A stretch of DNA of 64,000 bases from Candidatus Bathyarchaeota archaeon (lineage in GTDB: Archaea; Thermoproteota; Bathyarchaeia; Bathyarchaeales; Bathycorpusculaceae), in assembly GCA_963827165.1 (NCBI GenBank), contig CAWGZR010000005.1, forward strand, positions 576,001 to 640,000, written 5' to 3'. Position numbers and translations under genes: made by a program. A model generated the notes under the pieces. That model worked only from the letters and a program-made list of their open reading frames with translations. It did not search any database and was not told the origin of the DNA. Numbering within the stretch: the first letter of the stretch is position 1; every line of letters starts with the position of its first letter. Below are positions 1-64,000 of this stretch, piece by piece.

Positions 1-1
1 C

Positions 2-403
2 CGTGCGTTTGGATATGCGTTTAACTTCTTGAAAGAAAGCTTTTCTGTCATCAACTTCATGAAGAACGTTCGCAAAAAGGACAAGGTCCACAGATTCTTT
101 AGGGATCCCTGTATGGCACACATCGCTTTTTATGGTTTTAATTACTCTTGGATTCGCCTCAGACTTAGAAATATTTTCCCTTAAACTCTCCAGCATACTC
201 TCATTACTATCAACAGCATACACTAGACCTTTTTCTCCCGTCATTTGAGCCATTGGTATAGTAAAGAAGCCAGGTCCTGAGCCTAAGTCAGCCATCGTCA
301 TTCCTTTGGCAATTCCGACATTTTTTAAGATCGTTTCTGGGTTGTGCCATTGCTTTCTTTCTTCTGACATAAGGAACTTGGCTCGGTCGCTATGGTATTC
401 CAT
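2..403 (-). CDS. Class I SAM-dependent methyltransferase (3' end runs off window)
   Basis: Manual translation from ATG at 403: MEYHSDRAKF...MADLGSGPGFFT...VYAVDSN...VDLVLFANVLHE; SAM-binding motif I DLGSGPG. Confidence 0.85.
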   Translation of the reverse strand, partial: MEYHSDRAKFLMSEERKQWHNPETILKNVGIAKGMTMADLGSGPGFFTIPMAQMTGEKGLVYAVDSNESMLESLRENISKSEANPRVIKTIKSDVCHTGIPKESVDLVLFANVLHEVDDRKAFFQEVKRISKRT

Positions 404-934
404 TTTTATTCCTCGACTACCGCTTGTTTGAATACGTGCTACCCCCACACCATTCACTAATAAAAACCTTGGGTCAAAGCCCAATGGACTAAATTAAGAC
501 TTTTAGCTACTGTGGGGTGGATTTGAATTGATTTTTTTCTGAAATTTCTTCTCGTCCTTTGTTCTTTAATATTCACTTAAGGTCACCTTTGACCCGCTGC
601 TTAAGTATGTTTCAAATAGATTAGCTAAAGCAAGTTTAATTCATTTGGCGTTGATGCTGCGTTGAATTAGCTTCCCTAAGGTAAGCGACTCTTTTGTCGG
701 TTCTCTGAGGTAAATATTGCAAGTTCAAGATATCTTCGGCGTATTGCTTGGCCCCACTTCAATGAATAAATGACTGGGGTTCCCCCACCCTGCCAAGCTT
801 CCGTGAAGACGATGGCATTTTCCAAAAACTGCCGTAAATGGTTTATTTGTTCAAAAAAAACGCTAAATATTAATGCCCGTTTACATAAGAAATAATTGTT
901 TTAAACAGTGTCAATAAGGAGGAGGTAATTTTGC

Positions 935-1219
935 TTGTTATATGAAGCCACTCATACTCATCAAGCTTCTCGATGCCCATTATTGTCGACTGAAGGTAAA
1001 GCCATGCTTAAGCAGCTTTTCTCGGAGCAGAACATGAAGAATTCAGGCGTCAATTTGGTAGCCGCTTATATGAGTTGTCCGCAAGATACCTCAGTGGACC
1101 ATAAAGGTTTTTTCACTTTGGACGCCGAAAATCCGGAAGTAGTTAAAAGATTTTTTGGGCAAATGGCTGTAGAAGTAAGACCAGTCAAACCACTAAGCGA
1201 AGTTGCCAAGTTGTTATAA
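935..1219 (+). CDS. Small hypothetical protein (HTHxxxxCP motif, possible metal binding)
   Basis: 94 aa ORF with a strong SD (AGGAGGAGGT) just upstream of TTG. Confidence 0.65.
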   Translation: MLYEATHTHQASRCPLLSTEGKAMLKQLFSEQNMKNSGVNLVAAYMSCPQDTSVDHKGFFTLDAENPEVVKRFFGQMAVEVRPVKPLSEVAKLL

Positions 1220-1229
1220 TCTAAGGATC

Positions 1230-1424
1230 TCATGCTGTCTTTAATACGATTGCTGAAAAATTGCACTCAGCTGTGCAGTCGCCACACCCTCTGCAATATG
1301 TAGCGTCAACAACGCTTGGTTCATCGCTATCAATTCGGTTAATCGCCTTGTATGGGCATATCTTAGCAGCCTTACATTCAACACAATGACCGCACTTTCT
1401 TGGATCAATAAACGCCTTATGCAT
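1230..1424 (-). CDS. 4Fe-4S dicluster ferredoxin
   Basis: CGHCVEC..ICP and CRGCGDCTAEC motifs; start at 1424 (GTGAGG upstream) or 1448. Confidence 0.85.
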   Translation of the reverse strand: MHKAFIDPRKCGHCVECKAAKICPYKAINRIDSDEPSVVDATYCRGCGDCTAECNFSAIVLKTA

Positions 1425-1552
1425 AGCCCTCACTTGGAAGGTTTCCATAAGGCTTTATTGAGATTTACGCTTCGACTGACTGCAGCAAGCGCCGAAATTC
1501 CTTGTAAGCTAACACGCAACAAAAGCTTAATCACGTTAAACTCCGCCGAGGG

Positions 1553-2032
1553 CTATACTACTTCTTTTGTGGTTTTTGGTTTTCTTGGTCGCCATGTTAA
1601 AGCACTATAGATTGTAAACACTAAGAGAGCCACAAACACCGCTGCTTTGATGGCCGTGAAATCTATGATGGCTGAGTAAAGTGCGAAGGCGACGGGGAAC
1701 CCTCCGATGTATATTGTGAAAAATATTGCTGTGGGCAGCTTGTAGCTATATTTGTAGTCTTTAAAGATGCGTCTGCCAAAGTATAAGGCTGCCAAGCGCC
1801 CCATGCCATGAGTGCATTTTATGCAATTGTAACATGGACGCAAGCAACCCAGAATATGCAATACACCATAAATCAAGATGAGCGTTAGGACAAAAAACAC
1901 AATACCCGTTATGAAATTATATAGCAGAAAAGCCACTGAATCAAGAACAATCCAAAGAAAAAGCGCTAAGTTACCAAACAGAACCAGTTTTTCTGGGAAG
2001 AAAATTGGTCGACCGTTTTTTGGTTCTGTCAT
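1553..2032 (-). CDS. Hypothetical 4-TM membrane protein with Cys cluster
   Basis: Four hydrophobic segments; CLRPCYNCIKC motif. Confidence 0.75.
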   Translation of the reverse strand: MTEPKNGRPIFFPEKLVLFGNLALFLWIVLDSVAFLLYNFITGIVFFVLTLILIYGVLHILGCLRPCYNCIKCTHGMGRLAALYFGRRIFKDYKYSYKLPTAIFFTIYIGGFPVAFALYSAIIDFTAIKAAVFVALLVFTIYSALTWRPRKPKTTKEVV

Positions 2033-2197
2033 GCCAGCATCTTCCAAACGATTGGAATATAAATTTTTAGCATAACAAATTCGCTTGCGCGCAATAAACT
2101 GTTCCAGTGGATAGCCAAGAAGTGACCGTAAGCAAACCGTGATTTTACTGCTTCTATTTTTTCTTCAACATTCGTCATGTGCTATCCTCAATGCCTG

Positions 2198-2605
2198 TTA
2201 TCTCAGATACCGTTTGATCATCGCTTCGATATGCACTTTGGGGTAAGCGCCAACTAATCTCTCAACTTCTTTGCCTTGGCTAAAGATGATAATAGTTGGA
2301 ATGCTCATTATTCCAAAGCTGCTCGGTACCACTTGATTCTCGTCAACATTCATTTTTCCAAATGTAGCTTCACCCGTATATTCTGCTGAAAGAGCCTCAA
2401 TTATGGGTCCTACCATTCGGCAGGGGCCACACCAAGGAGCCCAAAAATCTACAACGAGAAGGTCATGAGTCTGTACAGCTTTATGAAAACTATCGTCCGT
2501 TACTGTCATAGGCTGATTACTAGCATGCCCTGAGTTCCTGGCTTGAGCAAGCATAGCTTGAGTCTTCCTTAATCGAATTTGATCTAAATTATTCTCTTCG
2601 GCCAT
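2198..2605 (-). CDS. trxA: Thioredoxin
   Basis: DFWAPWCGPCR active site; SIPT cis-Pro motif. Confidence 0.95.
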   Translation of the reverse strand: MAEENNLDQIRLRKTQAMLAQARNSGHASNQPMTVTDDSFHKAVQTHDLLVVDFWAPWCGPCRMVGPIIEALSAEYTGEATFGKMNVDENQVVPSSFGIMSIPTIIIFSQGKEVERLVGAYPKVHIEAMIKRYLR

Positions 2606-2633
2606 AATTCATCGCCAGCGTGCAATAGACATC

Positions 2634-2738
2634 TTATGTTTTCTTTGCAGCCTCTCTTAGTTTCCAAACCTCACAGTGAGGCGCATGATCGCACATTTCT
2701 TCTGGTATGCCTCTTGGGCACTCAAATTTTTTCTCCAT
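2634..2738 (-). CDS. Putative small Cys/His protein (34 aa)
   Basis: MEKKFECPRGIPEEMCDHAPHCEVWK; co-oriented directly upstream of trxA. Confidence 0.4.
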   Translation of the reverse strand: MEKKFECPRGIPEEMCDHAPHCEVWKLREAAKKT

Positions 2739-2849
2739 AATCTTACGTCCATATGCTTCAAAGGAATGCGAGCCCACCCAAATATATCTTACGGTATTGT
2801 CAATACTAAACAATACCATTTATATGTAAGATTTGATAATCACGTCCTT

Positions 2850-3233
2850 ATGGAAAGCATTAACCTGCTAACAAGAAAGGGTGCTTCATGCACTGACTTA
2901 CTCACATGTCTATACAACTTGAAACCTTCAGACCTAGAAGTCCTCCTTGCGCTTGCAAAAAATGAAAACGCTACACTAGACCAAATCGCAAAAATTGTGC
3001 AAAAAGATCGAAGTTCGGTGCATCGCTGCCTTTCTAAGCTTGTAAGCATAAATTTAGTAAACAAGCAGTCAAGATCTCTCAAAGGAGGAGGATACTACCA
3101 CACTTACACCATGCTTGACCCAGCAACAATTAAGAAGCACGCACTCGAACGAGTAAAAGAAATCACTGAAAGCCTTGAAGCACTAGTAGACAGCTTCGAA
3201 TTAGACCTTCAAAAACACTTAAGACAAGCCTGA
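2850..3233 (+). CDS. TrmB-like wHTH transcriptional regulator
   Basis: CTDLLTC N-terminus, HTH (TLDQIAKIVQKDRSSVHRCLSKL), GGYYHTY wing. Confidence 0.85.
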   Translation: MESINLLTRKGASCTDLLTCLYNLKPSDLEVLLALAKNENATLDQIAKIVQKDRSSVHRCLSKLVSINLVNKQSRSLKGGGYYHTYTMLDPATIKKHALERVKEITESLEALVDSFELDLQKHLRQA

Positions 3234-3281
3234 AAACAAATGTACGGGAGAAAAAATAAAGAGAGACATAAAGTGGAGCAA

Positions 3282-3662
3282 ATGGAATGTAAACGCTGCA
3301 AATTGGCTCTAAAAGAAGGAGAAACATATGATCTCCACGGCAAAGTCTTATGTGAAGACTGCTATATGTATGAAACAAATCCCCCAAAAGCATGTGACCC
3401 CATGGCTGTGTCATCAGCCTTGTCTGTTCGAAAACAATTAGGGCAATCAGGCAGTTCAGGCTTAACTGACTTACAGCAAAAAATCTTCAACGTTATAGAG
3501 AAGCATGGCAAAATCACAAAGGAGGACTTGGTTAAGACCCTAAACGTTAAGACAGAGCAGCTGGAGCAAGAATTTGCTTTCTTTAGGCATTGCGAGCTAC
3601 TTCGGGCTTTTAGAGAAGATGGCAAAATATATTTTACAAAGTGGGAAACAAAAAGCGCTTGA
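3282..3662 (+). CDS. Zn-finger plus wHTH hypothetical protein
   Basis: CxxC...LCEDC, ACDP motif, C-terminal wHTH with RHCEL. Confidence 0.75.
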   Translation: MECKRCKLALKEGETYDLHGKVLCEDCYMYETNPPKACDPMAVSSALSVRKQLGQSGSSGLTDLQQKIFNVIEKHGKITKEDLVKTLNVKTEQLEQEFAFFRHCELLRAFREDGKIYFTKWETKSA

Positions 3663-3719
3663 AATATTTCTCATTAAGAAAATTGACACCTTGTCTAAGC
3701 GGTCCAATCATATGATGAT

Positions 3720-4079
3720 TTAATGGATAAATTGCAATTCTGTAATTCTTTTTTGAACGATATCTGCCAACTTTTCTATGAGGCTTTCTTCTGGGATTTT
3801 CTTGTCTAGTTTGTCAATTGTTCGGGCAAGTTCCTCGTCGCCGATCGTAGTTCTTAGCCACTTCTGAAAGTCGCCGCGGTCAAAGTGGAATTTGATTGAT
3901 TGCGTATCAACGGTTCCCATGTCTCTTAAGAATGAGCGGAGAGACAGTGCTGTTTCACCGGTGTAATGGCCGTCTGGCATAAAGAAGTGGAAACCTGAAG
4001 CATAAGGGACTGTTCTCAGAATTTTCTGAGTTGCTTGCAGGCTGCAATTATTACGCGCGTTAACCAAGGCGTCCACCAA
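3720..4079 (-). CDS. DUF5752-like protein
   Basis: GFHFF...GHYTGETA.SL..F...SIKFHFDRGDFQKWLR..IGDEELA pattern. Confidence 0.7.
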   Translation of the reverse strand: MVDALVNARNNCSLQATQKILRTVPYASGFHFFMPDGHYTGETALSLRSFLRDMGTVDTQSIKFHFDRGDFQKWLRTTIGDEELARTIDKLDKKIPEESLIEKLADIVQKRITELQFIH

Positions 4080-4260
4080 CGGAATTAATTATATAGCCTA
4101 TATGCCTTAAGTCATATTTAATGACTTGAAGTCGTTCCGCTTCCTCATGCTTCTTAGCGGTTGCTCTGATGTCTGATTCCTCTATCCCTTGTTTGATTGC
4201 GTTGGCAACTTTCTCTGCATTGCCTGTTTTAGACCAATAAATTATCAGTGCAGTTTTCAT
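4060..4260 (-). pseudogene. Truncated flavodoxin-like protein (N-terminal part only)
   Basis: MKTALIIYWSKTGNAEKVANAI is the flavodoxin P-loop; similarity stops after KYDL. Confidence 0.65.
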
Positions 4261-4270
4261 TCTTAAGCTC

Positions 4271-4693
4271 TTAACCCTGCTCCGTTTTTCCTTCAAATTC
4301 AACCTTTACTGGCGTTGGTTCTTTGAAGATAAACAGCACGGGGCAGTTTGCTTCGGTTCTTCTCCAAGCAGCCTCTAACAGTTCTTTCCTTGTATCAGAG
4401 GCGGCATTGACTTTCATCGTGACGCCACTTATCATGGGCGAATCTGGCGATTTGTCAGCTTCAGCAGTAATTTCGACCATTTTGAGTTTGATGTTGCTTT
4501 TTTTACATATATCGGCGAAAATTGTAACGCCACAGTCAGCCAACGCCATCAAACTAAGTTCAAGGGCTGTCGGACCGCAATCCGTTCCGCCTGAAGCTGT
4601 TGAGAGGTCACACTCTACGCTATGGTTTCTTTGATTATCAACCTTTGAATGTACATTTTCAACCCAGGTAGCTTTTGCTTTTATTTTTGGCAT
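4271..4693 (-). CDS. OsmC family protein
   Basis: GGTDCGPTALELSLMALADC and EANCPV, the two conserved Cys. Confidence 0.9.
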   Translation of the reverse strand: MPKIKAKATWVENVHSKVDNQRNHSVECDLSTASGGTDCGPTALELSLMALADCGVTIFADICKKSNIKLKMVEITAEADKSPDSPMISGVTMKVNAASDTRKELLEAAWRRTEANCPVLFIFKEPTPVKVEFEGKTEQG

Positions 4694-4733
4694 TTCTTTT
4701 CACCTATTAATTTTTTAATGTTTTAGTTGGAAT

Positions 4734-5123
4734 TTAATGTTCGTGTTCATGGTGATGGGCGTGTTCGCATCCGCCAACAAGATCTTTGAGTTTACCTTCT
4801 TTGAAAGATTCTATATTGCCTTCAACTGTGTTTGCATTTGCTTCCAAAACTGTTACGCCGGCATCTTGGAAGGCGTTTAGTGCTCCTGGTCCAATCGAAT
4901 AAGCAACTACAACGTCTGGTTTCAATGCCAAGAAACTTTCGTGTGAGTGCCCTGGAGCCCCTCCCATATGTTCACTTTTGTTTGGTTCAGTTTTGACTCT
5001 CGCAGTTTTTTGGTTCTCGTCAAGTTCTACTAGGGCGAAGTATGGTGCTCTTCCGAAGTGGTGTGCTACTTGAGCTTCTAATCCCGTTTCGTCTTCGACC
5101 GGTATCATTATTTTTTTTGTCAT
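4734..5123 (-). CDS. NifB/NifX family (dinitrogenase FeMo-co-like) protein with His-rich tail
   Basis: HHFGRAPYF, IGPGA motifs; C-terminal CEHAHHHEHEH. Confidence 0.9.
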   Translation of the reverse strand: MTKKIMIPVEDETGLEAQVAHHFGRAPYFALVELDENQKTARVKTEPNKSEHMGGAPGHSHESFLALKPDVVVAYSIGPGALNAFQDAGVTVLEANANTVEGNIESFKEGKLKDLVGGCEHAHHHEHEH

Positions 5124-5155
5124 TTGATAACCTTTTTAATTTTTTAATTGATATA

Positions 5156-5201
5156 GTTTAATAGGCAAACAATATTAATAGGTTATGTTTAGAAAGTAAA
5201 C
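5156..5201. promoter_or_regulatory. Two 15-bp palindromic operators GTTTA-N5-YAAAC, 31 bp apart, in the divergent nifX-like/lrp promoter
   Basis: GTTTAATAGGCAAAC (5156-5170) and GTTTAGAAAGTAAAC (5187-5201) flank a TATA-like ATTAATA. Confidence 0.55.
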
Positions 5202-5211
5202 GGTTTTGCTC

Positions 5212-5781
5212 ATGGATGAGATTGACAAGAAAATCATAACTCAGCTTCAAGCAGATGGCAGGACATCTCTTGAGGATCTGTCCAAAATAACAGGCTTCAC
5301 AAGCATGGGAACAAAGAAAAGGTTGGAAAAACTAATTAAAAACGGCACAATCAAAATTTCTGCTCTGATCAACCCAAACGCGCTGGGGCTGCACCTGGCC
5401 ATTGTAATGCTGGAAATCGAGAGCGCTGAAGCGATGCAAAACGTCCTTGACCGTTTCGAGGAGTGCCCGAGAATAGTTCAGATTTTCAAAACAATAGGCG
5501 GCTACAATCTAATGGCACTTGTAGTTGCGGAAACGAGAGAAACATTAGAAAGCATCTCGATGGAAAAATGCTCCTTAAGATGCAGCAAAGGCATCCGGAG
5601 ATCGGAATTTTACCCTGTTAGCGACACCTATTTTTCGACTTTCCTCCAAATAAGAGAGAATTTGGCAAACAAAGAAAAAACGGTTGCGCCATGCAATGTT
5701 GAATGCGCCCCTTGCAACCGATATGAAACCCAAAAGTGTGTCGGTTGTCCTGCTACGAATAACTACAAAGGTTCTCTGTGA
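5212..5781 (+). CDS. Lrp/AsnC regulator with Cys-rich C-terminal extension
   Basis: [22 protein letters not shown]; RAM domain (IGGYNL); tail PCNVECAPC...CVGCP. Confidence 0.9.
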
Positions 5782-5795
5782 AAGGAAAAAACAAC

Positions 5796-8210
5796 ATGAG
5801 CCACGAAAACAAAAAAATCACCCTCAACATCGGCGGAATGAGCTGCATAAATTGCGCACTCTCAATAGAAAAAGCACTCTCTAAACTAAACGGCGTAACC
5901 CACGCCACCGTCAACTTCGCCGCAGAAAAAGCAATTATAGAATACAACCCAAACCTTGTCAACCAGAAAACCATAGAAAACACCATCGTCGAATCAGGAT
6001 ATCGCGTCATCCATGAGAAAATCGTTCTCCAGATAGGCGGCATGAGTTGCGTCAACTGCGCCCAAAGCATAGAAAAAGCATTAAACAACAAAGAAGGCAT
6101 CTACAAAGCAACCGTCAACTTCGCTACAGAAAAAGTCACCATTGAATATAACCCCGAGCAACTAAGCTTGACTGGAATCAAAAAAACCATACAAGACGTC
6201 GGCTACCAAATCATCGAACCCGAAAAAACCATTCGGGACGCTGAAGGCAAAGAGCGCCAACGCAACATTCAACGCCTAAAAATCCTTCTGGCAGCAAGCG
6301 TTGCATTGACCATCCCTATCATACTCTTGATGTTGTTCCCAGCTTTGCCCATGCAACAAAACAACATTCTACTATTCATATTGGCAACTCCCGTACAATT
6401 TATTGTCGGATGGACCTTTTACGTTGGCGCATACAAAGGCTTGAGAAACAAAACCGCCAACATGGATACCTTAATAGCCATGGGAACATCCACTGCTTGG
6501 CTCTATAGCACCGCAGTCACTTTTGCACCAAGCATATTCCCCGGTGCTGGAGTATTTTTTGATACAGCGACAATGATCATGAGCTTCATTTTGCTTGGAA
6601 AACTCTTAGATGCTGTTGCAAAAGGCAGAACATCGGAAGCCATAAGAAAAATCATGGGTCTGCAAGCAAAAACTGCCCGAGTAATCAGAGGTGGTGAGGA
6701 ACAGGAGATTCCAATTGAAGATGTCCTGGTAGGAGATATTGTGGTCGTCAGACCTGGAGAAAAAATTCCTGTTGACGGCATCGTTATCGAAGGATATTCA
6801 GCGATAGATGAGAAAGTTATCACAGGCGAAAGCATACCCGTTGAAAAGAAAAGCGGCGACCAAGTGGTGGGTGCCACCATGAATAAAACTGGGGTGCTAA
6901 AATTCAAAGCCACCAAAGTCGGCAAAGACACAGTTCTTGCCCAGATCATAAGCATGGTCGAAGATGCCTTGAGTTCCAAAGCACCCATTCAAAGACTAGC
7001 AGATATCGCGTCAGGCTATTTTGTTCCAACCATCATAATCACCGCCACGCTCTCAGCATTGGCTTGGTATTTCATATTTGGCGCGACCTTCATTTTTGCC
7101 CTTACCGTTTTCATTGCCGTGTTAATTGTCGCTTGCCCCTGTGCTCTTGGACTCGCGACCCCCACAGCCATTATGGTTGGGGTTGGGAAAGGAGCAGAAA
7201 ACGGAATTTTAATCAAAAACGGCGAAACACTGGAAGCAGCTTATAAGCTTCAAATAATAGTTTTTGATAAAACAGGAACGCTCACCAAAGGAGAACCCGA
7301 AGTCACAGATATCATCCCAACAGAAGCGTTCAAGGAAGACCAACTTTTGCTACTAGCAGCCATCGCAGAGAAAAACTCAGAGCACCCGCTCGGAGAAGCC
7401 ATAGTAAAAAAGGCAAAAGAGAAGGGGCTTCGGATTGATGAGCCTGACGTCTTCAATGCCCTCCCAGGATATGGCGTGGAAGTAGAGCATAAGGAGGTCA
7501 GGATCTTGTTGGGTAATCGCAAGCTCATGGAAGCAAACAACCTAGACATTGACGCGTTTGACGTTAAGATGAAGGGGCTTGAGGAAGAAGGGAAAACCGC
7601 AATGCTGCTTGCAGTAGATAATCAACTTGCAGGATTGATAACTGTTGCTGATACTTTAAAGGAACACTCTGCCGAGGCTGTAAGAACCCTTCAGCAAATG
7701 GGCTTGGAGGTTGTTATGATTACAGGCGATAATCAAAGGACAGCCAACGCCATCGCAAGGCAAGTGAGCGTTAATCGCGTATTCTCTGAAGTGCTTCCAA
7801 GCGAAAAAGCCACGGAGATAAAGCGTCTTCAGGCGGAAGGCAAAGTTGTCGCTATGGTAGGCGACGGAATAAACGATGCTCCAGCTTTGGCACAGGCAAA
7901 TATTGGTATCACCGTCGGAAGCGGAACAGATGTAGCAATTGAAACTGGAGACATCGTGTTAATTAAGAATGATTTAAGGGATGTAGTGGTAGCTATTCAA
8001 TTGAGCCGCGCCACAATGAAGAAAATCCGGCAGAACTTATTCTGGGCGTTCTTTTACAACATCATCCTCGTTCCCTTGGCAGCAGGCGCATTCTATCCTA
8101 TTTTGCATGTCCTGTTTAATCCAGTCTATGCGGCAGCAGCAATGGCAAGCAGCTCAGTAACTGTAGTTACAAACGCCTCTCTCCTCAGGCGATTTAAACC
8201 AAAAATCTAG
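5796..8210 (+). CDS. copA: Copper-translocating P1B-type ATPase
   Basis: Two GMSCxxC HMA domains, [33 protein letters not shown] and MxxSS. Confidence 0.97.
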
Positions 8211-8247
8211 ATCACAGTACATCACGGATTGGAGGTGAAAAAAAATT

Positions 8248-8436
8248 ATGGCTAAAGATTTGGTATGCAACATGGAAGTTGACGAGAAAACTGCAAAGTA
8301 CAAAACAATCTACCAAGGCAAATACTACTATTTCTGTGCTCCAGGATGCAAAAAATCCTTCGAAGCAAACCCTCAAAAATACATCAGCGGCAACTCGTCA
8401 AGTCAAAGTTGCAGTTGCGGTCACGACCAATGCTAA
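8248..8436 (+). CDS. YHS/TRASH domain metallochaperone
   Basis: KDLVCNMEVD...YYFCAPGCKKSF; SD GGAGGTGA. Confidence 0.9.
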   Translation: MAKDLVCNMEVDEKTAKYKTIYQGKYYYFCAPGCKKSFEANPQKYISGNSSSQSCSCGHDQC

Positions 8437-8673
8437 ACCGTTAAGGTTTAGCCTTAAATGTTCTTTTTTCTTTGGACTTTTTGATCAAAATAATCATGAT
8501 GTTTTGGTTCTCACTTAAATGCAACTGCACGCTTTTTAGCTACCGTTACCTCGATTATTCTCATAGTGCTGTTTTTTAGCAAAGAAAAACTAATTGCAGC
8601 CGCTATGAAAAAGTTAAACATGAAATAATTGACTATAATTAATTATTAAAAGACAAAGAAAGGAAGATGGAAA

Positions 8674-8958
8674 ATGTCTGAGGAAACATACGAAGGCATA
8701 AACAGAGGCAAAATACCTTGGGACCCAAAGATCGATTATAAAAAGTGTATGACCTGCGGGAAATGTGTTGATTTTTGCCATATGAGTTCCTTTAGAATAG
8801 AAGAAAAAGATGGTGAAAAACGACCTCTGGTAAACCCAAACAGATGCGTTGTATTCTGCAGAGGTTGTGAGGATATTTGTCCCGCCGGCGCTATCACTCA
8901 TCCCTCGGAAGAGGAAACACAGAAGATAATAGACAAAATAAAAAAAGACAAAACCTAA
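8674..8958 (+). CDS. 4Fe-4S ferredoxin family protein
   Basis: CMTCGKCVDFC and CVVFCRGCEDICP. Confidence 0.9.
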   Translation: MSEETYEGINRGKIPWDPKIDYKKCMTCGKCVDFCHMSSFRIEEKDGEKRPLVNPNRCVVFCRGCEDICPAGAITHPSEEETQKIIDKIKKDKT

Positions 8959-9004
8959 TTTCAACTTACTATTTTCTTTAACCCCTGGAAGTAGACTGTA
9001 GAAA

Positions 9005-9334
9005 ATGAGTGAAGGTCATATCAGGGTTAGACGCTGGGAAGAATTCAAACGCTTAGTTAGGGAAAAGAAGCCGAAATCGATAGTCTACATCCTTGAACAA
9101 AATGCTCTCTCTCCAAACAAAGAACTCACAACGTTAAGGATAATATTGATGCATGACAAGCGTTACTACATCTTTCTAGATTTCCCAAAAGGTCAGTGTC
9201 TTAGAGAAACGGGGATTCCTTTGCGAAAAAGCAAAAATGGTCTTTATAACCTCGACGAAGATGAAGTCAAGACGATTCTACAGAAAGAGTTTGAAAAAGA
9301 GAACTTGGAGATTTTTTCCTTCTGGACAACTTAG
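9005..9334 (+). CDS. Hypothetical protein
   Basis: 109 aa ORF with protein-like composition, followed by a T-rich terminator. Confidence 0.7.
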   Translation: MSEGHIRVRRWEEFKRLVREKKPKSIVYILEQNALSPNKELTTLRIILMHDKRYYIFLDFPKGQCLRETGIPLRKSKNGLYNLDEDEVKTILQKEFEKENLEIFSFWTT

Positions 9335-9387
9335 TTTTTTTCAATTTTTAAATTGAATAGATTTTTGACATGTTCAATGTTTAGCTC

Positions 9388-10740
9388 TTAACGGCTGATA
9401 GAATATTTTTTGTGTCGAACCGTTATTAATGAAGCCACGATGACTAAAACAACTATTACAAAAACTAATAGGTAAACGATTTCTGCTGTAATGGAGAGCA
9501 AGGGCTGGGTTTCTGGTGAAGGTGTCGAAGTCGTTAGCGGATAGCCAAAAGCGTAAACACGATGATCCCACGAACCCACATAAACGATTCCGTTCCAAAC
9601 AGCAGGAGAAGAACTCACGTGATTCCCGGTGGCATACGTCCATATATCTGCTCCACTTGATGCATTCAGACAATAAACATTCCCATCCCAGCCTCCGACA
9701 TAAACAAACCCTCCAGCAACCGCAGGTGAAGAATCCACCCCGTCACCTGTGGCAAAACTCCAGATTTTCGCCCCCGTCAGCGCATTGAGGCAGTAAATGT
9801 TTTTGTCAGGGTTGCCAGATCCAGATTCGCCAGTTCCCACAAAAACGTAGCCGTTGGCGACTGCGGGGGTTGAGGTAACCCAACTTTGTGCGGCAAAATT
9901 CCATATTTTGTTTCCATTTGTTGCATTAAGGCAATAGACATTGTTGTCATCTGACCCGACATATACGCGACCATCAATTACCGCGGGGGAAGACTCCACA
10001 ATATTTCCGGTAGTGAAATTCCAAATTTTAGCACCAGATGAAGCATCCATGCAGTAGACTTCCCCGTCTGCGGAACCCGCAAAGATATAACCATTCACGA
10101 ATGCTGGGGATGACTCTACAAGTCCACCCGTCTTGAAACTCCAGATTTTGGTGCCGTCTACAGCGTTGATGCAATAGACGTTTCCATCCCATGACCCAAC
10201 ATATAGATATCCATTCACGATCGAAGGACATGATTCCACGGTGTTTCCTGTTGTGAAGTTCCAGAGTTCAGCGCCTGTCGCAGCGTTCAAGCAGTAAATG
10301 TTGTGGTCGTAGCAGCCAAAATAGACTTTGCCGTTTGCCACAGCCATTGAAGAACTGATTGCGATACTTTCTACGCCATGAACAATTTGTGAGTTAATGG
10401 GGACAGTGAAATTCCATATTTCAGACCCATCCAACGCGTTAATGCAATAGGCAACTCCCGCGTCAGAGCCTATGTAAAGGCGGTCGTCAACGATTGCAGG
10501 AGAAGCCCCGACTACACTGTTAGTCGTATAATTCCACAGCAATGTGGCTGGAATTGGCGCTGATGAGCTGGTTGAATAGCCTGTGTGGCTTATGTCGTGA
10601 TGAAACATTGGCCAATTGTCTGGTAAATTGGCGTATACTATCGACAATGACGATGGAAGGAGAAGAAAAATCATTGATACTACTAAAAAAGACGTTACCA
10701 AGATAACGATGGGACGATCAGTTCCTTTCATAGCAAGCAA
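9388..10740 (-). CDS. Secreted, membrane-anchored PQQ-like (BamB-type) beta-propeller protein
   Basis: Signal peptide, WPMFHHD, about 8 repeats of SSPA..YVGS.DGNVYCLNA.TG..IW, C-terminal TM. Confidence 0.9.
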   Translation of the reverse strand: MLAMKGTDRPIVILVTSFLVVSMIFLLLPSSLSIVYANLPDNWPMFHHDISHTGYSTSSSAPIPATLLWNYTTNSVVGASPAIVDDRLYIGSDAGVAYCINALDGSEIWNFTVPINSQIVHGVESIAISSSMAVANGKVYFGCYDHNIYCLNAATGAELWNFTTGNTVESCPSIVNGYLYVGSWDGNVYCINAVDGTKIWSFKTGGLVESSPAFVNGYIFAGSADGEVYCMDASSGAKIWNFTTGNIVESSPAVIDGRVYVGSDDNNVYCLNATNGNKIWNFAAQSWVTSTPAVANGYVFVGTGESGSGNPDKNIYCLNALTGAKIWSFATGDGVDSSPAVAGGFVYVGGWDGNVYCLNASSGADIWTYATGNHVSSSPAVWNGIVYVGSWDHRVYAFGYPLTTSTPSPETQPLLSITAEIVYLLVFVIVVLVIVASLITVRHKKYSISR

Positions 10741-10951
10741 CCTGCACGTTAATGCATTATCCTTATGCTTTTGTTTGATATATCATCATTTCTACCCTAA
10801 CCCGCAAAAGGAATATTTCGAGATCGTTTTTGAAGAATCCTGGACTTAGTTAGGTTTCCAATCCAAATTCTCAGCCTTAAGCAAACTATTTCCTATTTGC
10901 AGAAGAAACGTAAATTAATGCTTGCTTACCACTATTTCCATGTGAATTATT

Positions 10952-11731
10952 ATGAAGGTTGCTGTTTCCGGCAAAGGCGGTGTTGGAAAAACGCTCATTG
11001 CAGGTGGCTTAGCCCGTGGTTTTGTTGAACGCGGATTAAAAACTATGGCGATTGACGCAGATTCCTCACCGAACCTTGGGTTAACATTGGGTTTGTCAAC
11101 TGAGGAAACCCGCAAAATAGTGCCTATTACAGAGAATAAGCCGCTGGTGGAGTCTAAAACAAGCACTGGTTACAACAGTGTTTACAATTTGAATTTCACG
11201 GTTGATGACATTGTCAGAGACTATTCAATAGCCACTCCTTTAGGCGTAAACTTGATTGTTATGGGGACTGTACAGGCTATGGAAGCGGGTTGCATGTGCG
11301 CTCCAAACGCTGTTATCCGTGCCCTGCTAAGACATCTCGTCGTAGACCGAAACGAAGCTGTTGTTATGGATTTAGAAGCGGGAGTTGAGCATATGGGCCG
11401 AGGAACCGCTCGTCAAGTTGACGCATTGCTAATTGTTGCTGATTCAAATTTGAAGTCGCTGGAAATAGCTAAACACATTAATGACCTGGCATCAGCGGCG
11501 GGCATGAAACAGCTCTACCTTGTCGCCAATCGTGTTATGAATGATGGACAAAAAAAAGCCGTACAAACCTTCGCCGATCAAAATGGCTTAACCATGCTTG
11601 CTTTTGTGCCCTGGGACCAAAAAGTGATTGACGCCGACATGATGGGTATAACCCCACTAAGGAACAAGGAAATTCAGGCTGTAAAAGCAATAGATGACAT
11701 ATGCGATTTATTGTTGAAAAAAAACCGGTGA
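10952..11731 (+). CDS. cooC: CooC/AcsF nickel-insertion ATPase
   Basis: GKGGVGKT deviant Walker A, IDAD, GCMC Ni-binding motif, DLEAGVEH. Confidence 0.9.
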   Translation: MKVAVSGKGGVGKTLIAGGLARGFVERGLKTMAIDADSSPNLGLTLGLSTEETRKIVPITENKPLVESKTSTGYNSVYNLNFTVDDIVRDYSIATPLGVNLIVMGTVQAMEAGCMCAPNAVIRALLRHLVVDRNEAVVMDLEAGVEHMGRGTARQVDALLIVADSNLKSLEIAKHINDLASAAGMKQLYLVANRVMNDGQKKAVQTFADQNGLTMLAFVPWDQKVIDADMMGITPLRNKEIQAVKAIDDICDLLLKKNR

Positions 11732-11748
11732 ACCCAGCGGTGCCGGCG

Positions 11749-12251
11749 ATGAGCGAATTTCTAATCAAGCCAATTGGAATTTTGCACTCGCCATTCAAGG
11801 AACCTCAAAACGTACCATACAGACAGCCGCAGCTGAGGGTATCTGCGGAACCATCGAAATCTTTCCCCAGTATGTCGAGGGCTTACAAGATCTTGACGGT
11901 TTCTCACATGTTATCCTCCTCTACAACTTTCACCTCATAAAAGGTAGCTCTTTAATGGTTAAACCATTCCTTGACGACAAACTTCACGGTGTTTTCGCCA
12001 CCCGTTCTCCTGCTAGACCAAACAGAATCGGCATATCAATTGTTCACCTGACCGCAATAGAGAACTGCACATTATACATTCAAGATGTGGATATGATTGA
12101 TGGGACGCCGCTGCTTGACATCAAGCTTTACGTCCCCAAGTTTGACTGCGGGAAAACGGCAAAGATAGGCTGGTTTAGCGGCAAAATCAGCAAACTACTA
12201 ACAACCAAAGATGATGGCAGATTTTGCGCTCAATCAAAGTCGCGCCCATGA
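11749..12251 (+). pseudogene. tsaA: TsaA/TrmO (YaeB) family methyltransferase with a 1-bp frameshift near 11815
   Basis: MSEFLIKPIGILHSPFKE in one frame continues as IQTAAA...EGLQDLDGFSHV...GVFATRSPARPNRIG...DGTPLLDIK in the next. Confidence 0.8.
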
Positions 12252-12339
12252 ATCTGAAACAAAAAAACATTACCCTCACCGTAGACAATATATGCGAGCT
12301 TTTGCTAAAGAAATGACGTTAACTTTGAGGTTTTATTCT

Positions 12340-13104
12340 ATGAAAACTCTTGTGACAATCGGACGTGGCGGAACAGGAAAATCCAGTTTCACAGCCCTTA
12401 TGGCCAAATCCTTCATTGAATCAAGCCAAGCGCCCCTTTTGCTGGTTGACGCTGACCCAGATCAGAACCTGGCTGAGATGCTGGGAATTGACCTTAAAGA
12501 GGCGGGGAAATCAACCATCGCCGAATTACTCGTGAGCACTTTTATTGAACAGGGCGGTACCACAGTCGGTGTTCCGCCTTCGGAACGTATAGAAAGCCGT
12601 ATCTGGGAAAATGGTCTTTATGAGAGCAAAAACTTCGATTTCCTCGCTGTTGGCACCAAGTGGGTTGAAGGCTGTTACTGCATGCCAAACGCCGCATTGA
12701 AAGGCGCTTTGGAATCGATAACAAAAAGTTACAAGTACATGCTGGTTGATTCTCCAGCCGGGCTCGAGAACTTGAACAGGCGAATCACCTCAGACGTCAA
12801 CGACATATTTGACATATTGGATCACTCTAAGAAATCCCAAGACCACGTAAGAAGAGCCTTCAAGATTGCTAAGGAAGTCGAGATGAAGTTTGACAACTTC
12901 TATTTGATCGGCGGCTACCGTTTTCCAGCGGAGTTGGGGAAGCAAGCTGAGGCTGACTTAGGATTCAAATTCTTAGGAAAAATCACTGAAGACGAAGATT
13001 TGGACGAGTTTGTGCTTGACGGGAAATCACTGCTTGACTTGTCAAACGACAATGAAGCTTACCTTTCAGTGAAGGCTATTCTAAAGACGCTTGGTTACCT
13101 GTAG
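12340..13104 (+). CDS. cooC: Second CooC/AcsF-like ATPase
   Basis: GRGGTGKS, VDADPDQNL, EGCYC, DSPAGLENL; directly upstream of cdhA. Confidence 0.85.
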   Translation: MKTLVTIGRGGTGKSSFTALMAKSFIESSQAPLLLVDADPDQNLAEMLGIDLKEAGKSTIAELLVSTFIEQGGTTVGVPPSERIESRIWENGLYESKNFDFLAVGTKWVEGCYCMPNAALKGALESITKSYKYMLVDSPAGLENLNRRITSDVNDIFDILDHSKKSQDHVRRAFKIAKEVEMKFDNFYLIGGYRFPAELGKQAEADLGFKFLGKITEDEDLDEFVLDGKSLLDLSNDNEAYLSVKAILKTLGYL

Positions 13105-13258
13105 CCAACTGTTTACATTCTAAACTTGTTTCTTTACACAATTTTTCGGAAAGTTTGCATTTCTTCAGTTGTTCCATGACTTTTGACTTTGAATCTGGAA
13201 AGGTTTAAAAACAAATTGCGCCAGTCTTTACCTAAACCTTTACAGAGGAGTCATTAAT

Positions 13259-15610
13259 TTGACTACTAAAAACGTTAACGTAAAAATAGATGAAATGAAG
13301 ACCAACTCTGGTCTAATAAAAAACCTCGAGGTCTCCATCGGCAAAGTTATCAACGACAACTACACTGAAGAGCCAATGGGACCGACCCCTATGCCATCTA
13401 TCACGGCCCTTCGAGATTGGGACATGAAGCTTCTCACCAAGTACAAACCCTTCTATATGCCCGACTGTGATGCCTGCTGTCTCTGCACTTTCGGAAAATG
13501 CGACTTAACCGCTGGAAAACGTGGCGCCTGCGGCATAGATATCGCAACTCAATCTTCTCGTATTGTGATGTTGGCTTGCGCCATTGGAGCAGCCTGTCAC
13601 ACAGCTCACTCACGACATCTTCTTCATCACTTAATCGAGAAATATGGGCGCAGATACCCATTAAACGTGGGTGGCTTAAACGTAAAAGTTGAAGCTCCAG
13701 TCACCCGCTTGGTTACGGGTATAAAGCCTGAAACACTCGGTGACCTTGATGACGTTTTAACTTATACTGAAGAGCAAATTACCCAAATTCTTGCAGTTGG
13801 ACACACAGGTCAAGAAGGTAACAACTTAGACTTTGAATCCAAAGCCATGCATGTCGGCATGATTGACCACGTAGGCATGGAAGTAGGCGACATCGCGCAA
13901 ATTTCCACTTTAGGCTATCCCAAAGCAGACCCAGAAGCTCCACTCGTAAAGCTAGGCATAGGCAGTGTAGATAGAACTAAACCAGTCATCATGTGCATCG
14001 GACATAATGTCGTTCCATCAGTTGGAATTATTGATTATGCAAAAGAAACCAAAGTTGACGACAAAATCGAAATTGTCGGTTTATGCTGTACAGCACACGA
14101 CATGACAAGGTATTACGACCGCGCGAGGGTCGTAGGACCAATCAGCTGGGAGTTAAGATTCGTCCGAGCAGGATTAGCAGACGTGCTAGTACTTGACGAA
14201 CAATGCATCCGAACAGACATCTATGACGAAGCAGCAAAAGTTAACGCCCCAGTAATTGCAGCGTCAGAAAAGAACTGCATGGGCTTTAAGAACCGCACAA
14301 ACGACCCAGCAGACGAAATCGTCGCTGACCTGGTAAGCGGCAAAGTCAAAGGTGTCCTGATTCTTGACCCAGAAAAAGTCGGCGAAGTCGCTGTCCGCGT
14401 CGCACAAAAAGTCGCTCCAATACGCAAACGAAAAACCAGTCTTCCAAGCATGGAGGAAATTACGCAAATCGCCAAAGCTTGCACCCAATGCAAGAGTTGC
14501 CAACGCAACTGCCCACAAGACTACGCAATCCCAGCCGCCATGAAAGCAGCAGCAAAAGGCGACCTAAACCTACTGGAAGAACTCTATGAAACCTGCATTG
14601 GATGCGGAAGATGCGAAGAAGCATGCCCACAGAAAATCATGATTCATAGCCTCATCGTAAAAGCAGGCGAAAAAGCAATGTATGCAGAAAACAACTTGTG
14701 CCGATCAGGCAGAGGCCAAGTTTCAGACGTAGAAATCCGTAATGTCGGCAGCCCAATTGTTCTCGGAGAAATCCCGGGAATCGTTGCAATCGTAGGCTGC
14801 AGCAATTATCCGAAAGGCGGCAAAGACGTATACGACATCGCAAGAGAATTCGCAAGCAGAAGATACATCGTTGCATTATCAGGCTGCTCAGCCATGTCCG
14901 CAGGCAGCTACCGCAACAGCGACGGCCAAACCATTTACGAAGAATTCCCCGGCGGCTTCGAAGCCGGCGGAGTCCTCAACACGGGTTCATGCGTATCAAA
15001 CGCACACATTGCAGGCGCAGCAATCAAAGTAGCCAACATTTTCGCAAAACGACCCTTAAGAGGCAACTATGAAGAAATCGCAGATTACATACATAACCGC
15101 CTCGGCGCAGTCGGCTTAGCTTGGGGTGCATACTCACAGAAAGCTGCGGCAATCGCAGCAGGATTCTGGCGTTTAGGGGTACCTGTCCTCGTTGGACCAC
15201 ACGGAGTAAAGTACCGTCGTATGCTCCTCGGCAGAGAAGACCACCCAGAAGACTTCGAAGTTTTCGATGCACGCACAGGAGACAAAGTGAAAGTCGGCCC
15301 AGCACCAGAACACCTCTTCAACATAGCAGAAACCAAAGAGGAATGCATGGTTGCAATCGCAAAACTATGCATCAGACCAAACGACACATGGAAAGGACGC
15401 AGCATCAAACTGAGCCACTATGTTGACCTCAGCAAACGTTACATGGGAGTAATGCCAACTGACCTGCATCTATTCGTGAGAACAATGGCTGATGTCCCAA
15501 TGACCCTCAAAGACGAATTCGCCACAATACTGGAAGCACACGACTGGAAAGAAACAATAATTCCAGACCCAACATTGCTTCCAAGAATGATCAGAAAAAT
15601 GAAGGAGTGA
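13259..15610 (+). CDS. cdhA: ACDS complex alpha subunit (CO dehydrogenase)
   Basis: CDACCLCTFGKC, IGHNV, GLCCTAHD, DEQC, two ferredoxin motifs, GSCVSN. Confidence 0.97.
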   Translation: MTTKNVNVKIDEMKTNSGLIKNLEVSIGKVINDNYTEEPMGPTPMPSITALRDWDMKLLTKYKPFYMPDCDACCLCTFGKCDLTAGKRGACGIDIATQSSRIVMLACAIGAACHTAHSRHLLHHLIEKYGRRYPLNVGGLNVKVEAPVTRLVTGIKPETLGDLDDVLTYTEEQITQILAVGHTGQEGNNLDFESKAMHVGMIDHVGMEVGDIAQISTLGYPKADPEAPLVKLGIGSVDRTKPVIMCIGHNVVPSVGIIDYAKETKVDDKIEIVGLCCTAHDMTRYYDRARVVGPISWELRFVRAGLADVLVLDEQCIRTDIYDEAAKVNAPVIAASEKNCMGFKNRTNDPADEIVADLVSGKVKGVLILDPEKVGEVAVRVAQKVAPIRKRKTSLPSMEEITQIAKACTQCKSCQRNCPQDYAIPAAMKAAAKGDLNLLEELYETCIGCGRCEEACPQKIMIHSLIVKAGEKAMYAENNLCRSGRGQVSDVEIRNVGSPIVLGEIPGIVAIVGCSNYPKGGKDVYDIAREFASRRYIVALSGCSAMSAGSYRNSDGQTIYEEFPGGFEAGGVLNTGSCVSNAHIAGAAIKVANIFAKRPLRGNYEEIADYIHNRLGAVGLAWGAYSQKAAAIAAGFWRLGVPVLVGPHGVKYRRMLLGREDHPEDFEVFDARTGDKVKVGPAPEHLFNIAETKEECMVAIAKLCIRPNDTWKGRSIKLSHYVDLSKRYMGVMPTDLHLFVRTMADVPMTLKDEFATILEAHDWKETIIPDPTLLPRMIRKMKE

Positions 15611-15617
15611 GTGTAAA

Positions 15618-16160
15618 ATGTCATGTGAACCCTGGCAATGTGCAGAAATAGCAACAAGTAAAAAAGCAAACCCAATTCAAAAACCCGAGATAGCAGTAGC
15701 AATGATGAAAAAAGCTCAACACCCCATTCTTATTGTGGGAAGCAACGCCACAGAAAGATGTCTCGACGGCAAACTATTAATCGAATACCTAATTGACCTT
15801 GCAAAAGCATCAAAAGTACCTGTAGTAGCCACAGCCCACATGGTTGGCGAATTCCTGAAACGCGGATACGAACCCGCAGCATTCATGAATGCAATGGAAA
15901 TCGGCAACCTAGTTGTCGACCCAACCTGGCAGGGCTTAGACGGCAAAGGACACCCAGACCTCGTTATGACGGTGGGGTTGCCTTACTATGTCGAATCTTT
16001 GATGCTCTGCGGACTAAAACATTTTGCACCCGATCTGAAAACCATGACGCTGGACAATCTGTTCCATGTTCATGCAAGCTGGTCTTTTCCAAACGCAACC
16101 CTCGAGGAATGGGCTGCAAATCTCAAAGTCATGACTTCAAAATTTGAAGGAGGACAATAA
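15618..16160 (+). CDS. cdhB: ACDS complex epsilon subunit
   Basis: WQGLDGKGHPDLV, LKHFAP, HASWSFPN; synteny. Confidence 0.95.
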   Translation: MSCEPWQCAEIATSKKANPIQKPEIAVAMMKKAQHPILIVGSNATERCLDGKLLIEYLIDLAKASKVPVVATAHMVGEFLKRGYEPAAFMNAMEIGNLVVDPTWQGLDGKGHPDLVMTVGLPYYVESLMLCGLKHFAPDLKTMTLDNLFHVHASWSFPNATLEEWAANLKVMTSKFEGGQ

Positions 16161-16165
16161 AAAAA

Positions 16166-17578
16166 ATGTCAATGTTTAAAGATATACCTGTTGAAGTTGG
16201 CGTAATCTACGAAGGAGAACGCATCAGAAGGAACGACATGCAAATTGAACTCGGCGGACCCACAGTCAAACAAAAGTTTGAATTAGCAAAAGTAAAACCC
16301 ATGGACCAAATCGACGATGGAAAAATCACCATAATCGGACCCGACATAAAAGACATGAAGGAAGGCGGAGCATACCCGCTTGGCATTCTTGTCGAAGCTG
16401 CAGGCGAAAAACTCGACGCGGGACTCGAAGGAGTCATTGAAAGACGCATTCACGGATACCTCAACTACATCGAAGGATTCATGCACCTAAACCAGCGCTA
16501 CGACATCTGGATACGCCTCGGCAAAAAATCATTCCAGAAAGGCTTAAACAGCTTTGAACCAATCGGCAAAGTCCTGTATCGCCTCTTTAAGAGTGAGTTG
16601 CCAATTATCGAGAAAGTACAAATCACTTTCATTACAGACACAGCCAAACTTGACGAAATGTACCCGGAAGCAGTCCAAGCATATGAGTCACGTGACGCAA
16701 AGGCAAGAGGCCTCAAAGACGAAGACGTTGACACATTCTACGGCTGCGCTCTATGTCAATCATTCGCGCCAAGCCACGTCTGCGTAATCACACCCCAAAG
16801 ATACAGCAACTGCGGCGCTATCAGCTGGTTCGACGGCAAAGCCTCAGCAAGCATTGACCCCAAAGGTCCAGTCTTCGCAATACCCCGCGGACAAATGCTA
16901 AATGCTGAAAAAGGCGAATTCAGCGGCGTAAACGAAACCGCAAAGAAACGAAGCATGGGCGAAGTCAATCAAGTCTGGCTCTATACAGCATTTGACCACC
17001 CGCACACTTCATGCGGATGCTTCGAAGCAGTAACCTTCTATATCCCAGAAGTCGACGGCTTAGCAGTTGTTCACAGAAGCTTCAAAGGTGCAACAGTAAA
17101 CGGCTTACCCTTTAGCACCATCGCAGACTCAGCGGCAGGCGGAAGACAAATCGATGGTTTCCACGGAATGTCCATTGAATATATGCGAAGCAAGAAATTC
17201 TTTGCAGCAGACGGCGGATGGAACCGCGTCGTTTGGGTACCTAAAGAAGTCAAAGAACGAGTCAAAGACTTTATCCCAGCAGAACTGGTTGACAAAGTAG
17301 CAACTGAAGAAGACGCAAAAACCGTTGATGAACTTAAGGCCTTCCTAAAAGCCAAAAATCACCCCGTAGTAGCAAGATGGGCAGCCGAAGAAGCACCAGC
17401 ACCTGAAGCGCAAGCAATACAAGTCACTGAAGAAGCAGCAGGCACAATGATGCCAGTTGCAACGGCAGGAACACTACCGATAATGGCGGGCGGCTTTAGA
17501 ATCATACTCAAAGACGCAAAGATCTATGCTAACAAAGTCATAATCCAAACCGTCAAAGACGACAAAGACAAGCGGTGA
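16166..17578 (+). CDS. cdhC: ACDS complex beta subunit (acetyl-CoA synthase)
   Basis: YEGERIRR, CALCQSFAPSHVC, PHTSCGCFE A-cluster ligands. Confidence 0.97.
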   Translation: MSMFKDIPVEVGVIYEGERIRRNDMQIELGGPTVKQKFELAKVKPMDQIDDGKITIIGPDIKDMKEGGAYPLGILVEAAGEKLDAGLEGVIERRIHGYLNYIEGFMHLNQRYDIWIRLGKKSFQKGLNSFEPIGKVLYRLFKSELPIIEKVQITFITDTAKLDEMYPEAVQAYESRDAKARGLKDEDVDTFYGCALCQSFAPSHVCVITPQRYSNCGAISWFDGKASASIDPKGPVFAIPRGQMLNAEKGEFSGVNETAKKRSMGEVNQVWLYTAFDHPHTSCGCFEAVTFYIPEVDGLAVVHRSFKGATVNGLPFSTIADSAAGGRQIDGFHGMSIEYMRSKKFFAADGGWNRVVWVPKEVKERVKDFIPAELVDKVATEEDAKTVDELKAFLKAKNHPVVARWAAEEAPAPEAQAIQVTEEAAGTMMPVATAGTLPIMAGGFRIILKDAKIYANKVIIQTVKDDKDKR

Positions 17579-18831
17579 CACAGTTGCCCACAGACGGCGA
17601 CAAGAAAAAAGAAGATGAAGGACTAAAACTCAGCAATGAGTTAATGGAAGCCCTCGCGAAATTCAAACAAATCGAACTTGAAGATTTCCAAATCGACGTC
17701 AAAGAGCTTGAACTAATCTTCGAACCCGGCATGGCTGGGCAAATAATGCCCAAGCTAAAGCTCCCCGTTTCATTGGCAGCCGCAGGCGGAAAACCCACAT
17801 CAATGCTTCAAGTGCCATTCATACCACCAGTAGAAACGTATCCCAACACGATAACAGAAGTCAAACTCGGCGCAACCCGAAAAGAAGGCGGAACACGCGG
17901 AACAACCTTCACCATAGGCGGCGAAAAATCACCTGCATTCTACAACTTCGAGCGACCAACCACCCACAAACCCGTCATCACACTTGACGTTTTTGACATG
18001 GAAGTGCCACTGAGCAAAGCCGTCAAGATGCACGTTAAAGATGTCGTTGGAGATCCAGCGGCATGGGCAAAACTTGCAGTAGAGCAGTTCAAAGCCGACA
18101 TGGTAACAATCCACTTAATCAGCATCGACCCACTGCTAAAGGACGCTACTCCAAAAGACGCAGTGAAAACAGTTGAAAAAGTTTTGCAAGCAGTTGATGT
18201 TCCACTAGTCATCGGCGGATGCGGAGATCCAGTTAAAGACGCAAACGTTTTCGAAGCAATATGCGAGGCTTTCCCAGGCGAACGATTCCTAATCAGCTCG
18301 ATAACACGAGACATGGACGTTGAACGCTGCGCCAAATTCGTCAAAAAAGCAGGACATGCAGCACTCTCATTCACACCAATGGATCTCAACTTAGCGCGGG
18401 AACTTAACAGACGGCTATACGACTACTTAGGCAGAGAAGACATAGTCATGGACTTAACCACCGCAGCGTTAGGCTACGGCTTAGATTACGCGTTCACCAA
18501 CATGGAACGCGCAAGGCTCGGCGGATTAATGGGCGATATGGAACTTGCTCATCCGATGTCATCGGGAACAACCAATGCGTGGGCTGCACGAGAAGCTTGG
18601 CTGAAAATGTCCACGGAATGGGAACCACGCGAACTGCGAGGCCCGCTCTGGGAGGTAACCACTGCCCTGACACTTCTGCTTGCAGGCGTTGACCTGTTCA
18701 TGATGATGCATCCAGCAGCCGTCAAAACACTCAAAGACGTTACTAACTACCTGACCAGCGGCAAAAAAGCAGACGCATCCAAGTATGCTGACTGGGTAAC
18801 CATGAAAGCCCAAGGGGTTGGAAAACAATGA
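17575..18831 (+). CDS. cdhD: ACDS complex delta subunit (CoFeSP small subunit)
   Basis: LGATRKEGGTRG, ALGYGLDY, NAWAAREAW, MMMHP. Confidence 0.95.
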   Translation: MTQLPTDGDKKKEDEGLKLSNELMEALAKFKQIELEDFQIDVKELELIFEPGMAGQIMPKLKLPVSLAAAGGKPTSMLQVPFIPPVETYPNTITEVKLGATRKEGGTRGTTFTIGGEKSPAFYNFERPTTHKPVITLDVFDMEVPLSKAVKMHVKDVVGDPAAWAKLAVEQFKADMVTIHLISIDPLLKDATPKDAVKTVEKVLQAVDVPLVIGGCGDPVKDANVFEAICEAFPGERFLISSITRDMDVERCAKFVKKAGHAALSFTPMDLNLARELNRRLYDYLGREDIVMDLTTAALGYGLDYAFTNMERARLGGLMGDMELAHPMSSGTTNAWAAREAWLKMSTEWEPRELRGPLWEVTTALTLLLAGVDLFMMMHPAAVKTLKDVTNYLTSGKKADASKYADWVTMKAQGVGKQ

Positions 18832-20249
18832 CCGAGAAAAAAAGAGCCAGCTTAAAAGAATTAAGCCCCATTGACATTTACAAGGTTCTACCAAAAATCA
18901 ACTGCAAAGAATGCGGCCAAGACAACTGCATGGCGTTCGCCACAAAAATCGTTAACCGCGAAGTAGAACTCGACAGCTGCAAACCACTTCTAAAACCAGA
19001 AAACGCAAAAGCCTACGAGAAACTCAAGGACATTCTTAAGCCAGCCGTTAAAGAAGTCGTAGTTGGAGTCGGCGACAAAGCAAAGAAACTCGGCGGCAAA
19101 CTCGTAATGTACCGCCATGAATTCACCTACAAGAACCCAACAGCTATCGCAATCGACGTAACCGACGAAATGCCAATTCAAGAAGTCGTCTCACGAGTTC
19201 AGTACACCGAAAACTTCACCTTCGAATACATTGGAAACACACTAAAGCTGGACATGATCGCGGTAAGATGCACATCAGGCGATGCAGACAAATTCAAAGC
19301 AGTAGTCAAAAAAGTCGCGGAAACAACCAAACTACCACTAATCATATGCACATTGAACCCAGCCATAGCAGAGGCAGGCCTAATGGCAATACCCAAGGCA
19401 AAACCGCTACTCTACGCGGCAACCCCAAGCAACTGGAAAGACATGGCGGAACTCGCATTAATGTACGAATGCCCACTAGTCGCATCAGCACCAAACGACA
19501 TGACCGCACTAGTTTCACTCACAAAGACATTGATGACTTACGGAGTAACCGATTTGGTTTTAGACCCGGGCACCTTCCCCAACGAAGGCTTACCTGATAC
19601 AATAAACAACTTCACGATGCTACGCAGAGCGGCAACTAAAGGCGGCGAAGAACTTGCAGGATTCCCGTTAATGGGCGTACCAATGGTCGCATGGGAGGAC
19701 GCAGCAACAGCTGAAGACCTCTTGAAATGGCGCGAAGCATACTTAGCGTCAATGCTCATAGTACGTTACGCAGATGTGCTCGTCATGCACACAGTAAGCG
19801 GCTGGTCACTTCTACCCTCAACAGTGCTTAGGCAAAACATTTACACTGACCCACGCAAACCCGTCGCTGTAGCTCCAGGACTCAAAGTATTCGGAACACC
19901 AGACGAAAACTCGCCAGTAATGTTCACCACAAACTTCGCCCTAACATACTATACCGTCGCATCAGACATCGAAAGCAGCAAACTCAATGCATACCTAATT
20001 GTGGTTGAAACAGAAGGCAGCGCAATCGACAGCGGAGTCGCAGGAAGAAAACTAACTGCGGAACGCGTAGCCGACGCAATAAAAGCCTCAGGCATAGAGA
20101 GCAAAGTCAAACACAGAAAACTCTTAATCCCCGGCAAAGCATCACGAATCAGCGGCGAAATCGAAGAACTCAGCGGCTGGAAAGTCCTCGTTGGACCGCG
20201 CGACAGTAGCGAGATACCCAAGTATCTCATTGAGAAATGGCAACCATAA
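18828..20249 (+). CDS. cdhE: ACDS complex gamma subunit (CoFeSP large subunit)
   Basis: LPKINCKECG..CMAFA, RQNIYTDPRKP, TTNFALTYY, VGPRDS. Confidence 0.97.
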   Translation: MTEKKRASLKELSPIDIYKVLPKINCKECGQDNCMAFATKIVNREVELDSCKPLLKPENAKAYEKLKDILKPAVKEVVVGVGDKAKKLGGKLVMYRHEFTYKNPTAIAIDVTDEMPIQEVVSRVQYTENFTFEYIGNTLKLDMIAVRCTSGDADKFKAVVKKVAETTKLPLIICTLNPAIAEAGLMAIPKAKPLLYAATPSNWKDMAELALMYECPLVASAPNDMTALVSLTKTLMTYGVTDLVLDPGTFPNEGLPDTINNFTMLRRAATKGGEELAGFPLMGVPMVAWEDAATAEDLLKWREAYLASMLIVRYADVLVMHTVSGWSLLPSTVLRQNIYTDPRKPVAVAPGLKVFGTPDENSPVMFTTNFALTYYTVASDIESSKLNAYLIVVETEGSAIDSGVAGRKLTAERVADAIKASGIESKVKHRKLLIPGKASRISGEIEELSGWKVLVGPRDSSEIPKYLIEKWQP

Positions 20250-20417
20250 GCCATACCCCTTCTTCTTTTTAGTTTTTTCTTATTATTCTTAGCAAAAAAT
20301 TTGTAACCTGCAATTGTACGTAATACCTTCCCGTGTTTCTTTCGGTTTTTTTTCTGAATTAGCGGTTGTTCATTAAGTTTTTATTTTAGATTGGGAATTG
20401 GGATTGTGGTGATTTTT

Positions 20418-20816
20418 TTGGATCATACGATTGTGCATTTTGAGATTCCAGCCAACGACATCGAGAAGATCAAGCAGTTTTATGTTGAGTTGTTCGGTTG
20501 GAAAATGGAAAAATACCCTGGACCGACAACATACTATCTTGTGGGAACTGTTCCCGTGGATGAAAAGACAATGATGCCTATCCGACCTGGTGTCAATGGT
20601 GGATTATACAATAGGAAGGACTCTTCAATGCCTGAAATGGCCAAGCCAACGAACTACATTTTAGTAGAGTCAGTCGAGGAATACAGTAAGAAGGTTGAGG
20701 CGTTGGGCGGCAAAATTGTTGTGCCTAAGATGGAGATTCCCGGATTAGGCTGGTGGGCGCTGGCGCTGGACCCTGAAGGCAATCACTTCGGATTGTTGGA
20801 GTACATGCAGAAGTAA
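20418..20816 (+). CDS. VOC/glyoxalase family protein
   Basis: IVHFEIPA...FYVELFGW...DPEGNHFGL; TTG start after GGTGA SD. Confidence 0.9.
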   Translation: MDHTIVHFEIPANDIEKIKQFYVELFGWKMEKYPGPTTYYLVGTVPVDEKTMMPIRPGVNGGLYNRKDSSMPEMAKPTNYILVESVEEYSKKVEALGGKIVVPKMEIPGLGWWALALDPEGNHFGLLEYMQK

Positions 20817-20866
20817 TTGAAATTCGCGACAAAGAATTTCTGCACATGAAAAATCGCGAAGGGGCC

Positions 20867-20897
20867 GCCAACTGAGGGTTCTGTTGGCTTTCTTTGG
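20867..20897 (+). terminator. Hairpin plus T-tract after the VOC gene
   Basis: GCCAAC-N10-GTTGGC followed by TTTCTTT. Confidence 0.4.
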
Positions 20898-20930
20898 CTT
20901 CTATTTGCGATTGGCAGGCGTGGAAATGTC

Positions 20931-21010
20931 TTTTTTAGATGTTTTTAGATGAAAATAGATTTTTCTAGATGTTTCTAGAGCTTTTTAGATGTTTTTAGAT
21001 TTTTCTAGAG
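20931..21010. repeat. Tandem array of eight 10-bp units (consensus KTTTYTAGAK)
   Basis: ttttttagat gtttttagat gaaaatagat ttttctagat gtttctagag ctttttagat gtttttagat ttttctagag. Confidence 0.85.
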
Positions 21011-21220
21011 ACCAGTTACAACCAATCCAAGCCCTAAACCAAGAAAGCAATCCAAAACACAAACAAAAAAATTTTGGCCAAAAAATACTCTCTCCTTTCT
21101 CTTTTACTTTAAACCCTGAAAATGTCAAAATAGCCCTGCTTTTGAGCTAAATATGTACTAAAAGCTGATAAACCCCTTTTTTCACTTACATCCCCATTCA
21201 AGGGCGAGAAGGGACTAAAG

Positions 21221-22708
21221 ATAGGCTGCGGTATCTTTGGAGCAAAAAACTTTGAAAATCAAACGGTCTTTCCATATGTTTATTGGGGCCTCCGCGCCCA
21301 GAACCATCGGGGTCATCAATCTCACGGTTTCCTAACTTATGACGGTAAGTTTCATGTTTACAAAAGCTTAGATTTGGTTCCAAGGCTTAAAAACGAGGCT
21401 ATACATGAATGGTTCGACCGTTTGCCCGGCTCAGTAGGCATCGGCAACGTACGTTACACGACCTCGGGCAAATGTGACGATGCATCAATCATCGAAGGAA
21501 CCCAGCCTGTTGCTGCAAGTGCAGGCGGAATAAAACTTGCACTCTCATTTAACGGCAACATCGTAAACACTTTACCGCTTAAGAAGGAAATGAGCGACAA
21601 CTTTTCCGACTTCCACTTTAACTGCGACTCAGACGTCGTCTGCCACAAACTGCTCCTTGGACTCAAAGAAGGCAAAGACCTGCCGAGTGCGGTTCGATCA
21701 GTGATGGAAAGCCTTGACGGCGCATTCTCCGTAACTGGGCTCACGGGCGATGGCGACTTTTTCGCTTTTAAAGATCCGCATGGAATAAAACCCCTCTGCG
21801 CAGGGCACGACCCCGCGGGCGCAACCCTCGCTTTCTGCTCGGAAACAGTGGGGTTAGATATGAACAGCTTCGTGAGGGACTTTGAGCTAAACCCAGGAGA
21901 ACTCGTTACCGCTTCAAAAGACGGGTTCAAACGAATACAAATTATCGAAAAACCCCGCCAAGCTTTCTGCTCTTTCGAATACGCATATTTTGCTAGGCCA
22001 GATTCAAGGTTTGACGGCAAATACGTTTATGAAATCCGCGAGGACTTCGGAAGAAACATTGTTCACGAGTTTCCAGAGATAGTTCGAGACGGCGACATAA
22101 TCATGTCAGTTCCTGAAACAGGAGACGATCCTGCCATGGGAGTCCACGAAGCTTCAGGTTTAAGATGGGAACGTGCATCTAGGCGGCACCGCTACGTCAC
22201 CGAACGAGCCTTCATTCTTCTAAACACGGAAAGATTCTCAACTATCGATAAGAAAATCAACATTTTAGGCTCCAAAGTAGACGGCAAACGTGTTATAATA
22301 ACAGAAGACAGCATAGTCCGCGGAGACACGACAAAAATCATCATAGATAAACTTCGAAAGGCAGGAGCCACAAAAGTCTACGTCTTCGTCACGTTCCCAA
22401 GAATCATCGGTCCATGCTTCTATGGCATCGACATGTCAACATACGGGCAACTCATCGGCTCCAAACACAGCACAGAGGAAATCGCCAAAATCATCGGCGC
22501 AGACGCGGTATGCTACCAATCAATTGAAGCATTAATCAAAGCTACAGGTCAAACAGAAAATGAACTTTGCATGGCCTGTATCACAGGCAAATACCCGACG
22601 CCCTGCGCTCAAAAAATGGCTGATGCAATGAAAAAGAAGTTCCTTGAAGGTTACGAGGAAAAATCAAGAATCTACGAAACCGAAGACTCCCAGCCAAAAA
22701 AGCAGTAA
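21221..22708 (+). CDS. purF: Amidophosphoribosyltransferase; apparent ATA start
   Basis: Frame open upstream of the called TTG: (I/M)GCGIFG...QNHRG...VRYTTSG...NGNI...EDSIVRGDT...PCFYGIDM...LCMACITGKYP. Confidence 0.93.
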   Translation: MGCGIFGAKNFENQTVFPYVYWGLRAQNHRGHQSHGFLTYDGKFHVYKSLDLVPRLKNEAIHEWFDRLPGSVGIGNVRYTTSGKCDDASIIEGTQPVAASAGGIKLALSFNGNIVNTLPLKKEMSDNFSDFHFNCDSDVVCHKLLLGLKEGKDLPSAVRSVMESLDGAFSVTGLTGDGDFFAFKDPHGIKPLCAGHDPAGATLAFCSETVGLDMNSFVRDFELNPGELVTASKDGFKRIQIIEKPRQAFCSFEYAYFARPDSRFDGKYVYEIREDFGRNIVHEFPEIVRDGDIIMSVPETGDDPAMGVHEASGLRWERASRRHRYVTERAFILLNTERFSTIDKKINILGSKVDGKRVIITEDSIVRGDTTKIIIDKLRKAGATKVYVFVTFPRIIGPCFYGIDMSTYGQLIGSKHSTEEIAKIIGADAVCYQSIEALIKATGQTENELCMACITGKYPTPCAQKMADAMKKKFLEGYEEKSRIYETEDSQPKKQ

Positions 22709-22748
22709 ACATCAAGCGTACCGTCTTGAATTAACACGGTGTAATCTT

Positions 22749-24164
22749 ATGGAGAAAATAGGTGTACTAGTAGTTTCGTACGGCGCAAGAGAAGTTGCAA
22801 TGGTTGATGCGCTACTGCAAAGCACACGCTACCAAGTGGAACTCTTCGTTGCTGATAAGCAACGTAATCCGTACAATATTGAAAAAGCCGTCAAACACGA
22901 GGTTATCCCAAACCTCGATGTTGCGGAGATATGCAAGTTCGCCCAAGCAAACAAAGACAAAATCGACTTCGCCCTGGTTGGGTCAGAAAAACCCATAATT
23001 GACGGCGTCCGCGACCAAATCGAAAAATCTACAGGAATACCAGTCATCTGCCCAAAGCAGCAATACGCCATAGAAGTCAGCAAAGTAGAGCAGCGCCAAC
23101 TTTTCGATGAGATAGCGCCAGAAGCTAACCCGAGGTTCAAAGTCTTTAGCCCGGCTGACTACAAAGGAGGGGCAGACGTCAAAAGCGCAGTTTACCGTTG
23201 GCTAGACGAACTCGACAACCAGGCAGTTGTTAAGCCTGACAAACCTGCTCTGGGGAAAGGTGTCGGAGTCTGGGGTGACCACTTCGCTAACCGCGAAGAG
23301 CTTTTTGAGCACTTCATGTCTAACTTCAAGTACGGCAACGTCATAATCGAGGAGAAAATCGACGGGGAAGAATCAAGTTTCATGGCTTTCTGCGACGGCA
23401 AACACTTCATTGCGCTTCCAGACACAAGGGACTACAAACGTGCCTTCGACGGCGATCGAGGTCCAAACACGGGCGGGATGGGCTCATACAAAGACTCAGA
23501 CGGCAGATTGCCTTTCTTGACCGCCGTGGAACGGGACGATGAGTTGGCGTTAGCGAACAAGATTTTCAAAGGGTGGAAAGCCAAAATCAAAGATGATTCC
23601 GCGCTGAGAGGTGTGCCTTTATACCTTGCTTTTATGCACACAGGGAAGGGGATCAAGGTTCTTGAGAACAACAGTCGCCCTGGCGACCCCGAAATAATTA
23701 ATTTGCTTGCTCTAATCAAGGATGATTTCATCGACGTCTGCTTCAGGATTATTGAGGGAAACTTGACAGGCGTCAAAATGGATAATGCAGCGTCCGTTTT
23801 AACCTACAAGGTTCCACTTGATTACGGCGGCTACGCAGAAGTCTTCCCCGCCCAAGCTCGCCTCGCGGAGGCTAACACTCCGGTTGACTTATCAAAAGCC
23901 CTTTCGCTAACCAAGAAATACGGTAACCGCATCCGCGTTTACCCAGGCTCAATGGAAATCAGAAACGGCAAAAACTACGCATTAAAATCTCGTGCCGTCG
24001 GCGTCTTAGGCATTGCGGATAGCATTGAGGAGGCGCGCAGCATAAGTCTTGAAGGAACCGAAGCAATTTCTGGCGGGGGATTGTGGAGCAGAACCGATGT
24101 CGCCTCAAAGAAAAACATCGCAAAAGCCGTTCAGCACATGGAGAGTTTGAGGCGCAAGGCGTGA
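22749..24164 (+). CDS. purD: Phosphoribosylamine-glycine ligase (GAR synthetase)
   Basis: GARE, VVKPD..ALGKGV, GEESS, DYKRAFDGDRGPNTGGMGSY, NSRPGDPE. Confidence 0.95.
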   Translation: MEKIGVLVVSYGAREVAMVDALLQSTRYQVELFVADKQRNPYNIEKAVKHEVIPNLDVAEICKFAQANKDKIDFALVGSEKPIIDGVRDQIEKSTGIPVICPKQQYAIEVSKVEQRQLFDEIAPEANPRFKVFSPADYKGGADVKSAVYRWLDELDNQAVVKPDKPALGKGVGVWGDHFANREELFEHFMSNFKYGNVIIEEKIDGEESSFMAFCDGKHFIALPDTRDYKRAFDGDRGPNTGGMGSYKDSDGRLPFLTAVERDDELALANKIFKGWKAKIKDDSALRGVPLYLAFMHTGKGIKVLENNSRPGDPEIINLLALIKDDFIDVCFRIIEGNLTGVKMDNAASVLTYKVPLDYGGYAEVFPAQARLAEANTPVDLSKALSLTKKYGNRIRVYPGSMEIRNGKNYALKSRAVGVLGIADSIEEARSISLEGTEAISGGGLWSRTDVASKKNIAKAVQHMESLRRKA

Positions 24165-25243
24165 AGCGCATCTTCATTTCCGACTGCGAAGGACCGATCA
24201 GCAAAAACGACAACGCCTTCGAATTATCGTCAAACTTTATTCCGAACGGCGACAAATTGTTCACTAACATAAGCAAGTATGATGACGTTCTAGCTGACAT
24301 TTTTCGCAAACCCGGCTATTCGGCTGGAAGCACGCTTAAGCTTATTTTGCCCTTTTTCAAAGCATACGGGCTAACTGATGCGCAGCTGGAAGACTACTCT
24401 GCTAAAAACATAATCTTGATCGCCAACAGTCAAACCACCCTTAGTCACGTACAAACTATCGCCGACGCTTTCATAGTAAGTACCAGCTACGAACACTATA
24501 TCAAAGCCCTATGCAAAGTCACAGATTTCCCATTCAGAAACACATACTGTACCCGTTTAAGTCTTGACAAATGCGGCATTACACCGCAGGAAAAAGAGCG
24601 GCTAAAAGAAGTAGCGCAAGAAATTGCCCAAATGAACACAATTGCCATTCCGCAAGCTTCGAAAGCCCTTGAAGATTTTTCGCAAGGTGACCAAGCAGTT
24701 ATTCGGCGTTTAGACCAGATCTTCTGGAGTGAAATTCCAAAGATGTTCGTCGGCAAATTCCTTGTGGACGTGGTTACTGTGGGCGGTGAACAAAAGGCTG
24801 AGGCAATCCGTAGCGCAGTGAAGCGTTTAGGACGGGAACTGGTCGATGTGATGTATGTAGGTGACAGCATCACTGACGTGGAAGCATTCAAGCTGGTGCG
24901 AGCAGGCGGCGGGTTAACAGTTTCCTTCAACGGCAACGACTACGCGGTTAAGAACGCTGAAGTCGCGGTTCTGTCGGAAAGCAGTCTTGTAACAGCCGTG
25001 ATTGCGGATTTGTTCTGCAGGTATGGGACGGAAAAAGCGCTTGAAGCCCTCCAAAGTTGGAGTAATGCTACGCTCAAAAACAGCGACGTTGACTCTTCTG
25101 TGCTTAAGCAACTTTCGCAGATGTATCCTGATGCCTTGCCTAAAGCTAAAATAATTACGGATCAAAACATGGAAATACTCATAAAAGAAAGCAGCGCGTT
25201 TAGAAAGAAAGTGCGAGGTGTAGCGGTTGGAAAGCTCGGGTAA
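24161..25243 (+). CDS. HAD-superfamily hydrolase, EhaR-like
   Basis: FISDCEGPISKNDNAFEL motif I variant, IVSTSY motif II, K motif III, YVGDSITD motif IV, SFNGN.YA; GTGA overlap with purD stop. Confidence 0.85.
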   Translation: MKRIFISDCEGPISKNDNAFELSSNFIPNGDKLFTNISKYDDVLADIFRKPGYSAGSTLKLILPFFKAYGLTDAQLEDYSAKNIILIANSQTTLSHVQTIADAFIVSTSYEHYIKALCKVTDFPFRNTYCTRLSLDKCGITPQEKERLKEVAQEIAQMNTIAIPQASKALEDFSQGDQAVIRRLDQIFWSEIPKMFVGKFLVDVVTVGGEQKAEAIRSAVKRLGRELVDVMYVGDSITDVEAFKLVRAGGGLTVSFNGNDYAVKNAEVAVLSESSLVTAVIADLFCRYGTEKALEALQSWSNATLKNSDVDSSVLKQLSQMYPDALPKAKIITDQNMEILIKESSAFRKKVRGVAVGKLG

Positions 25244-25244
25244 A

Positions 25245-26162
25245 ATGGCAGAAGCGGAAATAGAGGACACTTATGCTGAAGCTTTCACTGGGCTCTTTTG
25301 TCGCGTCATTGTCACGGCAGATGACAAAGAAACATTGCAAAAGGCTGCTGAAGATTCCACTGCAGCTCCTTCGGTTGTGATCGGAAGGACGGAAGGCGGA
25401 GTCGAAAGATATCTCACTCAAAAAGAAACCCCTGACCAGCGTTTAGGCGCTTTGTTGCAGATCTGGGGAGAAATTAACCCCAAAAAAACCTTCGAGGAAT
25501 CACTCAAAAAATTTGAAACTGAACTTTCCTACCGAATTCGCCAAGACATCTTGGTTAAGCCCTTCACAGCTGTTTTCGACGCCCTACTAAACGCCGAAGG
25601 AAAATTGGATATGATGGAGACTGTTGGGCATTGCGGCGACGGCTATGAATGGGTAGAAAAACGCTGCGGCCGAGAAGTCATAGTGGTTCCCCTAATGGTT
25701 CCCGACTTCGTGATTGAACGCTACTTAGGCTACAGTCGTGGGGTCATGGGAGGCAACTTTTGGGTAATGTGCAAAACCAAGCAAGCCCTAAAACTTTCAG
25801 GCGAAAAAGCCTTAGCTGCCATCCACAATGTGCCCGGCGTTGTCACACCCTTTGACGTATGCTCAGCAGGTTCTAAGCCCGAAACACATTTTCCCAAGAT
25901 TGGTCCCACAACGAACCACATATATTGCCCATCGCTTAAACAGAAGTTAGGAAAAGAATCCCGAGTACCCGACAATGCAGGCTACTTAGCTGAAGTGGTC
26001 TTTGACGGGGTTTCTTTGGAAGCCGTTAAACAGGCAACCAAAGTAGGCATCGAAGCAGTGCTGGGCGTTGAGGGCGTGGTGAAGATTTCTGCGGGCAACT
26101 ACGGGGGTAAACTGGGAGACCACAAAATAATGTTAAAGGAGTTATTTCATGACAAAATTTGA
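25245..26162 (+). CDS. Formylmethanofuran:H4MPT formyltransferase-like protein (divergent FtrII/EhaS type)
   Basis: EIEDTYAEAF, TPD.R.G, GDGYE, GVMGGNF, TN..YCP, ISAGNYGGKLG; deviates from canonical Ftr (RIRQDILVKPFT, VGHCGDG, CSAGSKPET). Confidence 0.88.
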   Translation: MAEAEIEDTYAEAFTGLFCRVIVTADDKETLQKAAEDSTAAPSVVIGRTEGGVERYLTQKETPDQRLGALLQIWGEINPKKTFEESLKKFETELSYRIRQDILVKPFTAVFDALLNAEGKLDMMETVGHCGDGYEWVEKRCGREVIVVPLMVPDFVIERYLGYSRGVMGGNFWVMCKTKQALKLSGEKALAAIHNVPGVVTPFDVCSAGSKPETHFPKIGPTTNHIYCPSLKQKLGKESRVPDNAGYLAEVVFDGVSLEAVKQATKVGIEAVLGVEGVVKISAGNYGGKLGDHKIMLKELFHDKI

Positions 26163-27066
26163 TGTTGTAGGTTTCGGAGCTCTTAATGTTGACATGCTCT
26201 TTAAAGTGGAGAGGCTAGCACGGGCTGAAGAGGAAAGCTTCGTTGAAGATTACACTGAGGCCTGCGGCGGCTCAGCGGCAAATACCACTGTTGGTTTGGC
26301 AAGGCTCGGCTGCAAAACTGGCTTCATCGGAAAAGTAGCTGATGATCGAGAAGGCAAATTACAAGTCGACTGTTTCAAAACTGAAGGTGTAGACACAGCA
26401 GGCATCGTTCAGGCGAAGAGGGGGAAAAGCGGGTCAGTTATGGGATTCGTGGACAAGAAAGGGGCAAGAGTCCTCTACATCAACCCAGGAGTCAACGATT
26501 TAATCGAGCCTCGAGAAATAAACTACAGCTACGCTTTCGGGACAGAATTTCTGCATTTCTCATCATTTGTTGGCGAAAAATCTTTTCGAGCCCAAAAAAA
26601 ACTCTTAGGCGCTTTGCCCAGCAATGTCAAAATCAGCTTTGACCCCGGGTCAGTATACGCACAGAAAGGTTTTGCAGCCATTGAACCGATAATTCGAAGC
26701 TCCTACGTTTTTATGCCTAACGAGGGCGAACTTGAACTCATAACTGGAGAAACTGACATCCGCAGAGCCGCCGACTCAATACTTGACGCAGGGGTCAAAA
26801 TCGTAGCAGTCAAGCTGGGCGATAAAGGCTGTTACGTTACTGATGGGCAGGAACGGCTGAGAATCGAGCCTTTCAAAGTTAAAGTGGTCGACACAACTGG
26901 GGCAGGTGACGCTTTCTGTGCTGGCTTCCTCTACGGCTTAATCAAGGAGAAGAGCCTCTTCGAATGCGGGCGCTTTGGTAATTTTGTCGCTTCAAGATGT
27001 GTCACAGCGATGGGAGCCCGCGGTGGATTGCCTTATGCCAAAGATTTACAGGCATTTTTTGGTTAG
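26149..27066 (+). CDS. PfkB/ribokinase family kinase (EhaT-like)
   Basis: GGSAANT, PNEGE, VKLGDKG, VDTTGAGDAF. Confidence 0.93.
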   Translation: MTKFDVVGFGALNVDMLFKVERLARAEEESFVEDYTEACGGSAANTTVGLARLGCKTGFIGKVADDREGKLQVDCFKTEGVDTAGIVQAKRGKSGSVMGFVDKKGARVLYINPGVNDLIEPREINYSYAFGTEFLHFSSFVGEKSFRAQKKLLGALPSNVKISFDPGSVYAQKGFAAIEPIIRSSYVFMPNEGELELITGETDIRRAADSILDAGVKIVAVKLGDKGCYVTDGQERLRIEPFKVKVVDTTGAGDAFCAGFLYGLIKEKSLFECGRFGNFVASRCVTAMGARGGLPYAKDLQAFFG

Positions 27067-27870
27067 GTTGCTGATCACGTTTTGGAAGATTAGTTTTCCG
27101 TCGCCATAATGTGGCATTTGATTTTGACTGGTCCAATCGGGTTGTTGCCACCAAAACATGGCTCTTTCCGGATGAGGCATAAGCCCGAAAACGTTTCCTT
27201 CCCTGTTGCATAACCCAGCAATATCATAGAAGGAGCCGTTGGGGTTAGCGGGGTACTTGCCGTCTGCAACCGTGCCGTCTTTGTCGCAGTACCGGAAAAC
27301 AACCATGTCGTCATCTATCAGTTTGGTAAGAAGCGCTTGCTCTTTTTCTTTCGGGAAAAGCAATCTTCCTTCCCCATGAGCGATAGGCATCCTCAACATT
27401 TGACCAGCTGCGATTTTGTTCGTGAAGAGGCATTTTCCGCGGTTTTCATGTTTTAGGTAGATCCACTGGCACTTGAAGCCTGCAGGTTCGTTGGTCGTCA
27501 AAGTAGCTTCGGGGTATGAACTTACGTCTTTGAATCCTGGGAGCAAACCGTACTCAACCATTATTTGGAATCCGTTGCATATTCCCAGGATTGGTCTGCC
27601 ATCGTCGATGAAAGTTTCCATTTCTTTGCCTAACTTGGCGCTAAGATGTCTTGCGAAAATTACGCCTGAACGTACATAATCGCCAAAGGAGAAGCCGCCT
27701 GGAAAAACCAGCACCTGATAATCGAGCAAGCTATGCAGTTTTGCTAGTTCGTTGACATGCAGGACGTCGGTTTGGACGCCTAACTCGTGGAAAGCCCGCT
27801 GAGTTTCCGAGTCACAATTTGTTCCGCCAACACGCATGACGCAGACTTTGATTTCTTCGAGCTTCATCAA
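27046..27870 (-). CDS. purQ: FGAM synthase glutaminase subunit
   Basis: GTNCD, PGGFSFGD, GICNGFQ, AHGEG, MPHPER. Confidence 0.96.
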   Translation of the reverse strand: MMKLEEIKVCVMRVGGTNCDSETQRAFHELGVQTDVLHVNELAKLHSLLDYQVLVFPGGFSFGDYVRSGVIFARHLSAKLGKEMETFIDDGRPILGICNGFQIMVEYGLLPGFKDVSSYPEATLTTNEPAGFKCQWIYLKHENRGKCLFTNKIAAGQMLRMPIAHGEGRLLFPKEKEQALLTKLIDDDMVVFRYCDKDGTVADGKYPANPNGSFYDIAGLCNREGNVFGLMPHPERAMFWWQQPDWTSQNQMPHYGDGKLIFQNVISNLTKKCL

Positions 27871-30248
27871 GTTTTACCGCCAAATGTTTTCTTCCAGCTC
27901 CGCCGCAAATCTGCAAGTGAAGCGTCGACGATGGTTTTCATGTTTAACCCGTTAACGACCAATCGCTCGTCTTTGGTTACTTTTCCGATCTGAGCGTAAG
28001 GTTTGTTTCTCATTACAGACTCAAAGTCTTCTTTATCTTGCTCTGACACTTCTAGCAGGAAACGGCTGTTCGACTCAGAAAACAACATAAAATCGTTCCG
28101 CTCAATGCCCGTCGCCGGCACTTTGCTTAAATCCAGTTGCAAGCCGTAGCCGCCAGCAAACGCCATCTCCGCCGCCGCTACCGCCAACCCGCCTTCCGAG
28201 AGGTCGTGGCATGACTTGATTAAGCCCGAATCTATTGCTTTGGTAACTGCCCTGAAAGTGCGTTTAGCTTTGGCACCTTTAACTTTTGGAACACTTGCGC
28301 CCAGATAGCCATTGAGTTTGTAGTATTCTGAGCCACCCAATTCGTGTAGTGTTTCTCCTGCGATGTAGAGCAGGTTGCCAGGTGCTTTTAGATCCATTGA
28401 AGTCACCAATTGAATGTTTGGCAGGATGCCTACTGCCGTAATCAACAGCGTTGGGGTAACGGGACCCATCGGGGACTCATTGTAGAGGCTATCTTTTCCA
28501 GAGATAAACGGAGTCTTGAACGCCACTGCAAAGTCATAGCATGCTTCGCAAGCCCGAACCAGTGAGCCTAAACGCTCCGGCTTTTCAGGGTTTCCCCAAG
28601 TGAAATTATCAAGCAACGCAATTCTTCTTCCCCCCACCGCAACGTTGTTTCTCACTGCCTCATCAATGGCAGAAGCCGCCATCCAGTAAGGGTCAATTTT
28701 GCCATAATTCGGCTTCATACCGCACGAAATCGCTAAACCCTTCCATGAATCATTAAGCGGTTTGAGAACGGCTGCATCGTTCGGTCCAGCGTAGACTCCC
28801 TGGAGGGGTTTAAGCGTCGTGTTGCCTTTGACCTCATGGTCATATGTTCGTATGACGCTTTCTTTGCTAGCTATGTTTGGGGCTGCAAGCAATTGAAGCA
28901 GGGTCTCAGTCAGGTTTTCAGGGGCGGAAAACTGCGGTTCCGCGAAGCTTGATTTTTCAATGGTCGCTATTTTCACGCTTTTGCAGGGGTTAAACAGGAA
29001 AGCCATTTCCATGTCCGCGACTTTTTCGCTGTTGAAATTGAGGAGTAGACGTCGTTCAGTTGTGAGTTTTCCGATTGCCGTTGCTTCGACATCTTCTCTC
29101 GCAAATATCGCCATGACTCGGTCTAAGTTTTCAGGCGGAACCGTTATGAGCATTCTTTCTTGTGATTCGGAAATGTAAATTTCCCAGGGCGCTAAACCGC
29201 GGTGCTTGAGGGGCACTTTGTCTAGGTCAATTGTTATTCCACAGTTGAACCTTTCAGCTGTTTCACCTATAGCTGACGATAATCCGCCTCCTCCAAGGTC
29301 GGTTGTCGCCGAAGCAAGTTGCAAATCACGGATATCTATTATCGCCCTTTTCACTTTCTCTTCTTCGATCGGATCAGCGATTTGCACCGCAGGTCGCGAA
29401 ATCTCCTCGGATTTCTCCGTTAATTCGGCTGAGGCGAAGGTTACGCCGTGGATGCCATCGCGTCCTGTTTTTCCACCAGCCAAAACCACGATATGCCCTG
29501 GTTTAGCGTTTTTTGTGAATTTAGCTAGCGGAAGGAGTCCTATGCATCCGCAATAGACAGTGACGTTGCCTGTGTAGCTTTCGTCAAAGTATATTGCTCC
29601 GTTGACCGTTGGGATTCCCATGTTGTTTCCATAGGCGCTGATGCCCGCTGTCACGCCCATGTAAACGTATTTTGGGTGTTTCACGCCTGCTGGAAGCTTT
29701 TTGTAGTCGTAATCGAGCGGTCCGAAGCCTAAAACGTCGGTGCATGCGATCGGGTCAGCCCAAACGCCAAGTATGTCCCTGATTACGCCTCCGACCCCTG
29801 TGGCCGCCCCGCCAAAGGGTTCTACTGCTGATGGGTGATTATGGGTTTCAACTTTTGCCGCTATACCGTATCCTTGGTCGAAGCGGACGATTCCCGCATT
29901 GTCTTCGAAAACGCTAAAGCACCATGGCGCCTTGATTTGTTTAGTTGCTTTTGCAATGTAGGTTTTGAAAAGGCTGTCGATTTCTTTGCCGTCAAGAAGG
30001 ATTTTTCCTTTGAAAGTTTTGTGGTAGCAGTGCTCTGACCATGTTTGACTGATGGTTTGCAGCTCAACGTCGGTTGGGTTTCTTCCTTCCGTTTTAAAGT
30101 AGGTTTGGATGCTCTTCATTTCTTCGACACTTAAGCCTAACGCTAATTCACTACTGGCTTCAGCGAGTTGCTTATCGTTGGCTTCAGCTAAAGCTGCTTC
30201 GTAGAGGGCGTAATCTGTCTTGCGGGCACGGTAAAGTGAAGAGCTCAT
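27867..30248 (-). CDS. purL: FGAM synthase large subunit
   Basis: WSEHCYHKTF, KVETHNHPSA, TGRDGIHG, SESQERM, HDLSEGG. Confidence 0.97.
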   Translation of the reverse strand: MSSSLYRARKTDYALYEAALAEANDKQLAEASSELALGLSVEEMKSIQTYFKTEGRNPTDVELQTISQTWSEHCYHKTFKGKILLDGKEIDSLFKTYIAKATKQIKAPWCFSVFEDNAGIVRFDQGYGIAAKVETHNHPSAVEPFGGAATGVGGVIRDILGVWADPIACTDVLGFGPLDYDYKKLPAGVKHPKYVYMGVTAGISAYGNNMGIPTVNGAIYFDESYTGNVTVYCGCIGLLPLAKFTKNAKPGHIVVLAGGKTGRDGIHGVTFASAELTEKSEEISRPAVQIADPIEEEKVKRAIIDIRDLQLASATTDLGGGGLSSAIGETAERFNCGITIDLDKVPLKHRGLAPWEIYISESQERMLITVPPENLDRVMAIFAREDVEATAIGKLTTERRLLLNFNSEKVADMEMAFLFNPCKSVKIATIEKSSFAEPQFSAPENLTETLLQLLAAPNIASKESVIRTYDHEVKGNTTLKPLQGVYAGPNDAAVLKPLNDSWKGLAISCGMKPNYGKIDPYWMAASAIDEAVRNNVAVGGRRIALLDNFTWGNPEKPERLGSLVRACEACYDFAVAFKTPFISGKDSLYNESPMGPVTPTLLITAVGILPNIQLVTSMDLKAPGNLLYIAGETLHELGGSEYYKLNGYLGASVPKVKGAKAKRTFRAVTKAIDSGLIKSCHDLSEGGLAVAAAEMAFAGGYGLQLDLSKVPATGIERNDFMLFSESNSRFLLEVSEQDKEDFESVMRNKPYAQIGKVTKDERLVVNGLNMKTIVDASLADLRRSWKKTFGGKT

Positions 30249-30496
30249 TGCTGATCCTCAAAAGTTACGGTATAGTTGTCTTTGGTTGGGTTCGCAAGGA
30301 GGCGTTTGCTCATCTCTTCCGCTTTTACCTTTGCCTCATTAATTGTCTTCGCCTCAAGCGAGACCGTGTAGACTTTGCTTACGTCCACCGCTTGCACTTT
30401 ATATCCGAGTTCCGTTAGCAAACGGGCTGTTGTTTCCCCTTCAGGGTTGCTGTGACCTGGTTTCAGGATGACTTCTATCTTCGCTCGGTATATCAT
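30245..30496 (-). CDS. purS: FGAM synthase PurS subunit
   Basis: LKPG..NPEG, RLLANP; synteny with purL. Confidence 0.93.
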   Translation of the reverse strand: MIYRAKIEVILKPGHSNPEGETTARLLTELGYKVQAVDVSKVYTVSLEAKTINEAKVKAEEMSKRLLANPTKDNYTVTFEDQQ

Positions 30497-30554
30497 AAAT
30501 CCTTTAAATTAAGCCTAAAGATTTAAACGCTTTCAACAGAAAAAAAGCAAAATT

Positions 30555-31634
30555 TTACGTCAAAACCAGCCTTTTGTTTCCGTACTTTACTTCCACCGTT
30601 TTCTTATCAGTTACTTTCCCTATGATTTCAGGCTTTTCCCCATCTATCTCCAACGCACTCATGGCTTTGTCCGCTTCAGATTTGTCCAAAATAATGCCAA
30701 AACCCCATCCCATGTTAAAAGTTTTGAACATTTCCTCATCAGAAATGCAGTAGCCTAATTCAGCCGCAGTCTTTTGGATCAGCTCGAATATGGGTTGTGG
30801 ACTGAAGTTGCTAAATTCAAAGCCTATCCCCGGCGAAAAATTAGCCAGGTTGTTAAATTTCATGTAACCATCACCCGTGATATGGACAGCCGCTTTCACC
30901 TTGACTTTGCTAGCCACCTTAAGAAGCGGCTTAACATAAATTTTCGTCGGCTCGAGCGCTTCAAGCACAACTTCCCTATCTAATCCTTCAGGGACATCGT
31001 TTGGCTGGTATTTTCCTCCCCACTGCTTAAACAAGATTTTTCTAACCATCGTTAAGCCGTTGCTATGCAATCCACTGCTTGCTAAGCCTATTATCGGGTC
31101 TTCCGGCTTGATGCCTTCGCCAGTTATGATGTTTTGCCGCTCAACCGTTCCAACTGACGCGACTACCATGTCAAAGCCTGTATTGTCGACTAAGCCTTTT
31201 ATTATTTCTGCCACATCACCTGTTTCCCCGCTTGTAACTGGGCACTCTGCTTCAGCGGCGCCTTGACCGATTCCTTTGAGCCACTCTCTTACAAGGCGAG
31301 GTTCACTGGCTTGCGCATGGATGTTGTCGGCAATTGCAAGGGGTCGGGCTCCTGAACGTATTACATCGTTAACCGCCATCGCCACCGCGTCGACGCCTAT
31401 AGTGTCATATTTGTTTGCCAATTGTGCCAAAAGAACTTTGGTTCCTACCCCTTCAATGACTAGGTCCAAAAAAGTGTTTTCGCCAACCGGAAAAATGTTG
31501 CCATATGGCAAACGCATTACATTGCCAAAGCGGCTGTACTTGTAAGTTTCCTGTAGATCTTTCAGGGCTTTTTTTGATTCGACGCGCTGCTGCCGATTTA
31601 CACCTGCATCCGTGTAAGTGAAGTTTTTGGGCAA
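30555..31634 (-). CDS. purM: AIR synthetase
   Basis: YTDAGVN, EGVGTK, MAVND, SGET, SSGLHSNG, HITGDG, TFNMGWG. Confidence 0.95.
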   Translation of the reverse strand: MPKNFTYTDAGVNRQQRVESKKALKDLQETYKYSRFGNVMRLPYGNIFPVGENTFLDLVIEGVGTKVLLAQLANKYDTIGVDAVAMAVNDVIRSGARPLAIADNIHAQASEPRLVREWLKGIGQGAAEAECPVTSGETGDVAEIIKGLVDNTGFDMVVASVGTVERQNIITGEGIKPEDPIIGLASSGLHSNGLTMVRKILFKQWGGKYQPNDVPEGLDREVVLEALEPTKIYVKPLLKVASKVKVKAAVHITGDGYMKFNNLANFSPGIGFEFSNFSPQPIFELIQKTAAELGYCISDEEMFKTFNMGWGFGIILDKSEADKAMSALEIDGEKPEIIGKVTDKKTVEVKYGNKRLVLT

Positions 31635-31859
31635 ACTGGTGTTCTCCTCGTAATCTTTCTGTTACGTTAGAAATAACGATTATGCTTGCTTTGAAGCCGG
31701 ATTGCAATTACATGTTTTTCTGGCCGATCAAAGAAAGAGGTTCTTGAGGTTTAACGGGCTTCAGTAGGTACGCGTCTGGGTAGGGGATCATATTGCTCAA
31801 ATGAAAACTAATATATTGCCGCGAACCCAACAAAAACAAGCCTGAGCCAAAATGTGCTT

Positions 31860-31936
31860 GCGGTCGTAGTCTAGCTTGGTTAGGACATCAGGTTCCCAAC
31901 CTGACAACCCGGGTTCAAATCCCGGTGACCGCACCA
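31860..31936 (+). tRNA. tRNA-Gly(CCC), CCA encoded, no intron
   Basis: Acceptor GCGGTCG/TGACCGC, anticodon arm TCAGG-TTCCCAA-CCTGA, T arm CCGGG-TTCAAAT-CCCGG, ends ACCA. Confidence 0.96.
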
Positions 31937-32048
31937 GAAATAATGGCTCTAAGTCTTTATCGCTCAAAACTTGGTTTTGAGCAAAAGACAAAAGAGGGAC
32001 GCTTCTTTGCATAATTGTAGGTGTTAAGTTATTCTTTCAGGTTATCTT

Positions 32049-32291
32049 ATGCTTCCAGTTCCCTCTTACACGCAGCAATACGTTAGGTGCCCAAACTGCG
32101 GTTCACAAATAACCGCGAATTCTAACTACTGCAACTTCTGCGGAATCGCGCTCCATCAACCCGTCCTGCTCAAAATATGCCCCGGATGCAGCACGAAAAT
32201 TCCTGCCAAATCGAAATTCTGTCCCGAATGCGGCAAGAAACAGCCCGCGGAAGCAACCCTGCAGAAGCCTACAGGGGATACCCAGCGCTAG
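32049..32291 (+). CDS. Double zinc-ribbon protein
   Basis: CPNCG, CNFCG, CPGC, CPECG. Confidence 0.8.
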   Translation: MLPVPSYTQQYVRCPNCGSQITANSNYCNFCGIALHQPVLLKICPGCSTKIPAKSKFCPECGKKQPAEATLQKPTGDTQR

Positions 32292-32757
32292 CTTTGGCGG
32301 TCAAGCCTTCAAGCCAAATTTGATGCTGCTTCTTCATCTGCTGTGGTCGAAGAGCCTTTCCAAATCGGGCGAGCCATCCACGCTGCGTTTCCTCTGTTAT
32401 CACAGTGCAGCCTGAAGGCGTTTTTTGGATAAGCCACGCATGGTAAGCATCAAACCCGTTGCGATGTGCATCCCAAGCCAGCCGCTCATCGGGTACGAAT
32501 TCAAGCACGGAGGAAACTATAGTTATGCCAAAAGTTTTCCAGTGGAATTGTGTTCCTAAGGCGAGGTCAGGTGGTTGGCCTTTTAGAAACTGGATATCGG
32601 ATGAGTTAGGATACCATGTCGGCCAAAGTTGTGCCCGTATTAGCCATGCCCACACAATTTCGGGACGCGCACTCATTGCAAGTTCGTTGTGGACGTGGAT
32701 TGGACTTTTTTCCGGTTGAAAACCGTCCGGCCAAAAGATTTGGTTTGGATTCGCCAT
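32269..32757 (-). CDS. SRPBCC/polyketide cyclase family protein
   Basis: ARPEIVWAWL...WPTWYP...ERLAW...YHAW...TEETQRG. Confidence 0.85.
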   Translation of the reverse strand: MANPNQIFWPDGFQPEKSPIHVHNELAMSARPEIVWAWLIRAQLWPTWYPNSSDIQFLKGQPPDLALGTQFHWKTFGITIVSSVLEFVPDERLAWDAHRNGFDAYHAWLIQKTPSGCTVITEETQRGWLARFGKALRPQQMKKQHQIWLEGLTAKASAGYPL

Positions 32758-32873
32758 GTAAAAAGCCTCATTTTTACTTAGTTTGTTCTAAGCTAAAAAC
32801 CTGACTATTCCACAAAAACAGGTTATGGGTTGCCTGCTAAAATCGGGTATTTGCTAAAGAAAGTTGCTCATTT

Positions 32874-35339
32874 TCATGACTGTTTTGTCTGTAGCGTTTT
32901 TGAGGCTTCGTCTGACGCCACGGTTAAGTTTTCTCTGGTTGCAGGGTTTATGTCTTGGGCGACCGTTTTAGGCTGTTCGCTTGTTTGCAGTTGCTGGGGT
33001 TGGACCTGTTTCCAGGCAACCATCACTTTCTTCTTAAACGCTTCTTCAAACATGTCTTTTTTCTTAGCTGCAGCGAACTCCTCTAAAATAGGGCTCAAAC
33101 TCACAAGACCCACAACAGTTACGTACTCGAAAGCTACGTGAACTTCCAAGCTTTGAACTATTGATTGGTGAGAGAAGTCCAAACCGTCGGCTAAACGCAA
33201 AATGCCCGCTAAAATCTTGACTTTTTCTTTTAATTCGGCTGTAAGTGATGTGAAGCTGTAATCCTTGTTTTTTGGGCTGCTCTTGCGATGGTATCTGGCT
33301 ATGTTACCTATTAATTGTCTCTCGACCGATGTAAATGGGAGTTTGGTCTCGTTTAGGATGATTTTTAAAGTGTTTTTCTGGTGTCCCTTGGGTCCTCGTG
33401 CCAAGCCAATGTCATGAAGAATAGCGGCGCATTCTAGCCAGCATCGTTCTCTTTTGCCGAGCATATGTAAGTCCTGCAGGGAGTCGAAAAGTTCCAGAGA
33501 TAGCTTTCTCACTTGCTCCGGATGCATTAGTTCTGGCCAATAAGTTTGCAAAATGATTTGGCTGCTCCTAGTCACCTCGCCGCATTTTTCTTCCATATCC
33601 TTCTGTTTAGCTTCGTCTTCAGCGATTATCTTCTCCAAAGACAGTCCCCGAAGCAGCATTTGGGCGTAGCTTTCAGGAGCACCTCTCCTTCTTAGGGCGT
33701 CTGCAGACGCCGCCACGTCATAATCGACTCTGATTAACTCAACAGAAAATGGGTTGACTGTGATCATTGCGTAGGCAGCCTGAGGGTTTCCATCGCCAGG
33801 TCTCCCGGCGCTTCCTGGATTAATGAACAGGGCTCCATCCGCTTTTTTTGTAAACTGATCGTGCGAATGACCAAAAATGATGATGTCAGCGCCTGATGTT
33901 TTAGCTAATTCTTGAAATCTCTGCTCAGGTGTATCATGGTATAGGTGTTCGTCAATTGAGACAGGGGATCCGTGAACTACGAGAAATTTTTTGTGAGCGA
34001 TTTCAAGCTCGAGTTTGAGGGGCAAGGTGTGAAGGTAAGTTTCATGAGATTTTTCTAACACCTTTCTAGCGTATTCCACCGAGAATTTCTTTGCGCCTTT
34101 GACTTTCTTATTCCTATCCAAGATTTCTAGGTCAAGATTGCCAATAACACTAAGCGTATTGTTTGAGTACAGCATTTCGATGATTTCGTTTGGAAAAGCC
34201 CCAAACCCCATCATGTCACCTGCGTTTAAGAAAACCGTAATTCCACGTGTTTTCGCGTCCTCAAGCACCGCTTCAAGAGCATTTAGGTTCCCATGAACAT
34301 CAGAAATTACACCGATTTTGACGTAGGGATTTGACAGTTCCGCCTGCGTTCTGTATCCTGCGGCTGTAAACCCGGCACTGGCGTTTTTCCTTAATTCCTC
34401 AAAGGCGTTTTTGCTTTTGTTTTCATCCCAAAAACTTACGAAACTTCGATATTCGTTCGCTCGTGTTTCTTTAATGAAGTCAAGAAACTTTAGGAGACTC
34501 TGGTCGCTCTCAATTGCACTCTGCCCATTTTCTGGGATATTTGGCATCTCCCTTCCTATTTCTTCAATGAATTTTGGGATACTCTGAACCCATACATCGC
34601 AATCGTGCATTTCGCCGAGAGTATCTTGAAAATTCTTCATCATTTTTATTTCTTCAGAGAGCTCTCCCTTGTAAAGAGGCGCAAAGACTTCCAAGGTGTA
34701 CCTAAGCCATTTGGCTCGGATCCGCATTTCGTGATGTTTGAGGATTTCGTTTTCCTTATGGACGTATTCTTCCATAGCTAAGAAATCGTCTAGTTTGGAG
34801 GATATTTGCCAGAAGGCCTTTTCGCGAACAGCGAACAAGTTGAAAGGGGTGTTGGCTGCTTCTTTTATTATTTGTTCGCATTGACTTGCCGTTTGCTGGA
34901 TAACTTTTGACTTTTTAAGTTCTTCAAGCCCATCGATAATCCCCATTTGTAAGCCTGTTCTCTGGTTAATGTGCCGCTCAGCCAATGCTTCCATCCCTTT
35001 TTTGGGCTCTGCGGGTTGAAGATTTTCAATGTAGTTTTTTATGAATAAAACTTGAACGTCTAAGTCTCTGGCCGCGCCCAAGAACTGTGTTACTTTTTTT
35101 ATTTCTTTTAGCCATTTTTTGTACCCTTTCTTTGGGAAACATTCTTTGAAGAGGGGCATTGCTGCTCGTATTCTTCGGGAGCTTACGCGCATTTTGTGGA
35201 CGTATTCTATGTCTTCGTTCTTTTCAACGCCTTCTGTTTGCGCTTCGATGGTTGAAAGGAGTTTCGCAAGGGCTTCAGCTCCAAAACGGCAATAGCTAGA
35301 ATCTATTATGGTGCAGTTAGGGTCAAAGCAGGTGTTCAT
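32874..35339 (-). CDS. CHAD + metallophosphoesterase (YfcE-like) + Ppx-type HD domain fusion, paralog 1
   Basis: CHAD: VHKMRVSSRRIRA, ARDLDV, HEMRIRAKWLRY, QDTLGEMHD; MPE: ISDVHGN, AGD, GNLD, HGSP, GHSH; HD: AAILHDIG, ARYHRK. Confidence 0.88.
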   Translation of the reverse strand: MNTCFDPNCTIIDSSYCRFGAEALAKLLSTIEAQTEGVEKNEDIEYVHKMRVSSRRIRAAMPLFKECFPKKGYKKWLKEIKKVTQFLGAARDLDVQVLFIKNYIENLQPAEPKKGMEALAERHINQRTGLQMGIIDGLEELKKSKVIQQTASQCEQIIKEAANTPFNLFAVREKAFWQISSKLDDFLAMEEYVHKENEILKHHEMRIRAKWLRYTLEVFAPLYKGELSEEIKMMKNFQDTLGEMHDCDVWVQSIPKFIEEIGREMPNIPENGQSAIESDQSLLKFLDFIKETRANEYRSFVSFWDENKSKNAFEELRKNASAGFTAAGYRTQAELSNPYVKIGVISDVHGNLNALEAVLEDAKTRGITVFLNAGDMMGFGAFPNEIIEMLYSNNTLSVIGNLDLEILDRNKKVKGAKKFSVEYARKVLEKSHETYLHTLPLKLELEIAHKKFLVVHGSPVSIDEHLYHDTPEQRFQELAKTSGADIIIFGHSHDQFTKKADGALFINPGSAGRPGDGNPQAAYAMITVNPFSVELIRVDYDVAASADALRRRGAPESYAQMLLRGLSLEKIIAEDEAKQKDMEEKCGEVTRSSQIILQTYWPELMHPEQVRKLSLELFDSLQDLHMLGKRERCWLECAAILHDIGLARGPKGHQKNTLKIILNETKLPFTSVERQLIGNIARYHRKSSPKNKDYSFTSLTAELKEKVKILAGILRLADGLDFSHQSIVQSLEVHVAFEYVTVVGLVSLSPILEEFAAAKKKDMFEEAFKKKVMVAWKQVQPQQLQTSEQPKTVAQDINPATRENLTVASDEASKTLQTKQS

Positions 35340-35511
35340 GTTAAACGCCTTATTGGTTGGTGGCGAAGCTTGACAGGTTCTTCCTTCTTGTTTTCCATTG
35401 CTTTGGTTGGAAAAACAAGAATCAAGATAGTCAACTCCCAGTTCGTAGGTTCTGAATTGCTAGTTTCAAGGTGTAGAAATAGTTAAATCCTTCTAGGAGT
35501 CTTACTGAAAT

Positions 35512-36132
35512 ATGAATTCTAAAACTTTAATGGAAACAGGATCCTCCGAATGGTTACCATTGAAAACGATAACCCTCGCAAATTTGCCTTCGGACAAAGG
35601 CGCCGTTGTTATAATTGTTGACAAAGAACTCTCTGGAAAACAAGAATCTGACATTTTATACATTGGACGGACAAAAAAACCCAGCAAAAGGATATTGGGT
35701 GGGTATCTGGCAGGCTATGGTGGAAAAAACACAAAAAAGATTAATCAGTTGCTTTTCGACCAAGGCTATATAGAAAAAGCCGCAGTTGGCTGGATTCTAA
35801 CGGAAAAACCGCGAATTATGCAAGAAGAACTACTCGCCAAATTTAAAGAAGAACACGGTGAATATCCCGTCTGGAACGCTAAAAAGAAACTCAGCGTAAA
35901 ACAAAAACAAGCTCCTCCAAAGCGCAAAGAAGTCCCCGCTCTTAAAGTAAAAACTCCACCTACGAAAGCTTCAACCGTAGCAAAGGGCACTCCAAAATCG
36001 AAAGTTGCTTCCACAAGGAAATCCGCTGCAAATTTGGAGTCAACAGCCAAAGCTGAGATGTCAAAGAAAGAAGAAAGCGCTGCAGAAACAACAGAAAAAG
36101 CAAAAGCCTCAGACACCGGAATGGCAACCTAA
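35512..36132 (+). CDS. GIY-YIG-like domain plus Lys/Ala/Ser/Thr-rich low-complexity tail
   Basis: LYIGRT..KRI...EELL...HGEYPVWN; about 80 aa basic tail. Confidence 0.7.
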   Translation: MNSKTLMETGSSEWLPLKTITLANLPSDKGAVVIIVDKELSGKQESDILYIGRTKKPSKRILGGYLAGYGGKNTKKINQLLFDQGYIEKAAVGWILTEKPRIMQEELLAKFKEEHGEYPVWNAKKKLSVKQKQAPPKRKEVPALKVKTPPTKASTVAKGTPKSKVASTRKSAANLESTAKAEMSKKEESAAETTEKAKASDTGMAT

Positions 36133-36338
36133 AGAGAGATTCTAACTACTCTTCTTTTTTCTTTTTGTTTTTTGAGCCTTATGTTTTTCAAGATAGACTT
36201 TTCCCTAATTTTTTCTGTTTAGCTATCATTTACGGTTGAATCTGCGTTATTTTTTTTTTGAGTTTGGTCATTTCAATTCCGGCCAATGGAGTAGCTATTA
36301 TTAGGCACCGTAACTTATTCTCATTGAGGCAGTTTTAG

Positions 36339-37241
36339 ATGTCAATGGGCTCTGAAGATTTCAAGGTGTCACCTGGTAAAAAGAATAATTTGAAGGATTT
36401 TGACCCTTCTTGGATTCCTAAATGGGCCAAGAAACAGGAAGATGAAGAAGGTAAAAAAGCAACAAAAGACCAGGCGTCAGCTATTCTTGAAGCGAATACG
36501 CAGAAACTGATTGAGCTGCAGGAGTTATTTTGGGCAAGCCATTCTTATTCCATCCTGATTATTCTGCAAGGAATGGACGCAGCAGGAAAAGACAGCGTTA
36601 TCAGGCATGTGTTATCAGGCGTAAACCCTCAGGGCTGTCAAGTCACGGCTTTCAAAACACCCTCTGAAGAGGAATTGGATCATGATTTTCTATGGCGCAA
36701 CGTGAAAGCTCTTCCGGAAAAAGGAAGTATAGGGATTTTTAATCGTTCATACTACGAAGACGTGTTAATTGTCAAGGTTCGCCCCGAGGTATTGGAAAAA
36801 GAGATGTTGCCTTCGGACGTGGAGGGAAAACAGTTCTGGAGTCAACGGTATGAAGACATAAACATGTTTGAGCGGCACTTGGTTCGAAGTGGCACTGTGG
36901 TTTTGAAGTTCTTTCTGCACGTTTCGAAAGAGGAGCAGAAACAGCGTTTTCTTAAACGCCTTGAAGACCCGAAAAAAAATTGGAAGTTTTCACCAAATGA
37001 TCTTTCAGAACGCTCAAAGTGGGCAGATTATATGGATGCATACGAAGAAATGGTAAATGAAACTAGCACTGAATGGGCACCATGGTATATTATTCCTGCG
37101 GATAAAAAATGGGTTACGCATGCGTCTGTTTCTGAGATTATAGTGTCACAAATTGAGAAACTTGGTCTAAAGTATCCCGCCTTAACTAAAGAGCAAAAGG
37201 GAGCTTTGGAAAAGGCGAAAGCTGAGCTAGAAAATGAATAA
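36339..37241 (+). CDS. ppk2: Polyphosphate kinase 2 (class III-like)
   Basis: QGMDAAGKDS Walker A, FKTPSEEELDHDFLWR, FNRSYYEDVL, APWYIIPADKKW. Confidence 0.95.
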   Translation: MSMGSEDFKVSPGKKNNLKDFDPSWIPKWAKKQEDEEGKKATKDQASAILEANTQKLIELQELFWASHSYSILIILQGMDAAGKDSVIRHVLSGVNPQGCQVTAFKTPSEEELDHDFLWRNVKALPEKGSIGIFNRSYYEDVLIVKVRPEVLEKEMLPSDVEGKQFWSQRYEDINMFERHLVRSGTVVLKFFLHVSKEEQKQRFLKRLEDPKKNWKFSPNDLSERSKWADYMDAYEEMVNETSTEWAPWYIIPADKKWVTHASVSEIIVSQIEKLGLKYPALTKEQKGALEKAKAELENE

Positions 37242-37255
37242 ACTGGTTGAATCAC

Positions 37256-38842
37256 TTACACGTTTGGCGTGACTACGCAATGAACGTCTAGCTGCTTCTT
37301 GAAAGCTTCGTAGAACGCTTGTCGATTCTGGATGATGCTCCATTCTTCAAAGCTGCAGTCCGAATCTGAGTAAAACGATAGTAGTACCTGATCCTTGTTG
37401 ATTTTGACGAATTCGGCTTTCTTTACAAGTGCGCTGTGGCTGCGGTCAAGCTTTTCAGCAAACCTAAGAAACGTTGAAAGAATGGCGATACATTCCTTAG
37501 TTCGTTCATCCAAACCTGAGGTTTTAAGCGCTTTTCTTGAAGGCAACTTTTTGCGGTGAAAACGTGCGATGTTGCCCATCATTTGGATTTCTTTTCGATC
37601 AAAACCAAGAAGTTCCGCGTTACAAATGATGTAGTGAGAATGAAGCTGGTGATCATTAAATGAGAGAAAGTCGCCTACGTCATGCAAAATAGATGCGTAC
37701 TTCAAAAGTTCTTTTTCGGCCTCTCCCAAGTTGTGAAGCCCAATTTGTTTCGCGCTGTCAAAAAGCTGAAGCGCCAAAGAAGTCACAGCATCAGAATGTT
37801 TCTCATCAAAGTTGCAGGACCTGCCCAAATGCAAAACGCTCCTGTTCCTCATAGGAGTCTTTTGAAGCTCTCGGAACCCCTCAAATTTTGAAAGGTAATC
37901 AACCAGAAGTCCATCTCGAAGTTCTCTGCGGCTAACGGATATTTCTTCCAAACCTAACTCTTCCATAATCGCTTCCATGACGGCCGCTCCGGCAATTATG
38001 ATGTCGGCTCGATCAGGATTGATGGCGGGCAAGTTTTTTCTTTCTTCAAGCGACAAAGAGCATAGAATCGGCGCAAGTTTCCTTAGATTCTTTCTAGATA
38101 ATGTTAGACCGTTCCCATTTCCGTTGCCGTTCTTTTTGAATAGTTTGTTTGCTATTTCCGCTAAGTTTATGACTGTGCCCGATGACCCCCATGCCAATCT
38201 GACACCGTACTCTTGTACCTTAGTTTTTGCCACTCGAACTTTACCGCACGCATACTGCTTCATCTGCTTGTAGGTGTTTATGGCAATAGGCCCAGTCCAC
38301 CCCTCGCCAATGAACTGGGTTGTCATCCTAATTGCTCCCAGCTTTAGACTGTTCACGTAGAAGCATTGATATTGGTCTCCGATGCAAATCTCGGTGCTTC
38401 CACCGCCTAAATCTATAAAAATAGCCTTTTCCTCGCCGATATTCACACCGCTCGAAACGCCAAGACAAATCAAGCGGGCTTCTTCTTCCCCTGAAATCAC
38501 TTTTACCTTGAGCCCGGTTGCAGCCCGAAGTTTTTGAAGAAAATCAAGCTGGTTTTCGGCTTCTCGAATTGCTGAAGTCCCAACCGCTATTATTTCTGCA
38601 GCGCCGTAAGTCTTGGCAAGTTCAACAAATTTTCCACAGACGAAAATTGCTCGCTCCATGGCTTCTGGCTTGAGAATATTGTCTTTGAATTCTTGCTCGC
38701 CTAGCCGAATGACTTCTTTTTCTTGGCTGATGATTGTGTAAGAGAAATTGGGGTTTATCCTCACCACTAAAAGACGTACTGCATTCGTTCCGATGTCCAC
38801 GAAACCAACTATCTGCTCGGCGTTTTTTCCTGTTTCTTCCAT
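37256..38842 (-). CDS. ppx: Ppx/GppA exopolyphosphatase with C-terminal HD domain
   Basis: DIGTNAVRL, TSAIREA, SGEEEARL, DLGGGSTE, RADII, LRDG, LHDVG. Confidence 0.93.
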   Translation of the reverse strand: MEETGKNAEQIVGFVDIGTNAVRLLVVRINPNFSYTIISQEKEVIRLGEQEFKDNILKPEAMERAIFVCGKFVELAKTYGAAEIIAVGTSAIREAENQLDFLQKLRAATGLKVKVISGEEEARLICLGVSSGVNIGEEKAIFIDLGGGSTEICIGDQYQCFYVNSLKLGAIRMTTQFIGEGWTGPIAINTYKQMKQYACGKVRVAKTKVQEYGVRLAWGSSGTVINLAEIANKLFKKNGNGNGNGLTLSRKNLRKLAPILCSLSLEERKNLPAINPDRADIIIAGAAVMEAIMEELGLEEISVSRRELRDGLLVDYLSKFEGFRELQKTPMRNRSVLHLGRSCNFDEKHSDAVTSLALQLFDSAKQIGLHNLGEAEKELLKYASILHDVGDFLSFNDHQLHSHYIICNAELLGFDRKEIQMMGNIARFHRKKLPSRKALKTSGLDERTKECIAILSTFLRFAEKLDRSHSALVKKAEFVKINKDQVLLSFYSDSDCSFEEWSIIQNRQAFYEAFKKQLDVHCVVTPNV

Positions 38843-41142
38843 GCTAGCACCAATTTCTTTGCTAGGACTCTTTCAAACAAATCTTTCTTCTTATTAAAAG
38901 CCTGTTGCTCTAAGATCGATTCAGTCTCACACATGCATTGGACTGCTATTTTTTTGGTGCCTATTTTGAAGTTTAGAGCTTTCACATTTGATTGATGTGT
39001 GTAATCTAAACTGTCGGCGACGCGGAGCAAACCTGCTAAAATCTTTATAGTTTTTACTGTGCGGCGGTCTAACGATTTGAGGTTGTAGTGTTTCTGTTTA
39101 GGCAACCCTTTTCTGTGATAACGTGCGATGCTTGCTACAATACGCCTTTCCGTTGATGTGAACGGCAAAAGGGTATCGTTGAGTATAATTTTTGCTGTTT
39201 CTTTATGGTGTCCTCCTCTGCCTTTAGACAAGCCGACGTCATGCAGGATTGCGGCGTATTCGAGCCAGTGTTTCTCTCGCTCGCCCAGCTTATGGACACT
39301 GATTGTCCCGTCAAAAAACTGCAAAGAAAGCATATTTACCTGAAGATAATGTTCAGAATCGCCCCAATGCGTCTTCGCAAATTCCTGGCAAGACCTGAGT
39401 GTTAATTTGTTGTTTTTCAACGCCATTTTTTCTCTTTTTGCATCTTCTTTATTTATTGATTCGAGAGGAACACCTTGAAGAAGCATCTGCGCGAAACTTT
39501 CCGGTAAAGATTTTTTCCTAAGAGCGTCAGCGACTTCTTTCACATCGTAATCTAGCCGAATCATCTCAACATTGAATGGATCAAACTCCATTATAGCGTA
39601 AGCTGCCTGTGGGTTTCCATCGCCTGGTCTTCCCACGCTTCCAGGATTGACAAATAAGGTTCCGTTCACCTTACGCCTAAGTTGTTCATGAGAATGCCCT
39701 ATGACTATTAAATCAGCCTTTGCAGTTTCAGCGAGGTTGCTTAACCGCTCAATTGGGGCGTCATTGTAAATGTGCTCATCAATAGATTCAGGGCTTCCAT
39801 GAGTTACCAGCATTTTTTTTCCTGCAATTTCAAACCTGAGTTGACGTGGAAGCGAGCGAAGATACTCTTCATGGGAGCTGGTTAACTCTTTTCTCGCAAA
39901 TTTCAAAGCGAGGTTCTTTTCGCCTTTTTCTTTAGCTTTGCCCTCAATAACTTCAAGGTCAAAGTTTCCCAAAATGCTTGACACACTTTGTTCGCAAAGA
40001 AGCTCGATCACTTCGTTTGGGTAAGGTCCAAACCCAATCGAGTCACCTGCGTTGACAAAGACATCTATGCCTCTTTCTTTGGCATCTTGCAACACTTTTT
40101 CTAAAGCTTGCAGATTCGCATGAACATCGGATATTAAAGCAACTTTAACCTTGCGGTTTGTAAGTCCCAAATCAATTTTTGCCTCTATTTTCTTTAATTC
40201 AATTGTATTTTTAAAGTGTTCAAAAAAAGCCTCTTTCTGACTTTTATCCCATAACTGAACGAATTGACTATACTTTTCTTTTCTTTTTTGTTTTATGTAA
40301 TTTGTGAAAGTTGAAAGCTCCAATTCAACTTTTTTTCGCTCCACTTTTTTGTTTTTCTCAGGCTGCGTTGTAGATGTTACTTCTTCTATGAATTTGGGGA
40401 GGAGGTAGTCGATCCAGACGTCACACTCGTGCATTTCGCCAAGCACGTCTTGAAAAGCTTTCAATCTTTCTATTTCCGTAGTTAACTTGTTAGTGTAGAG
40501 CGGAGTGAAATGCTCCATTGTATAGCGAAGTTTCTTAGCACATATCCTCATTTCATGGTGCTTTAGGACCTCATTTTCCCGGTACACGTATTTTTCCATC
40601 GCCAGGAAATCGTCTATTCTGGAGGATATGAGCCAATGCGCTTTTTCCAGCACTATGTCTGGGTCAAAATTTTCACCAGTTTGCTCGCTGACTTGGTTGC
40701 AAAAACTGCGAATATCGCGAAGGACGCAGGTTCCCGTTAGCCTTTCCAAACCATCAACAACTGTCGATTGAAGGGCTTTTCTTTGCTCTTTGTGATGTTT
40801 AATAAGTAAGTCAAGACCCACCTTCTTAGTCGCAGGCTTTAGGCTTCCTAAGTACTGCTCTATTGACGCGATTTGAACATCAAGGTCTCTGGCGCTGGAA
40901 AGGAGGCGAGTTACTTTTTTTATTTCACGTCGCCATTTTCTGAATTCTTTTTTTGGAAAGCATGGCTTGAAAAGAGGAAGCGCTGCCCTGATTCTGCGGG
41001 AGGCAACACGCATCTTATGGACATATTCTATATCCCTGTTTTCTAGTACACCATCAATTTGGCTCTCAAAAGCATCGAGTTGCTTAAGCATTGTTTCGCA
41101 GCCGAATTTGCAGTAACTTGAGTCATCATTCTTCGTCAGCAT
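38809..41142 (-). CDS. CHAD + metallophosphoesterase + HD fusion, paralog 2
   Basis: Same three motif sets as 32874..35339 (VHKMRVASRR, ISDVHAN/GNFD/GHSH, AAILHDVG); lies between ppk1 and ppx. Confidence 0.88.
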   Translation of the reverse strand: MLTKNDDSSYCKFGCETMLKQLDAFESQIDGVLENRDIEYVHKMRVASRRIRAALPLFKPCFPKKEFRKWRREIKKVTRLLSSARDLDVQIASIEQYLGSLKPATKKVGLDLLIKHHKEQRKALQSTVVDGLERLTGTCVLRDIRSFCNQVSEQTGENFDPDIVLEKAHWLISSRIDDFLAMEKYVYRENEVLKHHEMRICAKKLRYTMEHFTPLYTNKLTTEIERLKAFQDVLGEMHECDVWIDYLLPKFIEEVTSTTQPEKNKKVERKKVELELSTFTNYIKQKRKEKYSQFVQLWDKSQKEAFFEHFKNTIELKKIEAKIDLGLTNRKVKVALISDVHANLQALEKVLQDAKERGIDVFVNAGDSIGFGPYPNEVIELLCEQSVSSILGNFDLEVIEGKAKEKGEKNLALKFARKELTSSHEEYLRSLPRQLRFEIAGKKMLVTHGSPESIDEHIYNDAPIERLSNLAETAKADLIVIGHSHEQLRRKVNGTLFVNPGSVGRPGDGNPQAAYAIMEFDPFNVEMIRLDYDVKEVADALRKKSLPESFAQMLLQGVPLESINKEDAKREKMALKNNKLTLRSCQEFAKTHWGDSEHYLQVNMLSLQFFDGTISVHKLGEREKHWLEYAAILHDVGLSKGRGGHHKETAKIILNDTLLPFTSTERRIVASIARYHRKGLPKQKHYNLKSLDRRTVKTIKILAGLLRVADSLDYTHQSNVKALNFKIGTKKIAVQCMCETESILEQQAFNKKKDLFERVLAKKLVLAWKKQEKTPSR

Positions 41143-41143
41143 G

Positions 41144-43273
41144 TCAACCGGGCCGTTTATTCCAGATGCCTCTGTTCTTAATGAGCCAGGCTTGAGAGTC
41201 GATGACTTCTTCTCCCTGTTTGGGCATCACTCTTTGGTAAGTTCCATCGGTTAGCAGTCTTCGTGCTTTGACGTTGTCGCAGAGGGAGATTTTGAGCATG
41301 TTTTCAAAGACAGCACACCGAATATTTGAGTCTGGAACTGGTAGTAGGACTTCGATTCTCTCGTTTAGGTTTCTGAACATCATATCTGAACTGCCGATTA
41401 AAACATCATCTTCGGCTTCCCCGCGGAAGTAATAGATACGTGCATGTTCGAGGAAGCGTCCAACAATGGATATCACCGAAATGTTCTCGCTTACTCCTTG
41501 AATTCCTGGCCTCAAGCAGCAAAGACCCCGCACGTTTAAGTCAACTTTAATTCCAGCTATCGACGCCCTGTACAGAGCTTGAATAATTTCTGTCTCTTCT
41601 AGATTGTTCAGTTTAAAAGCTAGGTATCCTTTTCCGGTTTTTTGGTGGAAACTGATTTCTTTTTCTATCCGCTTCAAAATTTCTTTCTTGAGAGTTTTTG
41701 GTGCTACAAGCAGATGTTGGAAATCTATTTCCTGGAGACCGTTTACGATAATGTTGAAAAGGTCGTTGAGTTCAGCGCCTATTTCTGGATTCGACGTTAA
41801 GTAACCGATGTCTGCATAGATTCTTGCGGTCACAGAGTTATAGTTGCCTGATCCAATGTGAGAGTACCTGACAATTTTGCCGTTTTCATTTTTGACGATC
41901 ATGCATAGTTTTGCATGGACTTTAAAATTGGGAAAATTATAAACTGTGTTTATTCCGCCTTGCCGCAGTTTTGAAACAAGGCGTATATTGTTTTCTTCGT
42001 CAAATTTAGCTTTGAGCTCTATTATCGCCGTCACTTTTTTGCCTTTTTCTGCCGCTTCTATCAAAGCGTCAACAATTGGTGAGTTGTGGTCCATTCTGTA
42101 CATTGTCATGCAGATTTCCAAAACAGTGCTATCGCCAGATGCTTCCTTTAGCAAATTAACAATTACGTCAAAGCTATCATACGGATGATACAAAACAAAG
42201 TCTTGTTTGTCTAGGCTTGCGAACGTATCCTTGTCGGGGCTTAAGAGGGGCGAGATGCTTGGAATGAAAGTTTTGTCTTTGAGGTCGGGGCGATTAATCT
42301 TTAGCATTTGCCAAAGATCCACAAGTCCAAGTGGCCCATCGAACTCATACGTTAGATAATCTGGCAAGCCCAAAGATGTTGCAATCCTTTCTTTAATGGT
42401 GGCAGGGACTTTCCTTTCAAATTCGAGCCTGCTTGGGAACCCCACTTTTCTTGTCGTTAGGCTCTTCTTAACGGAATAGAGGAAGTCTGCTGATTCATCC
42501 ATCAAGATTGCTATTTCGCCATTCCTCGTTAATCTAAACTGGTACGCGGCGACGTCTTTCTCGTTTGGGAAAATCAGGTCTAAATTATTTGCAATCAAAT
42601 CTTCAACAAAGACGTAGTTGTACTCGACTTCTTGGCTAATCACGCTTTTTGGGATTCTTATTAGCCTTCCGAACTCTTCAGTCGGGATATCGACTAAGCG
42701 CTCCGAATCTTTTTTGGCAAAACCCGATACATAAAGCGTTACATGAAGGTTTTCAATCGATGCATTATCGATGCCTTCCCTTGTTTTCACTAACGGAAGA
42801 ATAGAATTTTTAAAGAAATTTCGTAAATTTTCCTTATCTCTCAAATCTAATTCATTGAATTTCCAAATGAATATCTTCTGTTTTGCTAACCCCGGTAGAA
42901 TGTCATCTCTCCAGCAAACACCATGCTGCTCGATCAAAGGCAAAATTTCTTTTCTTGTCGCTTCAATCTGCTCGGCAGCTGTCATTCCATCCATCGATCT
43001 TTCTTCAGATCCAGCCTTGATCTTTTTCATGAGACGCGGGATCCGAGTCATGAAGAACTCGTCAAGGTTGCTTCCACAAATAGCCATGAATTTGACCCTT
43101 TCCAGCAAGGGGTGCCTTAGGTCTTGTGCTTCCTCAAGAACGCGCACATTAAACCTCACCCAACTGAGTTCTCTGTTAATAAAGTAGGCTGGGTTATCCA
43201 GAAGTTTTTTCTGGGTTGGAGCTGTTTTCGGGTCTGGATCAGCGTTTGAAGTTGATAAGGATTCTTTTGACAT
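41144..43273 (-). CDS. ppk1: Polyphosphate kinase 1
   Basis: NRELSW, NLDEFFM.R, HPYDSF, ELKAKFDEENN, KVHAK, HIGSGNYN, GRFLEH, SSDMM.RNL..RIE. Confidence 0.96.
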   Translation of the reverse strand: MSKESLSTSNADPDPKTAPTQKKLLDNPAYFINRELSWVRFNVRVLEEAQDLRHPLLERVKFMAICGSNLDEFFMTRIPRLMKKIKAGSEERSMDGMTAAEQIEATRKEILPLIEQHGVCWRDDILPGLAKQKIFIWKFNELDLRDKENLRNFFKNSILPLVKTREGIDNASIENLHVTLYVSGFAKKDSERLVDIPTEEFGRLIRIPKSVISQEVEYNYVFVEDLIANNLDLIFPNEKDVAAYQFRLTRNGEIAILMDESADFLYSVKKSLTTRKVGFPSRLEFERKVPATIKERIATSLGLPDYLTYEFDGPLGLVDLWQMLKINRPDLKDKTFIPSISPLLSPDKDTFASLDKQDFVLYHPYDSFDVIVNLLKEASGDSTVLEICMTMYRMDHNSPIVDALIEAAEKGKKVTAIIELKAKFDEENNIRLVSKLRQGGINTVYNFPNFKVHAKLCMIVKNENGKIVRYSHIGSGNYNSVTARIYADIGYLTSNPEIGAELNDLFNIIVNGLQEIDFQHLLVAPKTLKKEILKRIEKEISFHQKTGKGYLAFKLNNLEETEIIQALYRASIAGIKVDLNVRGLCCLRPGIQGVSENISVISIVGRFLEHARIYYFRGEAEDDVLIGSSDMMFRNLNERIEVLLPVPDSNIRCAVFENMLKISLCDNVKARRLLTDGTYQRVMPKQGEEVIDSQAWLIKNRGIWNKRPG

Positions 43274-43328
43274 GTTTCAACAGTTGCTTTTTCAATTATT
43301 TACTAGAACTATTGGAATTTGCACCTTA

Positions 43329-43484
43329 TCAACTAATCTGAACAGGTTGTTTTTCTCCGGCGTTACAGTTTCCGTGTTCAGCGATCCAGCTTCCTATGCA
43401 GATCCTTAATTTCTGCGCATTTTGCTCGGCGAACTCTAAATGTTTCAAATTCGAAAAGAGGAATCTCTTTGTGCACCTGAACAC
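43329..43484 (-). CDS. Possible 51-aa small protein upstream of ppk1
   Basis: GTG start preceded by GGAG; MFRCTKRFLFSNLKHLEF...; no recognised motif. Confidence 0.3.
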   Translation of the reverse strand: MFRCTKRFLFSNLKHLEFAEQNAQKLRICIGSWIAEHGNCNAGEKQPVQIS

Positions 43485-43607
43485 TCTCCGTGCTCCTAAT
43501 AAAAGTGAAAAGTTGCGATTAAGGACTCCGAAAATAGACTATATATGAATATATAAAATATATAATGAGGGTTAAAATTTAATCCGCGTCGAATCTCTAA
43601 ATCTTTC

Positions 43608-44150
43608 CTAATTTTCGATCTTGCCTTGGTTTCTTGAATAGTGCTTAATTAATTCCGTGGTGGACCATGGCAGGCAGTCCTCTTCTCTAAACCCTAAAAT
43701 GGCCGCATACTTGTGGATTAGACCGACGTTTTCAGCTTCTATCTCCATAAACTCGGGGATATATGCATAGCTGCCGAAGTAGCGGTCGATGTCAAAACGT
43801 ACTTTATCAAGCCTGTAGCTGACTCGGTGCTTCTCCATGCATTCAAAAATTGATAAACCCAGATTTTCCAGAATTTTCCTCATAGTCTCCAGCTCTGAAA
43901 CTTCAACCGAGTACTCATCAGCCGTCTTAGCCGTTTGAGTAAAGCGAACTTTCTTGTACGTCAATTCAATCTTATCCTGTTCTTTTCTTAGGCGCAAGAC
44001 GTCTTTTGCTTTAATTATTGTGCCGTCTTTGAAGTCAAAAAACAATGTTTGAATGTTGCCATCAAAAATCTTGCTCGCGCCAAGTTCGATAATTTTGTGC
44101 TCGATTTTTTTTCGGTCGATTTCCAGAATTTTGGCTTCTATTTCTTTCAT
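43608..44150 (-). CDS. CYTH (triphosphate tunnel) domain protein
   Basis: N-terminal EIEAK (ExExK), LRLRK, LTYKK, EKHR, EIEA. Confidence 0.9.
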   Translation of the reverse strand: MKEIEAKILEIDRKKIEHKIIELGASKIFDGNIQTLFFDFKDGTIIKAKDVLRLRKEQDKIELTYKKVRFTQTAKTADEYSVEVSELETMRKILENLGLSIFECMEKHRVSYRLDKVRFDIDRYFGSYAYIPEFMEIEAENVGLIHKYAAILGFREEDCLPWSTTELIKHYSRNQGKIEN

Positions 44151-44242
44151 AAAACCCAAATGAGTTTAGGTGAGCTATAAACATGCTTGCCGCTTGAATG
44201 GACCGGTTTTTCGAACAAAACAGTTTAAGAAAAGGGTGTGGT

Positions 44243-44632
44243 TTAGGCGAATTGAATTGTTTTCACAATGACGTGGCTTGTTTTTTTTATGACTTGATGG
44301 TCCAGTCCGCAAATCGGGCAGAAGACTACTTCAAAGTTTGAAAAGTTCTCAGGATGAAGATCAAATTTGTTGTCGCAGCCTACACATTTCACTTTCAAGT
44401 TTTTCACCTCAATTCCTTCTCCACATGACGAAACGATTTCATCATGGAGATCCGAATTTCCCGGGTCAAGATCAAAAGGCTCAAGCAGCAACATCTGATT
44501 TTTCCGAACAGTCATCAATGAGATTCCGCAGATTGGGCAGGGCACGTACTGAAACTCGCCAACAAGGTCAAACTGGAATGTTTGCTTGCATTTGGGGCAC
44601 GTAAAAGTTACTGAACTATCGAGGCTTTGCAT
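44243..44632 (-). CDS. Tandem LysW-like zinc-ribbon protein
   Basis: Two units of CxxC-N~14-E..V.CPICG. Confidence 0.65.
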   Translation of the reverse strand: MQSLDSSVTFTCPKCKQTFQFDLVGEFQYVPCPICGISLMTVRKNQMLLLEPFDLDPGNSDLHDEIVSSCGEGIEVKNLKVKCVGCDNKFDLHPENFSNFEVVFCPICGLDHQVIKKTSHVIVKTIQFA

Positions 44633-44806
44633 CTTTGGTTCCCAACCATTACTTGAGCCTTCGCCAAACTTAAGAAATATCTTAGTAGATTCCAGTAACT
44701 ATATAGAAGAAGACGCTTTAACCTCAAAATAAACAACGTGATTGCGACAGCTAATATAATTTCTGCAAATTGGAAATTAGTTTAGGCGCTTACTATTCTT
44801 TGGCTT

Positions 44807-44914
44807 TTATCGTGTCTTGCCGCATTTAAGGCATCTGTTTGTGCCATCCGGCTCAGCCTTAAACCATCTGCCACCGCATTCGCAAGGAGCTTCACGCATC
44901 GTACAGGTACTCAT
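44807..44914 (-). CDS. Small zinc-finger protein (35 aa)
   Basis: MSTCTMREAPCECGGRWFKAEPDGTNRCLKCGKTR; below the ORF-track cutoff. Confidence 0.55.
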   Translation of the reverse strand: MSTCTMREAPCECGGRWFKAEPDGTNRCLKCGKTR

Positions 44915-45306
44915 ATTTCTCTTCTGATTTAGATTCAATTAAATAAAGTCTTATTGCATAGACTAACAACAAGATTATTGTCTATATAGGATTCTTTCCT
45001 GTAGCGGTTCTGTGAGAATGTAAATGTGAAAGCCCCTTTCAATTTGGTATTCTTCAATTATGATTAATAAAGGGGGGCACCCGTGTTAACGATGGGTTAA
45101 ACAGGCCTGGCGTTCAATTTTATGGTTGATGCTGAAGATTAATTTTGGATTGTTGAACGGAACATCTCTTGCTGTAGTTGGAGTAGTCACTTGAAGTCTT
45201 TAGAGTTTAGGAAACCATGACTCCATCCTGCCGGCAAAACTGGAAGTTTAACTAATAAATTACGCCGCTCGCACTAAATGGATTCAAAAAAACTAATTAT
45301 CCACTG

Positions 45307-45384
45307 TTTTCTATAGTGGCAACTATCAAATACCTCCGTCGACTCATTTGAGCCTAGGAGAAAATGGAGAAGGCTGATGAGGGG
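45307..45384 (+). repeat. About 77-bp degenerate direct repeat (promoter-SD-start relic), copy 1
   Basis: TTTTCTA..GTGGCAA.TATCAAATA...GCC..GGAGAAA..GGAGAAG..GATGAGGG shared with 60964..61038. Confidence 0.7.
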
Positions 45385-45802
45385 AGGTTCCATTACATTA
45401 ACTTTATTTTTGCTCACGGTAATGGCGCTTTTCCTTCATCGCAAAATCTGAATATTTTCTTGTATTTTTTGATATGACAAAAATATAATGTTGACTTCAA
45501 CGGAAGGACTAAAGTGGCAAAACAAAGACCTTGCTGATTTCTGGCTTCTAATCCCTTGAAGAATAATTTTCTTACTGGCATAAAGAAAGCATTGCAGCTT
45601 CCGATGATTTTCTTGTTTCTATTGTTTCAATATAGTTGGGTATATTCTACGTAGATAATACAATTTAACCTAAACGTGAAAGTTCTCGGTATCTTGTGAG
45701 TGAGTGTGCGATGAAGGAGAAATCATCATTGGTACATAAACTTCTAGGCATGCGCGTTTTTACGGCGGTTTTGAAAATAATTCTCATGGCGATATTCCTA
45801 CA

Positions 45803-47066
45803 ATGAGTAAGCGCAAATTTTTTTGTTTGTTTACGTTGTCGTTTTAGTTTGCTCGCCTTTTTTGGGCTTGTTTTTTCAAACTGTCAAAGCCGATAACACC
45901 AATTTAATGTCCGTAACTGATGGTAACTGGTATGACGATATGCATTGGGCCAATGCTCCGTGTCCACAATATGGCGAGGTAATTAGCTCAACTAATACTT
46001 ATGATGGTTATGACAGTTGGCAATGCACACTTTCCCCTAAGCGGCGGGGGTGTTGATTGGTATGGCGGAAAAGCTGCAACTATTGCACCAGGAGACACAA
46101 TTTACTATAGTTTCTGGATAAAGACTTCAGCGCCTACGATTACCGCAGACATTGATAATCCTCAAGCCGGCGGAAGAATTGGAATAGATATCTATGGTTC
46201 AGGTGGAGATATTTGTGATTTCCACTCCAGACGGAGTTGTTACATGTAGCAACTATTTCGTCGACAAGACTATGTCAGGTTTGGAACAAATACTTGGACA
46301 CAAGTTGTTATGTCATTTACTGTGCCTTCAACTTACCCTATGAAAATCACAGGTCTCTCAACAAGCTGATCAAATGGGCAACAAGCTACACCGACTTTCT
46401 GTATCCCATGGGTTCAAGTATACAGTTGCACACAAGGCACAAAGAGAAGGGGTAGCCTGGTTTGCAGACCCAGTGTTTATGATTAATTCTTCTGGCTCAT
46501 CCGTTTCTGTTTCCCAGCCTGCAACTTCTCCAACCTCAAATATTATAGCTTCAAACATTGCCCTAGAGCCCTCATACACTGCGAATGGGCGGTCTTTTGT
46601 GGAATCAGGTTTTGCTTTGCCTATCAACGTAACCGTACAGAACAAAGAGGGCTTTTCTGAAGTTGCCATCGTTGAGTTGTTTGCGAATTCGACTTCAATA
46701 TATAGGGGCGCATTTAGCTTGAACAGTTTAGCATCTGGGATTTTAGAATGTTCAGTTGATACTTCAAGCTTGCCTATTGGGAACTATGCGATTACTGCGT
46801 CGGTTATTCCTTCCAATGACCCAAGCGCGGCCCCGAGCACTGTAACAGCCGGAAATGTTGGGATAACATATGCTGGCGACTTGAACGGCGGTTTCCAAAT
46901 TAACTTCATGGACCTCATAACCTTCGCTGCCGATTATACGGCTTGTTGCGCGCATGGTACCTATAATCCAGCAATTGACTTCAACCACGATGGAACAATA
47001 AACTTCTATGACATAACGCTGTTTACAAGTTGCTACACTTACTATTATTCGCAACCTCAAGAATAG
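45803..47066 (+). pseudogene. Secreted protein (carbohydrate-binding-like N-terminus, Ig/CARDB domain, dockerin) with several frameshifts
   Basis: Signal peptide MSKRKF..., fragments in successive frames, C-terminal GDLNGGFQINFMD...DFNHDGTINFYD. Confidence 0.75.
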
Positions 47067-47227
47067 CGTTGAGTAGCTCGACATCCGAAGCTTTCTTTTC
47101 CGTTTTCATTAATTAAAAACTTCAACAGCAGATGCGGGGAAAGTCCCATGACATGAATTCTGTTTCTTGTGATATTACTCGTGATTTTTCCTTATCTTTC
47201 ATCTAAATAGTTAGCGTTAACACCTTG

Positions 47228-47263
47228 TAGTGGACTGTTTTCTATGTCGAAAGATGTTTTATA
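47228..47263 (+). promoter_or_regulatory. Conserved promoter element (upstream box, BRE, TATA), copy 1
   Basis: TAGTGGACTGTTTTCTATGTCGAAAGATGTTTTATA; 33/36 identical to 54276..54311. Confidence 0.75.
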
Positions 47264-47302
47264 GTTCCTTTGCAGACGTGCGCATTAGGAGAAAGGCAAA
47301 AA

Positions 47303-48460
47303 ATGGAAAAAACAGGAAAGGTAATGGGAATTATAGTGGTAATGTTAATCGCGTTTTTTAGTGCGTCAGTCATTAATCTAGTCCATGCAGACACACAAAA
47401 CGTCGTAATCAACAACAGCATAATCGTAAACGACGGTTCAGGCGCAAATCTTCCGATGAACTTTGAAGTCGACGGAGTACAAACTGACGTTACATCGTTT
47501 AATTGGGTGGTTGGAAACACTTACATCATAACTCAGCTTGTAACAACATTTAATGATCAGTTCCAATTAGTCCCGAATGGCTTTAATTATGGAGAATATG
47601 GAGCTGACTTCTCAGCCGGCGACACTCTTTCATACACAGTTACCTCGGACCAATATCAGTCAATTTCGTTTACTCCAGACGTCATGGTAGGTGTCTATGT
47701 AGTTACTAACGGCGTAGGTTCAGTCAGTCCTTCTGGTTTTCAATGGGTGGACTTAGGTGCAAACGCTGACAATGGCAATCAAGTGCAAATTACTGCAACT
47801 CCAACAAGTCAAAATCAAGTCTTTGAAGGGTGGACAATAACGGATGTTAATGGAGCTGGAAACACTTTAGACGACTCGAGCGCGATCAGCACAGTTGCGA
47901 ACATATGGGATTACGCCACAATTACAGCCCAATTCAGTGAACAGATAATTCAATCGACTCCAGTGCAAATATCGAACGTACAGGTTCCAACTGTTGCCAC
48001 TCAAACGGACTTCACAATACCCGTAAGCGTAACAGTCACAAATCCAGACGCCGCGCCTGAAACAGCAAATATCCAAGTATCGATGGGTTCCACGTCAGTA
48101 TTTAGCACCACTGTTACCCTAAATGCTCAGCAAACAGAAACCGTGCCCTGCGACTTCAGCACAAACGGGTTAGCCATCGGGAGCTACACTTATACGGTTA
48201 CAGTAACCACTACGAGCATGACAGGAGCACCAACATCAACAACCACTGGACAAACCGGAATTACATACTTAGGCGACCTCACTGGGGCATTCACCGTAAA
48301 CTTCAACGATATCATTACCTTTGCCAGCGAATACATTGCCTTTAACACCAATGGAGTCTGTAACCCAGCGATTGACTACAACCACGACGGAACAATCAAC
48401 TTTTACGATATTGTCCAATTCGTAGCTATCTATCAAAACTACGCACAACTGAATACTTAA
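47303..48460 (+). CDS. Secreted protein: beta-rich N-terminus, InlB-B-like repeat, Ig/CARDB domain, dockerin
   Basis: Signal peptide; QITATP..VFEGW; C-terminal GDLTGAFTVNFND...DYNHDGTINFYD. Confidence 0.85.
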   Translation: MEKTGKVMGIIVVMLIAFFSASVINLVHADTQNVVINNSIIVNDGSGANLPMNFEVDGVQTDVTSFNWVVGNTYIITQLVTTFNDQFQLVPNGFNYGEYGADFSAGDTLSYTVTSDQYQSISFTPDVMVGVYVVTNGVGSVSPSGFQWVDLGANADNGNQVQITATPTSQNQVFEGWTITDVNGAGNTLDDSSAISTVANIWDYATITAQFSEQIIQSTPVQISNVQVPTVATQTDFTIPVSVTVTNPDAAPETANIQVSMGSTSVFSTTVTLNAQQTETVPCDFSTNGLAIGSYTYTVTVTTTSMTGAPTSTTTGQTGITYLGDLTGAFTVNFNDIITFASEYIAFNTNGVCNPAIDYNHDGTINFYDIVQFVAIYQNYAQLNT

Positions 48461-48833
48461 TAGCTCAAATCTTGAGCTCTTTTTTCTTTTTTTTTCACTC
48501 CAAAAAAGTTAAAACTTTGTAAGATCCAAAAATAAAATTGAAACCGAACTGTGAAATGAAGTTGGTTGAGCTCTCGATATTACGCATAAAGAAAGCAAGG
48601 GTTAAGCTCAAGGCAAAGTTTTAGTAGAGTTCAAATAAACAGAAGAGGGGCAACTTCTTAAAGTATGCAAAGAGTTGGAAAAATTTTCCGATATTATGAA
48701 TACTTAGAGAGATAAGAGAAAAATCATAATCTATAGAGACTATTTTTAAAAGGAAAAACCACACGATAGCTATGCACCATAGAAAAGAAGAAATGCTTGG
48801 AGAAAACACGAAACGAAAGACATCACTAAATCA

Positions 48834-50096
48834 ATGCTAACAGCAATGTCATCTCGGATAATTGTAATAATAGTTTTAGTATCATGCGCCATATTTTTTG
48901 CGCGCGTAAACAACTTGGACATGTTTGGTGTTTTAGATACACCAATAACTAAAGGAAAAGATGTATTTTCGGTATTCACTAGCTTATTTGTCAGGTGGGA
49001 TTCAGTATGGTACTTAAACATAGCTCAATCTGGTTATCCTCTTGGAATTGCAAAGCCTTTCGGTGGATTATTCCAATATTATACGCCAATAGCAGATCCT
49101 CAATGGGCGTTCTTTCCGTTATATCCAGCGGCAATGAGAGCTCTAGCAACATTAATAGTAGGGTTCAACAGCGTGAATACGCCATCCCTGATAGTTTCAG
49201 GTATAATAGTTAGTAACACCGCTTTTTTTGTAAGTATTTACTTTTTTTATAAATTGACCAACAAGCTTTTCAACTCCACCAAAACAGCTCTAATATCCAT
49301 AGCTTTTTACTCATTCTCGATAGCTACAGTTTTCTATTCAGCAGTCTACTCAGAAGCACTGTTTATGGCTTTAGCATTGGGTTCGTTCTATTACCTCGAA
49401 GAAAAAAGGTATTGTCCGGCAATAGTTTTAGGAGTGTTAGCGGCGTTCACAAGAAGTGACGGTTTTCTAGTGGCAGTACCCTTCTTTATCTATGGTCTGC
49501 AAATTAAAATACCTAAGATCTATGAGAAATGCAAATGTGGATGTGGAAAACTGTTTGAAATTCAACAAAGCTTCATCAAATTTCATCTGACAAACGTTAA
49601 ACTTTTGTTAGTGTCAGCAGTTGTAGCATCGCCATACTTAGTCTGGAATCTTGTAGGTTACTTTGTGGCAGGTGGAATATTTCCAATACAAGAGATTGCT
49701 AGGCGTGCCAATTGGGGCGCTTATCCGCCATTTATTAGTCAATTCTCGCTGTATCAAACATCCACATCATTCGACGAATTTCTTATAACGGCGTTAATTT
49801 TGATAGTTGCAATACCTACAATTTATTTCATGGTTAAAATAAGAAAAGTGTTCACTGCAGAATCAAACACTTTGAAATATTGGGCGCTTTATGCATCAAT
49901 AGCTTACATATTATTCACACAATCATTTGTTTTCAGTATAATACGCTATGCAATACCAATGTTGCCTATCTACTGGGTATCAGCTAAAATCTACACTAAA
50001 AATCGTGCAATTGGTTTGATACTTTTAGGACTAATGGTCTCTCTGTCTATAATAGGCACATATCTATTCGAAATTCAAAGTATTTACTTACTTTAG
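48834..50096 (+). CDS. PIG-V-like (GT-C) membrane mannosyltransferase, copy 1
   Basis: RWDSVWYLNIAQSGY, AFFPLYP, YSEALF, TRSDG, RY; multiple TMs. Confidence 0.85.
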   Translation: MLTAMSSRIIVIIVLVSCAIFFARVNNLDMFGVLDTPITKGKDVFSVFTSLFVRWDSVWYLNIAQSGYPLGIAKPFGGLFQYYTPIADPQWAFFPLYPAAMRALATLIVGFNSVNTPSLIVSGIIVSNTAFFVSIYFFYKLTNKLFNSTKTALISIAFYSFSIATVFYSAVYSEALFMALALGSFYYLEEKRYCPAIVLGVLAAFTRSDGFLVAVPFFIYGLQIKIPKIYEKCKCGCGKLFEIQQSFIKFHLTNVKLLLVSAVVASPYLVWNLVGYFVAGGIFPIQEIARRANWGAYPPFISQFSLYQTSTSFDEFLITALILIVAIPTIYFMVKIRKVFTAESNTLKYWALYASIAYILFTQSFVFSIIRYAIPMLPIYWVSAKIYTKNRAIGLILLGLMVSLSIIGTYLFEIQSIYLL

Positions 50097-50143
50097 CCAA
50101 AATGATAGGAGAACTATAAGAAACGAAAGACCTCAACAAATCA

Positions 50144-51427
50144 ATGCTAATTGCTTTAACATCAAGAGTATTAGTAATTTTAATCATGGTTTTCTGTGTA
50201 TCACATTTCACCATCGGTATGAACGAGTATGGTTTTGTTGGTACTTTTTATCGAGATGACGCATATTCTTACGTGTTGTTAGCTAAGAGTGGTTATCCAG
50301 TAGGGCAAAATATATCGACTGTGTCTCTTCAGTGGGCTTTCTTTCCATTGTTCCCAAAAGCAATAGAGGCTTTTGCTATACCGTTGTTGCCATTTTTTCC
50401 GTCGCCCAATACATCATTGACCGTATTATTGTGGGCAGGATTTTTTGTAGTGAACATATCATTTTTGGCAAGCGCTTATTTTCTCTTTAAACTTACAAAC
50501 AAAATTTTTAACTCATCAAAAATGGCGCTATTAACTGTCATGTTTTACTCGTTTTACGGTGCATCATCGTTTTTCTCATTAATAGAATCAGAAGCATTAT
50601 TCATGGCATTAACATTAGCAGCATTTTATTATCTTGAAGAAAACAAGCTTCTGCAAGCATCGGTTTTAGGTTTCTTAGCCTCACTTACACGAAGCGATGG
50701 ATTTTTAATCGCCATACCCTTCTTTATCTACGCATTCCAGACAAAAACAGTGCAGATAGTTAAACCTCAAAATTTCATTAGAAAACATTTTGAAAATTTC
50801 AAAGTATTTTTGGTTTCAGGTATAGTTGCATCCCCATATCTGTTATGGAATATTCTTGGTTATTTTATGTCTGATCACTTATTTCCAATAACGGCTATTG
50901 CATTGAATGATTGGGACAGACCAGCGGGATTGGTTTCTCAGTTAAAACATGTTTATTTCTGGTTTCCCGGTATCCATTTTAAAATATCTGATATCTCGTA
51001 CGTATGGTCAGCTCTTTGGTTTGAACCAAGTATCCATTTCGGGCTGTTTGATATAGTGTATATCGGAATAATGCTTTCTCCAATAATTTATTTTATCGTA
51101 ATAACAATTAGAACAGCACTGACAATAAGCTTCTTTAACACTGGAAATAAAACAATGAAGACGCTAGTTTCTGCCAACGTTAAACATGAATTTTTGAGCA
51201 CTGCGAAATATTGGGGTTACTATGCATCAATGCTTTACATAATATTTTATCAATCAGACCTTTGGAGTATATTTCGATACTCAATTCCTCTTCTTCCAAT
51301 CTACTGGCTTTCAGCTAAAATCTATGTTAAGAACCGTTACTTAGGTGGAATGATATTTATCCTCATGCTGTTGCTACTAGTTATCGGTTCGTATTTGTCA
51401 GCAACCAATGCTCTCGGCTATGATTAA
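50144..51427 (+). CDS. PIG-V-like membrane mannosyltransferase, copy 2
   Basis: RDDAYSYVLLAKSGY, WAFFPLFP, ESEALF, TRSDG; tandem paralog. Confidence 0.82.
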   Translation: MLIALTSRVLVILIMVFCVSHFTIGMNEYGFVGTFYRDDAYSYVLLAKSGYPVGQNISTVSLQWAFFPLFPKAIEAFAIPLLPFFPSPNTSLTVLLWAGFFVVNISFLASAYFLFKLTNKIFNSSKMALLTVMFYSFYGASSFFSLIESEALFMALTLAAFYYLEENKLLQASVLGFLASLTRSDGFLIAIPFFIYAFQTKTVQIVKPQNFIRKHFENFKVFLVSGIVASPYLLWNILGYFMSDHLFPITAIALNDWDRPAGLVSQLKHVYFWFPGIHFKISDISYVWSALWFEPSIHFGLFDIVYIGIMLSPIIYFIVITIRTALTISFFNTGNKTMKTLVSANVKHEFLSTAKYWGYYASMLYIIFYQSDLWSIFRYSIPLLPIYWLSAKIYVKNRYLGGMIFILMLLLLVIGSYLSATNALGYD

Positions 51428-51447
51428 ACAAATTAAAACAGAAGTTC

Positions 51448-51846
51448 TTATTGCTCCTTTTGCGATAAAGGCATAATTGTAACTTGTGTTGGTCTGTATT
51501 TTTGGCACTGACAATTTTGAAATTGGTGCCCTTTTTCGCAGCTTAGGTAAGTTTTGTCATGATAGCTTCTGGGATGCCCACATTTGCATTCTTGCGAATC
51601 AGTGAGCACAAGCATAGAGGGGTCGAATATTGTGTCGCAATTTTGGCATTTATCTCCCTTTTCGCCTGTTTTGGCGTCTATAACCATGTCGGTGATTATT
51701 GACCAGTATCCGCATAATGGGCAATAACCATTGGATTCTTTGCCAAGCTTGATTGCACGCATTAGATCATGAGATTCAGTTGGGTATTTGGTTTTTTCAA
51801 AGAAAACATCAACCGTCATCCCTTTTGTAATCAAATTCCACCGCAT
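51448..51846 (-). CDS. Cys/His-rich zinc-binding hypothetical protein
   Basis: CPLCG, CQNC, CKCGH...H, C...CQC. Confidence 0.6.
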   Translation of the reverse strand: MRWNLITKGMTVDVFFEKTKYPTESHDLMRAIKLGKESNGYCPLCGYWSIITDMVIDAKTGEKGDKCQNCDTIFDPSMLVLTDSQECKCGHPRSYHDKTYLSCEKGHQFQNCQCQKYRPTQVTIMPLSQKEQ

Positions 51847-52334
51847 AGGTGTTAGCGATTGTTTCTATTAATTCTTTTCATGAGTAGCAAAATAATGCTG
51901 CAATGTGGAAGCGCGTCGATTCAACCAAAAATTTTCTCTTTTTCTTTATTCATACTTGGCTAAGAAACAAAAAGAGACCAAACATGGAACAAAAATCGTT
52001 AACTGTTCTCCTTCTCGAAGCGAAACGATAAAATCCCGTTCAGGAGCTGATTCGTATCGCCCGCTTGCGAATTCTATTGTATAACTCCCAGCAGCATTCG
52101 TCATCCACGCCGCTTTGCTGCGTTGTTTTCGTTGTTGCTGGCCGAAACAAGTAGAGTAACAATGTTGGTTAATTGTGTCTGCTTCTTAAACCCTGATGCT
52201 AGAGTGGACCAGCGTCTTCAGCTTGGCAAAAAATAAGTAGAACCTAGCCCCGCCTCTCTTGCGCCCCAAAGGGGTTTACAAATAAAAAGGGATTTTTTGG
52301 GATTGAACATGTTTTCTATGCCAATTGACTGCTA

Positions 52335-53735
52335 CTAAAACTTCCACCATTTCCAAAACCGGTTCCAATACCAAAATGGCTGCTTCGGATTAGGATGTCC
52401 CGGAACCTGAGTTGGTGCCGGTGGATGTTTGTAAGTTGAAGTTGGCGTTGATGTTGAAGTGGAAGTCGGCGTTGGGGTGTGTGTTGGAGTAGGTGTCGGA
52501 CTGTGTGATGGAGTTGGCGATGCAGTCGGTTTAGGCGTTGTGGTAGGTGTTGGACTTGGGGTAACTGTTGGGGTGGGAGTTCGGGTTGGTGTTGGGGTTG
52601 CTGTAGGTGTTGGAGTTGCACTTGGCGTCGGTGTGGCAGATCCCTCTTCATACGTTGCGGTCATTGTTGTTGAACTAGAAATGAATAATTGATATCCTGA
52701 TTGTCCAGCTCCAGTACTCCAAGACTCGAAAACATACGGCAATCCGTTTATTGCACATGGAGAAATAGCCTTAAGATAATACAACGAATTTAACTGTATT
52801 TCAAAAGTGTGCGGTGTAGTGACTGTACTCCCATTAAAATCTATCTGTGCCCCTTCAGGAGACGACTCAAAAGTGACGGCATCAACACCAGAAGAAGGCG
52901 TCGGTGTTGGAGTAGATGTAGGAGTTGGCGTTGGGGTAGCAGTTGGAGTGGGAGTTGGAGTCGGTGTTGGAATGGATGAGGGGCTTGGAGTTGGGGTAGC
53001 TGTCGGAGTTGGGGAAGGAGTAGAGATTGGGGTAGAAGTGGGATAAGGACTGGGTAAGGGACTTGGAGTCGGAGACGCGCTAGGAGTGGGTGATGGAGTC
53101 GGAGATGATGTGGGAGTAGGTGAAGCGATTGCTCCATACTGTGCGCCTACAACAATTGTTCCAGGTACCGGATTCCCTGATGTGAGTGAACCGACAGTCT
53201 CGGGCGCATCAAGATAAGCAACTCCTGTACCGCTTGGTTGAAATGAAATTGCTGTGGAGCCGGAGGTGAGCACCTGGAAGGTTATAGTGGCAGTCACTGA
53301 CCCGGAAGAGCTGTCAGCGGTTGCAAACTGGTTGCCTGTGTTGAAAGCAGTCTGACCGATTGTCAATTGTCCGCTTGTGACCTTGTTTGACAAATCACCA
53401 AAGTTTTGCTGATCAGGCAGCCAACTGCCATCTGTGTAGCTTACGTATTCAAGCACTATTGGATCCCAAGTTACTGTATAGCTACATTCGCTTAGGCCGT
53501 TTTGGGTGCCGCCTATATTCACGCTCGCGTAGTCGTCTACTCGAACATCCACAGAAAAAGTTGTGCCAGTCGCCTGAGTTGAAAGCATAGTGATGCTGGT
53601 AGCCCCCGGATCGCCTGTTGGAACGATACTTAAAATTGGATCAGTTGCCGCATTGATAAAGTGCGTCATTACTGAAAAAACAGAAATTGCAAAGATACAG
53701 ACCAGGACCAAACAAATAATTTTCTTATGTTTCAT
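52335..53735 (-). CDS. Secreted cohesin-domain protein with Pro/Thr linkers (scaffoldin-like)
   Basis: Signal peptide; TFSVDVRV...TWDPIVLEY..DGSWL...GSVTATITFQV..GSTAISF cohesin pattern; PT repeats; PEGA-like domain; Trp-rich tail. Confidence 0.8.
   Translation of the reverse strand: MKHKKIICLVLVCIFAISVFSVMTHFINAATDPILSIVPTGDPGATSITMLSTQATGTTFSVDVRVDDYASVNIGGTQNGLSECSYTVTWDPIVLEYVSYTDGSWLPDQQNFGDLSNKVTSGQLTIGQTAFNTGNQFATADSSSGSVTATITFQVLTSGSTAISFQPSGTGVAYLDAPETVGSLTSGNPVPGTIVVGAQYGAIASPTPTSSPTPSPTPSASPTPSPLPSPYPTSTPISTPSPTPTATPTPSPSSIPTPTPTPTPTATPTPTPTSTPTPTPSSGVDAVTFESSPEGAQIDFNGSTVTTPHTFEIQLNSLYYLKAISPCAINGLPYVFESWSTGAGQSGYQLFISSSTTMTATYEEGSATPTPSATPTPTATPTPTRTPTPTVTPSPTPTTTPKPTASPTPSHSPTPTPTHTPTPTSTSTSTPTSTYKHPPAPTQVPGHPNPKQPFWYWNRFWKWWKF
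52435..53125 (-). repeat. Two Pro-Thr/Ser dipeptide repeat tracts (about 52435-52640 and 52895-53125)
   Basis: 6-bp-period GGNGTN pattern on the + strand encoding (PT)n. Confidence 0.85.
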
Positions 53736-54275
53736 TTTATTCCGCCTTCAAAAAAGTTAGCGCTTTTCGCAGTCAAATGGTGGGAAACAGTCCTAACAGG
53801 CTGTTTGTGTAACAAGATTAGCATTCTCCTTTTGGTTAACTGCTGATGGGTTGTTAATTATTCTACCTTCGCCAAATAGATTATAGAGTAAATATAGTTT
53901 TTTTTAAAATATATAAAAATGGTTGTTGCACATTGTTTCGATTTGGATCGAAAATTTTGCCTGGAGATTTTTGTAAGCGCCCACTCGATCAAGCCTATTC
54001 TTTGCGCGAGACAACATTTCTGCTCCGTTGGATCTGGTTTCAATGATTCTCTGGAGTTTTTCCCGCCCCGTGTACGTGGTATCAGACACACGCAAGGTCT
54101 TCTAAAGTTTTACCCTTACGGAAAGAAAAAACTTGTTCGGTTTTGTCTTATCCTCAAAACCTAAAGAAAACATAAATAATTTCTTGTTTGACTTATCCTA
54201 TGGCCCAATCTTCGGAAGGTTCTTCTCGAGAAGAATTGTTTGGGCTGCTTCTAAACAGTGGGCGATGAAATCTTA

Positions 54276-54311
54276 TAGTGGGCCGTTTTCTATGTCGAAA
54301 GATATTTTATA
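54276..54311 (+). promoter_or_regulatory. Conserved promoter element, copy 2
   Basis: TAGTGGGCCGTTTTCTATGTCGAAAGATATTTTATA, about 40 bp upstream of the ATG, as in copy 1. Confidence 0.75.
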
Positions 54312-54351
54312 CTTTATTGATGAAGTTCTAACTTGTCAGAGAAGATAGTAA

Positions 54352-56544
54352 ATGAAGAAGAAATTAGTTTCTAGTTTGTTTTTGGCGATCCTCTTAGTCA
54401 GCTTGGCATGTTCTGTTCTCGATGGAACTTTCAATGCAGCCCTGGGGGACAATTCGAGCGGCAACGCAAGTGGCGAATCGAACTCTTGGCCTATGTTCCA
54501 TAATGATGCTACGCATTCAGGCTACTCCACTTCAACAGGTCCATTGACAAACCAGACCCTCTGGAGTCGCCAAGAAGACCCCTTCCCAGTAGACTCCTCT
54601 CCCGCTGTTGCCAGTGGTGTAGTATACGTGGGCTCTCAAGACGGTAACGTCTATGCCTTTAACGCTTCTGCAGGCGGCACATTATGGAGTAACGAACTAG
54701 GATCGGCCGTCGAATCATCTCCTGCGGTGGTTGGTGGCGTGCTATATGTTGGTTCTTCAGGTGGCAGTGTTTTTGCGTTAAATGCTTTCAATGGAGCCAT
54801 ATTGTGGAGCTACCAAACCGGAGGCGAAGTTATTTCGTCGCCCACTGTTGTAGGCGGTTTAGTCTACATAGGATCGGCAGACGGCAACGTTTATGCCTTA
54901 AACATTACAAACGGCGCCAAAATATGGAGTTCCCCCATTAGTGCCCCTCTTGGCAGCGGTGACCTAATAAATGCTGCCTACTATGGATCTTCGCCTGCGG
55001 TTGCCAACGGAGCAGTTTACATAGGCTCAAATGATGGTACCGTTTATTCTTTAAACGCAACCACCGGCGCAAAAATCTGGAACTACAACACTAACATGGA
55101 AGTAGGAAATCAACTCACCACATACTCTGTTGAATCATCTCCCACTGATGTCAACGGTGTGGTTTACGTAGGCTCTGATAATGGCAATGTTTACGCTTTG
55201 AACGCTACCAATGGCGGGAAGCTCTGGAGCTACACCGCAGACAGCGGTTTTACGTCGTGTCCTGCTATTGCCAACGGAGTCGTTTACATAGGCTCTGATG
55301 ACCATGACGTTTATGCTTTGAATGCAACCAATGGCGTCTCACTTTGGTGCTCCTATACAGGAGGTATTAGTTCGTCGCCTGCTGTCGCCAATGGCATAGT
55401 CTACGTTGGCTCGATGGACTTCAATGTTTATGCTTTAAACGCAACCAACGGCTGCCAGCTTTGGAGTTACACTTCTAACCGTCCCATTGATTCATCCCCT
55501 GCGGTCGTCAACGGCGCAGTCTACATTGGATCGGATGGAGGGACAGTATACGCTTTTGGTTCGTTGGGTGGTTCTTCTCCTCCATCTCCGGTTGTTTCAA
55601 ATATAGCTATTTCGCCGTCGGATGCTACTGTATCGTCCGGGGGCGTTGTTAACTATGCTGCTACCGTCTTTTACTCAAACGGAGACAGTACTATAGCCCC
55701 TCCTTCAGCAACATGGTCAATTGACAGTGGCGCCGGCGGTTTTTGGTCGGAAGAAGGTTTTGGAGAATCTTATACCTCTGCTAACGCTGGAGCGTGGACG
55801 GTTACTATTTCATTTGGCGGGGTGTACGCATCGACAGAACTTACAGTAAGCAAATCCACCGTAAAACCAACATTAAGTGTTGTTCTGTCAGGTACTCAAG
55901 ATCGAAACATTATTGTTGACAACGGGACTCTGTTCAGTGCGGATATCAGGGTAGATAATGCAACCGACCTTTCTGGTTGGAGCTCTGGTTTAAAGTGGAA
56001 TCCTTCTTTGCTTCAATTAGTCAGCATCAATGAAGGACCTTTTTTAAAAGATGTTTATCCCACTCTTTTCTTGGCTCCCAACAATAACCCATTTAATGAT
56101 GAAAAGGGTATCCTCCCACAAATTAATGATATCGTGCTTGGTTACAGCGACGTGTCTGGCTCTGGGGTTCTGGCAACACTTGTTTTCCGAGCAATTGGTA
56201 TTGGCAACGGCACAATAGGCTTAGCAAACATTGAGGGTGATCAAGAACTAACAGGGTCGCCCCCTACTAATCCCGAGATGAGTTATCCATTGATTCCATT
56301 TGCAATATCTAACTGCTCCATTTCTGTCCAATCGCAGTATCCAAACATTGACTTTTATCATACAGGTACAGTCAATTTCAATGATATTTTGTATTTTGTC
56401 AGTGCTTACATTCAGTACAACGAGGACGGCATTCTTAACCCGGCATGCGACTTTTGTCATAACGGGGTACTAAACTTTAACGACATCGTTCTTTTCGCAG
56501 CTGCCTACCAGTACTATGGAAGCCAAACAGCTTCTAGCGCATAG
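54352..56544 (+). CDS. Secreted PQQ-like beta-propeller + Ig-like + cohesin + dockerin protein
   Basis: WPMFHND and propeller repeats; FSADIRV..DLSGWSSGLKWNPSLLQL..EGPFL...SGSGVLATLVF (cohesin); DFYHTGTVNFND...DFCHNGVLNFND (dockerin). Confidence 0.87.
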   Translation: MKKKLVSSLFLAILLVSLACSVLDGTFNAALGDNSSGNASGESNSWPMFHNDATHSGYSTSTGPLTNQTLWSRQEDPFPVDSSPAVASGVVYVGSQDGNVYAFNASAGGTLWSNELGSAVESSPAVVGGVLYVGSSGGSVFALNAFNGAILWSYQTGGEVISSPTVVGGLVYIGSADGNVYALNITNGAKIWSSPISAPLGSGDLINAAYYGSSPAVANGAVYIGSNDGTVYSLNATTGAKIWNYNTNMEVGNQLTTYSVESSPTDVNGVVYVGSDNGNVYALNATNGGKLWSYTADSGFTSCPAIANGVVYIGSDDHDVYALNATNGVSLWCSYTGGISSSPAVANGIVYVGSMDFNVYALNATNGCQLWSYTSNRPIDSSPAVVNGAVYIGSDGGTVYAFGSLGGSSPPSPVVSNIAISPSDATVSSGGVVNYAATVFYSNGDSTIAPPSATWSIDSGAGGFWSEEGFGESYTSANAGAWTVTISFGGVYASTELTVSKSTVKPTLSVVLSGTQDRNIIVDNGTLFSADIRVDNATDLSGWSSGLKWNPSLLQLVSINEGPFLKDVYPTLFLAPNNNPFNDEKGILPQINDIVLGYSDVSGSGVLATLVFRAIGIGNGTIGLANIEGDQELTGSPPTNPEMSYPLIPFAISNCSISVQSQYPNIDFYHTGTVNFNDILYFVSAYIQYNEDGILNPACDFCHNGVLNFNDIVLFAAAYQYYGSQTASSA

Positions 56545-56733
56545 CCTTTCCGTTATATCTTATGGCAGCGATCTGTGGAAGGCCTTTGTCCCTTCAATGC
56601 GTATCTTACTCTAAGAACATGCAAAACAAGTCTAAATAGAGCGTGTAGTTTTGTTTGTTTCAATGTTTTCTATAACGATAGACGTTAAATAGAACTTCCC
56701 ATTCCCATTTTTTATTCTTTTAGGAAGGAAAAA

Positions 56734-58944
56734 ATGAATAGCCTGATAAAGAAAGGCATAAGCCTCATAGCAGTGGTGTTAATTTCGTTTTTGGGTTTAT
56801 CATTCATTGAAACAGCACATCCTTCAAACCTTTCAGATAATTCTTCACTGATAGGGAATCTAGAAACAGTCGTTAACTCAGTTAATTACGCCAGCGACAT
56901 AAATGCTGTATATCAAGGAATGATTGTTGAGAAAACATCAATGCAACAATTGATAAACGCATACAATGCATTAATGAACCCTATAACTATTCTTCAGTGG
57001 ACTCCTATTCTTTCAAAACTTGGTTATGCTAACCAAACAACCATAAAATGGGCGCTAGACGCCCAGCAAATGATGAGCGATGGATTGCCAAATACAGGCG
57101 CAGATAGTTTGAGTGGTTCTTCAAAGGCATTCCTTGTTTATGATAGATTTTTGATAATTGCTTATGGTTATGCTATCCAATACAACTATGACTTAGCCAA
57201 GTGGAATTTAACACAAGCCTACAACAGCTTTAAAGCGTCAGTAAATTCAGCTACTTATCCAGCGCTTCTTTGGGTAGACCAAGACGGCATTGCACAGTCT
57301 ATATCCTATGGACCAAGATATTATGATGAATGTGGAGAGACCATAGACTGTTTCTTAGACTTCTATAGTTTGGGGATAACTACTGCACTTAAGGATGCTT
57401 TAACTACTTGGCTTTGGACAAACAACAACCTTTGGACTGGAACAAATTACAACTACGCCCTGAACTGGGCAGGTTACGAATGCGAAGCAGGAGGTTTCTT
57501 GCAAATCGGGTTGAAACTGTGGCATGATGACAGTTCATTGCCCGACACAAAAAACTTACTGATTGATCTTGAAAACAGGTTTCTTGTTGAACAATTTTTC
57601 AGTCCGCAATGGTTGAATGGCGTAGTTTGCCATATGGCTGTTTATAATCCTGAACTCAGGCTGGAAAACACGGTTATGGCTTGGGCATCGATACTTGGAA
57701 GCTACGGAGAGTTAAACAGCACATACCAAACTGACGTACAAGACATGCTAACAGGAGCGGGAGAAACAACAACTCCGGCATGGTCACAGCTTCTGCAAAG
57801 CGGTCTTTGCGGCTCCAATTTCCCAGGTTTCCAAGAGAATTCGGATTCCGAACCAAGCAACGACGCTACGGCCACAGGAGCAGACTTACTATTTATGCTT
57901 GGAATCGTTCCCCAAACCGCAGCGCTTGCTGTTCCTATAGAAGAAAATTCGTATGAGTACATTTATAATATACTTGACCCAAACTTGTTTAACATAAACC
58001 TGACAACAAATGTCGTCACGATATCTTTAGCTACGGCAGGAACTTTGAACTTTCAATTCAATCAGACAGTAACAGGCAGTTTCAGTGAGTCTGGAATTTA
58101 TGCAGTGAAATTCTCACCTAATTGGAATGCAATTCTGAACATTAATTTCGTATCTAATTTGCCCTCAAATAGGCAGTACACTTGCACAGCGCCTCCTTCA
58201 TATTATATAACTTCTTCTGCCGATTCAAATTCAGTCATTTCTCCTTTAGGCGATGTCATGGTGGATTCAAATTCAACCGAGGCTTTCACGTATTCAGCGG
58301 ATAGTGGTTGCACATTAGCCACTGTTATTGTGGATGGTTCTTCTGTTCCAATAATAGGCAGCTACACTTTCAGCAATATTCAAGCAAACCATACTATCTC
58401 AGTGACAAGTACAGTTAATAGCGCTGTGGATCCACTTCAAATCATTAACGTTCAACTACCATCAAAAGCAATTCAAAAAAGCTTCATGGTCCCAATTAAT
58501 ATAACAATAACTAATCCAGACTCAACATTAGAAACAGCGAATATCCAGGTGTCGACAAACTCGACAATGGTCTTTAGTACCACTGTCACTTTAAGTGCCT
58601 TGCAAACAGAAGTTGTCGCATGCTACTTTAACAGCAGCGTTTTGGCCATCGGAAACTATGCGAGCACAGTTACATTGACCACAACCAGCCTGCCCGCGCC
58701 GAACACAGAAACTTCAACCGGGCAGTTCGGGGTAACTTATTTGGGCGACGTGAACGGAGACTTTACTGTTAATTTCAATGACATAGTCACTTTTGTTGCT
58801 GACTACATTTCCTACAGCACTAACGGTATCTATTATCCAGCGATTGACTATTGCCATACCGGCACAATTAACTTCAATGACTTAGTGCTATTCGTTGCAT
58901 ACTACCAAGCTTACTACATGTTTGGCGGGGAAGGAGACAGCTAA
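56734..58944 (+). CDS. Secreted protein: helical, possibly glycosidase-like domain + Ig-like domains + dockerin
   Basis: Signal peptide; Trp/Tyr-rich helical region with RYYDE; C-terminal GDVNGDFTVNFND...DYCHTGTINFND. Confidence 0.82.
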   Translation: MNSLIKKGISLIAVVLISFLGLSFIETAHPSNLSDNSSLIGNLETVVNSVNYASDINAVYQGMIVEKTSMQQLINAYNALMNPITILQWTPILSKLGYANQTTIKWALDAQQMMSDGLPNTGADSLSGSSKAFLVYDRFLIIAYGYAIQYNYDLAKWNLTQAYNSFKASVNSATYPALLWVDQDGIAQSISYGPRYYDECGETIDCFLDFYSLGITTALKDALTTWLWTNNNLWTGTNYNYALNWAGYECEAGGFLQIGLKLWHDDSSLPDTKNLLIDLENRFLVEQFFSPQWLNGVVCHMAVYNPELRLENTVMAWASILGSYGELNSTYQTDVQDMLTGAGETTTPAWSQLLQSGLCGSNFPGFQENSDSEPSNDATATGADLLFMLGIVPQTAALAVPIEENSYEYIYNILDPNLFNINLTTNVVTISLATAGTLNFQFNQTVTGSFSESGIYAVKFSPNWNAILNINFVSNLPSNRQYTCTAPPSYYITSSADSNSVISPLGDVMVDSNSTEAFTYSADSGCTLATVIVDGSSVPIIGSYTFSNIQANHTISVTSTVNSAVDPLQIINVQLPSKAIQKSFMVPINITITNPDSTLETANIQVSTNSTMVFSTTVTLSALQTEVVACYFNSSVLAIGNYASTVTLTTTSLPAPNTETSTGQFGVTYLGDVNGDFTVNFNDIVTFVADYISYSTNGIYYPAIDYCHTGTINFNDLVLFVAYYQAYYMFGGEGDS

Positions 58945-59144
58945 AACACTTAGACGCTCTTTATTCGCGCTTATTTTCAAATCAAATATAATCTCCTCTT
59001 AGATAGCTCAGTGGTAATTTTGGATGCCCCCTAAACTGACAGCGCTAAATAGAGCCAATAGAGACCGATTGTTTTACCGATTTCTATGGTGAAAAGTATC
59101 CAATACTACAGAATGTTAGACCCGAGCAAAGGAAAGGAGAAAAA

Positions 59145-60891
59145 ATGCGAAATATTGGCAAAGTGTTAACTATAATAGTTTTAATGATGATAGCGTGTCT
59201 TGGAACAACCCGCGTAGCCAGGGCACATGCTAATGTAACGTTCAATTTAACTTTTCAAGCTACAAATGGAGGAACAATATCAGCAACCTACGTAACAGAT
59301 TGAGTTCAATACAGCTTATCTACAGTGACGTCAGCAACAGTGCAAGCCGATAATGGCAGTCCAATATATGTCACAGCAAATCCCACTCCTGGCTATCATT
59401 TTGCAAGCATGAACGATACTGAGCCTTATGACGCAATGTGGGGCGTTAACTCAGTAGAAGTTGACCAATCATAACACTTTAGCGTTACAACTACAAATCC
59501 AAACGAGGTGGATGCCAATACAAACATGTACATATACGTCAACTTTGCCCCGAATCCAAAATTCACGGAAAGATTCATAGCAGTTCCATCAAACGGTGGG
59601 ACCATAACTCCAATCGGGACAGGTCGATATCTTGAAAACAGTTGGCAGGCACTAACAGCTACTCCAGGAGTTGGCTATCGCTTTGTACACTGGATTAATA
59701 ATGATGAAGACGACTCGCCCTTCTCAACACCAGCAACAGAACTTGATAACAGCACAGCCGACTACGACATAACATCCTTAGCCGACACCACAATGTTGAT
59801 CGGATCGCCCATGACCATATGGGCAATCTTTGCACCCAGCCAAACGTCAACCACTACAACAGTAACTTGCTTGCCCAATCCCGTATCGACCAATTCACCG
59901 ATCACTTTCACAGCCACCGTTGCAGGATCAGGATCCAATCCAACTGGAACAATAACTTGGAGTTCAAGCAGCAGCACGGGACATTTTAGTTCCATTCAAA
60001 CATCTTCGACAAACGGTGTTGCAACAGTAACCTATACTGATTCAAGCGCTGGCTCCCCAACCATTATTGCATCCTACGGTGGAGATTCATTTAACACTGC
60101 CAGCAGTGGACAAGCGACGATAATGATAAACCCGTCTTCAACCACAACATCAATTACATCATCCCAATCTGCCAATGCAGGGCAAATAGTCACTTTTACC
60201 GTTAACATAGCAGGCAACAACCCTACAGGAACCATAACTTGGAGTTCAACAAGCTCCACTGGAGTTTTCACGTCAACCCAAACCACTCTTATAAATGGAG
60301 CCGCATCTGTAACGTACTCTGTACACAAAACAGGGCACTGACCCCATTAAGGCAACCTAGCGGAGACTCAAACAACAACCCAAGCAGCCAAACCACAACC
60401 GTAACAATAACTCATGCAGCAATCGCAAGCATTGCAGTATCTCCGCAAACCATATCCATCACAAACGGATGCTCCGTTGCCTACACCGCAACAGCTTTTG
60501 ACTCCTATGGTAATAGCTGGGGCGTCTCTTCGGTAGCAAACTGGGGCATTACTGCAGCAGCCGGAGGCTTATGGACAAACAACCCAGTATACATCAGCTT
60601 ACATGGGAAACTGGGTAGTCACCCCTTCAAGCCAAGGCGTACAAGATTCAGCACAATTACAAGTATATTACACAATCGACTTTTACCATACAGGCACAGT
60701 TGGCTTCAGCGACCTTGTCTACTTTCGTCAATGCTTACATCAACTACTATCAATCTGGCGTGCTTAACCCAGCCTGCGACTTGAACCATGATGGAGCTAT
60801 TAACTTCAGCGACATAGTTCTGTTTGTAGCCCTCTACCAATCAGCTCTTCAAACAACTAAAACCAGGGGCAAACACGAACAAATAGGTTAA
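59145..60891 (+). pseudogene. Secreted Big-3/Ig-repeat + dockerin protein, disrupted
   Basis: Signal peptide from ATG 59145; in-frame TGA 59301 and TAA 59472; frameshifts after about 60320; ASYGGDS Ig motif; NPACDLNHDGAINFSD. Confidence 0.8.
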
Positions 60892-60963
60892 AGCAAAAGT
60901 AGAAAACTTTTTTTCCTATTATTATAAACTAAATAATTGTCTGCAAGAACTATTTAGTTAACC

Positions 60964-61038
60964 TTTTCTAAGGTGGCAAATATCAAATATTGCCCTTTCT
61001 AAGTTACGCCTTGGAGAAAGCGGAGAAGCAGATGAGGG
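60964..61038 (+). repeat. About 77-bp degenerate direct repeat (promoter-SD-start relic), copy 2
   Basis: Aligns to 45307..45384; followed by an 11-codon stub MRDKFSHVILL. Confidence 0.7.
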
Positions 61039-61169
61039 ACAAGTTTAGTCATGTTATCTTATTATGATTGCAATAACAGAATTTTTCCTTAATTGTACAA
61101 CCTGCACGTAAATTCTTATATCTATTGACACAATAAAAATGTAATATTAACTTTAGCGAGAGAGATAAA

Positions 61170-61982
61170 ATGGCAAAAACAAAGACCTTGCTGATTTCTG
61201 GCTTCATACTACTTCTCTTTGTCAGTCTATTACCTTTGATGCACATAGCAAACGCTGCGTTTACACCTGCTTTATCGTCAACAGCTCAAACCGAGACAAC
61301 CGTAACACTTTCGTGGACAAAATCTAACGATGCGGTTTTTTATTCTTATTATGTAGCCTATTCAACCTCAATAAATGGGCCGTTCAACGATGCAGCAATC
61401 ATAGCCAATTCAAGCCTAACGACCTTCGCTGTCCCATTTCTCACGCAAAACACAACTTACTATTTCGTAGTTAAAGACCAGGGTTCAGACGGAGAGAACG
61501 CTTCCACATCGTTATCTAACATATGTCAAGCCAACACAAAAAACGCCCCAACTCTTTTCCTCATCGGATCCACATCGACCATGATAAGTTTAGGATGGAC
61601 TGACTATAACACTTACACATCAGAAATGCCCTTTTACGGCTTCGCTATTAATATGAGTACAGGCGGCGGACAATTTCAAACTTTAACTGTCTCAAACAAC
61701 GCTACGCAAAATACCTACACAGTTAAAAATCTGGTTCCAGGAACATCGTATCAGTTTCTAGCGTACGACGAAGTAGGGCCTTATGGACGGTATCAAACCG
61801 CGACAAATAACCTGACAGCAAGCACGACACCTGCCTCATCCACCCCTGAATCGACACCTACCCCAACCATCCCCGAATTTCCAACGCCAGTTGTTTTGAT
61901 ATCGCTAATAATGGTAATTTCGATTGCTGCATCGGGTTTAACTGTGAAAAAACAAAATAGCCGCAAACTCCGAAAACTCTAA
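61170..61982 (+). CDS. Fibronectin type III protein with PEF-CTERM sorting signal
   Basis: Two FN3 repeats (VTLSWT...LTQNTTYYF; LVPGTSYQF); IPEFP + TM + basic tail. Confidence 0.87.
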   Translation: MAKTKTLLISGFILLLFVSLLPLMHIANAAFTPALSSTAQTETTVTLSWTKSNDAVFYSYYVAYSTSINGPFNDAAIIANSSLTTFAVPFLTQNTTYYFVVKDQGSDGENASTSLSNICQANTKNAPTLFLIGSTSTMISLGWTDYNTYTSEMPFYGFAINMSTGGGQFQTLTVSNNATQNTYTVKNLVPGTSYQFLAYDEVGPYGRYQTATNNLTASTTPASSTPESTPTPTIPEFPTPVVLISLIMVISIAASGLTVKKQNSRKLRKL

Positions 61983-62047
61983 AAATGCTCTTTTCAACTT
62001 CCCTTGGATCTTAGCATCATGTCCGCAATAAAAGGGAAAAAACTTGA

Positions 62048-62832
62048 TTACCTAGGCTTCCTTCTTTTCCTTACCATCAGTATCAAAAGTGCCGATATTA
62101 CTACAACAGAAACACCAGCAATAACTTCCTCCGGAAAATAACTTGGCGCCACAAATGCATGTTCTTTCGCCCCTGCATTGTCGAACAAGGTTGCGGCATT
62201 CTGCAAATCTGCTGCCGCAGCTTGCCATTGATTCTGCTTAGCTAGTGAGGTCGCCTGATTATACGCATCCGTGGCGTTTTCAACCAGTGTTTTTGCCTCG
62301 GAGCTTTGATAATTTACTTTTTGGGCTTGAACCATTTGGTTCATGACTTGAGGTTGCAGCTGGTTGTAGGCTGCTTCTGCCGTGTAAACCTGAATTGTGA
62401 ACGTTGGTGAATTCCATGTGATGTTCTGGGGTGATTGTCCTTCTTGTGTTCCTTCAAAATGCACATTGTAAGTGTGAGAACTGGCGTTTACTTGAGGAGT
62501 AATGTAAAAAGCAGTCATAGGAAACGTGTAACTGCCTCTACTTCGAAGGTTTATTGAGATATTGAAGTCCTGGTAGAAGTAGGAATTTGCTTTGTTCCAG
62601 TCGAAATGAATCCCTATCATGTCAATTTGAATGTTTTGAGAACAATTGCTTACGAGAGTTATATTGGCTTGTCCGTAGTCTCCCGGGAAAAGGCTGTAGA
62701 GGGCCAGATGGTTGATGCTGAAACTTCATTTTGGTTAAAGGCGGTGGTTGGGGAGGCAAAAACGACGAATGCGCTTACCAATAATATAAATATTGAAAAG
62801 AGAATTGTTATCTCTATCTTTTTATTTCTCAA
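62048..62832 (-). pseudogene. Secreted, C-terminally anchored protein with one frameshift near 62690
   Basis: TTG at 62832 gives signal peptide MRNKKIEITILFSIFILL...; shifted frame PGDYGQANITL...MIGIHFDW; C-terminal TM + RKRRK. Confidence 0.7.
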
Positions 62833-63210
62833 ATTTCCCCTCTCATCGAAGTTTAGGTTCAGCCTACTATTCCTCTTTCTCTTAAATAAATGCGTTTGTT
62901 CCGGTAAAGAGAACAGTTAGCCGTTAATTTTTTCCAAAATGCAACAATTCTGGGTGCTATTTTGATTAGAACAAAATTTGAAACGTGCTTACAAAAAAAA
63001 CCATATGTCCATAAGCAGACTAGCTTCGACAGAAATCCGCCTAAAGAAACTCAAATTCCACTAAAAACAAGCTTTCACAAAAAAAAAAACTCGATTTATA
63101 CGCCATTAAAAATAAACATCAAACCAACAACAAAATCATCTTTATATAACAAGAAAACTCATCGAACAGCACCCCTAAATAACCCGATCCTAAAGCATTT
63201 TATACGGCGA

Positions 63211-63999
63211 CTAAACAGATATTTTAGCCCACTCTTTCTCCAAAGCACACAAAAAACCATTGAAGTCTTCAGACAAACATCTCTTAAAACTAAGCCTACG
63301 TCTAAAGCTCCTGATCTCCCCAAAACATCGACGAAAATCCATATACTCAACAAATCGTAGCTTAACAAGCATTTGAACCTCAGAAACAGAATCATCAAGC
63401 AACGCAACATAAGCGCCATAACGAACAATATAGCCTTGGCAACTAGCTCTTCCAGTAGTTTTCCGATGAGCAATCTTTAGCTTACGATTAAAACGCTCCA
63501 AATCATTATTGGTTCGGGGAATCTCCCGATGGTCATAGTGATGAAACAGCCCCTCCCAATAACTAGCAGCAAACCTGAGAATATTACAAATAGCCATCCT
63601 TTCCTCTCGCCTCTTAAAATGCAGCTTCGTTAACTTCTCAAAGAACAGCAACATATCCGCTTCCACTTTCTCTGAATTGGCATCTTGTTTAAGTATGGCG
63701 TTAGCCTCAAAAATCAGCGTATACAACCGCTTAATTCGCCCATATTGCAGCTTGAGCGCATCAACAATCGAGAGTTTTCTTAGAAGCTTTTCAAGATCTG
63801 GGTTTGGATGAACTTTGTTGTCAAGTTCTAGTGAATGCTGAATCCTCTTAAGCCTGCGATAAAGCTTCAAACCGCCAGGTTCAAGCGGGTAGCATCCGTC
63901 ATCCTGCAACGCAAACCTGATGGCTCTGCAGTATTGAAAAATTAGCTGGTTTGTGTTGTCACTTTGGCAAGCTGCCTGTTTCTCAATTGATTTTATGCC
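63211..63999 (-). mobile_element. DDE-type transposase, C-terminal part (IS family unassigned; frame open to window end)
   Basis: YWEGLFHHYD...IPRTNNDLERFNRKLK..RKTTGR catalytic-Glu motif. Confidence 0.8.
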
Positions 64000-64000
64000 T

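What the first reader, a model, noticed from the sequence alone, without database searches (positions are those of the whole stretch)
21221..31634. Candidate new route for purine step 3: HAD + FtrII + PfkB (EhaR/S/T-like) trio sits where purN/purT should be
Seen: the cluster encodes steps 1, 2, 4 and 5 (purF, purD, purSLQ, purM) but no GAR transformylase. Three genes are translationally coupled to purD (GTGA overlap, 1-bp gap, 14-bp overlap): a HAD hydrolase, a divergent Ftr and a PfkB kinase. Established: Ftr moves a formyl group between N5-formyl-H4MPT and the primary aminomethyl group of methanofuran, chemically close to formylating the glycyl amine of GAR. From memory (needs checking): the same trio ends the eha hydrogenase operon of Methanothermobacter as functionally unassigned ehaR/S/T, and several H4MPT-using archaea lack recognisable purN/purT. 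No hydrogenase genes are present here. Inference: the Ftr paralog is a formyl-H4MPT or formyl-MFR dependent GAR formyltransferase, possibly via GAR -> riboside (HAD) -> formyl-riboside (FtrII) -> FGAR (kinase), linking Wood-Ljungdahl C1 units to purine C8.
Basis: partly seen in the sequence, partly recalled or inferred. Interest (0 to 1): 0.88.

Follow-up and report, generated by a model that had tools for sequence, protein, structure and literature searches.

The report
Missing archaeal purine formyltransferase candidate
A second copy of a methanogenesis-type formyl-transfer enzyme, with a phosphatase and a sugar kinase beside it, sits in this archaeon's purine gene cluster exactly where the long-missing third step of purine synthesis should be encoded.

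Summary
The window (a Bathyarchaeia genome) carries purF-purD-HAD-FtrII-PfkB, translationally coupled and convergent with purQLS-purM. The 94.5%-complete genome has no PurN, PurT or PurH. It does have a canonical Ftr, Mch, FwdA and two PurP.

New evidence:
- The order is kept in 80 of 80 related loci, and recurs in a second archaeal phylum.
- In 201 Bathyarchaeia genomes, 161 have PurD. Of these, 71 have the HAD only, 65 a PurN-type domain only and 12 a PurT-like gene only. None of the 7 apparent overlaps involves a canonical PurN or PurT.
- The slot after purD holds PurN, PurT, FtrII+HAD+PfkB, or a divergent PurN-like gene+HAD+PfkB.
- PurN-like–HAD and FtrII–PfkB fusion proteins exist.

Against the strict reading:
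- In the second phylum, 10 of 24 HAD/FtrII genomes also have PurN.
- Three genomes there have purD-FtrII with no detectable HAD.

Verdict: FtrII is very probably the missing GAR formyltransferase (about 0.65). The phosphatase/kinase "riboside detour" is possible but unproven (about 0.25). I found no paper making this link. Interest is high.

The parts
21221..22708 (+). purF (amidophosphoribosyltransferase, step 1). The reading frame starts ATA-GGC-TGC (I/M-G-C-G-I-F-G); no ATG, GTG or TTG lies upstream in frame.
   Evidence: TIGR01134 315.9 bits over residues 3-459; Pfam GATase_6/7; sequence. ATA stands before GGC-TGC in 41 of the 48 related loci in which the motif was found (53 scanned), ATG in 5 and ACG in 2.
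22749..24164 (+). purD (GAR synthetase, step 2).
   Evidence: PF01071, PF02844 and PF02843; TIGR00877 235 bits; start read.
24161..25243 (+). EhaR-like HAD-superfamily protein of the AF1437 family, 360 aa. Motif I is S-D-C-E-G-P and motif IV is G-D-S-I-T-D. It has a conserved C-terminal tail ...FRKxVRGxxxGxLG. Predicted to be a phosphatase or phosphate-binding partner of the formylation step.
   Evidence: GTGA overlap with purD. Weak HAD Pfam hits. PDB 1Y8A (AF1437) E 8e-32. AF2 model pLDDT 94.5; Foldseek gives 1Y8A TM 0.82/0.93, then SerB-type phosphatases at TM about 0.48. JGI name 'energy-converting hydrogenase A subunit R'.
25245..26162 (+). FtrII, a paralog of formylmethanofuran:H4MPT formyltransferase (305 aa). 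It is the candidate GAR formyltransferase for step 3.
   Evidence: PF01913 and PF02741; NF002554 332.8 bits against a cut-off of 297. Only 38-43% identical to the FtrI of the same class, with bimodal scores. It forms a separate clade with signature residues W74, R99 and C130. A canonical Ftr lies elsewhere in the genome.
26149..27066 (+). PfkB-family, ribokinase-like kinase (EhaT-like, 305 aa). Predicted to phosphorylate a ribofuranosyl 5'-OH, with (formyl)glycinamide riboside as the candidate substrate.
   Evidence: PF00294 181.7 bits. Best NCBIfam hit is ribokinase TIGR02152, 172.7 bits, below its cut-off of 299.65. Nearest PDB chains are ribokinases, E 1e-28. There is a 14-bp overlap with FtrII and an in-frame FtrII-PfkB fusion in G456.
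27046..27870 (-). purQ (FGAM synthase glutaminase subunit, step 4).
   Evidence: PF13507 226 bits.
27867..30248 (-). purL (small PurL, FGAM synthase, step 4).
   Evidence: PF02769, PF00586 and PF18072.
30245..30496 (-). purS (step 4).
   Evidence: PF02700 66.6 bits.
30555..31634 (-). purM (AIR synthetase, step 5).
   Evidence: PF02769 and PF00586.

Best explanation
FtrII is the enzyme that formylates the glycyl amine made by PurD. That is purine step 3, GAR to FGAR, which supplies purine C8. It takes the formyl group from the organism's own Wood-Ljungdahl C1 carriers (N5-formyl-H4MPT or formyl-methanofuran) rather than from 10-formyl-tetrahydrofolate (PurN) or from formate plus ATP (PurT).

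The HAD protein and the ribokinase-like PfkB are dedicated helpers of this step. The HAD binds or removes the 5'-phosphate of GAR. The kinase restores a 5'-phosphate on the (formyl)glycinamide riboside. This could be an obligatory detour, or a way of presenting the substrate and recycling dephosphorylated intermediate.

Shown here: gene content, synteny, phyletic patterns, fusions, fold and motifs.
Inferred: the substrates, the donor, and the order of the phosphatase and kinase steps.
For: 1. The pathway hole is real. The genome has purF, purD, purLQS and purM here and two PurP for step 9. It has no PF00551, no PurT, no PurH and no FTHFS. Mch, FwdA and a canonical Ftr are present, so formyl-H4MPT and formyl-MFR are plausible donors.

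2. Synteny. purF-purD-HAD-FtrII-PfkB is order-consistent in 80 of 80 Bathyarchaeia loci with HAD identity 57-80%; 70 of the 80 hold all five genes. The same order occurs in three genomes of a second phylum (L135-L137).

3. Positional equivalence within one class. The gene after purD is PurN in G335 (L101), PurT in G246 (L105), a PurN-like gene plus HAD plus PfkB in G320, G315 and G401 (L088, L089, L092), and HAD-FtrII-PfkB here.

4. Phyletic complementarity in 201 Bathyarchaeia genomes (table).
- Of 161 PurD+ genomes: 71 HAD only, 65 PF00551 only, 12 PurT-like only, 6 HAD+PF00551, 1 HAD+'PurT', 6 none.
- Five of the six HAD+PF00551 cases are the divergent PurN-like gene: beside the HAD in the purD operon in three (G320, G315, G401), and after purD but apart from HAD-PfkB in two (G069, G037).
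- The sixth (G407) has S, K and E in place of the catalytic N, H and D.
- The one 'PurT' case (G301) is a PurK-like ORF.
- All 12 PurT-only genomes lack the HAD, although their family f7 has FtrI in 14 of 14 genomes.

5. FtrII orthologs score at least 258 bits and FtrI at most 200 bits. FtrII occurs only in HAD+ genomes.

6. In the second phylum, all 24 HAD+ genomes (G458 set aside) have an FtrII-type gene even when it is unlinked. 18 of the 28 FtrII+ genomes have neither PurN nor PurT.

7. Fusion proteins. P0185 is a PurN-like domain fused to the HAD; its best PDB hits are E. coli GAR transformylase at E 3e-10. G456 has an in-frame FtrII-PfkB fusion.

8. Three genomes have purQ-purL-purF-purD-FtrII with no PurN or PurT.

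9. Literature (passages read).
- Brown 2011 (PMC3261824): no purN or purT in 2 Archaeoglobi, 4 Methanobacteria and M. kandleri.
- Chadwick 2022 (PMC9012536): an Ftr2 clade occurs in Archaeoglobales, M. kandleri, Methanothermobacter and ANME-1, and ANME-1 lacks PurN and PurT. The paper does not connect the two facts.
- AF1437 of A. fulgidus is a member of the HAD family.
Against: - There is no biochemical or genetic evidence.
- In the second phylum, 10 of 24 HAD+FtrII genomes also have a full-length PF00551 gene at 143-181 bits, with fragments only in G492. FtrII is therefore not simply a replacement there. Redundancy like E. coli PurN+PurT (recalled) would explain it. Chadwick 2022 likewise reports Ftr2 in ANME-2a and -2b, which have PurN.
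- In many second-phylum genomes FtrII is unlinked to pur genes (L155-L165).
- A divergent branch of the HAD family occurs in Methanomassiliicoccales. From memory, that group lacks the H4MPT pathway, so the HAD is not tied to Ftr everywhere.
- The one locus found for a PurT-like–HAD fusion has no pur neighbours.
- Brown 2011 cites a view that formyl-H4MPT is not a formyl donor for purines. It also cites labelling in which M. stadtmanae derives C8 from acetate C2.
- The 36 PF00551 hits of family f56 were counted as PurN from one inspected sequence with canonical motifs. In three inspected f56 loci the gene is not in a pur cluster.
- The genomes are MAGs and close kin, so the counts are not independent.
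Confidence: 0.65

Rival explanations
1. Obligatory riboside detour. The HAD dephosphorylates GAR. FtrII, or the PurN-like enzyme, formylates glycinamide riboside. PfkB plus ATP then makes FGAR. One ATP is spent, which pulls a near-isoenergetic formyl transfer forward.
For: - HAD and PfkB stay in place when FtrII is swapped for a PurN-like gene (L088, L089).
- The PurN-like proteins keep the catalytic NxHPA and LDEGP motifs, but the canonical phosphate-gripping loop SGxGSN is replaced by S(S/T)GRD.
- PurN-like–HAD and FtrII–PfkB fusions exist.
- The HAD keeps its nucleophile Asp, Lys and GDSITD, and has a PSP-like fold.
- PfkB is closest to ribokinases.
- Translational coupling of all three genes is conserved.
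Against: - Three genomes have purD-FtrII with no HAD match anywhere in the genome and no PfkB next to it; the gene that follows is an M20 peptidase-family gene.
- In one second-phylum group the HAD sits by purD without an adjacent PfkB (L138, L144-L150).
- FtrII gained an invariant Arg99 that could equally bind a phosphate.
- No riboside intermediate of this kind is known.
Confidence: 0.25
2. Substrate-supply module. The trio does not perform step 3. The HAD would be a phosphoserine-phosphatase-like enzyme giving serine, and from it glycine and C1 units. PfkB would be a ribokinase feeding ribose-5-P and PRPP. FtrII would merely shuttle formyl groups between carriers. An unknown enzyme would formylate GAR.
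For: - After AF1437, the nearest structures to the HAD model are SerB phosphoserine phosphatases and ThrH.
- No SerB scores above the cut-off in the genome; the best hit is 79.8 bits against 144.
- PfkB's best family hit is ribokinase.
- A HAD stands beside purD in genomes that also have PurN.
Against: - It does not explain why the HAD and FtrII are missing precisely from PurN-only and PurT-only Bathyarchaeia.
- It does not explain why a PurN-like formyltransferase replaces FtrII in situ, nor the PurN-like–HAD fusion.
- Similarity to SerB is only at fold level: TM about 0.48 and 13% identity.
- It leaves step 3 without any candidate.
Confidence: 0.08
3. The trio serves the second purine formylation (AICAR to FAICAR, step 9), or another formylation outside purine synthesis such as a cofactor pathway, or is an accessory of the Eha hydrogenase as its KEGG-style name suggests.
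For: - AICA-riboside is a known substrate type for PfkB-family kinases (recalled).
- In Methanothermobacter the homologs are co-transcribed with eha (Kaster 2011, passages).
- FtrII is unlinked to pur genes in many second-phylum genomes.
Against: - The genome has two PurP for step 9.
- The module sits directly after purD, and it trades places with the step-3 enzymes PurN and PurT.
- There are no hydrogenase genes near it here, and none turned up where unassigned ORFs in the related loci were inspected.
- The HAD is next to pur genes in two phyla.
Confidence: 0.05

Closest known systems
Ftr, formylmethanofuran:tetrahydromethanopterin N-formyltransferase (PDB 1FTR, 2FHJ, 1M5H, 1M5S; FhcD 6S6Y)
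   Same: Both Pfam lobes are present at full length. E is 8e-51 to A. fulgidus Ftr. The score is above the NCBIfam NF002554 cut-off. E250 and the GNYGGKLG C-terminus are shared with FtrI. The chemistry, formyl transfer to a primary amine, is the same.
   Different: FtrII forms a separate clade (FastTree support 0.87, long stem) at 38-43% identity to the FtrI of the same genomes. Its signature residues W74, R99 and C130 replace Y, G and F. FtrI's invariant Arg is lost (S or P at position 207), as is its Cys pair. It always occurs in addition to an FtrI, and it is embedded in pur clusters. The proposed acceptor is GAR or its riboside instead of methanofuran.
PurN (folate-dependent) and PurT (formate/ATP-dependent) GAR transformylases
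   Same: FtrII occupies the same operon position after purD and has a complementary distribution within Bathyarchaeia. The proposed reaction product, FGAR, is the same.
   Different: FtrII has no sequence or fold relationship to either. The proposed donor is a methanogenic or Wood-Ljungdahl C1 carrier. It is accompanied by a HAD and a PfkB kinase, which PurN and PurT never need.
EhaR/EhaS/EhaT, the last genes of the eha energy-converting hydrogenase operon of Methanothermobacter
   Same: The three families are the same. JGI names HAD homologs 'EhaR'. [quoted passage not shown] Methanobacteria lack purN and purT (Brown 2011).
   Different: There is no hydrogenase context here or in any related locus I examined; the context is purine genes. 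I could not fetch a Methanothermobacter locus, so orthology with the eha-linked genes rests on names and literature and not on a tree made here.
AF1437 (PDB 1Y8A), a structural-genomics HAD protein of Archaeoglobus fulgidus
   Same: Same family: E 8e-32 by sequence and TM 0.82/0.93 by fold. It carries the D-W-E-G-P variant of motif I.
   Different: No function is assigned. My search for AF1437 or 1Y8A found no functional paper.
Salmonella STM4066 aminoimidazole riboside kinase (PDB 1TYY), a PfkB kinase that phosphorylates a purine-intermediate riboside (function recalled)
   Same: Same PfkB fold (E 4e-16). It is a precedent for rescuing a dephosphorylated purine intermediate.
   Different: The window's kinase is closer to true ribokinases (E 1e-28). 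STM4066 is a salvage enzyme and is not operonic with a formyltransferase.

Membership tests
Ftr family (PF01913 + PF02741; NCBIfam NF002554) | Both FTR lobes present at full length and scoring above the curated cut-offs | tested here: met
   PF01913 150.3 bits (cut-off 27) and PF02741 177.6 bits (cut-off 25). NF002554 332.8 bits against 297.
Ftr family (PF01913 + PF02741; NCBIfam NF002554) | Equivalog-level match, or orthology to biochemically characterised Ftr/FhcD | tested here: not met
   TIGR03119 (fhcD equivalog) 231.5 bits, below 292.6. FtrII is a separate clade from FtrI in both phyla: scores are bimodal and the tree splits them.
Ftr family (PF01913 + PF02741; NCBIfam NF002554) | Conserved catalytic glutamate (Glu245 of M. 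kandleri Ftr; the residue's identity is recalled, not from a call) | tested here: met
   E250 is invariant in 79 FtrII and 17 second-phylum FtrII, and is present in 14 of 15 FtrI rows; the exception is a mis-extracted ORF.
Ftr family (PF01913 + PF02741; NCBIfam NF002554) | Transfers formyl between methanofuran and H4MPT | not testable with these tools
   Needs an enzyme assay.
GAR transformylase (functional class: PurN PF00551 / PurT TIGR01142) | Homology to PurN or PurT | tested here: not met
   FtrII matches only FTR families. It would be an analogous, non-homologous enzyme.
GAR transformylase (functional class: PurN PF00551 / PurT TIGR01142) | Encoded with purD and other pur genes, in the place PurN or PurT occupies in relatives | tested here: met
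GAR transformylase (functional class: PurN PF00551 / PurT TIGR01142) | Present where PurN and PurT are absent in purine-synthesising genomes | tested here: inconclusive
   Bathyarchaeia: none of the 78 HAD+ PurD+ genomes has a canonical PurN or PurT. Second phylum: 10 of 24 HAD+FtrII genomes also have PF00551. PurD was not profiled there.
GAR transformylase (functional class: PurN PF00551 / PurT TIGR01142) | Converts GAR to FGAR | not testable with these tools
   Needs an assay or genetics.
HAD superfamily phosphatase (subfamily IB / AF1437-like) | Rossmannoid HAD fold with a cap | tested here: met
   AF2 model pLDDT 94.5. Foldseek gives 1Y8A at TM 0.82/0.93, then SerB and ThrH.
HAD superfamily phosphatase (subfamily IB / AF1437-like) | Motif I DxDx(T/V), with the nucleophile Asp and an Asp+2 acid/base | tested here: inconclusive
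   The nucleophile Asp is kept, but Asp+2 is Glu. D-x-E-G-P is invariant in alignments A2 and A5 and in 20 of 20 second-phylum HADs. A DxE motif in an active HAD enzyme (enolase-phosphatase) is recalled only.
HAD superfamily phosphatase (subfamily IB / AF1437-like) | Motif II Ser/Thr, motif III Lys, motif IV GDxxxD | tested here: met
   S107/S109, K212 and G234-D235-x-I-T-D239 are invariant.
PfkB ribokinase family | Full-length PF00294 match | tested here: met
   181.7 bits over residues 5-295.
PfkB ribokinase family | Equivalog of a characterised kinase (ribokinase, ribose-1-P kinase, nucleoside kinase) | tested here: not met
   All are below cut-off: TIGR02152 172.7 against 299.65; NF053626 141 against 330; NF041164 74 against 450.
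EhaR/S/T of the eha operon | Encoded at the end of an energy-converting hydrogenase (eha) operon | tested here: not met
   No hydrogenase families were found among the ORFs between 16166 and 36132. Related loci show pur genes instead.
EhaR/S/T of the eha operon | Same three protein families as EhaR, EhaS and EhaT | tested here: inconclusive
   This rests on JGI source names and on Kaster 2011 passages. No Methanothermobacter sequence could be fetched for a direct comparison.

The most novel reading that the evidence does not exclude
A third, Ftr-fold class of GAR formyltransferase takes purine C8 directly from formyl-H4MPT or formyl-methanofuran. It works at the nucleoside level: a dedicated HAD phosphatase strips GAR, the formyl group is added to glycinamide riboside, and a dedicated PfkB kinase spends ATP to give FGAR.

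This would be a new three-enzyme, ATP-pulled version of purine step 3. The phosphatase/kinase pair can also be combined with a phosphate-loop-less PurN-like enzyme.

It would fill the hole in Methanobacteria, Methanopyrus, Archaeoglobi, ANME-1, most Bathyarchaeia and some Asgard-like archaea. It would also explain why ehaRST ride on the anaplerotic Eha operon: Eha replaces the formyl units that purine synthesis withdraws.
Probability: 0.25. Interest if true: 0.95.

Novelty: new variant of a known kind. Interest (0 to 1): 0.85.

Why it matters
The GAR formyltransferase of several well-studied archaea has been an acknowledged gap. Brown et al. (2011) raised it for Methanothermobacter, Methanobrevibacter, Methanopyrus and Archaeoglobus. 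It was restated in 2022 for ANME-1 and in 2023 for M. kandleri.

This locus, with the comparative evidence gathered here, names a specific candidate enzyme and two helper proteins, so the gap becomes directly testable. If the proposal is right, four things follow:
- It gives a function to the unassigned EhaR, EhaS and EhaT and to the orphan structure AF1437.
- It shows that H4MPT- or methanofuran-bound formyl groups feed biosynthesis directly, against the cited view that formyl-H4MPT is not a donor.
- It corrects a systematic annotation error, since these genes are named 'Ftr', 'hydrogenase subunit R' and 'ribokinase'.
- It changes carbon-flux and auxotrophy predictions for Bathyarchaeia, which are abundant sediment archaea, and for methanogen metabolic models.

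Tried and rejected
- Complex prediction of HAD (A5) with FtrII (A6) gave 'no answer'. It says nothing either way and I use it nowhere as evidence.
- The protein-atlas search on the two fusion proteins scored 0.75-0.81, below the useful range, and gave leads only.
- The search for homologous proteins with FtrII and lengths 'longer' found one 559-aa FtrI-like protein and no FtrII fusions. The FtrII-PfkB fusion therefore rests on one genome, G456, and could be an assembly error.
- The single metagenome scan, for PurT-like–HAD fusions, returned one locus (L108) without pur neighbours. That third link between the HAD and a formyltransferase type remains weak: the PurT match is only 33 bits by NCBIfam and E 0.06 against PDB.
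- I considered that the 'PurT' hit of G301 and the PF00551 hit of G407 were true co-occurrences, and rejected this. G301 is a PurK-like ORF. G407 lacks the catalytic N, H and D.
- I considered G359 a degenerate locus. It is an assembly gap, seen as a run of X in the translation.
- I could not reach Methanobacteriota, Halobacteriota or Methanomassiliicoccales genomes. The one genome-contig scan returned only Bathyarchaeia-like loci, of which 80 of at least 575 were kept. The eha linkage and the distribution in those groups therefore rest on papers.
The 66 genomes there with none of the markers are uninterpreted.
- White 1997 (PMC179124), the labelling study, is not held.
Brown 2011 Additional file 1 and Chadwick 2022 S2 Data would list which genomes have Ftr2, PurN and PurT, and I could not see them.
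- Literature searches for a published link between Ftr2/EhaS and purines found none. This covers only the held library.
- Papers read as passages only: PMC3087415, PMC3261824, PMC9012536, PMC10025317, PMC10579436. All others were seen as search listings only.

Full report
**What is there.**
The window is G000:C5:576001-640000 of a 3.13-Mb, 14-contig genome that is 94.5% complete. Close homologs carry NCBI names of Candidatus Bathyarchaeia.

Between 21221 and 31634 lie purF, purD, a 360-aa HAD-superfamily gene, a 305-aa Ftr paralog (FtrII) and a 305-aa PfkB kinase on the plus strand. They converge on purQ, purL, purS and purM on the minus strand.

Upstream lies a CODH/ACS operon (cdhC and cdhD/E-like genes). 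I saw no hydrogenase gene between 16166 and 36132.

**The pathway hole is real.**
The genome has no PF00551 domain. It has no PurT: the best hit is 50 bits, in a CarB-like ORF, against a cut-off of 502. It has no PurH and no formate-THF ligase.

It does have two tandem PurP genes for the second formylation. It also has a canonical Ftr at C5:893536 (186.6 bits, against 152.2 for FtrII), Mch and FwdA (798.8 bits).

So only step 3, GAR to FGAR, lacks a known enzyme. Both formyl-methanofuran and formyl-H4MPT should be available.

**Synteny.**
A scan of species-representative genomes with a HAD alignment gave at least 575 relatives. The best 80 were all labelled Bathyarchaeia or Bathyarchaeota, except four records with other labels, and had HAD identity of 57-80%.
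- In 80 of 80 loci, the genes present form an uninterrupted slice of purF-purD-HAD-FtrII-PfkB.
- 70 of 80 hold all five genes, and 76 of 80 hold HAD-FtrII-PfkB.
- 64 of 80 have the convergent purQ.
- Start/stop coupling of the three genes is conserved.

**Phyletic pattern in the class.**
In a phylum sample of 301 genomes, the HAD is found in 40. All 40 are in the window's own class (40 of 44 class members, 0 of 257 outside it).

I then searched a class sample of 201 genomes for the HAD (81 hits), PF00551 (77), PurT-like genes at E 1e-40 or better (13), PurD (161) and FtrII. Tabulated, the 161 PurD+ genomes split as follows:

| Markers present | Genomes |
|---|---|
| HAD only | 71 |
| PF00551 only | 65 |
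| PurT-like only | 12 |
| HAD + PF00551 | 6 |
| HAD + 'PurT' | 1 |
| none | 6 |

Three of the six genomes with no marker are under 80% complete. Of the 40 PurD-negative genomes, 31 have none of the markers, 6 have PF00551 and 3 have HAD fragments.

The seven overlaps dissolve on inspection.
- Five (G037, G069, G320, G315, G401) carry a divergent PurN-like gene, discussed below.
- G407's PF00551 ORF has S, K and E where PurN has its catalytic N, H and D.
- G301's 'PurT' is a 384-aa PurK-like ORF.

FtrII orthologs (at least 258 bits, 48-100% identity) and FtrI (at most 200 bits, at most 43% identity) separate cleanly. FtrII is found only in HAD+ genomes, whereas FtrI is widespread. For example, family f7 has FtrI in 14 of 14 genomes and PurT in 8 of them.

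The states change within families. Family f7 holds HAD/FtrII, PurT and PurN members. Family f58 holds FtrII and PurN-like members.

Caveats apply.
- These are MAGs and close kin.
- The PurT-like hits are below the TIGR cut-off (225-303 bits), though full length.
- The PF00551 hits of family f56 (36 of 43 genomes) were accepted as PurN from one inspected sequence with canonical motifs. That gene is not in a pur cluster in the three f56 loci I fetched.

**Positional equivalence and in-situ displacement.**
Within this one class, the gene directly after purD varies as follows:

| Genome (locus) | Gene(s) after purD |
|---|---|
| G335 (L101) | canonical PurN |
| G246 (L105) | PurT |
| G320, G315, G401 (L088, L089, L092) | divergent PurN-like gene, then HAD and PfkB |
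| window | HAD-FtrII-PfkB |

The PurN-like proteins keep NxHPA and LDEGP. In place of the canonical SGxGSN loop they have S(S/T)GRD. From memory, that loop grips the GAR phosphate in E. coli PurN.

So a different formyltransferase fold has replaced FtrII while the HAD and PfkB stayed. This is the strongest single argument that FtrII's job is a formyl transfer in the purine pathway. It also argues that the HAD and PfkB belong to that step.

**Fusion proteins.**
- Among 50%-identity representatives of the HAD family (636 at E 0.001 or better; 150 listed), P0185 (599 aa) is a PurN-like domain fused to the HAD. PF00551 scores 46 bits, and its best PDB hits are E. coli GAR transformylase at E 3e-10.
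- P0194 and P0205 (899 and 961 aa) are ATP-grasp–HAD fusions. Their best but weak family hit is PurT at 33 bits, with PDB 2CZG at E 0.06.
- In every fusion the HAD is C-terminal. That keeps its conserved tail ...VRGxxxGxLG free.
- G456 has an in-frame FtrII–PfkB fusion.

**A second phylum.**
I used the genome that holds L053 (record labelled Candidatus Thorarchaeota; the tool gives no taxonomy) as a centre and searched 151 genomes of its phylum. I set G458 aside, because its own contig looks Bathyarchaeia-like (FtrII at 581 bits).
- 24 genomes have the HAD.
- 27 have an FtrII-type gene (at least 280 bits, against at most 244 for FtrI).
- 67 have PF00551.
- 3 have PurT, none of them HAD+.

All 24 HAD+ genomes have FtrII. 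The contexts fall into four groups:
- Three genomes have purF-purD-HAD-FtrII-PfkB-purL-purQ-purM.
- Seven have purQ-purL-purF-(purD)-HAD-PfkB-purE-purB-purM, with FtrII elsewhere.
- About ten large genomes have purD, a 162-aa HEAT-like ORF and then the HAD, without an adjacent PfkB and with FtrII elsewhere.
- Three genomes without a detectable HAD (G474, G485, G496) have purQ-purL-purF-purD-FtrII followed by an M20-family gene.

All 20 inspected HADs keep DxEGP and GDSITD. All 17 outside the three FtrII-linked loci (L135-L137) also keep the basic RxxVRG-type C-terminal tail, and 15 of those 17 end in LG.

A tree places FtrII of both phyla in one clade apart from FtrI (support 0.87). W74, R99 and C130 are its clade-wide signature, and E250 is shared with FtrI.

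**Results against the simple story.**
- In this second phylum, 10 of 24 HAD+FtrII genomes also have a canonical-looking PurN. The module is therefore not always a replacement.
- The three purD-FtrII genomes show that FtrII can stand in the PurN slot without the HAD or PfkB. That argues against an obligatory riboside route.
- A distant HAD branch is found in Methanomassiliicoccales, methanogens that I recall lack Ftr and H4MPT.
- The one locus of a PurT-like–HAD fusion has no pur neighbours.

**The accessory proteins.**
The HAD models confidently (pLDDT 94.5). It matches the orphan structure 1Y8A (AF1437, A. fulgidus) at TM 0.82/0.93. The next matches are phosphoserine phosphatases and ThrH at TM about 0.4-0.5.

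All the catalytic motifs are there, except that Asp+2 is Glu. PfkB is nearest to ribokinases (E 1e-28) but is below every equivalog cut-off.

A phosphatase and a ribose-5'-OH kinase tied to a formyltransferase most simply act on the 5'-phosphate of GAR or FGAR. I cannot decide between two possibilities:
- an obligatory detour, which I put at about 0.25; or
- substrate presentation plus recycling of dephosphorylated intermediate.

**Literature.**
[quoted passage not shown] They are co-transcribed with ehaA-R and their function is unknown.
- Brown 2011 (PMC3261824, passages): no purN or purT in two Archaeoglobi, four Methanobacteria and M. kandleri, although M. thermautotrophicus is a purine prototroph.
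- Chadwick 2022 (PMC9012536, passages): an Ftr2 clade occurs in ANME-1, -2a and -2b, Archaeoglobales, M. kandleri and Methanothermobacter. Separately, ANME-1 lacks PurN and PurT and 'an as yet unidentified enzyme' is invoked. The two facts are not connected.
- Holden and Sistu 2023 (PMC10025317, passages): M. kandleri alone among 11 thermophilic methanogens lacks purT.
- Six searches of the held library found no paper proposing the link.

**Verdict.**
The core interpretation, that the Ftr paralog is the missing GAR formyltransferase, is strongly supported by independent lines of comparative evidence but by no experiment (0.65). The riboside mechanism is a live but weaker sub-hypothesis.

This is a new functional variant of a known enzyme family that closes a long-standing pathway gap. 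It is directly testable, including in E. coli through the PurN-like version.

Noticed in passing
window 21221-21229; related loci L009-L059, L125, L126: purF appears to start at a non-canonical ATA codon directly before Gly-Cys (the catalytic Cys). ATA is conserved in 41 of the 48 related loci in which the motif was found (53 scanned), with ATG in 5 and ACG in 2. In the window no ATG, GTG or TTG lies in frame between the upstream stop (frame open from 21146) and the Cys.
   Followed up: partly
window 20915-21010: The intergenic region upstream of purF holds a run of near-repeats of the type TTTTTAGATG / TTTCTAGA. It could be a regulator-binding array. I did not test it against chance or in relatives.
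   Followed up: no
window 16166-20249: A CODH/ACS operon (CdhC; two CdhD-family genes, one with an Fe-S domain) lies directly upstream of the purine cluster. The carbonyl branch of the Wood-Ljungdahl pathway is thus next to the proposed C1-consuming step.
   Followed up: partly
P0194, P0205; L108:10001-12895: Large proteins of about 900-960 aa fuse a divergent PurT/PurK-like ATP-grasp domain to the EhaR-like HAD (motif DWEGP). The one locus found lies among restriction-modification, UvrD, SIR2 and AcnX genes, with no pur genes.
   Followed up: partly
L125 (G456:C1) 6758-8548: FtrII and PfkB are read as one 620-aa ORF with no stop between them. This is either a natural fusion or an assembly error, and it was seen in one genome only.
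   Followed up: partly
L138, L144-L147, L149, L150, L154 (second phylum): A conserved ORF of about 162 aa with HEAT/PBS-lyase-like repeats (...WQKRAEAARKLG...GRAVNLLCRAL...) sits between purD and the HAD in the large genomes, or just upstream of the HAD in L154 where no purD was detected. Its role is unknown.
   Followed up: no
L166:495-1781, L167:6378-7667 (G496, G474): In these two fetched loci of the HAD-less genomes with purD-FtrII, an M20/M25/M40 peptidase-family gene directly follows FtrII (the third, L168 of G485, was not scanned for it). It is possibly another accessory, such as a deacylase.
   Followed up: no
P0253 and 100 relatives: A distant branch of the HAD family (about 25% identity to the window's protein) is widespread in Methanomassiliicoccales (Methanoplasma, Methanomethylophilaceae). 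I recall that these methanogens lack the H4MPT pathway. I could not examine its gene context.
   Followed up: no
window 32874-35339 (minus strand): An 821-aa protein combines CHAD, calcineurin-like phosphoesterase and Ppx/GppA-domain III/HD domains. This is an unusual polyphosphate- or nucleotide-related architecture next to the pur cluster.
   Followed up: no
G000:C11:110601-112066: There are two tandem PurP (DUF1246) genes, as Brown 2011 describes for other archaea. Which of the two is the FAICAR synthetase is open.
   Followed up: no
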